A stretch of 32,000 nt of DNA from positions 937,207-969,206 of the forward strand of contig NZ_LT606950.1 of the NCBI RefSeq assembly GCF_900095195.1, given 5' to 3'. Below, in pieces: positions 1-32,000 of the stretch. The DNA is from Polynucleobacter necessarius. GTDB lineage: Bacteria; Pseudomonadota; Gammaproteobacteria; Burkholderiales; Burkholderiaceae. The first letter of the stretch is position 1, and the number at the start of each line of letters is the position of its first letter. The position numbers and the translations under genes were made by a program. The notes under the pieces are model-generated. The model saw only the letters and a list, made by a program, of their open reading frames with translations. It did not search any database and was not told the origin of the DNA.

Positions 1-1053
1 GCCTGGTTACTTTTATTCCAAACCGATGCTCTCGACTGCACTAGCAAGCAAAAAAGATGCGTCTCAGTTAATCACGACACCAGCCGATGGCATGGCATCT
101 CAATTAGCATTCATATTCTTGCTGAAACTGAAGTACACGCCATAGATACAAACAAACACGTCATTCAAACTAACAAAGGCGATCTTGCCTATAGCAAACT
201 GGTCTTGGCTCTAGGCGCCGATCAAATTCAGCTATCGTTATTGGGAAATGCCGCAAGCGAGGCACTCACTGTCAATGATCTTGAAGATTACGCAAGGTTT
301 CGTAGCGCAATAAGTGGCAAAAAGAAAATTGCTATTTTGGGTGCAGGTTTAATTAGCTGCGAGTTTGCAAATGATCTAATCCTAGGTGGCTTTGAAGTAG
401 ATGTTATTGACATGGCGCCCCATGCTCTTGGGCGACTGATCCCAGAAACGGCGGCCGTCGCACTGCAAAATAAGCTGAGCGCTCTGGGTGCATGCTGGCA
501 CTTCAACACTACCTTCAGTCAATAAATCGGGTAAACGACCAACTCCATATCACCCTAGCGAATGGATCGGTATTGAATACTGATGTGGCACTCTCTGCCG
601 TTGGACTAAAACCCAGACTTGAGCTCGCTAAAGCAGCAGGCATTGACACTAATATACAGGTCAACCGCAAACTCCAAACGAATATCCCTCACATTTATTT
701 ATGCGATTGGTGATTGCGCTGAAGTAGATGGACTCGTGCCTCCATATGTAATGCCAATCATGCAAGCAGCGCGAGCATTAGCCGCGACCTTGACGGGGCA
801 AGCTACACCGCTAACGTATCCTGCAATGCCAGTGATGATGAAAACCCCGGCATTTGCCACTATTGTTTCTCCACCAGCGAAAGACGCAAGTGGTCAATGG
901 AAAATCAATGCGATGGATAATGGTGTAGAGGCTCGGCTTGAAACAGCCGATGGCCAGCTTTTAGGTTTTGTATTAATGGGCACTGCAACAGCCCAGCGTG
1001 CAGCCCTCACCAAGGAACTACCAGTCAATACTGGCATAAACGAAATAACGTAA
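1..1053 (+). pseudogene. rubB: Rubredoxin-NAD(+) reductase (FAD/NAD pyridine nucleotide-disulfide oxidoreductase); 5' end lies outside the window; at least 3 frameshifts
   Basis: Family motifs are spread over three frames. YSKPMLSTALASKKDASQL is in frame 2 (nt 2-145). KKIAILGAGLISCEFANDL, the NAD-binding fold, is in ORF 205-525. LHITLANGSVLNTDVALSAVGLKP is in ORF 492-713. IYAIGDCAEVDGLVPPYVMPIMQAARALA is in ORF 619-1053. An extra TTAT at 699-702 breaks HIYAIGDC. Confidence 0.85.
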
Positions 1054-1054
1054 T

Positions 1055-1084
1055 AAAAAAGGCCCGCAATGCGGGCCTTTTTTA
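1055..1084. terminator. Bidirectional rho-independent terminator between the rubB pseudogene and the convergent membrane protein gene
   Basis: The sequence is aaaaaa-GGCCCGC-aat-GCGGGCC-ttttttt. It has a perfect 7-bp GC stem (1061-1067/1071-1077), a 3-nt loop, and an A-run and T-run on either side. Confidence 0.85.
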
Positions 1085-1104
1085 TTCGTTAAGACTTGAT
1101 CGGC

Positions 1105-1698
1105 TCAAGAAACAATCACAAACCAAGTAGTGTTGTGAGACTGAGCAACCATCAAGAACAACATTGGCACAGATAACAATGTATTGATGCGGGAAGTCAA
1201 CATCGCAACACGAGCAGATTTCGCTTTGGTATCCGCATCTACAGTCACAATACCGAGAGCGCGTTTTTGGTTAGGCCAGATGATGAACCAAACGTTAAAC
1301 GCCATTACCAATGCGATCCACATACCTAAACCAACCGCGCGGAATGGCGCTTGCAATGTAAATGCTTGATGCGCGTAACCATTCAATACCGCCAAAATCA
1401 AACCGCTCAATACTGTAAAGAGTGCTGCGTAACGGAACCAGAACAATGCTGTTGGAGCGATTACTTTACCGATAGCAGGCTTTTGCTCATCTGGAATCTT
1501 TGGCATGGAAGGAATTTGCACAAAGTTGAAGTACCACAGCAAACCAATCCACATCACACCGAACATCACGTGCAACCAACGGAATACGAATGGCAATTCA
1601 GCAGAGCTAAAGTTACCGCCTAGTGCAAAAATAATCAAAACGAGCAGTACAAAACCTGCCAATACTGTGCGTCCTAAAGAGGTCAAAATTGAAGCCAT
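1105..1698 (-). CDS. Integral membrane protein resembling the N-terminal membrane domain of PuuD urate hydroxylase (function uncertain)
   Basis: Uninterrupted 197-aa ORF with several hydrophobic helices. It carries the motif FRWLHVMFGVMWIGLLWYFNFV. The family assignment is from memory only. Confidence 0.6.
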   Translation of the reverse strand: MASILTSLGRTVLAGFVLLVLIIFALGGNFSSAELPFVFRWLHVMFGVMWIGLLWYFNFVQIPSMPKIPDEQKPAIGKVIAPTALFWFRYAALFTVLSGLILAVLNGYAHQAFTLQAPFRAVGLGMWIALVMAFNVWFIIWPNQKRALGIVTVDADTKAKSARVAMLTSRINTLLSVPMLFLMVAQSHNTTWFVIVS

Positions 1699-1865
1699 GA
1701 AAGGTTCTCCTTATATATAAGTGCCTGTAAATATAAACGATTCTGGCAATTTTGTTTGAACATCCCAAATTTTGGCTTTCTCATGAAAAAATGCTAACTC
1801 GAGTAGTGACTTCGCCCTATTTGGGGTGCAAAATAAGCGAACAAATTATTGATTACGTGAGACAA

Positions 1866-2525
1866 ATGATGCCCTCATCCACTTTTTTAAATATATTGGT
1901 AGGTCTTAGCTTGATGATTCTGGAATCTTCTTCAGTTGCTCATGCGCAAGAATTTCCGCCCAAGAAAACGATCACGATCGTAATTGGCTTTGCACCCGGT
2001 GGATCGGCAGATAGCGCCGCTCGCGGCATCGCCAAAAAACTCAGTGAAGATCTTGGTCAAAATGTGATCGTAGATAACAAACCCGGCGCCGGTGGAAATA
2101 TTGCGCATGCCTATACTGCGACCGCTCCCGCAGATGGATCTGTCATTTTATTTGGCTCTATTGGCCCATTAGCAGTTGCGCCACATTTAATGAAGTTGCC
2201 GTATGACCCTCAGAAAGATTTGGCGCCCCTGACTATGGGCGTCACCTTTCCCAACGTTTTGGTTGTGATTCCTGGGCTTGGGGTAAAAAATCTGAAAGAG
2301 TACATTGCGCTCGCCAAGAAAAATCCTAGGACGATTACGTTTGCCTCTACAGGCAGTGGATCCGCCTCCCACCTCCAAGGCGAACTCCTAAATGTGCGCG
2401 CTGATATAGACACGGTCAACGTTCCCTATAAGGGTGGCAGCCCAGCGATGGTTGATCTATATATTGCCAGCCAATCTACGCTATGGGGCAAGATCATTAC
2501 CGATAGAAAAATAACCGCTGAGTGA
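1866..2525 (+). pseudogene. Bug/TctC-family tripartite tricarboxylate transporter substrate-binding protein with an in-frame internal deletion of roughly 100 aa
   Basis: It has a signal peptide (MMPSSTFLNILVGLSLMILESSSVAHAQ). The Bug core follows: ITIVIGFAPGGSADSAARGIAKKL...DNKPGAGGNI...YKGGSPAMVDL. That core is joined directly to a typical Bug C-terminus, YIASQSTLWGKIITDRKITAE*. The product is about 219 aa against the roughly 320 aa I remember as typical. Confidence 0.7.
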
Positions 2526-2547
2526 CGTTTTGTTACGCAGCGGTTAT
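2511..2547. terminator. Hairpin between the convergent Bug pseudogene and bdhA; likely the bdhA terminator
   Basis: The arms ATAACCGCTG (2511-2520) and CAGCGGTTAT (2538-2547) form a 10-bp stem with a 17-nt loop. On the minus strand the stem is followed by TTTTTCT. On the plus strand it is followed by GGTTTTG. Confidence 0.5.
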
Positions 2548-2569
2548 GGTTTTGATGGGCTTAAGAGAT

Positions 2570-3346
2570 TTACTGAGCAGTCCAACCACCATCCATATTC
2601 CAGGCTACACCGCGTACTTCAGAAGCATCTGGTCCACAAAGAAATACCGCCAGTGCTGCGAGTTGTTCTGGCGTCACAAATTGACCTGAAGGTTGCTTCT
2701 CAGACACTAAGGCTATCTTGGCTGCTTCATTAGAAATACCTTCGCGCTCAGCCAGAGCATCCACCTGCTTTTGTACTAAAGGGGTCAAGACCCAGCCTGG
2801 GCAGATGGCATTACAGGTGATGCCAGTACGAGCATTTTCTAATGCAGTCACTTTAGTTAACCCAACGATGCCATGCTTAGCGGCAACGTAGGCAGCTTTC
2901 TGAGTGGATGCCACTAATCCATGCACAGAGGCAATATTAATAATGCGGCCCCAGTTACGTTTTTTCATGCCTGGAAGTGCATGATGCGTTGTGTGAAATG
3001 CAGAGCTGAGATTGATCGCAATGATGGCATCCCACTTATCCGTTGGAAAGTCTTCAATGTTGGCAGCATGTTGAATGCCTGCGTTGTTCACCAGAATATC
3101 TAAAGAGCCAAAACGTTTTTCGGTCTGCTTAATCAGATCTTCAATCTCTGCTGGCTTACTCATATCTGCGCCGTGGTAATCAACCTCAACACCACATGCT
3201 TTTATCTTGGCAATAGCGTCATCTTTTTCACCAAAGCCATTGACCATGATATTTGCGCCTTGCTTGGCCAGTGCTATAGCCATACCCAAACCGATACCTC
3301 TAGTGGATCCAGTGACTAGGGCTGTTTTACCTTTTAATGTAGACAT
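2570..3346 (-). CDS. bdhA: 3-hydroxybutyrate dehydrogenase (short-chain dehydrogenase/reductase family)
   Basis: Intact 258-aa ORF. It has the cofactor motif TGSTRGIGLG, NNAG, and the catalytic S...YVAAKHG, and ends WNMDGGWTAQ, typical of BdhA. Confidence 0.9.
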   Translation of the reverse strand: MSTLKGKTALVTGSTRGIGLGMAIALAKQGANIMVNGFGEKDDAIAKIKACGVEVDYHGADMSKPAEIEDLIKQTEKRFGSLDILVNNAGIQHAANIEDFPTDKWDAIIAINLSSAFHTTHHALPGMKKRNWGRIINIASVHGLVASTQKAAYVAAKHGIVGLTKVTALENARTGITCNAICPGWVLTPLVQKQVDALAEREGISNEAAKIALVSEKQPSGQFVTPEQLAALAVFLCGPDASEVRGVAWNMDGGWTAQ

Positions 3347-3395
3347 ATGTGTTTTCAGGGAGTTAAGGGGAAGAAATAGGATAAAAAGAATACCA

Positions 3396-3899
3396 TCAGA
3401 TCAGGTGCAGCCAATGGCCCAATTGGTGCCAAAAGCTATCAGGTACGAGCGTCAATAGCCAGGTCAAGGTCAGATAGCGCAACAATTTACCGATAAACAT
3501 GTAAATCAGACACGGTTGCCAGGCAAGTTTGAGCCAACCCGCTGCCAGGCATAAGGAATCCCCTAAGCCCGGAACCCAAGAGAGGAGCAAAATTTTAGGG
3601 CCCCACTCCTCTAGCCATATTTTGATTTTGGCGTTCTTAGGCTCTCCAATCGATTTCATGCCGCGACGCGCTATCAAGCCCAACCACCAATCAAACATTC
3701 CGCCAAGCGTATTGCCAACGGTTGCGACTAGAATCGCCACCCAAAATAAATGGGGATTTAAGGTGATATAGCCAAAGAGAATCGGCTCTGAGCCAACTGG
3801 TAGCAATGTTGCCGAAACAAATGCGCTAATAAATACTGCAGACAGCCCCACTGAAGGCATACCAAACCACCCAAAAAAATGCGCAAGTGCATGCTCCAT
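3396..3899 (-). CDS. YqaA/DedA-family (SNARE-associated) inner membrane protein
   Basis: Intact 167-aa ORF with the multi-helix pattern LLPVGSEPILFGY...GNTLGGMFDWWLG...LSWVPGLGDSLCLAAGWLK. Confidence 0.75.
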   Translation of the reverse strand: MEHALAHFFGWFGMPSVGLSAVFISAFVSATLLPVGSEPILFGYITLNPHLFWVAILVATVGNTLGGMFDWWLGLIARRGMKSIGEPKNAKIKIWLEEWGPKILLLSWVPGLGDSLCLAAGWLKLAWQPCLIYMFIGKLLRYLTLTWLLTLVPDSFWHQLGHWLHLI

Positions 3900-4055
3900 C
3901 TACAACAGACCTCTATGTGAAAACGTCCTCGAATTGAATACGTCCGAATAGATCTATTTTGCCCTGTTTTTAAGGCCCTCCACGGTTTTTAAATCTTGCT
4001 TAGACTTACTGGTTTACGAGCAGAATCGCTCCAAACCAATAAAAACGAGACAGTC

Positions 4056-5223
4056 ATGAGTCACCCCATTCCAAAGCCTGACAAATACCAAGATATGCGT
4101 GAGGCACTTCGCAGCCTCTGTAGTAGCTTTGATTCAGCCTATTGGCAAAATTGACCATGACCGAGACTACCCCGAGGCCTTTGTTAAGGCTATGACTGAT
4201 GCTGGCTGGCTTTCAGCACTCATCCTCGAAGAATATGGTGGCTCAGGCTTAGGTTTGGCCGAAGCTTCCGTCATCATGGAAGAGATTAATTTCTCTGGTG
4301 GCAATTCCGGATCTTGCCATGGTCAGATGTACAACATGGGCACCTGCTTCGCTATGGCAGCGAACTGCAAAAGAAAATGTATCTCCCCAAAATTGCCTCG
4401 GGTGAACTACGTTTACAAAGCATGGCGGTGACTGAACCTACTACAGGAACCGACACTACGAAACTTAAAACCACCGCCGTTAAAAACGGGTGATAAGTAT
4501 GTAGTGAATGGTCAAAAAGTTTGGATCTCCCGTATTTAGCACTCTGACTTGATGATTCTGTTGGCGCGTACCACCCCTATCTCTGAAGTACAACGCAAAT
4601 CCGAGGGAATGTCGATCTTCATCGTGAACCTTCAGGATGCGATTGGGAAAGGCATGGAAGTGAGGCCGATTGCCAATATGGTGAATCATGAAACCAACGG
4701 GGTCTTCTTCGACAACCTCGAAATTCCTGCTGAAAATCTCATCGGCACCGAGGGTCAGGGTTTTAAATATATTCTGGATGGACTGAATGCAGAACGTGTA
4801 CCGATTGCAGCAGAGTGTATTGGAGATGCCTATTGGTTTATTGATCGCGCACGCCGTTATGCTAATGATCGCGTGGTGTTTGATCGTCCGATTGGTAAAA
4901 ATCAAGGCATTCAGTTTCCGATTGCTGACAGCTATATCGAAACGGAAGCGGCTAATCTCATGCGCTTTAAAGCCTGCGAACTCTTTGACAACCATCAACC
5001 TTGTGGCCCAGAAGCCAACATGGCAAAGTACCTAGCCGCCAAAGCCTCCTGGGAAGCGGCCAACGTTTGCTTGCAAACCCATGGTGGCTTTGGTTTTGCC
5101 AATGAATATGATGTCGAGCGCAAATTTAGAGAAACACGCCTCTATCAAGTGACCCCCATATCGACCAACTTGATTTACTCCTATGTTGCAGAACACATTT
5201 TGGGTCTACCAAGATCTTTTTAA
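4056..5223 (+). pseudogene. Acyl-CoA dehydrogenase with 3 frameshifts and 1 nonsense codon
   Basis: The protein is readable only by hopping frames. MSHPIPKPDKYQDMREALRSLCSSFDSAYW runs from ATG 4056. The next piece is KIDHDRDYPEAFVKAMTDAGW...HGQMYNMGT. Then LLRYGSELQKKMYLPKIASGELRLQSMAVTEPTTGTDTTKLKTTAVKNG. Then DKYVVNGQKVWISRI-TAG(4537-4539)-HSDLMILLART...FGFANEYDVERKFRETRLYQV. The shifts lie near 4143-4150, about 4340, and at the G-run 4488-4490. Confidence 0.9.
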
Positions 5224-5242
5224 CCCTGACCGATAACCCACT

Positions 5243-6426
5243 ATGAGCATTCGCCCTCTTGATGGCATTACTGTTGTTTCTCTAGAGCATGCGATTGCTG
5301 CTCCCTTTTGCACCCGTCAACTCGCGGATCTGGGTGCGCGAGTCATTAAGGTAGAGCGCCCTGGCAGTGGGGATTTTGCGCGTGCCTACGACAAGCAAGT
5401 GAAGGGCTAGTCATCCCATTGCGTCTGGGTAAATCGTTCTAAAGAAAGTTTGACGCTGGACTTAAAGCAACCTGCTGCACTAACTGCTTTAAAGAGTCTC
5501 TTAAAAACTGCGGATATCTTAGTGCAGAACCTAGCACCAGGCGCCGCTGCACGAATGGGGCTTACCACAGAACTGTTGCAGAAAGACAACCCCCGATTGA
5601 TCCTGTGTGACATTTCTGGGTATGGCAACGACGGTCCGTATCGGGATAAAAAAGCCTACGATCTGCTCATTCAGAGTGAGGCGGGATTTCTATCGGTCAC
5701 CGGAACCCCAGGGACTCCGAGTAAGGCAGGAAACTCAATTGCCGACATTGCAGCGGGAATGTATGCCTATACGAATATTTTGGCCGCTCTACTGCAAAGA
5801 GGTAAAACGGGTAAAGGCTCAGTGATCGATGTATCGATGTTGGAGTCATTAGGTGAATGGATGAGCTTTCCGTTGTATTACGCCTATGATGGCGCAGATG
5901 CCCCACCAAGAAATGGCGCCTCACATGCCACGATCTATCCGCACGGTCCATTTAAAGCGGGTGATGGCAAGACCGTCATGCTGGATTTACAGAATGAACG
6001 AGAGGGGGCGCAGTTTTGCGAAATCGTTCTGCAAAATTCAGCCCTTGCCACTGATGAACGCTTTGATAAAAACTTTAAGCGCAATGAGAGACGTGCTGAA
6101 TTGCTCGATATCATCAACGCTTGTTTAGTAAGCTGACTTCAGACGGACTGATTGCGAGATTAGAGGGAGCGCAGATTGCGAACGCGCATCTAAATGACAT
6201 GGCAGGCTTATGGAAGCATGAGCAATTAAAAGCACGCCAACGCTGGAAGGAGATTGATACTCCAAATGGCCAAATTCCTGCCCTGCTTCCGCCGGGACTG
6301 AACGATAGTTACGAGTACCGCATGGATCCTATTCCAGCGGTAGGTCAACACACCGAGGCCATTCTCAAAGAACTTGGCATCAGCGATACGGAAATTAAAA
6401 CAATGCTGGACAGCGGGGCAATTTAG
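5243..6426 (+). pseudogene. CaiB/BaiF family III CoA-transferase with 1 nonsense codon and 1 frameshift
   Basis: MSIRPLDGITVVSLEHAIAAPFCTRQLADLGARVIKVERPGSGDFAR is followed by an in-frame TAG at 5408-5410. The same frame then continues: SSHCVWVNRSKESLTLDLK...DLLIQSEAGFLSVTG. A frameshift at about 6118-6122 separates ...LLDIINA from FSKLTSDGLIARLEGAQIANA...GQHTEAILKELG. Confidence 0.9.
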
Positions 6427-7898
6427 AGAAGTGGTGACGCCAAGTGCGCCGCATTTTCTAAATAATGGTGCCAGCGTGGTCGCTTAGCCCACTTTTTAGG
6501 ATCCACTAAATCCGATTGCGCCAGATAGGACTCAATCAGCTTTTCAAACGTTTTACAGAAGTCTTCGTTATAGACAATTAAGCTGATCTCAAAGTTCAAT
6601 CGCAAGCTACGTTGGTCAAAGTTGACCGAACCAAAAATAGCGATCCGCTTATCAATCAACAAACTCTTAGTGTGAAGCAGGCCACCATGAAATTCAGCAA
6701 TCTTCACTCCGGCACCCATCAAGTCCGCATAAAAACTTCGACTACTCCAAGCCACTAGAGTGGAATCATTTAACTTAGGGACAATGAGTGTGACCTTCAC
6801 ACCTCGACCTGCAGCTGCCATTAAAGCCTGTATCAAGCCATCATCTGGCCCAAAATAGGGCGTCGTGATCGTGAGCTCTTCACGCGCATCCATAATGGCT
6901 GAGAGTAGAACTTGATACAAAATGTCATCACGGTAAACGGGGCCTGAAGAAAACCCCTGCGCCAATGCCGCGCCCTCATGCGGTGATGCAGGTGGCTCGC
7001 GATCATTAAAGTGTTTGATGCTGGGATTATCAACACTCCAGTCAAATGCAAATGTCAGCTCAAATTGCGCAGCAACTGGCCCTTCAATACGCACCATCGC
7101 ATCAACCCACTCGCCAACCCCTGAATCTTGCTTAAAAGTCCGTGGGTCAACCATATTCATACTGCCCGTCCAAACAATCGAGCTGTCAATCACAAAAATT
7201 TTGCGATGCAGGCGCAGATCGGCTCGCCGAAACTGAAAACGTCCCACTTGGATTGGCAACGCTTCAGTGACCCGAATACCAGCAGCCCGAAAACGTCCAG
7301 GCCACGGTGATTTAAACCAATCTTTACTGCCTAGGGAATCCAACAAGACTCGACAGGCAATACCGCGTTTTGCCGCGGCAATGAGGGCCTCTCCCACCCT
7401 GTCGGCATCTCCGTCCAATGCCCAAATATAGAACTCTAAATGCAGGCTTTTTTGAGCGCGATTAATCTCGTCAATAAAGTTCTGCAAAATTTTTAGTGAC
7501 TCGGTATGCAATTCAAGCTTATTACCAGAAACCACTGGTGAGCCATTCCGAGATTCCGCCAACAAACTGAGTGCGCGACCTTCTGGCGGTAGTTTTTCTC
7601 GATCAGCGATACATTCTTCTCTCATACATCGAGTAATTCCTTCGTACTCCCGATTCATACGAACAATTTTGCGAGTAAGCTTGCGACCTACTGGACGTTC
7701 ACCAATCAAAATGTACAGCGAAATTCCTAATAACGGCAACATCATGCCAATCAAGAACCAGGCAAACGCAACCCCAACCGGCCTTCTGACGGATATCAAG
7801 CGAAAGCCAAACAGAATCACAATCAATGCATGGAGAATGGGGACCCAAATGAGTGAAACCCCAAAAACCGACCCAAATAGAAACGCTACGATATTCAT
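6423..7898 (-). CDS. cls: Cardiolipin synthase (ClsA type, two N-terminal transmembrane helices)
   Basis: Intact 491-aa ORF with two PLD HKD motifs, LHRKIFVIDSSIVWTGSMN and LHTKSLLIDKRIAIFGSVNFDQRS. Its start overlaps the upstream stop by 4 nt. Confidence 0.9.
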   Translation of the reverse strand: MNIVAFLFGSVFGVSLIWVPILHALIVILFGFRLISVRRPVGVAFAWFLIGMMLPLLGISLYILIGERPVGRKLTRKIVRMNREYEGITRCMREECIADREKLPPEGRALSLLAESRNGSPVVSGNKLELHTESLKILQNFIDEINRAQKSLHLEFYIWALDGDADRVGEALIAAAKRGIACRVLLDSLGSKDWFKSPWPGRFRAAGIRVTEALPIQVGRFQFRRADLRLHRKIFVIDSSIVWTGSMNMVDPRTFKQDSGVGEWVDAMVRIEGPVAAQFELTFAFDWSVDNPSIKHFNDREPPASPHEGAALAQGFSSGPVYRDDILYQVLLSAIMDAREELTITTPYFGPDDGLIQALMAAAGRGVKVTLIVPKLNDSTLVAWSSRSFYADLMGAGVKIAEFHGGLLHTKSLLIDKRIAIFGSVNFDQRSLRLNFEISLIVYNEDFCKTFEKLIESYLAQSDLVDPKKWAKRPRWHHYLENAAHLASPLL

Positions 7899-8647
7899 TC
7901 AAGCTCCAATTGCGCTGTGATACCTAGATGATCCGATAGTTTTAACCATTCGTACAAGATTTCTGCTGAATGAATCTTTAAACCCCGTACATAAATACGA
8001 TCCATCGGCAAAATTGGTTTGACGCTTGGAAAAGTGCGGGCTGGAGAACCCGTCAAGACCTCAAAGACTTCAACAAATCCAGCCTCACGCATCGGTGCAC
8101 TCACTCGATTACGCCAATCATTGAAGTCACCCGCCACAATCGTCGGCGCATCATTAGTCAATTCTTTGATGTAGCGAATGATTTTGGCTAGTTGACGCTC
8201 CCTGCCACGTTCAAACAAAGCTAAGTGCACACAAAAGCAATGAATCGCAGGTGCATTAGCACTCAATTGAATAACACTATGCAATAAGCCACGTTTTTCA
8301 AAACGATAAGCAGAAATATCGTAGTTATTTCCTTTATGCAAAGGATGTTTAGACAAAATGGCATTGCCATGGTGACCATCTGGATACTCCACATTCTTGC
8401 CATAATGCCAGTCATGCCAAAAATCCTCTGACAGAAAGTGTGTCAACTCGGTTAGCGGCCATTGGCTAAACCGTCGCACTCTGCCCCGATGCTCTTGCTG
8501 TAATTCTTGCAAGAACAATAAATCCGGGTGATGGCTGCGCATTCTTTGACGCAATTGATAAATCGTCGAGTGCCGATGCAACGGCGATACACCTTTATGC
8601 ACATTCATACTCATCACAGTAAAGCGGATACTAGTAATTTGGGGCAT
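7895..8647 (-). CDS. Endonuclease/exonuclease/phosphatase (EEP) family protein, YbhP-like
   Basis: Intact 250-aa ORF with motifs MSMNVHKG, LLFLQE, GNAILSK, AGDFNDW and SDHLGI. It is translationally coupled on both sides. Confidence 0.8.
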   Translation of the reverse strand: MPQITSIRFTVMSMNVHKGVSPLHRHSTIYQLRQRMRSHHPDLLFLQELQQEHRGRVRRFSQWPLTELTHFLSEDFWHDWHYGKNVEYPDGHHGNAILSKHPLHKGNNYDISAYRFEKRGLLHSVIQLSANAPAIHCFCVHLALFERGRERQLAKIIRYIKELTNDAPTIVAGDFNDWRNRVSAPMREAGFVEVFEVLTGSPARTFPSVKPILPMDRIYVRGLKIHSAEILYEWLKLSDHLGITAQLELE

Positions 8648-8847
8648 TAAAACTGTCCTGCAGCACGCTGTCGACGTACTCGGGCTAAATAGATCTCACC
8701 TTCCACCAAATCCTGGCACTGCATGCACTTGTTGCAGATTGATGCTTGCTCCCGGAGCTCCTCAATCGAGCTTATGGGGTTAGCATCCAAGTACTCACGT
8801 AGATCAACATCAAAGACGTTGTTGCAAAGGCAAATTACTTCAGCCAT
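8647..8847 (-). CDS. Bfd-like [2Fe-2S]-binding small protein
   Basis: 66-aa ORF with the cysteine pattern C-L-C ... C-NK-C-MQ-C, typical of the BFD-like [2Fe-2S] domain. Its TAA shares one nucleotide with the ATG of the EEP gene (TAATG). Confidence 0.7.
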   Translation of the reverse strand: MAEVICLCNNVFDVDLREYLDANPISSIEELREQASICNKCMQCQDLVEGEIYLARVRRQRAAGQF

Positions 8848-8913
8848 AGGTCAAAAGTTCGGGATATCAGTCTCATTAACGGCATTTTGCCATTGCCTTG
8901 TAGAATCAAGCGC

Positions 8914-9610
8914 ATGTTGACCGCTTTTTCTGATGCCATCACCCTGCTGGCCCACCTTGATGGTGGCGTACTGGGGATCGTCCTGATCTCTTTACAGGTA
9001 AGCCTCACCGCGCTGCTCCTGGGAACCCTGATTGGACTTCACATCGGCGCACTATTGGCCACCGAAGAATTTTCCGGCAAAAAATTCATCATCGTGACCC
9101 TCAATACCCTCATGGGGGTGCCAACGGTTATTGTGGGGGTCATTGTTTACCTCTTACTCTCACGCTCGGGTCCCTTGAGATCCAGGGGATGGCTATTCAC
9201 CCCAAAAGGCATGATTGTGGCTCAAGACGTTATTAACAACCCCATTAATTGCCGCCCATAGTCGCCAAATTTTGGAAGACTCTTGGAAGATTCATTGAGA
9301 CGCCTTTTTGGGCCTACATCTACCAGCCATCTCACGTTATAAATGGTTAATTTGAGATTGTCGCTTCTCGCTAACGATTGCGATTCTTGCGGGATTAGCA
9401 AGAGCGATCTCCGAGGTGGGGGCCGTCATGATTGTGGGTGGCAATATTCAAAATTCCACGCGTACGATAACCACAGCCATCGCGCTGAAAACTAGCAAAG
9501 GCAATTTACCTCTTGCTCTAGCATTGGGCATTATGCTTTTGGGTATTGTATTAATCGCAAATCTATTTACGGTGATAGTTCGTCAAATTGCGGAGCGTCG
9601 TTATGACTAA
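8914..9610 (+). pseudogene. ABC transporter permease (TupB-like tungstate/anion type) with 1 frameshift and 2 nonsense codons
   Basis: MLTAFSDAITLL...LFTPKGMIVAQ is followed by a shift at about 9226. The sequence then reads TLLTTPLIAAHSRQILEDSWKIH-TGA(9296-9298)-DAFLGLHLPAISRYKWLI-TGA(9353-9355)-DCRFSLTIAILAGLARAISEVGAVMIVGGNI... Confidence 0.85.
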
Positions 9611-10198
9611 TATGACTGAACAATTCGAGAAATACATTGAACTCAATAATGTCGTTGTTCGGAGCAACGATCGCGTTATTCTAAATATCCCCCACGCCAC
9701 CATTCCGGCAGATCGCATTGCTGCCTGTATTGGACCAAATGGCGCAGGCAAAATACCCTACTCAAGCTTTTAGATGGCTTGATCAAGCCCGATTCAGGAT
9801 CGATCAACTACTCCTTTGTTACCAAGACAGCATTGGTTGCGCCAGTCTTTGAACTTGAGCTAATTGATGCGATGAAAAAATTACATCTGTCTGATGTTGA
9901 TTAAATTCTCGAATAATGTCTTCAACTTGTTCAGTAGCTTTAGGATCCAAGTTTGCTGTGGGTTCATCCAATAAAACTAAATTGGGCTTCTGGAGTAACG
10001 CCCTCCCCAGACAAAGCCTCTGTCGTTCACCCGCCGATAATTTATGCGCTGGACTATTGGCTAATCCGGACAATCCAATGCGCTGCATCACTCGATCAAC
10101 ATCGCTCTCAGTGATTTCCGAATCGGCATCTCGAACTAATGCCATATTGGTCCTTGCGGATGCCTTGATCATGGGGGTGTGGTGCAATACCAATCTGA
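9603..10198 (+). pseudogene. ABC transporter ATP-binding protein disrupted by a 1-nt deletion at Walker A and by inversion of its 3' two-thirds
   Basis: Walker A (GPNGAGK) and TLLKLLDGLIKPDSGSINYSFVTKTAL are on the plus strand, with a frame break at 9753-9754. The Q-loop region, the signature LSAGERQR, Walker B (LVLLDEPT) and the H-loop (SSH) are on the minus strand in ORF 9819-10193. Confidence 0.85.
9832..10194 (-). other. Inverted segment inside the ABC ATPase gene, bounded by the inverted 6-mers ATTGGT and ACCAAT
   Basis: ATTGGT lies at 9832-9837 and ACCAAT at 10189-10194. Re-inverting the interval gives the in-frame sequence ...YSFVTKTALVLHHTPMIKASARTNMALV... The frame then ends ...QVQRLAQPI-TGA at 10196-10198. 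Confidence 0.8.
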
Positions 10199-10205
10199 GT
10201 AAGGA

Positions 10206-10488
10206 TTATTTGGCTGCTGGTGCTGCTGCAGGCGCAGCTGCAGATACTGGCGATACAAATGGAGGAGGAGCAACGTAAGCCGCAGGAGCTTGTGTTCCAG
10301 CAACCTTGTAACGGTCTGCTACGCGATTCTGGGCTTGGCACAATGATATGCGCCACTCTATCTCCATAAGCAGTCTTCGCCTTGGCTAAAGCAGCTGCCT
10401 CAGCTTGCTCGGGGATAAGTGGAGGGAGTGCTGCCAGTGCAGTGGCGCCAATCAGCGAGCCGAGGAATAAAGCAATGGTATTTTTCAT
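10206..10488 (-). pseudogene. Small secreted Ala/Pro-rich protein downstream of FDH gamma; probable single frameshift
   Basis: AAGGA lies 8 nt upstream of the ATG at 10488. The signal peptide is MKNTIALFLGSLIGATALAA. After ...AKAKTAY the plausible continuation EIEWRISLCQAQNRVADRYKVAGTQAPAAYVAPPPFVSPVSAAAPAAAPAAK* is in another frame, with its stop at 10206-10208. Confidence 0.4.
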
Positions 10489-10498
10489 GGCATTGTCC

Positions 10499-11552
10499 TT
10501 ATTTATTGAGCTTGTCGTACCAGAGCTCATGGTGTTCTTTAGCCCAAGTGGCATCCACATATCCAGTTTTCATTCCATCTATTGAACCTTGCATGCCGAT
10601 GGTACCGATATAGATGTGCCCCATTGCCATCGCAGACATAAGAATCGCCGCGCTACTGTGAATGATATTGGCAATCTGCATCGTGCCACGAGTATATTCA
10701 ATCGTCATAAATGGCACGATCATGTCCAGCACGAAGCCCGGTGCGGAAATGACTAATCCCAAGAAAGTCATGCCGAACCAGAACCAGAACTTCTCACCCA
10801 TGTTGAAGAATCCAGCGGGCACATGCTTGCCACTAAAAATTCCGCCAAAGGACATGAGCCATTCCAAGTCACCCTTGCCTGGCAGATTTTTATGAGCAAA
10901 CAGCAAGAAGAAAACCAAAATACAAATTGTGAATACTGGGCCAGTAAAGTTGTGAATATTTTTGCAAACATTCAAGAAGGAGCCATAAGCCATTCCGCCC
11001 ATTAAAGGCATTGCAAAATATTTTCCATACAAGATCAGTAAGCCAGTAATAGCAAGCGCCAAGAAGCTAAATGCCATCAACTAGTGAACCAAACGGTCGA
11101 ACGCGCTAAATCGCTTGATTTTGACACCCGATAATGGCTCGTGCAGCTTGATAGAACCTTTGATGGTGTACATCGCGATAATGCCGAAGAAGGCAATCGC
11201 CAGTAACCAACCACCGTAAACAGTGATTACGCCATTACGAATCACACGCCACTCTTGACCGGAGCGCTGAATTAAAACGCTAGCCTCTTTGTCTGGAATG
11301 CTGACGTAGTTGTATGGATCGCTATTAGCTGTCGTAAAAATCGATGGATTGGCTGGTTGAGCCTGCGCTTGCGTGCCATTCGCTAACGCATTCGGATTGG
11401 CTGGCGCCGACAAGGGAGGGACATCCACTCCGCTTGGCGATGGCAGAGGAGCCATTGGCGCGCGCTCAGCATAACCAACGCTAGCAAGGCGTAAGCGACA
11501 GTCCTGCGGCCAATATTAGAGTGCGTAGAACCCTAGAAAATGATTGTTTCAT
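10499..11552 (-). pseudogene. fdhC: Formate dehydrogenase cytochrome b (gamma) subunit with 1 frameshift and 1 nonsense codon
   Basis: The signal peptide MKQSFSRVLRTLILAAGLS starts at ATG 11552 and shifts frame at about 11490-11495 into LRLASVGYAERAPMAPLP... The motif RFSAFDRLVH is followed by TAG (11081-11083), where the family has HW. The sequence then continues LMAFSFLALAITGLLILYGK...HIYIGTIGMQGS. Confidence 0.85.
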
Positions 11553-11598
11553 ACACATATCCTTAAATGTTTTGCTTTATTTATTGTTATTTGGATGA

Positions 11599-11835
11599 TC
11601 ACTTAATACGGCTGTATTCATTTTGACCATGAGTGCGCTTATCGGTCGACTCAGTCCAGCTAACTTGATCGCCTGGCGTCCAATTCTTGGTCATAAAGCC
11701 ATTATTTGCACCCATATAAGGAGCAACGTCTGGTCGCTTAGCAGTCTTCGCAGCAATTTCAGGCGGCTCAGAGCACGCAGCCAACAAAGCCCCTGCTGCT
11801 AGGCACATACCGAGAGTTTTGAAATTCACTTTCAT
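11599..11835 (-). CDS. Small lipoprotein encoded between the FDH beta and gamma genes
   Basis: MKVNFKTLGMCLAAGALLAAC contains the lipobox LAAC. The 78-aa ORF is intact. Its ATG overlaps the stop of the beta gene (TAATG). Confidence 0.6.
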   Translation of the reverse strand: MKVNFKTLGMCLAAGALLAACSEPPEIAAKTAKRPDVAPYMGANNGFMTKNWTPGDQVSWTESTDKRTHGQNEYSRIK

Positions 11836-12491
11836 TATTTCGCTCCTGAAATTTTTGCGGCTGGAGTTGGAGTTGGCGCAGGAGTATCCGGACCACCATA
11901 TGCTGTAGTCCAACCAAATGCCTTAGAGCCAGGATACTTGCCGTTCTTCTCGCGATTTGCAACACGCTGATTGAAGATTCCGGAGATGATATCGCTATCA
12001 CCACCAATTGGCGCCTTGGTAGAACACATCTCGGCACAGAGTGGCAATTTACCCTCAGCTAAACGATTGCGACCATATTTTTCAAATTCCGCAACGCTAC
12101 CGTTCTCTTCTAGACCACCGCTACAGAATGTGCACTTATCCATTTTGCTACGTGATCCAAAAGCGCCTTTGCTTTGGAACTGAGATGCATCAAATGGGCA
12201 TGCAAATGAGCAGTAGCCGAAACCGATACAAATATCTTTGTCATGTAGCACCACGCCCTCATCGGTGCGGTAGAAACAATCAACTGGACATACGGCCATA
12301 CAAGGTGCATCTGTACAGTGCATACATGCTACCGAAACCGATTTTTCTTGGCCAATGATGCCATCGTTTACCGTGACGACACGGCGACGATTAACGCCCC
12401 AAGGCACTTCGTTATCATTCTTACACGCGGTCACACATCCGTTGCACTCGATGCATCGCTCTGTGTCGCAAATAAATTTCATTCTTGCCAT
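11835..12491 (-). CDS. fdhB: Formate dehydrogenase iron-sulfur (beta) subunit; the ORF is intact but one cluster-ligand Cys is replaced by Phe
   Basis: 218-aa ORF with an AGGAGA ribosome-binding site. Its ferredoxin motifs are CIECNGCVTAC, CMHCTDAPCMAVCP and CTFC...CAEMC. The third motif reads CIGFGYCSFACP instead of CxxCxxCxxxCP; the Phe codon is at 12219-12221. Confidence 0.8.
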   Translation of the reverse strand: MARMKFICDTERCIECNGCVTACKNDNEVPWGVNRRRVVTVNDGIIGQEKSVSVACMHCTDAPCMAVCPVDCFYRTDEGVVLHDKDICIGFGYCSFACPFDASQFQSKGAFGSRSKMDKCTFCSGGLEENGSVAEFEKYGRNRLAEGKLPLCAEMCSTKAPIGGDSDIISGIFNQRVANREKNGKYPGSKAFGWTTAYGGPDTPAPTPTPAAKISGAK

Positions 12492-12517
12492 TGTGTTCTC
12501 CTGACTTTATTTTTTAC

Positions 12518-15397
12518 TTAGGCAAATTTCTCGATTTGACACATAGTGGTCTTGGTCTCCTGCATCATGGACACTTGGTCACAACCATATGTCGTTGCAG
12601 TATTCACCGCCTCACCTAGCACCACTGGAGCCGCACCATCTGGATGGTACTTACGCAGATCGTTGCCTTGCCACCAGCCCGCAAAGTGGAATGGCCCCCA
12701 AAGCAGTTCCTTGATCAACGCGCTCTGTTACCAAAGCACGCACTTTGATCTTGGCACCAGTCGGTGACTTAACCCAAACGTAATCCCAGTTCTTAATGCC
12801 ACGGTCTGCTGCGGCCTTGGGATTGATCTCCACAAAGTTTTCTTGTTGGAGTTCTGCCAACCATGGATTAGAACGAGTCTCGTCTCCACCACCCTCGTAC
12901 TCAACCAAGCGACCAGAGGTCAAGATTATTGGGAACTTCTCATACAACTTCTGATTCAAGTTCTGATCTTGAACAGTCTTATGGAGTGTTGGCAAGCGCC
13001 AGAAGTTCTTCTTATCCGCTGAAGTTGGGTGCTTACGCATCATTGGTGCGTTTGTGCTGTAAAGCGCTTCGCGGTGAATTGGAATTGGATCCGGGAAGCT
13101 CCAAACAATCGCGCGTGCTTTGGCGTTGCCAAATGGATGGCAATCATTTTTCATCACAACGCGTTGGATACCACCGGATAAGTCGGTTTTCCAGTTCTTA
13201 CCTTCAGCAAGCTTTTTCTCTTCATCGGTTAATTGATCCCACCAGCCGAGTTTTTTCACGAACACGTGATCAAACTCTGGATAACCCGTCTGAATCGCTG
13301 ATCCCTTAGAACAGGAACCATCGCCCGCCAACAAGCTGACACCGTCACGCTCCACACCAAAGTTCGCACGGAAGTTGCCGCCACCCTACATCACACTCTT
13401 GCTGGTGTCATAAAGGTTTGGTGAGCCTGGATGTTTGATAGCAGCCGTTCCATAGTAAGGCCAAGGCAAGCCGTAGTAGTCACCTGTAGTGTCGTATCCC
13501 GTTACAGGATCAACACCGCCACGTGCTTTAAGAGTCTTCGGATCAAATGTAGCCACCATTCTCATGTGCGCTTTGAGACGCTCAGGGGTCTGGACCGGTG
13601 TAACCAATCGTCCAAACAGAGCGGTTGATCTCACGCAAGATATCTTCAATTTGTGGCTCTCTCCATTGTTTGCCAGCAAACTTTGAATTAAGCATCTTGT
13701 AATTTTTAGACAGCTCTTCACCAAATCCAAGACGATCGGCAAAAGCTTGCATGATCACATGATCGGGCACTGATTCGAACAATGGATCAATGACTTTTTC
13801 ACGCCACTGTAGTGAACGATTTAATGCGGTTGCGGAACCGCAGGTTTCGAGCTGCGTCGTAGCAGGTAATAAGTAAACATTGCGATTCTTATTAACAGCT
13901 TGACCTTCGGCAGGTGGCATTGCAGCCATCGCAGCTGTAGCGCTTGGATACGGATCTACGACAACGAGCAAATCCAATTTATCCATCGCACGCTTCATAT
14001 CCAGACCACGGGTCTGTGAGTTTGGCGCATGACCCCAGAAGAACAACCCTTTGACGGTTGTCTGCTGATCAATCATATCGTTCTTTTCGAGAACAGCGTC
14101 CACCCAACGAGATACTGTAGTGCCTGACTTCTCCATCATGTTTGGAGCGTAGCGACCCTTGATTTAGTCGTAGTCAACACCCCAAACGGTTGCGTAGTGC
14201 TTCCAGGATCCAGCCGCTAAACCATAGTAGCCTGGTAATGAGTCTAGATTAGGACCAACGTCGGTTGCACCTTGAACGTTATCGTGACCACGGAAAATAT
14301 TTGTACCACCGCCAGACTTGCCAACGTTACCTAATGCCAACTGCAAGATGCAGGATGCACGCACCATCGAGTTACCAATTGTGTGCTGTGTTTGACCCAT
14401 ACACCATACGATGGTGCTTGGACGATTCTTCGCCATCGTCTCTGCAGCTTTGTACATTTGCACCTCTGGAACACCGCACGCTTCTTCTACCGCAGCAGGC
14501 GTCCACTTCTCCATCACCTCTTTACGGGCAAGATCGAAGTGAAGAGGTCTATCTGTACACACTGTTCCGTGGGTTGCACGGTAGATGCTACTGTTGAGAA
14601 TGGTGTATGGGTACGTCAAGACGCAGTATTTGATTCCCCAAATAATTTGGGCGCACACTGCGCTAAAGGCGCGGCGTTACGTGAACATGGTCATGGCGAC
14701 TATCGTTTACGTTACCCAATGAAGTTGGTTGATGGAAAGTATCAACGTATTTCTTGGGACCAAGCGCTCACAGAAATCACAGCGCAGATGAAGAATATTC
14801 GTGAGAAATACACTCCAGATGCAATGTTCTTTATTGGATCATCCAAACATAACAACGGACAGGCCCACTTACTCCATAAGTTGGTCTCTTTCTTTGGAAC
14901 CAACAATACAGATCACCAGGCGCGTATCTGTCACTCAACCACAGTCGCTGGTGTTGCTAACACCTGGGGCTATGGTGCGATGACCAATAGCTACAACGAC
15001 ATGATGAATGCCAAAGCGGCACTCTATATTGGTTCGAATGCTGCTGAGGCTCACCCGGTATCGATGCTGAGCTTATTGCATGCCAAAGAAAATGGTTGCA
15101 AAGTTATCGTGGTCGACCCACGATACACCCGTACTGCGGCCAAATCTGATCAATACATTCGTATTCGTTCCGGTACTGACATTCCATTCTTGTTTGGTCT
15201 CCTGTATCACATCTTCAAAAATGGTTGGGAAGATAAGAAGTATATCAATGATCGCGTTTACGGCATGGAAGAGATCCGTACCGTCCAACATGGCTTTGCT
15301 TGGTTCGGCAACAGTTCTGCACTAGGCTCAACTGACTCGCTGCGATACCGGCACCAACGCCAACGCCAGAGCGTTTCAAGAATGTGCGTCGATCCAT
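12518..15397 (-). pseudogene. fdhA: Formate dehydrogenase catalytic (alpha, molybdopterin) subunit with 3 frameshifts, 2 nonsense codons and a 758-bp internal inversion
   Basis: The Tat signal MDRRTFLKRSGVGVGAGIAAS starts at 15397 on the minus strand. The Fe-S and active-site region, KIEVKRSICTHCSVGC...HQARICHSTTVAG...VVDPRYTRTA, is on the plus strand (14527-15279). The remainder is on the minus strand, broken at TAA 14164-14166, TAG 13386-13388, about 13595, the C5 run at 12695-12699, and about 15320. Confidence 0.9.
14523..15280 (+). other. Inverted segment inside fdhA, bounded by the inverted 5-mers TACGG and CCGTA
   Basis: TACGG lies at 14523-14527 and CCGTA at 15276-15280. Re-inverting the interval joins ...AEPSKAMLDG-TGKIEVKRSIC... 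at one end. At the other end it joins ...YGMEEIR-KEVMEKWTPAAVEEACG... Both joins are in frame. Confidence 0.85.
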
Positions 15398-15559
15398 TGT
15401 TGGTACCGCCGCTTTTGAACCACGCGACAAGCTACCGATGAGGCGAGAAGTTGTACGACTACTTTATGAGGTATTGGATTTACGAGTCAGACTCATATGT
15501 TGTCCCTGAGAAAGTTTTTTGTTATGAATGATGTATTCGATTAATGAAGAGATTGCGAC

Positions 15560-15779
15560 TTAGATCATGGTGGTTTCGCAAAACTTACGCATGTGCGCAG
15601 TCATTGTTTGACCTTCGCTCTTCTCTTTTGTCGTTCTGCTGATTTCTTGGATCACTGCTTTGCCTACGGCAGTTTGTGAAACCACTTACTGCGCCAACTG
15701 CAGCGCTTGCGCCAAAAAAGAACTTACGACGTGATGGCTTGGCCTCTTCACTTGAAATCACGGTGGATTTTGTGCTCAT
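15560..15779 (-). pseudogene. Small 'formate dehydrogenase region TAT target' protein with 1 frameshift
   Basis: The twin-arginine N-terminus MSTKSTVISSEEAKPSRRKFFFGASAAVGAVSG is in one frame. The family-like C-terminus ...KSEGQTMTAHMRKFCETTMI* (stop 15560-15562) is in another. The shift is near 15680. Confidence 0.6.
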
Positions 15780-15915
15780 GGCATGAGCCTTTAATGGTTA
15801 TTCTTGATATGAGTCAAGTTTAATCACTTATTGCACTTTTGACGTATCGTTATAACAATAATTTGATAAGGGTTTTCCGCCGAAATTCAGGGCTCACATA
15901 TGTTGCAACGCAACA

Positions 15916-16548
15916 TCAAATCATGTCAAAGCTTTGCCCTTCAATTGCCAAAAATTCTCGTGTCAGAGCGGCAATCGGGTGATAGAGATGCATCTGGGGA
16001 ATATTTTCTATTGCATCGCACAATTCGTCGTACCAGGGGCGAATGTGCTCATTGAAAAAAATCCGCTGGTTGGTCAGGTTAGATACCTCGACATCATCGC
16101 TAGCAATTAAGTACCGCATCACCTCGCATAGGGAAGAAATGTGGTCTTCGGTTTCGGTAACTTCATCGGCAGACTCTAGGCCAAACTCCTCTAACGCTTT
16201 GCGAATATTGACTAAAGGCCTCTCGTTAAGGTGGCCCGCCATATAAAAGGAGCCATTCAGGACTATATTGGGTTTGCCGATGCTTATAAAGTTCGTATCG
16301 AATTCTTCCTTCCAGGCGCTGGCAGGATGATCTTTAGTCACTTCCACCACATTCATCCAAGCCTTTGCTAAGGGCGCCTCGTCACTGGAGTCCTGCTGGT
16401 TGGCAGTCGCGGCAATTTGATCCAGTAATTCCTGATCTGGCGGTAAGTGGGAGAATCGAGCAATCAACCCATACAAATCAGCCCTGGCTAGATCCTCAGG
16501 CAATCCAACATCACCCACCTCAGTGGCAGCAGTCTCTTTTTCACTCAT
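15916..16548 (-). CDS. TorD/DmsD-family redox enzyme maturation chaperone (FDH-associated)
   Basis: Intact ORF of about 210 aa starting MSEKETAATE. Its ATG overlaps the upstream TGA (ATGA). It has an acidic helical composition and sits in the usual family position upstream of the FDH genes. Confidence 0.65.
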   Translation of the reverse strand: MSEKETAATEVGDVGLPEDLARADLYGLIARFSHLPPDQELLDQIAATANQQDSSDEAPLAKAWMNVVEVTKDHPASAWKEEFDTNFISIGKPNIVLNGSFYMAGHLNERPLVNIRKALEEFGLESADEVTETEDHISSLCEVMRYLIASDDVEVSNLTNQRIFFNEHIRPWYDELCDAIENIPQMHLYHPIAALTREFLAIEGQSFDMI

Positions 16549-18634
16549 AACTCTTTTTTCACCATATCCACAACGCGACAATCGCCACACATCTTTAGCC
16601 TATCCATAGCTGCACCTGCAAAAGCGCCGTGTGCCCCGAGTTTGGCCAGCATCAAATCCACCATCTTGGCCGTTCCAAATGGTTTGCCGCAACTAATGCA
16701 ATGAAACGCTTGGGTTTGATTGAGTGTCACTTTTTGTTTTCGCCGCTCTACCTTTTGCAGGCGAGGCTGCAGAGCAAGCGCACTCTCTGGGCAAGTTTGC
16801 ACACAGATACCGCACTGAACACACTGTTTCTCAATAAAGGACAAAATGGGCTCATCAGGGTTATCAATCAACACGCCTTCTGGGCAACCGCTCACGCAAG
16901 ACATACACAGGGTGCAGGCATCGGCATTAATCGCTAGACCACCCAATAGTGAGTTCTTGGGTAAACCAACGCCTTCTTCAGGTAATGGTGTCTTGGCTTG
17001 CTTTTGCAAATGTTCGAGTACAGCCTTGAGTGTTTCCCGTTTTTGATTGGAGAATCCAAAGCTTGCAGAGGCGCGCAAATGGCGTTGAGCGCTTCCCGTT
17101 GACGCAAAGCGCCCATCGCTTTTGATACTGCCGACAAATCATCTGGGGCATCTGCCATCACCAAGTAAATGCGCTCATCAAAGCCGTAGGCTTTCAGAAC
17201 AGAGTTGGCTAATTTGGCTTGCGACTCCAAGGCATCACGGTAGGCAGGATCTTCGTCACCACTCAATAGCAACACCACCTCCGCAAAACCATAAGTCAGC
17301 GCGCCTAACCAAAGCTCTAATCCAGTGGAGGCAATATGCTCAATTCCATATGGCAACACAAATGCTAGGAGATTTTCAAATTGCCTAGGAGACACATGCG
17401 CCAGACGACCAACGCTATCAATCACTTGAGTGCCGGTTTTTAAGGTATGTAGAAGCAAGCTGGGGGCGGTAGTGCGATTTTGCTTTTAGCTTCCGCTGTA
17501 TAGGCAGTAGCGAATGTTTTGAGTTCTTTACCCTGATGAGAAACGCTCGGATAGTTGTAGCGCATTGCTCCAGATGGGCATACGGTTGAGCAAGCACCAC
17601 ATCCCATACATAAATTGGGATTTACTTCAACATTGCCTTGCCCATTCTTAAATACAGATTTGATTGCACCAGTTGAGCAAACATCGATACAGACGCTACA
17701 CCCTACTTTGCCATTGCGACCATGCACACAAATTTTTCGTTGTAGACAAAGTATTTTGGCTTTTCAAATTCGCCTACCATCTCTAATAACTGATTGATCG
17801 CGAGTGCCTGATCCAATGGATCATTGCCAGGCGCAAATATCCTTGCGGCGTCTGTGTCATTCGCATTGTTGGATCAGCACGCAAATCTAAAATCAGATCA
17901 AACTCGGCCTCACGCTGACGCTCAACCCGATCAAATGCGATGGCACCAATACTTGCGCATGCAGTAATGCAAGTGCTATGTGATTTGCACTTTTCTAAAT
18001 AAATCTGGAAGGAGAAATCAATCGCATTTTCAGGACAAGCCTCTACACAAACGCCGCACCGAGTGCACATCTCAGGGTCTATTGGATTTTGCAATTCCCA
18101 ATCGACCGAAAAGCTTCCTAGGTAGCCATCAGGTTTTGGCACCGCCCCCGTGTAAATCGGGTAATTACGAGCAATAGGCAAATCACTGGGCTCCGTGCAG
18201 AGTACTGAAACATCTAAAGCACTTGCTACTTTTTCCGCCAAGGGGATAGCTTGCAAACCGGGACCAATAATCAATAGGCGTCCTTGACTAGCGTAGTTCA
18301 TCACTGGAACAGGCTCGGCATCAGGCGTATCCGCCAAAGCCAACAGAGCTGCAATTTTTGGACCTGAGTTTTTTGCTTCCTGTGTCCAACCCGCCACTTC
18401 ACGAATATTCACAAAACGTAGAGGCGCAACCAATGGCTTATCAGATTGTTCTGCAAGCTCAGAAAATAATGCTGACTCTTGGGTGCAAGCCACTACTAAC
18501 TCTTCAGAGCTGTCGAGTGCCTTAATAAAAGTACCAACCTCTTGACGACATAAAGACTGATGCACTGAAACACCCAATGCCTTTGCATCCAAAGGCATGG
18601 TGCCATTACAGTTACATACTAATTTTTGACTCAT
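16545..18634 (-). pseudogene. Large multi-[4Fe-4S] ferredoxin-domain protein of the FDH accessory cluster with 4 frameshifts
   Basis: The protein lies in four consecutive minus-strand ORFs in different frames (17783-18634, 17440-17727, 16934-17458, 16545-17078). The cluster motifs are CTRCGVCVEACP, CSVCIDVCS, CMGCGACSTVCP, CTLCMSCVSGCP and CVQCGICVQTCP. The shifts lie at about 17835-17837, 17734-17738, about 17460 and about 17080. Confidence 0.85.
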
Positions 18635-18814
18635 GAAGAACCTTCTTAGGTTTTTTTCTGATCCGACTTAATCTGCTCGCTATTCACGTTTGCAGATTTT
18701 TCTATCTCTAATAATGATGGGGATGTTAAATTACTTTTAGAGGATTGCTCCAAACCAGGCGGATTTGGCGATACCTCAGAGGAGGATCGGGAGATTGATT
18801 GCCCTCCTTCTGAC

Positions 18815-19221
18815 TTACCGCATCGGTGCCATTAGCCAGGGTTTGAAAGAGCTGAGCATGTCACTTTGCACCATTCGCTCTAACATGCCTGCAGGAAGTG
18901 GATCGGGCTTGGAATAATCATCAATATAGATATCGAGCCTATCCATTACATTGAAGTGGGGATCCGAAAACATTTTCTTTAAAGCGGCCTGCTGTACAGC
19001 GGGGTCAACATCCAGCTTCATAAAAGCAGAAAAATCCGGTGCAAAACGATCGATCTTTTCAACGTCCTCCATGGTGGGTAAGGGAGGGGCCTCTGACGCT
19101 TCTATCTTTGGTTCTGGGCTATTCGTGAAGGAGTCTGCACGGATTCTTTTGCTGACTCACTGGGCTCCTCCTGAATGCCTGACGTACGCCGTGACCAGCG
19201 ACTTAAGAATCCGTCTGCCAT
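18815..19221 (-). pseudogene. DUF3306-family protein with 1 frameshift
   Basis: The N-terminus MADGFLSRWSRR starts at ATG 19221 and reaches a stop after about 39 codons. The conserved C-terminal part, ...PPLPTMEDVEKIDRFAPDFSAFMKLDVDPAVQQAALKKMFSDPHFNVMDRLDIYIDDY, is in another frame (ORF 18815-19072). Confidence 0.65.
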
Positions 19222-19754
19222 CGTTCCCCCGCTGGACACTCAGCACCTTTAAACGATGCAGGCTTATGACGTTTCTTGGGCTCAGGTCGATAGTGCTCGT
19301 CGACATACTCTTGCAACCAAGTGGTATGGTTATCACTCATTGGCACGGCATCGACTGACTCGCCACCATCGAGCAAGCGGGCAGCCTCGTTATAGCTAAC
19401 GCAGATGCGATGGGGCACGGCAATCGTGGATTCAGCTTTGGCTAACTCCAAGGACTCTGCGTCAATGTAACAATCGATATCTTCCTCGAGACGCCACATC
19501 ACAAACCAAGATGGTTTTGTTGCAGACACATTAAGGTAATAGCCCTCGGCCTCATCCAAAAAAAGATTGAGCTCAAAACCGGTAAACAACCAAGACTCTC
19601 CTTCAGCATCTCGACCCAGAAATTGGCCAGTAATAGCATTAGAGGATGTGGTGATAAATTGTCCAAAATCCGGCAACACCTCATGAGGTACCCATCGATA
19701 GGAGACCCAAGGATTATCGAGGTGCTGTTTACGCATCAATACCGCAAAGCGCAT
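19203..19754 (-). CDS. DUF3305-family protein (FDH accessory cluster)
   Basis: Intact 183-aa ORF directly upstream of DUF3306, overlapping its start. The family assignment rests on gene context and remembered sequence character. Confidence 0.55.
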   Translation of the reverse strand: MRFAVLMRKQHLDNPWVSYRWVPHEVLPDFGQFITTSSNAITGQFLGRDAEGESWLFTGFELNLFLDEAEGYYLNVSATKPSWFVMWRLEEDIDCYIDAESLELAKAESTIAVPHRICVSYNEAARLLDGGESVDAVPMSDNHTTWLQEYVDEHYRPEPKKRHKPASFKGAECPAGERWQTDS

Positions 19755-19766
19755 TGGTCTATAGCC

Positions 19767-20855
19767 TTAGGTGTTTTGAACCACAATGTTTGGAAACTTG
19801 CTGCTCATATCTTTTGCCAGACTTCCTACCTTGATCGCCACTTGGCGCGCAATCGCCTTGTAAATATTGCTAATGGCGCCATCTGGATCGGCAACTACCG
19901 TTGGACGCCCTGCATCCGCTTGCTTGCGAATCGACAGATTTAATGGCAACGCGCCCAAAAATTCAACGCCGTATTCTTTGCACATTTTCTCGCCACCACC
20001 GACTCCAAATACATGCTCTTCATGCCCGCAACTTGGGCAAACATAGGTGCTCATGTTTTCAATAATGCCGATGATGGGCACGCCAACCTTTTCGAACATC
20101 TTTAAGCCTTTGCGGGCATCTAGCAATGCAATATCTTGAGGCGTAGTCACAATGACAAAGCCTGTTACGGGAACCTTTTGCGATAAGGTCAACTGAATAT
20201 CACCAGTACCCGGTGGCATATCCACAATCAAATAATCCAAATCACGCCAACGGGTTTGACGCAGTAGCTGCTCTAGCGCAGACGTCACCATCGGACCACG
20301 CCACACCATTGGCGCATCCTCTTCAATCAAAAAGCCGATAGAACTTGCTTGAAGTCCGTGCCCTTCCATCGGCTCAATCGTATTCTCCTCGACAGAATCT
20401 GGGCGACCAGTAATGCCGAGCATCATCGGTTGACTGGGTCCGTAAATATCAGCATCCAAAATCCCCACTTGCGCACCTTCAGCCGCAAGCGCTAGCGCCA
20501 AGTTGACTGCTGTTGTCGATTTACCTACGCCACCCTTGCCGCTGGCAACGGCAATAATATTTTTAATACCAGGTAATAACTTGATGCCACGCTGAACGAC
20601 ATGAGCAACAATTTGACTGCTAACGGTCACGCCCACGTTTTTCACGCCCGGTAATTCACGCAAAGCAGTAATTACCGTTTTGCGGATAGCATCAAATTGA
20701 CTTTTGGCGGGATAGCCTAAGACAACATCCAAAGAGACATCGCCGTCATCCACTTTCAAATTTTTAATATTCTTTGCAGCAACGAAATCAATGTGGGTAT
20801 TGGGATCAACGACGTTTTTTAAGGCGGCTTGAACAGCCTCTACAGTTACAGACAC
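19767..20855 (-). CDS. apbC: Fe-S cluster carrier ATPase ApbC/Mrp
   Basis: Intact 362-aa ORF with an N-terminal DUF59-like domain. It has the deviant Walker A motif ASGKGGVGKST and the CPSCGH cluster-binding motif. Confidence 0.9.
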   Translation of the reverse strand: MSVTVEAVQAALKNVVDPNTHIDFVAAKNIKNLKVDDGDVSLDVVLGYPAKSQFDAIRKTVITALRELPGVKNVGVTVSSQIVAHVVQRGIKLLPGIKNIIAVASGKGGVGKSTTAVNLALALAAEGAQVGILDADIYGPSQPMMLGITGRPDSVEENTIEPMEGHGLQASSIGFLIEEDAPMVWRGPMVTSALEQLLRQTRWRDLDYLIVDMPPGTGDIQLTLSQKVPVTGFVIVTTPQDIALLDARKGLKMFEKVGVPIIGIIENMSTYVCPSCGHEEHVFGVGGGEKMCKEYGVEFLGALPLNLSIRKQADAGRPTVVADPDGAISNIYKAIARQVAIKVGSLAKDMSSKFPNIVVQNT

Positions 20856-20996
20856 TACCTTCTCCTCTGATGCGTAACCCTGACAAACCCTATTGGGCAG
20901 GGAGAGTTACAAAATGTAATTTTTATGAATAGTATTTAGATTAACCGCACCAGCCAAAAATTGCTTGAATTGGCTCTAGGGAAATGGTGTGTTAAA

Positions 20997-22007
20997 TCAG
21001 AAAATCAACAAACTTAGGTAATACACGAGCATAGACATCAGGGCTGTTGCTGGGATAGTGAAAATCCATGCCCAAACAATATTTCCAGCTACGCCCCAAC
21101 GAACTGCGCTAGCGCGCTGAGTCGAGCCCACACCTACAATAGCCCCTGTGATCGTATGGGTAGTTGAGACTGGAATCCCAATAGCAGTTGCAGCAAACAA
21201 GGTAATGGCGCCACCAGTTTCGGCACAAAATCCGCCAACAGGCTTTAACTTGGTCAATTTCTGACCCATTGTTTTGACAATGCGCCAGCCACCAAACATA
21301 GTTCCCAATGCAATCGCTATATAGCAACTAATAATGGTCCACGTTGGCGGCATTTTTGCACCCGCCTCAGCGTAACCCGTAATAATCAAAAGCAACCAGA
21401 TAATGCCAATCGTCTTTTGCGCATCGTTTCCGCCGTGACCCAGGCTGTAGGCACTTGCCGATACCAGCTGTAATCGACGGAACCAGCGATCAGTCTTTGC
21501 CATGGTAGCGTTTCTGCATACCCAAGATACCAGCAACATGATCAACGATCCCAGCAGAAACCCAACCATCGGGGAGATGAAAATAAACGAAACGGTCTTG
21601 ATGATTTCAGTCCAAACCAGGCCATCTACTCCAGCTTTTGGCAGAGCTGCACCAACCAAGCCACCAATCAAGGCATGAGAAGAGCTTGATGGAATACCGT
21701 AGTACCAAGTCACAACATTCCAGACAATAGCGCCAACGAGCGCACCAAAAGTTACATGCAAATCCACCGCATCAGGATGAACGATGCCCTTGCCAACGGT
21801 TGCCGCAACACTCAGATGAAAGATAAAAATTGCAAGGAAGTTAAAGAAAGCAGCGAAGATCACCGCTTGTTGAGGCTTTAAAACACCAGTTGATACGACC
21901 GTTGCAATAGAATTCGCCGCATCATGAAATCCATTCATGAAGTCGAAACTGAGCGCCAATATTACTAAAAGCGCTACTACCCAAAAAGCTACTTCGGTCG
22001 CCGGCAA
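20997..22007 (-). CDS. pit: PiT-family inorganic phosphate transporter
   Basis: Intact 336-aa ORF with a probable TTG start. The PiT signature FDFMNGFHDAANSIAT is repeated as GHGGNDAQKTIG. The protein is polytopic. Confidence 0.85.
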   Translation of the reverse strand: MPATEVAFWVVALLVILALSFDFMNGFHDAANSIATVVSTGVLKPQQAVIFAAFFNFLAIFIFHLSVAATVGKGIVHPDAVDLHVTFGALVGAIVWNVVTWYYGIPSSSSHALIGGLVGAALPKAGVDGLVWTEIIKTVSFIFISPMVGFLLGSLIMLLVSWVCRNATMAKTDRWFRRLQLVSASAYSLGHGGNDAQKTIGIIWLLLIITGYAEAGAKMPPTWTIISCYIAIALGTMFGGWRIVKTMGQKLTKLKPVGGFCAETGGAITLFAATAIGIPVSTTHTITGAIVGVGSTQRASAVRWGVAGNIVWAWIFTIPATALMSMLVYYLSLLIF

Positions 22008-22018
22008 CTTAATTCGCC

Positions 22019-22666
22019 TTAAAAGTTTTCAAGAACGATGCCTTCAACCAAGTTGGCAACGTCTTCACATTTATCGGTTACTTCCTCAAGCAACTCATAG
22101 ATGCGTTGGCACTTAATAAGCTCACGCACTTCAATATCTTCGCGGAACAGCCGCGTAATCGCAGTAGAAAGCAAGCGATCCGCACCCGATTCCAAATGAT
22201 CAATCTCATCACAAGTCTGCAGAGCAGCCTTAGCTACTTCAGGATCGGAAATGTCCTTAAGCGTGCCAACTGCGTTCTTCATACTGATGCAACATTGATT
22301 GCACAACTCCGCCATTTGCAACATCTCCGGAGTCATCTGCTTCACATCGTATAGATGCATAGCTTCGGTACCGTTTTGCAGTAAATCAGCGACGTCATCC
22401 ATCGTATTGATGAGCGAGAAAATCTGGTCACGATCGATTGGAGTAATAAATGTTTTGTGTAGACGACGATGAACTTCTTTCACAATATCGTCACAAGCAT
22501 GCTCTGCTTTATCGACCTCTTGGGTATATTTCGCACGCAGCGCTTCATCACCGTAGTGTTCAACGAACTTCAAAAAGGATTCTGAAGCGACAACGATATT
22601 TCCGGCATGTTCATTGAACAATTCAAAGAAATTACCATCGTGAGGCATTAACTTACTGAAAAACAT
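22019..22666 (-). CDS. DUF47 (PhoU-like, YkaA-type) protein paired with the PiT transporter
   Basis: Intact 215-aa helical ORF lying 11 nt upstream of pit, the canonical DUF47-PiT arrangement. Confidence 0.75.
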   Translation of the reverse strand: MFFSKLMPHDGNFFELFNEHAGNIVVASESFLKFVEHYGDEALRAKYTQEVDKAEHACDDIVKEVHRRLHKTFITPIDRDQIFSLINTMDDVADLLQNGTEAMHLYDVKQMTPEMLQMAELCNQCCISMKNAVGTLKDISDPEVAKAALQTCDEIDHLESGADRLLSTAITRLFREDIEVRELIKCQRIYELLEEVTDKCEDVANLVEGIVLENF

Positions 22667-22730
22667 AAATCACGATCCTTTAGGAGCAAAAACTGCGGGG
22701 TTTTAGGCTGTCGCTATTCTAAACAAATGA

Positions 22731-22922
22731 TTATTGGGCAACCGGAAATCCAGCCTTTGTTATAAGCTGGCTTGCCTGCTCCTGAGAGAGCGTTGTCGCT
22801 AGGGTCACCGTCTGCGTGGCTAGGTCCGCCTGCACCTTGGCAGAGGCTTGAGACTGAACTGCCCTCGTTACCGCATTGATACAGCCGCCACAGGTCATTC
22901 CAGAAACTTTGAGAGTGAACAT
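22731..22922 (-). CDS. copZ: Copper chaperone CopZ (heavy-metal-associated domain)
   Basis: MFTLKVSGMTCGGCINAV carries the HMA motif. AAGGGG lies upstream of the ATG at 22922; the ORF-track GTG at 22928 is less likely to be the start. Confidence 0.8.
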   Translation of the reverse strand: MFTLKVSGMTCGGCINAVTRAVQSQASAKVQADLATQTVTLATTLSQEQASQLITKAGFPVAQ

Positions 22923-22986
22923 TTCCACCCCTTTTTATGTAAATTTTCCGTCTAATTCGCCTTCTAACTGGTAGATTATCTTCTAT

Positions 22987-25260
22987 ATGGACAGCCAAAA
23001 TGCACCGAATTCTTCAGTTTTTACCCTTGATATTGAGGGAATGACCTGCGCCTCCTGCGTTGGGAGGGTCGAAAAAGCATTAGACCGAATTCCTGGGGTT
23101 GAAGCTGCCAGCGTGAACTTGGCGACCGAACAAGCTAAAGTGCGCCTCAAGGCAGACTCAGACACTTCCATTGCCGATGTCATCGCCTTGGTTCAGAAAA
23201 CTGGCTATGGAGCGCAAATCAGCAATCCCCATGGAAATGCTCCAATAAAAAGCGCCCACTCTTTTTGGGGTTCAGATGACTTAGGTCGCGTTTTACTCAG
23301 TTTTGCTTTATCAGCCCCACTGATCTTGCCAATGTTCTTGATGCCATTTGGTATTCATTGGACCCTATCTGCTAAATGGCAAATCATTCTGGCTACTCCA
23401 GTGCAATTTATTTTGGGATGGCGTTTTTATAAAGCGGGTGTTAAATCATTGCTCGCTGGTGCTGGCAATATGAATTTACTCGTTGCGCTTGGCACGAGTG
23501 CCGCCTATGGATTAAGCGTTTACCAAATGATCGCTTCACCGCATACAACACATGAACTGTATTTTGAAGGTTCAGCTGTCATCATTTGCATGGTCTTACT
23601 AGGCAAATGGCTTGAATCCAGAGCAAAACAACAAACCAGTGAAGCGATTCGCGCACTGCAAAAGCTTTGGCCAGAAAATGCCAAAGTATTGGATACTGGG
23701 GCCGTGATTGGCGGAGGCGCTTTTTTAGAGAGATACCGAGAACTCCCGCTTGATCAAGTATTCCCTAAAGACCGCATCTTGGTTTTGCCGGGGGAGCGCA
23801 TTCCTGTTGACGGCGAGATTCTTTTTGGCAGCAGCCATATCGATGAGTCCCTCCTCACAGGGGAGAGCGAGCCAGTCAAGAAAATGCTTGGCGCAAAGGT
23901 CATCGGCGGATCATTAAATGGTGAAGGCTTATTAATTATTGATGCGCAAGCTGTTGGCGTGGAAAGTGTTCTATCGCAAATCATTACCTTAGTAGAGGAT
24001 GCGCAAACACAAAAAGCTCCTATCCAGAAATTGGTTGATCGAGTGAGCGTTATTTTTGTACCTACTGTCATTGGAATTGCTTTACTGACAGGTCTCATAA
24101 ATTGGTTTTATCTCGATTCAGCATCCATCGCTATTTTGCGAGCAGTATCGGTCCTGGTAATTGCGTGCCCCTGTGCCCTGGGTTTAGCGACTCCTGTGGC
24201 CTTTATGGCTGGCACTGGCGTGGCAGCCCGCTTTGGTATTCTGATAAAAGATCCCCAAGTACTAGAGTTGGCACATCGCCTAACTGTGGTGGCATTCGAT
24301 AAAACAGGCACTCTCACGGTTGGCAAGCCAAGAGTACTCTCGTTTATTAGCCTTACCAATGCCGCAGATGAAAACGCCCTATTAGCAACCGCAGCAGGAT
24401 TACAAATGGGTAGCGAGCACCCCTTGGCCAAAGCGCTATTGGATGCCACTAAATTTTCGGATGCAATCCCGATTCCCCCATCTGAAAGCCAAGCGTTGCC
24501 TGGAATCGGCATTGCCAGCAAACCCAGTTCTGGACCGTGGGCTGGGCAGTCACTTGTTTTGCAGAGCATCGCTTCTCTTACCAACGACCCCAATGCAACA
24601 ACGATCTCACATCAGGCACAACCACTGCTCGATCAAGGGCAAACGGTTTCGGTTTTGATTCACAAAGATGCAGAATCAACACCACTCGCAATCATTGGAT
24701 TCGGCGACGATCTCAAGTCCAACGCTAAAGAGGCCATCACTACCTTGCATCGTATGCGTATTCGAACGGTGATGCTATCGGGCGACAACTCTGCTGCCGC
24801 AAACCGTGTTGGTCAATCACTTGGAATTGATGAAGTCCTTGGTCAAATCATGCCAGGTGATAAAGCGCAAATTATTCGGACACTTCAACAGTCTTGGGAA
24901 GATGGTCAGCAATACGTTGCCATGGTGGGTGATGGCGTCAACGATGCTCCCGCCTTAGCAACAGCAGATGTGGGGATGGCAATGTCCACTGGAACGGATG
25001 CCGCGATGCAAGCCTCTGGCATCACCCTGATGCGCGGGGACCCCACTCTAGTAGCGGATGCGATTGATATCTCTCAGCGCACGTGGAAGAAAATCGGGCA
25101 GAACCTCTTCTGGGCGTTTGCATTTAATTCAACAGGAATTCCGCTCGCTGCCTTAGGCTATCTCTCACCCATGCTTGCAGGCAGCGCCATGGCACTCTCG
25201 AGCTTTTGCGTGCTCAGTAATGCGCTATTACTAAAACGTTGGCGACCATCACATCGCTGA
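22987..25260 (+). CDS. copA: Copper-translocating P1B-type ATPase
   Basis: Intact 757-aa ORF with an N-terminal HMA domain (GMTCASC). It also has TGES, the CPC transmembrane metal site (ACPCALGLATP), DKTGTLT, HP and GDGVNDAP. Confidence 0.92.
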   Translation: MDSQNAPNSSVFTLDIEGMTCASCVGRVEKALDRIPGVEAASVNLATEQAKVRLKADSDTSIADVIALVQKTGYGAQISNPHGNAPIKSAHSFWGSDDLGRVLLSFALSAPLILPMFLMPFGIHWTLSAKWQIILATPVQFILGWRFYKAGVKSLLAGAGNMNLLVALGTSAAYGLSVYQMIASPHTTHELYFEGSAVIICMVLLGKWLESRAKQQTSEAIRALQKLWPENAKVLDTGAVIGGGAFLERYRELPLDQVFPKDRILVLPGERIPVDGEILFGSSHIDESLLTGESEPVKKMLGAKVIGGSLNGEGLLIIDAQAVGVESVLSQIITLVEDAQTQKAPIQKLVDRVSVIFVPTVIGIALLTGLINWFYLDSASIAILRAVSVLVIACPCALGLATPVAFMAGTGVAARFGILIKDPQVLELAHRLTVVAFDKTGTLTVGKPRVLSFISLTNAADENALLATAAGLQMGSEHPLAKALLDATKFSDAIPIPPSESQALPGIGIASKPSSGPWAGQSLVLQSIASLTNDPNATTISHQAQPLLDQGQTVSVLIHKDAESTPLAIIGFGDDLKSNAKEAITTLHRMRIRTVMLSGDNSAAANRVGQSLGIDEVLGQIMPGDKAQIIRTLQQSWEDGQQYVAMVGDGVNDAPALATADVGMAMSTGTDAAMQASGITLMRGDPTLVADAIDISQRTWKKIGQNLFWAFAFNSTGIPLAALGYLSPMLAGSAMALSSFCVLSNALLLKRWRPSHR

Positions 25261-25282
25261 GTGAATAGCCATTTCCATAGAT

Positions 25283-26079
25283 CTATTTTGGATTCTTGCG
25301 CACTAACTCGATATCGCCATAAAAGGCGTGCATCTCCGACTTCGTATTGTCTGTATCCGTGAGTAACGCAATGCCAATCACATCACCTGGCATCTCTCCG
25401 TAAGCACTTTTGTAGTCTGCTGTTAGATCCCGTTGGGGTTATGCCATTGCCCTAAGTTATCCTAGCCAGAATCCACCACAATCATTTTGATGCGCGAGCT
25501 ATGTGCATTGGTGATCATCGTATTGATTGGTGATTTTCCAGACCAAATGTACATCAAGGTGGCATAGGGCATCTCTTGACCACTAATTAGATTGGCCATC
25601 TCAAATGTCATGTTATCTTTTAGGGATAGCTTTGATCTGTTGCCATCAAAAGCAACCAATATCCGCAACGGCGCATCGTCTCTAGTGCTCTCAGCGTTAT
25701 CAGCCTCTGGTACAGCAGTTAATGCTTTCCATTCCCAATGCAACCATAAGTTATTTGCCGACCTTGGCTTCAACTTCATGGCTAAACCTGAGGCAGATGT
25801 TTTTGCGTTTACACTGAGCACGGTTTTACCCTGGTAGTTTTCTAGGCGATAAACCGTATTCTTTTTATAGGGTGCGATTCGGTAAAAGTGCCAACCATTA
25901 GGCATACCCTCTCGCGCACTCTCGGTGGAAAATTTTGGCAAATCTTCTTGAGCAGGCAGTTGGTCTATATTGATTGCCTGTCCAGACTCATTCCGGACAG
26001 GCCCGCCACCAAAACCTGAACACCCTGCAAGCATGAGTGCCAGAGTGGTAATGAGTGAGGACATAATGAATGGACGCAT
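25283..26079 (-). pseudogene. DUF3047-family lipoprotein with 1 nonsense codon and 1 frameshift
   Basis: MRPFIMSSLITTLALMLAGC contains a lipobox. After ...IKMIVVDSG comes TAG (25462-25464). The sequence continues DNLGQWHNPN, shifts frame at about 25430-25436, and then reads RDLTADYKSAYGEMPGDVIGIALLTDTDNTKSEMHAFYGDIELVRKNPK* (stop 25283-25285). Confidence 0.7.
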
Positions 26080-26126
26080 ACCTGAATTGTCCCAAATATT
26101 GATACAACTGCGTCTAAAATCAGAGC

Positions 26127-27638
26127 ATGCGCCATCAATCACCTTCAAGCTGGGCTGCGATCTGCATCGGTATTGCAGCCTTGGTGCATTTGGTATTGGG
26201 TTTTGCAATTGAATTTTCGGTTGACGAGGCGCATTACGCCCTATATGCCCAACATCTCGCGTGGAGCTACTTTGACCATCCGCCACTGGTAGGTTGGATT
26301 CAGTGGCCGCTGGTGGCACTAACCTCCTCTGAGGGCATCATCCGTATCATCCCAGAGATTTTGTGGATTATTTCTTGTACTTTGGTTTATCAGGTCACCT
26401 TGGAGATACACCATTACATTCAAGGACGTAATGCAGGCTATCTAACGAGTGCATTACCTTCAGCAAATTCCTGCGGATTGTTTGCGGTACTTGCCATCAT
26501 CGTTGCACCTATGCCGCATGTACTGGCAATAGGTTTATTGCCAGACACTTTACTGGCGCCACTCAGCCTAGCATTAATGTTGATGGCGCTTCGTTGGTTG
26601 ATTCACGATCAATTTACGCTCGCAGATTGGATCACGACAGGTGTGTTATTGGGATTGGCCGGTTTAAGTAAATACACCGCTGTATTTACTGCATTTGCAT
26701 TACTCTTCATCTTTATCAGCAATCTCCGAAAGCCCTCTTTTCAGACATTGGGGTTTTGGATTGCGTTAGTGCTTGCGCTGTTGTTAATCAGCCCTGTTCT
26801 CTATTGGAATTGGGTCAATGATTGGATTTCCTTTAAATACCAAATTGCGCATGGCGCTGGTGGGGTCTGGCTATGGCGTCGTCTTGGTGCATACCTTGGG
26901 CTTCAGATTGTGGTCTTTGGCCCTCTATTGATTCTGGGCACCTATCTCTTTATGAAGCACTGCATTCATGGCACTAAGTTGGCATTGATTGTATTGCTGG
27001 GATTTTTTGCAATCCCATTTGTAGTGTTCGCTAGCCTTTCTGGTGGTGGCGGTTTACCGCACTGGACTACACCAGCATGGTTTTGCATCGCTCCCTTTGC
27101 TGGAATTGGTCTCGCTAAAGCTTGGTTAACCCAACACCATCGCATCATTCGCATATTGTTCGTCATTCAATTAGCGCTCTGTTGTATCGGATTTGATTAT
27201 GTTCTATCCGGCGGTTTTAGCTCAGCAGCAATCAAATCCAATCCCATCGCTGACCTGTATGGTTGGAAGCTGGCCGGACAGAAAGCGGCGCAGTTAACGC
27301 AAGCTACAAAATCAACTGGCATTGCTGTTCATAACTGGACTTTAGGAAGTCGCGCAGCATGGTATGCCAAGCCGACTCCCGTCTATGTATTGGATGAACG
27401 ACAGGATCAATTTGACCTTTGGTTTGGACAATTGCCTCGTGGGGCAAATATTGTTCTCGTGAATTGGTCAGGCATGCTGTTTGCCCCCCCCATTCGAAAA
27501 GAGAATGAGATTAGCGCCAGATCCTTCGGGCGCTGCGAACCACTGGATTCTCTTGAGGTTGTCCGATTTGGTCAAATATTGTCAAAATTTGACTTTAGCC
27601 TTTGCAGCAACTGGCAGGACTCTGATTTAGCAAAGTAA
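26127..27638 (+). CDS. ArnT/PMT-like family 39 (GT-C) glycosyltransferase
   Basis: Intact 503-aa polytopic ORF with the family N-terminal motif VDEAHYALYAQHLAWSYFDHPPLVGW. Confidence 0.8.
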   Translation: MRHQSPSSWAAICIGIAALVHLVLGFAIEFSVDEAHYALYAQHLAWSYFDHPPLVGWIQWPLVALTSSEGIIRIIPEILWIISCTLVYQVTLEIHHYIQGRNAGYLTSALPSANSCGLFAVLAIIVAPMPHVLAIGLLPDTLLAPLSLALMLMALRWLIHDQFTLADWITTGVLLGLAGLSKYTAVFTAFALLFIFISNLRKPSFQTLGFWIALVLALLLISPVLYWNWVNDWISFKYQIAHGAGGVWLWRRLGAYLGLQIVVFGPLLILGTYLFMKHCIHGTKLALIVLLGFFAIPFVVFASLSGGGGLPHWTTPAWFCIAPFAGIGLAKAWLTQHHRIIRILFVIQLALCCIGFDYVLSGGFSSAAIKSNPIADLYGWKLAGQKAAQLTQATKSTGIAVHNWTLGSRAAWYAKPTPVYVLDERQDQFDLWFGQLPRGANIVLVNWSGMLFAPPIRKENEISARSFGRCEPLDSLEVVRFGQILSKFDFSLCSNWQDSDLAK

Positions 27639-27680
27639 TTCGGCTAAATTCAAGACCTTGGCGCCCAAGGCATTATCCTT

Positions 27681-28730
27681 ATGCCTATGAATTCTTTACC
27701 CCAATCCACCCCCAAAACCCCATCTGAGTGGAAATTACTGCTGAAGCGGGCTTGGCCCACCATCCGCATTTTGCTGTCGATTGCCCTTTTATGGAAAGCG
27801 ACGAGTGGAATTGATTGGCATACCTTATTAGATTCGCAAATTAAAATGGAGCCGATATGGTTAATTGCAGCTGCACTAGCAATTTCCTGTGCATTCATTT
27901 GTGGCGGTTTGCGTTGGGGATTTTTGATGCGTAGTGTTGGTTTTCAAGGAATCCTCAAAAATTATGTCTCCCTCTATTTTGCTGGTGGACTCATTAATCA
28001 AGGTTTACCAAGCACACTGGGTGGCGATAGCTATCGTGCTATTACCGCTACCTACCTCACCAATACCGGTAATTTAAGTGGCACTAAAGAGTTAGATGAA
28101 GTGTTACACCATTCAGTAGATTTAGAGCATGCCAATCCAAAGTTACGACTAAGTTTTGCTATGGTTTTGGTGGATCGGCTACTCGGCTTAGCAGGCAATA
28201 ATTTATTAGGTGGTTTAGGACTGATTCTTGGTGGCGCAACCCTAGCAGCCTGGGGCCAGGAGTTAGGGTATGCGGTCATGGGTATTATGATTTTTGCTGG
28301 CTTAATGCTTGCTCTTGTTCTAGCATGGGCTCCAACGCGACAATTCTTGGAGCGACTCCTTGAGCGCTTAAGGATGAACAATGCATTACCTGGAATTCGT
28401 CTGGCATTCTCTTGGCCGATCAATGTTGCGCAAGCAGTATTTGCGATCGCCATCCATGGCTTTGTTATTTTGGCCTTTGGCTTTTGTCTGAGAGCGTATG
28501 GTGCAGAAGCTCCAATCTCTAGCCTCATGATTGGTTTGCCAGCATTAAGTCTTCTATTAATGCTGCCAATTAGTATTTCGGGATGGGGCTTGCGTGAAGC
28601 AACCCTCTCCTCTGTCTTGGCCTTATGGGGTGTTAATCCCTCTTTGACGGTATTGGCGTCCATTAGTTATGGCGCAATCACGGTCATCTCGGTACTGCCT
28701 GGCGCTTACTTTTTACTGAAACGAAAATAA
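27681..28730 (+). CDS. Flippase-like (UPF0104 / lysyl-PG synthase transmembrane domain) membrane protein
   Basis: Intact 349-aa polytopic ORF. Its N-terminal pattern is KRAWPTIRILLSIALLWKA...GGLRWGFLMRS and its C-terminal part reads ISGWGLREA. Confidence 0.7.
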   Translation: MPMNSLPQSTPKTPSEWKLLLKRAWPTIRILLSIALLWKATSGIDWHTLLDSQIKMEPIWLIAAALAISCAFICGGLRWGFLMRSVGFQGILKNYVSLYFAGGLINQGLPSTLGGDSYRAITATYLTNTGNLSGTKELDEVLHHSVDLEHANPKLRLSFAMVLVDRLLGLAGNNLLGGLGLILGGATLAAWGQELGYAVMGIMIFAGLMLALVLAWAPTRQFLERLLERLRMNNALPGIRLAFSWPINVAQAVFAIAIHGFVILAFGFCLRAYGAEAPISSLMIGLPALSLLLMLPISISGWGLREATLSSVLALWGVNPSLTVLASISYGAITVISVLPGAYFLLKRK

Positions 28731-28747
28731 TCTTAAAGAGCAAAAAT

Positions 28748-30016
28748 ATGGCTATTAGCGTCAATACCATGCGTACAATTGATCATTGGGTTGGAGTTCC
28801 CCTCTGCGCGATTGTCAGCCCTGTGGTGGCATTGATGGATGGCGTCAAGAATCTTTTTAGTCGTGGTCCACAAACACCGAAGCGCCTACTCTTCATTGAA
28901 CTCTCCGAAATGGGTAGTGCCATCTTGGTAGACCCAGCAATGCGAAATGCACAAGCACGCGGCGCGGAGATTTTCTTTTTAATCTTTAAAAGTAATCGTG
29001 CTAGCCTCACGCTGTTAAACACGGTAAAGCCTGAAAATATTTTCACGATCGACTCATCGAGTTTGGGCAGTCTCATCAAAGATACCCTGAAATTTTTGAT
29101 CGTTGCGCGTGTGCGTCGTATTGACACTGTGATCGATCTTGAACTCTTTTCGCGTTTTACTGCCTTGCTCACTGGCTTATGCGGCGCCCGTCAGCGGGTT
29201 GGTTATCACATCTTCCACAGTGAAGGCCTCTGGCGCGGCACTATGCTCACCCGCAAAGTACATTACAACCTGCATATTCATATCACGAAGAATTTTCTCT
29301 CACTGATTCATGCGGCGTTTGCTAAAGAGATCGAAGTTCCGTTTAGCAAAATTCATATTCCAGATTCCGAAGTCAAGCTTGAGCAAGCCGTCATTAATCC
29401 CGATATGCTCAAAAAAGTACTTTCTCGCATTGAACAAAAAGCATCCGAGGCCGGGATTCCATTTGCATATGGAAAAAATCGCATCATCCTGATTAATCCG
29501 AATGCTAGTGATCTCTTGCCGCAACGTCGCTGGGCACAACAACGTTTCTCGGAATTGATTCAAGCAGTTCACCAACACTACCCCGATGATTTAATTTTAA
29601 TTACCGGATCACCCGCAGAGTTTGTGTATGTAGACAAAGTTCGCTCTGTCGCGAATGTCAAAAACGCACTGAACTTCGCCGGCCAGGTGACGTTTGCTGA
29701 ATTACCACCCCTTTATACCCTCTCAGATGTGATGGTGACCAATGATTCCGGCCCAGGACACTTCTCTGCAGTAACCCCCCTGCGCACGGTTGTCCTTTTT
29801 GGACCAGAAACGCCAGCCTTGTATGGTTCAGTTGGCAACTCGATTGCTATTACCGCCAATCTTGCCTGTTCTCCATGTGTCAGCGCTGCAAACCATCGCA
29901 AGACACCATGTCATGACAATGTTTGTATGCAAGCGATCTCAGTCAGCCAAGTCTTGGATAATGTGGTTCACCAACTGCAAGAAGCCGATAAAGCAAAAGG
30001 CCGACAACCTGAATGA
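28748..30016 (+). CDS. Family 9 glycosyltransferase (heptosyltransferase-like)
   Basis: Intact 422-aa ORF with the GT9 C-terminal pattern ILINPNASDLLPQRRW...LITGSPAE...VMVTNDSGPGHFSA. Confidence 0.8.
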   Translation: MAISVNTMRTIDHWVGVPLCAIVSPVVALMDGVKNLFSRGPQTPKRLLFIELSEMGSAILVDPAMRNAQARGAEIFFLIFKSNRASLTLLNTVKPENIFTIDSSSLGSLIKDTLKFLIVARVRRIDTVIDLELFSRFTALLTGLCGARQRVGYHIFHSEGLWRGTMLTRKVHYNLHIHITKNFLSLIHAAFAKEIEVPFSKIHIPDSEVKLEQAVINPDMLKKVLSRIEQKASEAGIPFAYGKNRIILINPNASDLLPQRRWAQQRFSELIQAVHQHYPDDLILITGSPAEFVYVDKVRSVANVKNALNFAGQVTFAELPPLYTLSDVMVTNDSGPGHFSAVTPLRTVVLFGPETPALYGSVGNSIAITANLACSPCVSAANHRKTPCHDNVCMQAISVSQVLDNVVHQLQEADKAKGRQPE

Positions 30017-30804
30017 CTAAGCAGGCAATTTTAACGCCGATTTGGTTTGTACCACTTCTGCCAATAGCGCTTGCTGCCACGATTTATTTTGGCGAATTTC
30101 AAAGCAGCACTTTTTTATTTATTAATCGCTTTACGCAATCTTTACCAGACACTCTTTGGGCATGTCTAACCTTTTTGGGTAACGGCTGGGGAGCGTTTGC
30201 GATTGCTTTTCCGCTACTTTTATTAGCGCCTCGCTTAATAACGGCCGGAATTTTTGGGGGCGCTATCTCTGCGATTGCAAGCACCGTTCTTAAAAATATC
30301 TTTGATCTTCCTAGGCCTGCAGGCTTGCTGGAGAGTGGAAGTTTTTATCGCATCGGCGACGTATTGCTTCATAAAGCTTTTCCATCGGGTCATACACTGA
30401 CTGCATTTGCGATTACAAGTGCCTTGTATTTCGCGTCTAGCCCCACTAAACGTAGACCGTTAATCATTCTTTTTGTAATAGCTTCATTGGTGGGCTTATC
30501 GCGCAATGCTGTGGGAGCACATTGGTTTACCGATGTCTTAGCTGGTGCTGGCGTGGGTATTTGGTGCGGCATGATTAGTGCACTTTTTGCCAATAAGCTT
30601 CCAGAATCGGCTCTTTTACCCAATAGCCTATGGTCCCGAATCATTGCTCTGGGAGGCATCGCCGCCATCTATGCTCATTTCACCCAAACCATAGATCTAG
30701 AGCTCAATTTGCCACTGCAGTATGCATCCATTGCGATTATTGCCATCACATTAGCAGTGTTTGTCAAAACGCAATTTGATCACTCGACTGGCACTTCGTC
30801 GTAA
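30013..30804 (+). CDS. PAP2-family lipid phosphatase
   Basis: Intact 263-aa membrane ORF with the three PAP2 motifs: KNIFDLPRP, PSGH and SRNAVGAHWFTD. Its start overlaps the GT9 stop (ATGA). Confidence 0.85.
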   Translation: MTKQAILTPIWFVPLLPIALAATIYFGEFQSSTFLFINRFTQSLPDTLWACLTFLGNGWGAFAIAFPLLLLAPRLITAGIFGGAISAIASTVLKNIFDLPRPAGLLESGSFYRIGDVLLHKAFPSGHTLTAFAITSALYFASSPTKRRPLIILFVIASLVGLSRNAVGAHWFTDVLAGAGVGIWCGMISALFANKLPESALLPNSLWSRIIALGGIAAIYAHFTQTIDLELNLPLQYASIAIIAITLAVFVKTQFDHSTGTSS

Positions 30805-30810
30805 TTTCAC

Positions 30811-31677
30811 ATGTTTAGCTATCGACACGCCTTTCACGCCGGTAGTCATGCTGACATTCTGAAACACCTCACCTTAATTCATCTCGTCGAATACTTACAA
30901 GAAAAGCCTGTTGCCCTGACGATGGTCGACACACATGCCGGAGCAGGCATTTATAGCCTGCAGGATGGATTTGCAGCTGTCAGTAAAGAGGCTGAAAACG
31001 GCATCTATCGTCTTCTCGAATTCAAAGAGGAAGGGAACGCGATCCCACCAAGCATTCAAAAATATCTTGATTGCATAGGGTCTGAAAATTCCGGAGATCT
31101 TGCAACCTACCCTGGCTCTCCCTTTATTTTGGCAAGAATGCTGCGTCCGCAAGATCGCTTGAAGTTATTTGAGCTACACCCTAAAGAGATTGATATTCTG
31201 CACCACAACATCGAGCAACTCGATTGCACCAAACAAATTGATGTGTATGCAGCCGATAGCTTTAGCAGACTCAAAGGCCTGCTACCCCCACCAAGTCGAC
31301 GGGGCCTAGTGCTCATTGACCCCTCCTATGAGGATAAACAAGACTATCGCTACTTAGAAATTACTCTTGAAGAGGCGCTGCAACGCTTTGTTACCGGCTG
31401 CTATGCCGTCTGGTACCCAATACTTTCCAGGAGGGAATCTGCTGCTTTACCGGACAGAATGAAAAAGCTCGCCGCGACTCATAAACGCTCTTGGCTTCAT
31501 GCCGAACTTCGGGTAGAAAACGCTCCGGGCGAACGACGCCTTCAAGCAAGCGGAATGTTTATTATTAATCCACCCTGGACGCTAGAAAAACATCTAGCCG
31601 AGGCGCTTCCCATTCTCACTCAAGCCTTGGCTATTAATAGTGGTGCGCAATACCTTCTGAAAAGCATGGAGGCGTAA
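30811..31677 (+). CDS. rlmJ: 23S rRNA (adenine2030-N6)-methyltransferase
   Basis: Intact 288-aa ORF with the diagnostic N-terminus MFSYRHAFHAGSHADILKH and a DPSYE motif. Confidence 0.88.
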   Translation: MFSYRHAFHAGSHADILKHLTLIHLVEYLQEKPVALTMVDTHAGAGIYSLQDGFAAVSKEAENGIYRLLEFKEEGNAIPPSIQKYLDCIGSENSGDLATYPGSPFILARMLRPQDRLKLFELHPKEIDILHHNIEQLDCTKQIDVYAADSFSRLKGLLPPPSRRGLVLIDPSYEDKQDYRYLEITLEEALQRFVTGCYAVWYPILSRRESAALPDRMKKLAATHKRSWLHAELRVENAPGERRLQASGMFIINPPWTLEKHLAEALPILTQALAINSGAQYLLKSMEA

Positions 31678-31681
31678 ATGC

Positions 31682-32000
31682 CTACCAACTCGCTTTTAAC
31701 GTAAAGCCAGACTGGTTATATTCCAAGCTTGCAGTTGCCCCAACAGGTAATGTCAATTTATTGGGTTGATGGCCAAATGGTAAGTCCGTCAAGATTGGAA
31801 TAGATTTTGGCAAACGCTCACGGATCGCTGCGATTGCGCTCTCAAGGTTATAGCCTCGATCATTATCATATAAACGATATGCCGAGAAGCCTCCAAACAA
31901 CACCGCGGCTTGGTTGCTGAGGACACCCGCATCCAATAACTGCATGAGGGTTCTTTCAATGCGATAGGGATGCTCATTGACATCCTCCAAGAACAAAATG
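31682..32000 (-). CDS. ldcA: LD-carboxypeptidase (peptidase S66, LdcA-like); C-terminal part only, since the gene continues beyond the window
   Basis: FLEDVNEHPYRIERTLMQLLDAGVL...LPFGHQPNKLTLPVGA is the typical S66 C-terminal domain, including the catalytic His region. Confidence 0.75.
   Translation of the reverse strand, partial: ILFLEDVNEHPYRIERTLMQLLDAGVLSNQAAVLFGGFSAYRLYDNDRGYNLESAIAAIRERLPKSIPILTDLPFGHQPNKLTLPVGATASLEYNQSGFTLKASW

Follow-up and report, generated by a model that had tools for sequence, protein, structure and literature searches.

An inversion and an adjacent deletion within a decaying ABC ATPase gene of Polynucleobacter necessarius, probably produced together by a single event

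The locus described here belongs to Polynucleobacter necessarius, a ciliate endosymbiont, and many genes are broken across the window, by which we mean the whole 32,000-nt stretch of DNA that was analyzed. The region is syntenic with free-living Polynucleobacter genomes, and the shared order runs from a cardiolipin synthase gene through genes for an endonuclease/exonuclease/phosphatase protein and a Bfd-like ferredoxin to a 231-aa ABC permease. After the permease come the genes for a 235-aa ABC ATPase and a small, convergent secreted protein, and then the operon for formate dehydrogenase (FDH). Among intact relatives, the closest one found was an ENA metagenome contig with 89% nucleotide identity (L081), the ATPase of which (P0002) is 235 aa long. 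The other references were GCA_964643245.1 (L082; CAZXSX010000011.1), the complete genome CP061311 (L084), a free-living genome (L087), a single-cell-genome contig (L001), L002, and L085. The coordinates of the individual features are listed in Table 1.

Table 1. Features of the ATPase locus and of other parts of the window (positions are those of the window)
Feature	Position	Strand	Remarks
Permease pseudogene, TupB-like, ABC_perm1 subfamily	8914..9610	+	Orthologue 231 aa, intact in L081, L084, L001
ATPase codons 1-50, ending in Walker A GPNGAGK	9603..9752	+	Pseudogene
1-nt deletion in the codon after the Walker A Lys, causing a frameshift	9753..9754	+	Alignment to L001, L002, L081
ATPase codons 52-79 (TLLKLLDGLIKPDSGSINYSFVTKTALV), collinear until the left junction	9755..9837	+	Plus-strand HSP stops at 9837
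ATTGGT, end of the original left flank (6 bp, L081 5241-5246)	9832..9837	+	Retained; putative inverted copy at 10189-10194
Inverted ATPase body, codons about 80-197	9838..10188	-	L081 5247-5597/5599 reversed; minus-strand HSPs, 5 references
ACCAAT, reverse complement of the left-flank ATTGGT	10189..10194	-	Probable 6-bp inverted duplication
Right junction, a deletion junction	10194..10195	.	L081 5600-5710 (codons 198-234) absent
ATPase 3' remnant CTGAGTAA with the original stop TAA at 10200-10202	10195..10202	+	L081 ends ...ATC ACT GAG TAA
Convergent small signal-peptide/Ala-Pro-rich gene	10206..10488	-	Frameshifted, 1-nt deletions near 10343 and 10355
Second intragenic inversion, ~0.75 kb, FDH alpha-subunit pseudogene	about 14527..15280	+	Minus-strand HSPs vs L082, L084, L087, L001
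ORFs within 20877-22741	20997-22007; 22019-22666		Latter PhoU_div-like in L086
P-type ATPase	22987-25260		100% identity to WP_114662682.1

The transporter genes were compared with known ABC importer families. The intact permease orthologue of L081 scored 229.6 against the NCBIfam model NF038017 (ABC_perm1; cut-off 100), and even the N-terminal fragment left in the window reached 104.8. The intact orthologous permease also resembles TupB (E=4e-48), and the pair adjoins a molybdopterin formate dehydrogenase operon, which are both likenesses to TupABC. However, both proteins fall below the equivalog cut-offs, with the intact permease at 164.1 against 320 for TupB (NF041773) and the ATPase, measured on the restored window sequence only, at 86.8 against 400 for TupC (NF041774), and no binding-protein gene is adjacent in Polynucleobacter. 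JGI labels the ATPase orthologues 'tungstate transport system ATP-binding protein'. On these sequence similarities, the pair is best called a putative TupBC-like oxyanion (tungstate/molybdate-type) ABC importer, the ancestral ATPase of which would have been 235 aa long. Judging from gene position only, the importer is predicted to supply W or Mo to the adjacent FDH, which seems plausible.

The module as a whole is in decay. The permease gene carries a +1-nt insertion near position 9222 and two in-frame nonsense codons, one replacing Arg and the other Trp, while FDH gamma is split by a Trp-to-stop change at 11078-11080, FDH alpha lies in several frames, and the FDH beta ORF (11835-12491, 218 aa) still looks intact. 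Since the ATPase, permease, FDH gamma, FDH alpha, and small-protein genes are all broken, a further lesion in the ATPase gene could be tolerated. When the restored ATPase was compared with that of L081, dN/dS was 0.13 (19 non-synonymous and 36 synonymous changes) vs 0.03-0.04 for intact neighbors, and constraint on the ATPase appears to have been relaxed only recently. Degraded relatives point to losses of other kinds. In L082 (7300-8720) the transporter was lost independently: the ATPase is collinear, with a stop codon at Q176 and no inversion, the permease carries a frameshift and a Trp-to-stop change different from that of the window permease, and several neighboring genes are split too. 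In a second P. necessarius genome, a 151-aa call (P0283) is collinear through the right breakpoint to the normal C-terminus. Other degraded lineages have been deprived of this transporter by different, independent lesions, none of them an inversion.

Several structural differences were also observed elsewhere in the window and among the references. A sister contig with 99% nucleotide identity (L086, Logan SRR32119647) spans window 21151-25958 only and stops short of the ATPase locus. It lacks window 25396-25709 (314 bp), and its synteny with the window stops past 25958; these differences possibly reflect a rearrangement between very close symbiont strains. Window 20877-22741 is without a counterpart in the free-living genome L087, where the FDH-associated genes directly adjoin the copper ATPase region. 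In a free-living Polynucleobacter metagenome contig (L088, ENA ERZ4227755 NODE_16150), an exact 410-bp tandem duplication (658-1476) takes in the 3' half of the ATPase gene together with the convergent gene's 3' end, which creates a chimeric 134-aa ORF (P0304). This duplication could be genuine and recent, or else an assembly artefact.

Within the ATPase gene, alignment to L081 by blastn broke into three blocks. Window 4594-9837 matched L081 3-5246 in the forward direction, window 9836-10194 matched L081 5599-5241 in reverse (90% identity, E=6e-140), and window 10195-10630 matched L081 5711-6158, again forward. The identical strand switch was found against L082, L084, L085, and L001, such that all five references bear out the original prediction of an intragenic inversion of ~0.36 kb in a pseudogenized ABC ATPase. 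The motif split that had been read from the window alone was also correct: the plus strand carries GPNGAGK plus 28 further codons, and the minus strand carries, within the inverted body, the Q-loop region, the LSAGERQR signature, Walker B (LLLDEP), and the H-loop. Likewise, ATTGGT and ACCAAT do occupy 9832-9837 and 10189-10194 as reported, and a pair of these hexamers at that spacing occurs once in the window vs 0.07 expected by chance. Re-inversion restores the frame as had been proposed, giving ...YSFVTKTALVLHHTPMIKASARTNMALV..., which is collinear with every orthologue; the re-inverted segment reads ...KTALVLHHTPMIKAS..., as the orthologues do, aligns collinearly with L001 and L002, and matches the 235-aa orthologues across the left junction. 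The 1-nt deletion at 9753/9754 was confirmed as well (GGCAAAA-TACC vs GGTAAAACTACT). The inverted segment and its flanks are 90.3% and 89.1% identical to L081, respectively. A horizontal origin of the segment was considered and rejected; its divergence equals that of the flanks, and the segment is therefore native DNA.

It had been suggested that the inversion would be refuted if the minus-strand half were a separate conserved gene in relatives. This refutation fails, as all close homologues are collinear 235-aa proteins, and for the same reason the window represents the derived state. The two junctions in the inverted configuration read ACAGCATTGGTTGCGCCAGTCTTT and GGTGCAATACCAATCTGAGTAAGG, whereas the collinear configuration reads ...GCATTGGTATTGCACC.... 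Neither junction 24-mer had a match in JGI metagenomes, exact look-ups of the 124-aa minus-strand ORF (9819-10193), the 108-aa RefSeq protein, and two intact neighboring proteins in other assemblies found nothing, and a homologue search with the inverted ORF returned 100% identity only in the window's own genome. The motifs of the ABC ATP-binding family (PF00005), which the orthologues carry in order on one polypeptide, are all present here, but on two strands. Because of this, the broken frame at 9753/9754, and the deletion of the C-terminal 37 residues, the locus is a PF00005-family pseudogene.

RefSeq takes a different view of the minus strand, where it lists a 108-aa 'ATP-binding cassette domain-containing protein' (WP_231968536.1; window 9871-10193) within the 124-aa ORF. 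This entry would fit a functional arrangement, in which the ORF is a stand-alone half-ATPase gene or the segment a programmed invertible switch, as would the still protein-like character of the inverted part (dN/dS 0.08 vs L081). However, the ORF is without a Walker A motif, no relative has a separate half-gene, the partner permease is dead, and the low dN/dS fits a recently killed, highly conserved domain. Selection acting on the inverted ORF itself was considered and rejected: dN/dS is 0.08 in the inverted part vs 0.28 in the 5' part, a difference built on few changes (9 and 10 non-synonymous, respectively) and following the pattern of a conserved domain. The features of a programmed switch are likewise missing, as the inverted repeats at the two junctions measure only 6 bp, no recombinase is found among the neighboring genes, the arrangement is not conserved in the relatives, which are collinear, and part of the gene is deleted, which makes the inversion irreversible, since flipping the segment back cannot restore the gene. 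We therefore consider a functional arrangement extremely improbable. WP_231968536.1 is an annotation artefact, the flipped middle of a dead gene, and belongs in a pseudogene.

Some loss of sequence at the 3' end had been suspected, and the loss proved to be real and to amount to exactly 111 bp (37 codons), corresponding to L081 5600-5710. The deletion removed the residues ...HIIFIDQGEIKEKGPV...QQELI. Its start coincides with the right junction, where window 10194 is the counterpart of L081 5241 and the next base, 10195, that of L081 5711, and for this reason the inversion and the deletion were probably one event. The C-terminus originally proposed, RLAQPI followed by TGA, holds only in part. 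The TGA at 10196-10198 is present, but the codons for Pro, Ile, and stop derive from the second hexamer and do not represent the ancestral C-terminus; the true stop (ACT GAG TAA in L081) is kept within CTGAGTAA in another frame. The distance from the TGA to the stop of the convergent gene, which lies at 10206-10208, had been put at 8 nt and was measured at 7 nt.

The origin of the two hexamers bears directly on how the inversion arose. The original prediction had taken them for an inverted microhomology of 6 bp that existed beforehand, assuming CAA CCA ATC as the ancestral frame at the right site. Inferring the ancestral bases at the breakpoints from relatives, the nearest of which is ~10% diverged, we found that none of the seven collinear relatives reads ACCAAT (CAACCAATC) at the right breakpoint. 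Their sequences there are CAACACATC, CAATACATC, CAGCACATC, CAGTACATT or GACTCCATC, the first two belonging to the two closest relatives; in codons these sites read CAA CAC ATC, CAA TAC ATC, CAG CAC ATC, CAG TAC ATT or GAC TCC ATC, and as hexamers ACACAT, ATACAT, GCACAT, GTACAT or CTCCAT. In addition, the window sequence ...GTGCAATACCAAT follows the reverse complement of the left flank without a break as far as L081 5241 (the reverse complement of L081 5241-5271). As the hexamer is absent from every relative and the copy of the left flank runs unbroken into ACCAAT, ACCAAT would most simply be a 6-bp inverted duplication made by the event itself. Only GT is shared at the left junction (overlap 9836-9837, 2 bp) and 0 bp at the right one, so that the pre-existing microhomology would be about 2 bp if the right hexamer is an inverted copy.

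We likewise looked for, and rejected, an imperfect inverted repeat of greater length around the ancestral breakpoints: the best candidate there was TTGCACCA/TTGCGCCA (7/8), which is not significant, since 10% of random 45-mer pairs equal or exceed the top score found over the full length of the two 45-mers. At the two junctions themselves, no inverted repeat longer than 6 bp was found. A simple inversion between a perfect 6-bp inverted repeat (ATTGGT...ACCAAT) already present, with a separate 3' deletion later, would account for two hexamers that complement each other perfectly and are placed precisely where the strand switches, and the residue following LAQ does vary among orthologues (H, Y, S, Q), which makes an ancestral Pro conceivable. 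However, with the hexamer missing from the right site in all seven relatives, including the two closest, this explanation requires two specific substitutions that happened to yield a perfect repeat, and it further requires an independent deletion that begins within 0-1 nt of the junction. We regard it as improbable. In short, a balanced repeat-mediated inversion would call for a repeat at both breakpoints before the event, which was not found in the seven collinear relatives, and a balanced inversion of any kind would call for junctions without gain or loss, where we find 111 bp deleted at the right junction and 6 bp duplicated in inverted orientation. A complex rearrangement mediated by microhomology or template switching agrees with junction homologies of 2 bp and 0 bp, a copied tract corresponding to L081 5241-5599, and the presence of both a deletion and a duplication.

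We consider it likely that the locus represents a lineage-specific complex rearrangement in a dead gene, in which inversion, duplication, and deletion resulted from one event in vivo. We infer that replicative template switching, and not breakage with rejoining, underlay this event. DNA synthesis would have left its template past ...GCATTGGT (L081 5246) and started again on the opposite strand about 350 bp further on, primed by a match of about 2 bp (GT/AC at 5598-5599). Next, 359 nt would have been copied backwards, reaching 6 nt beyond the point of departure (5241), before synthesis rejoined its first template, 111 bp farther downstream (5711). In the predicted product, a 0.36-kb segment is inverted, 6 bp are present as an inverted duplication (ATTGGT...ACCAAT), and 111 bp are deleted, so that the last 37 codons are gone but the stop is kept. 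The single-event claim rests on the coincidence of the deletion end with the junction, and a later, independent deletion starting within 0-1 nt of that junction seems unlikely. With regard to mechanism, a staggered break on the left combined with resection on the right would leave an identical scar.

A second intragenic inversion is present 4.3 kb away in the FDH alpha-subunit pseudogene. Intact FDH alpha is a 992-aa protein encoded on the minus strand. In the window, the N-terminal Fe4S4/molybdopterin part is on the plus strand (ORF 14383-15441) and the remainder on the minus strand. Its junctions can be read either as 2 shared bp (GG/CC) or as an inverted duplication of 4 bp (ACGG...CCGT) accompanied by the loss of 4 bp. 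Comparison of the window (about 1-32000) with L082, L084, L085, and L087 revealed no inversions beyond these two, the remaining minus-strand matches near the diagonal being 22-34 bp long with E>0.04. The window thus contains two inversions (0.36 and 0.75 kb) within 5 kb, and small template-switch inversions might be a recurrent mode of gene decay in this P. necessarius lineage, although we hold this to be doubtful. If it were true, the cause could lie in the loss of a function that holds template switching in check, for example a 3' exonuclease or a factor that stabilizes the fork, and a genome-wide comparison with free-living relatives would provide a naturally occurring catalogue of these events for a bacterium.

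Protist symbiont genomes are often amplified prior to sequencing. The inversion could thus be an artefact of sample preparation or assembly, for example an MDA chimera that entered the consensus, and the true gene would then be collinear and carry the frameshift only. The signature of the locus equals that of MDA chimeras, which combine inverted sequence with an intervening deletion at a few complementary nucleotides; over 85% of them have been described as being of this inverted type with a deletion in between, and the complementary tracts that prime them measure 2-21 nt (Lasken and Stockwell 2007, PMC1855051). One of the references provides what looks like an example, as the single-cell contig L001 carries one FDH sequence twice in inverted orientation (about 2035-3112 and 9942-10446). 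Window 13490-13954 matches both L001 10405-9942 and the region near L001 3071, the latter as part of a longer HSP (window 13490-14527 to L001 3071-2035), and this inverted duplication looks like an amplification chimera in that reference. For the ATPase locus, however, an artefact would require two chimeric junctions that both dominate coverage, which should be rare when many symbiont genome copies serve as template, and the contig is a single 1.55-Mb sequence with no repeat at the junctions able to mislead an assembler. Both inversions of the window also sit in genes with other inactivating lesions. By a rough estimate, pseudogenes make up about one third of the window, and the chance that both inversions fall in pseudogenes is accordingly about 0.12. 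All told, we judge an artefact to be unlikely, and we retain the complex rearrangement in vivo as the preferred reading.

So understood, the locus offers a natural, base-resolved example of a bacterial chromosome in which an inversion is combined with a deletion beside it and with a short duplication in inverted orientation. The paired inversions hint that genome erosion in a young endosymbiont is due in part to structural events of the template-switch kind. The locus also documents coordinated decay of formate dehydrogenase together with a tungstate/molybdate-uptake module, which has suffered independent lesions elsewhere. On the practical side, since WP_231968536.1 is the flipped middle of a pseudogene, strand-aware pseudogene detection is needed in degraded genomes. 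It should be noted that the lesion is of an unusual type, but the gene is an ordinary decaying one of a pseudogene-rich symbiont, and no new system is involved; the kind of rearrangement is already known, the locus is another instance of it, and views on ABC transporters and on genome reduction are unaffected.

Pseudogene decay in P. necessarius symbionts of Euplotes (Boscaro et al. 2013 and 2017) reportedly proceeds with point mutations and indels as the usual lesions. The present module resembles that pattern, in that non-essential metabolic genes are being eroded by independent frameshifts and nonsense codons in parallel across lineages. Among inversions, those in E. coli reported by Schofield, Agbunag and Miller (1992, Genetics) are said to occur between short inverted repeats that exist beforehand, measure about 12-23 bp, and leave a balanced product. 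The ATPase inversion resembles these in being sub-kilobase, intragenic, and without a site-specific recombinase, but differs in that it is unbalanced (-111 bp, +6 bp) and has no pre-existing breakpoint repeat in the relatives. With MDA chimeras, the locus shares inverted sequence and an intervening deletion joined at a few complementary bases; however, such chimeras are in-vitro, low-frequency, single-junction products, whereas the locus has two junctions in a finished 1.55-Mb consensus. Template switching inside one replication fork has been described in E. coli, spanning hundreds to thousands of bp and using short imperfect homologies (PMC1428787). E. coli examples in general are mostly direct-repeat deletions and amplifications or very short quasipalindrome corrections, unlike the locus, and the locus is known only as a fixed scar in a natural genome, for which a replicative origin is a proposal. 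Nevertheless, like bacterial intra-fork switching of the FoSTeS/MMBIR type, the locus has 0-2 bp of junction homology and a span of a few hundred bp, and like such events it joins a copy of nearby sequence in inverted orientation to a neighboring deletion and to what would be a short templated duplication.

Follow-up and report, generated by a model that had tools for sequence, protein, structure and literature searches.

The formate dehydrogenase locus and its decay

The window (here, the whole 32,000-nucleotide stretch of Polynucleobacter necessarius DNA that was analyzed) contains a formate dehydrogenase operon on the minus strand. Its alpha-subunit gene, fdhA (12518-15496), is a pseudogene for a Tat-exported molybdopterin formate dehydrogenase, whose 992 codons can be reconstructed. 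The gene for the iron-sulfur subunit, fdhB (11835-12491), has an intact reading frame, and its product is identical to WP_114662663.1 from Polynucleobacter necessarius. An FdhB that is 97% identical was also met on a 1.9-kb contig (Logan), which stops short of the inversion described below. The gene for the cytochrome b subunit, fdhC (10502-11488), is again a pseudogene; tblastn finds one internal stop, and the reading frame is split at 11080/11081. About 10 of the 21 neighboring genes are pseudogenes by the same tool.

The type of enzyme is recognized from a twin-arginine motif (RRTFLK), a cysteine motif (CTHCSVGC), and the adjoining fdhB and cytochrome b genes, all features of the FDH-N/O type. 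The FdhA orthologs carry the Pfam domains Molybdop_Fe4S4 (PF04879), Molybdopterin (PF00384), and Molydop_binding (PF01568). Their matches to the NCBIfam Fdh-alpha and FDH-N alpha models lie below the equivalog cutoffs. The original prediction had put the Tat signal at 15397 and the end of the gene at 12518, and both are found there, the former as the motif MDRRTFLKR, the latter as a stop codon at 12518-12520.

Between these ends, fdhA is heavily damaged. In tblastn, the match of P. tropicus FdhA residues 1-991 to 15496-12521 is broken into six pieces, which fall in four frames. Codon-wise alignment to the ortholog L004 locates three premature stops on the minus strand: at codon 11 (CAA to TAA, 15464-15466), upstream of the Tat motif; at codon 445 (TGG to TAA, 14164-14166), where the open reading frame also breaks; and at codon 704 (GAA to TAG, 13386-13388). 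Three frameshifts accompany them. One is a 2-bp deletion in codons 61-62 (approximately 15312-15316), downstream of the Tat signal and upstream of the inversion, placed by MAFFT and matched by a change of tblastn frame between the pieces at 15496-15308 and 15318-15280. The other two are 1-bp insertions, near codon 636 (approximately 13592-13596) and near codon 933 (approximately 12697-12701), found both in the MAFFT indel list and by tblastn. None of these six lesions had been mentioned in the original prediction. Together with the inversion, they bring the lesions of fdhA to seven and make it a pseudogene whose reading frame is not intact; the gene need not, therefore, have been inactivated by the inversion.

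The reconstructed translation is identical to the L004 FdhA at 931 of 993 positions (94%). At sites that are invariant in 11 relatives, the 2979 bp of the gene carry 47 changes unique to this lineage, 29 of them nonsynonymous and 18 synonymous; the relatives, taken one at a time, have 0-12 nonsynonymous changes, against the 29 found here. Judged from its substitutions, these counts show that fdhA is under relaxed constraint.

The inverted segments and their ends

The locus was compared with those of more than 10 free-living Polynucleobacter genomes, of P. tropicus, of freshwater metagenome contigs, and of a second P. necessarius symbiont. Against the free-living locus L001, blastn returns three matches in succession. 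Window positions 10213-14526 pair with 11061-6751 on the minus strand, 14523-15280 with 5997-6754 on the plus strand, and 15276-18663 with 6001-2609 on the minus strand again. This minus/plus/minus pattern recurs with nine more free-living Polynucleobacter loci, and also with P. tropicus (L163), with metagenome loci (L105, for example), and with the second symbiont (L162). In every relative, an opposite-strand match is set between colinear ones, and it delimits a block on the plus strand at 14523-15280. The block is 758 bp long when both arms are counted, and its spacer (14528-15275) is 748 bp.

On the strand opposite to the rest of the gene, the block carries FdhA codons 74/75-325, which cover the 4Fe-4S domain together with the beginning of the Mo-bisPGD domain, active-site cysteine included. 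tblastn places residues 74-324 at 14527-15279 in frame +1, with 95% identity and no stops. When the block is flipped back, one colinear match of 3100 bp to the intact orthologs results. Both junctions are present, with no indel and with zero bases lost or gained; at each, fdhA sequence is joined straight to fdhA sequence, with no IS copies or remnants at the breakpoints. The inversion can be resolved to the base because intact orthologs exist that are about 84% identical. The nearest relatives that could be used to date it stand at about 82-85% DNA identity.

The original prediction, made from the letters of the window alone, had drawn the inversion with just these ends. Alignment to intact free-living orthologs gives one inverted segment that opposes both of its flanks in all relatives aligned, and flipping it rejoins AMLDG to TGKIEV and EEIR to KEVMEKWTP, both in frame, as had been proposed. 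The derived state is that of the present lineage; the free-living relatives and the second symbiont are mutually colinear, with one gene each. Taken together, the alignments support an inversion that is real, balanced, and specific to this lineage, within what was one fdhA gene in the ancestor.

The ends of the alignments overlap exactly on TACGG (14523-14527) at the left and on CCGTA (15276-15280) at the right, both read on the plus strand, and so coincide with the 5-bp inverted microhomology first noted. It reaches no further than these 5 bp, and is nevertheless more than chance would provide. In simulations on this sequence, inverted microhomology of at least 5 bp occurs at 0.5-0.8% of random breakpoint pairs. 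CCGTA is also found at the right-arm site of some relatives (L004, L007, L015, and L020). The left-arm site reads TAAGG, or like CAAGG, in all close relatives. Here, the C of TACGG is a lineage-unique change, K74T; codon 74 is a lysine codon (AAR) in 11 of 11 close relatives, and encodes threonine in the more distant L015 and L017. Because that base is unique to the lineage, a perfect 5-bp left arm before the event is only something that we infer. The ancestral arms may have matched at only four of five positions, or the junctions may have formed through 2-bp homologies.

The block itself was originally described as a lesion-free run on the plus strand, and 254 codons without a stop are indeed found within it. 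Given six lesions in the other 741 codons, the absence of any from the 252 codons of the block has p of about 0.13. Selective preservation of the block was considered and rejected, because its density of unique changes (0.052 per codon) equals that of the rest of the gene (0.043 per codon). Some of these changes fall at residues that are otherwise invariant (W193L, R191H, Y188H, and E185G, for example).

A second small inversion lies 4.3 kb from the first, in a pseudogene for an ABC-transporter ATPase. Its 351-bp spacer (9838-10188) is on the minus strand and gives an opposite-strand match in all relatives; the remaining part of the pseudogene, at about 9603-10206, is on the plus strand. tblastn puts ATPase residues 1-79 on the plus strand, and residues 78-199 in frame -1 at 10193-9828. 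The arms, ATTGGT (9832-9837) and ACCAAT (10189-10194), both given as read on the plus strand, are an exact 6-bp match, for which simulation with random breakpoints gives P=0.002-0.005. Un-inverting 9838-10188 restores a colinear alignment. Unlike the fdhA event, this one is accompanied by a loss: about 130 bp of the 3' end of the ATPase gene are deleted, at or near the right junction. The right arm differs at three of its six positions from the GCACAT-like sequence of the relatives.

Mobile elements and recombinases were sought in several ways. A Pfam scan of the open reading frames in 1-8647 found no recombinase or transposase; beyond this region the window is colinear with the housekeeping genes of relatives, and throughout 2262-32000 colinearity excludes an inserted element. 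The ends of the fdhA inversion have no long inverted repeat (the longest in the scan is about 24 nt, and imperfect), nor any of recognition length (more than 12 bp), only the 5 bp. Pfam, repeat, and synteny checks thus agree with the original prediction that no IS element, recombinase gene, or long inverted repeat is nearby. One perfect 13-nt inverted repeat (14395-14407 and 14600-14612) spans the left breakpoint, and was set aside; it lies off the junctions, and goes back to a direct repeat that the ancestral gene had by chance. Within 2262-32000, alignment to relatives reveals no inversion of at least about 100 bp beyond the two described, and an in-place reverse-complement scan for inversions of 13-260 bp returned conserved palindromes only.

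Origin of the inversions

We put at roughly four in five the probability that the fdhA inversion arose by recombinase-independent, microhomology-mediated illegitimate recombination, and was fixed under relaxed selection. The setting is an obligate-symbiont lineage of P. necessarius whose formate dehydrogenase operon is decaying. There, one balanced event would have turned the 748 bp between TACGG and CCGTA, with no recombinase and no mobile element taking part. The most likely route would be two template switches between short inverted repeats within one replication fork ("inverted-repeat spacer inversion"); two breaks rejoined through microhomology would deliver the same product. The 748- and 351-bp spacers are exact reverse complements, and near enough for one replication fork, which may have been involved in both inversions. 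The preference for template switching over break rejoining, like the order of the lesions, is what we infer from these products. The flip cuts the block with the 4Fe-4S domain and the active site off on both sides, from the Tat signal and from the remaining enzyme. It would persist because fdhA is under relaxed selection. Weighing against this account is the sister P. necessarius symbiont, whose fdhA is equally decayed and has no such inversions; they are therefore not a general feature of decay.

A variant of this mechanism is possible, although it is the less probable form. Here, TAAGG (Lys74) would have faced CCGTA with four matches in five, and one event would have both inverted the spacer and homogenized the left arm, giving K74T. 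That K74T is unique to the lineage, against AAR in 11 of 11 close relatives, fits this idea; so does the right arm of the second inversion, which departs from the relatives at half of its positions and yet complements the left arm perfectly. Template switching is, moreover, documented to invert a spacer and homogenize its arms together (PMC8604942). However, at 47 changes in 2979 bp, the probability that chance alone puts a lineage-unique change among the 10 arm bases is about 0.15, and the threonine found in L015 and L017 makes an earlier, neutral K74T equally plausible. Homogenization would also have to leave the right arm unchanged, which would seem to need either mismatch correction or a second switch just 2 nt further on.

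The remaining explanations call for less weight. An inversion absent from the organism could, of course, have been produced by chimeric molecules, from whole-genome amplification for instance, or by an assembler. Amplification chimeras can join inverted nearby sequence at short microhomologies, and two such features within one window would suit them. Nevertheless, an artifact is improbable. Arms of only 5-6 bp fall far short of what would mislead an assembler, and the fdhA event is perfectly reciprocal, with both junctions present and nothing lost or duplicated, so that two independent, exactly complementary chimeras would have to dominate coverage. The second inversion, with its extra deletion and its diverged arms, looks as an older, real event would. 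A programmed switch, in which a site-specific recombinase would turn fdhA on and off or create a new plus-strand gene, might be suggested by the uninterrupted block, which extends into a plus-strand reading frame of 352 codons (14383-15441). This is very nearly excluded: the window has no recombinase gene, the inverted repeats at the ends do not exceed 5 bp, and three stops and three frameshifts leave fdhA dead in either orientation. In the protein collection, no match covers more than 76% of the 352-aa product, and therefore none spans a junction; the junction-spanning tails of the frame are common to no homolog. The lesion-free state of the block, at the p given above, is not telling, and the block gathers changes at invariant residues. 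Finally, the arrangement might be thought ancestral, with two separate genes, and the colinear gene of the relatives derived. This can be dismissed, since one colinear gene is found in all 80 genome loci and in the metagenome loci, with an intact 992/993-codon gene in L001, L002, L004, and L163, and the other P. necessarius symbiont is colinear as well.

With two such flips in 30 kb, there is a hint of a mutational signature specific to the lineage. It is tentatively suggested that the lineage has a raised genome-wide rate of inversions below 1 kb at 5-6-bp inverted microhomologies, carrying the mark of template switching, perhaps because a fork-protection or recombination function was lost. 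The basis for this is the count of two events in about 30 kb, where the sister symbiont has none in the 18 kb that correspond, and the fact that in each event one arm has lineage-specific bases that make the arms perfect.

Known inversions and genome reduction

Inversions between short inverted repeats are not new. In E. coli, RecA-independent inversions of hundreds of bp, in chromosome or plasmid, reportedly occur without a site-specific recombinase; their repeats are said to be about 12-23 bp or longer, and thus longer than the 5-6-bp arms found here. The Hin, Gin, and Fim switches and the shufflons likewise flip a discrete segment that overlaps a coding region, but here there is no invertase, no repeat of recognition length, and a gene that is dead both ways.

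A closer counterpart is the inversion of inverted-repeat spacers by DNA-polymerase template switching, of the Ripley type, in an intermolecular two-switch model (Abraham and Hazkani-Covo, 2021; PMC8604942). Shared with it are perfect short arms, an exact reverse complement, the absence of gain or loss, and the absence of a recombinase, and both of the present spans are compatible with the two-switch model. Homogenization of the arms is possible there as well, and may apply to K74T. Those cases, however, have spacers of 2-5 bp and arms of at least 9 bp in functional genes, whereas the present spacers are 748 and 351 bp, with arms of 5-6 bp, in pseudogenes. The short-range inversions, or U-turn-like rearrangements, of organelle genomes (Zampini et al., 2015; PMC4417113) are replication-linked and RecA-independent, and occur in a genome of endosymbiotic lifestyle. 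They share with the present case a length below 1 kb and junction microhomology of at least 5 bp (theirs is typically 5-9 bp). Theirs, however, have a single U-turn junction, are mostly below 50 bp, and affect a minority of molecules; here, a balanced inversion with two junctions is fixed in the consensus genome. For Polynucleobacter, full-text searches, which did not reach Boscaro et al. (2013, 2017), turned up no description of intragenic inversions.

The fdhA flip is thus a fresh case of a type of mutation already known. Accounts of how the genomes of young obligate symbionts shrink usually deal in point lesions, deletions, and IS-mediated rearrangements. The present case adds that recombinase-free flips at microhomologies also feed the formation of pseudogenes in an IS-poor genome. 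Pseudogene callers limited to stops and frameshifts miss such inversions, and because a flip splits one gene into apparent open reading frames on opposite strands, mis-annotation is possible. Should the flips prove frequent across the genome, a specific defect of replication or repair in this lineage would be indicated; if the signature is true, a reducing genome free of IS elements would regularly inactivate genes by such flips.

Pseudogene decay has reportedly been described in the P. necessarius symbionts of Euplotes. The present genome shares with them the group of organisms, massive pseudogenization with no mobile elements inserted in the region, and the loss of fdhA, which has occurred in parallel in another symbiont strain. 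Stops, frameshifts, and deletions make up the lesions of the sister strain and the others seen in the window; intragenic inversions bounded by microhomology are found in this lineage only.

Inversion within the formate dehydrogenase alpha gene

In the window, the gene for the formate dehydrogenase (FDH) alpha subunit, fdhA, is a series of minus-strand fragments, as seen in both the ORF listing and the raw sequence. The listing places these fragments at 12518-12718, 12651-13355, 13386-13742, 13582-14139, and 14164-14658, with the fragment bearing the Tat signal at 15245-15430. They are interrupted by a plus-strand ORF of 352 codons (14383-15441), whose central 252 codons read TGKIEVKRSICTHCSVGC...ARICHSTTVAG...YGMEEIR. 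The original prediction was that this block is a 758-bp inversion (14523-15280) bounded by TACGG and CCGTA, which the raw sequence carries at 14523-14527 and 15276-15280, respectively.

Comparison with relatives bears this out. One genome was scanned for each species, which gave 80 loci encoding the block; those nearest to it are from free-living Polynucleobacter, with 90-96% protein identity. When the window is aligned by blastn to L001, a free-living relative, the outer stretches 10213-14526 and 15276-18663 match L001 11061-6751 and 6001-2609, respectively, both on the minus strand, and 14523-15280 between them matches 5997-6754 on the plus strand. The ends of these HSPs overlap precisely on the two pentamers, placing the breakpoints where they had been predicted. 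The same minus/plus/minus pattern is found against nine more free-living genomes, P. tropicus (CP028942), freshwater metagenome contigs, and the genome of another P. necessarius symbiont (L162, LT606951.1).

The interval 14523-15280 was then reverse-complemented in silico, and the gene region realigned to intact orthologues of 992-993 codons. This gave a single colinear HSP of 3100 bp with 84.8% identity to P. yangtzensis (L004). In the codon-wise alignment, 931 of 993 residues are identical, and ...AMLDG is rejoined to TGKIEV... and ...EEIR to KEVMEKWTP..., both in frame as proposed. An ancestral arrangement of two separate genes is refuted; in the relatives, P. tropicus and L162 included, fdhA is arranged as one colinear gene, and none of them shares the split. 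The inversion is real, and its original interpretation is supported.

Decay of fdhA and its neighborhood

The window's fdhA is dead even apart from the inversion. Against orthologues, it carries six further lesions: stops at codon 11 (15466), codon 445 (TGG>TAA, 14166), and codon 704 (13388), a 2-bp deletion near 15314, and 1-bp insertions near 13594 and 12699. Counted at sites that do not vary among 11 relatives, it carries 29 nonsynonymous and 18 synonymous changes of its own. The individual relatives have 0-12 nonsynonymous changes, and selection on fdhA is therefore relaxed. The inverted block is decaying at the same rate as the remainder of the gene, with 0.052 unique changes per codon against 0.043. 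Nor is it remarkable that the block contains no stop, since six lesions in the other 741 codons lead one to expect about 2 in its 252, with a probability of about 0.13 of finding none. The inversion, probably mediated by microhomology, belongs to a type of mutation already described and is one of several pseudogenising lesions, in a symbiont whose gene decay was known before.

About 10 of the 21 genes in common with P. tropicus in 2500-22000 are pseudogenes, through frameshifts, stops, and partial deletions. These include genes for a 696-aa polyferredoxin (16545-18634), the cytochrome b subunit (fdhC, 10502-11488), both subunits of an ABC transporter (the permease, 8914-9604, and the ATPase, about 9603-10206), a CoA-transferase (5243-6423), an acyl-CoA dehydrogenase (4056-5220), and a DUF3306 protein. 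Open reading frames are kept by fdhB (iron-sulfur subunit, its product identical to WP_114662663.1 of P. necessarius), a TorD-like chaperone, Mrp, PHO4, PLD, and an SDR. At the DUF3306 gene, all DNA alignments to relatives show a gap of about 190 bp (18663-18857), and of the 200 residues tblastn recovers 46-132 only; the sequence here is either locally deleted or highly diverged.

In L162, fdhA is independently broken into at least five ORFs (L162 7000-10000), in a region that is fully colinear with P. tropicus across 18.6 kb, with no inversions. The fdh operon has thus been lost in parallel in this sister symbiont, through different lesions.

The ABC transporter beside the operon (window 8914-10206; P. 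tropicus 12305-13700) includes a permease similar to the tungstate permease TupB, with a match of 166 bits that lies under the NCBIfam equivalog cutoff of 320; the permease passes the generic ABC_perm1 model. The transporter may once have delivered the metal for the FDH cofactor, becoming dispensable along with FDH.

A second inversion and the probable mechanism of both

Synteny mapping revealed that 9838-10188 is likewise inverted against every relative compared, the other P. necessarius symbiont included. This 351-bp spacer (9832-10194 with arms) lies in the ATPase pseudogene, which has its 5' part on the plus strand, and flipping it back restores colinearity. Its arms, ATTGGT (9832-9837) and ACCAAT (10189-10194), are exact reverse complements over 6 bp. 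Relatives differ from the right arm at 3 of 6 positions, and at or near the right junction the gene has lost about 130 bp from its 3' end. In 2262-32000, alignments to relatives gave no more inversions of about 100 bp and above, and an in-place reverse-complement scan at 13-260 bp gave conserved palindromes only. Short palindromes at 18577-18598, 26667-26691, 28024-28036, and 29032-29045 are kept in many relatives in forward orientation (identity at least 0.9), and were rejected as inversions.

At the fdhA breakpoints, the inverted homology covers 5 bp and not a base more. When breakpoint pairs of equal span were drawn at random on the window sequence, 0.5-0.8% of 200,000 trials gave at least 5 bp. 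The expectation that no IS element, recombinase gene, or long inverted repeat lies nearby also held. In 8500-17500, no inverted repeat exceeds about 24 nt (imperfect) and none lies at the junctions; ORFs of 1-8647 contain no transposase or recombinase domain; 2262-32000 is colinear with relatives, leaving no space for an inserted element.

That the inversion is an assembly artefact is improbable, as an assembler could not be misled by arms as short as 5-6 bp, and two exactly complementary chimeric junctions would be needed. A programmed switch and a new plus-strand gene at 14383-15441 are both excluded: the window has no invertase and no long inverted repeats at the ends of the block, fdhA carries the other lesions, constraint within the block is relaxed, and the junction-spanning tails of the plus-strand ORF are found in no homologue.

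Both inversions are balanced or nearly so, with spacers of 748 and 351 bp between perfect 5-6-bp arms, and lie in genes under relaxed selection, with no recombinase or mobile element. We infer that they arose by illegitimate recombination, mediated by microhomology and independent of any recombinase. Two-switch intermolecular template switching, in the published model, retains the arms and reverse-complements the spacer (PMC8604942), and would give exactly the product seen; two double-strand breaks rejoined via microhomology could give the same sequence. Published spacer inversions (PMC8604942) have longer arms and much shorter spacers than these two. In organelle genomes, short-range inversions (under 1 kb) with 5-9-bp microhomology arise from replication stress independently of RecA (PMC4417113). 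The interest of the two events grows if they reflect a lineage-specific, genome-wide signature.

One base of the left arm calls for caution. The C at 14525 belongs to codon 74 of fdhA, where AAG>ACG gives K74T, a change unique to this lineage among close relatives (AAR, Lys, in 11 of 11; Thr in the more distant L015 and L017), and supplies the base that makes the arms perfectly complementary. K74T may be older than the inversion, completing the 5-bp repeat. Alternatively, arms matched at 4 of 5 positions may have been homogenised by the inversion event itself, an effect described for template switches at inverted repeats that match imperfectly (PMC8604942). A unique change would fall by chance within the 10 arm bases with a probability of about 0.15, so either reading is plausible.

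The left breakpoint lies between the two copies of a perfect 13-nt inverted repeat, ACCCATACACCAT / ATGGTGTATGGGT (14395-14407 and 14600-14612). In the ancestral orientation, the copies formed a direct repeat within fdhA (codons ~99-103 and ~363-367), present by chance; as they now stand, they could support another inversion, with a 192-bp spacer.
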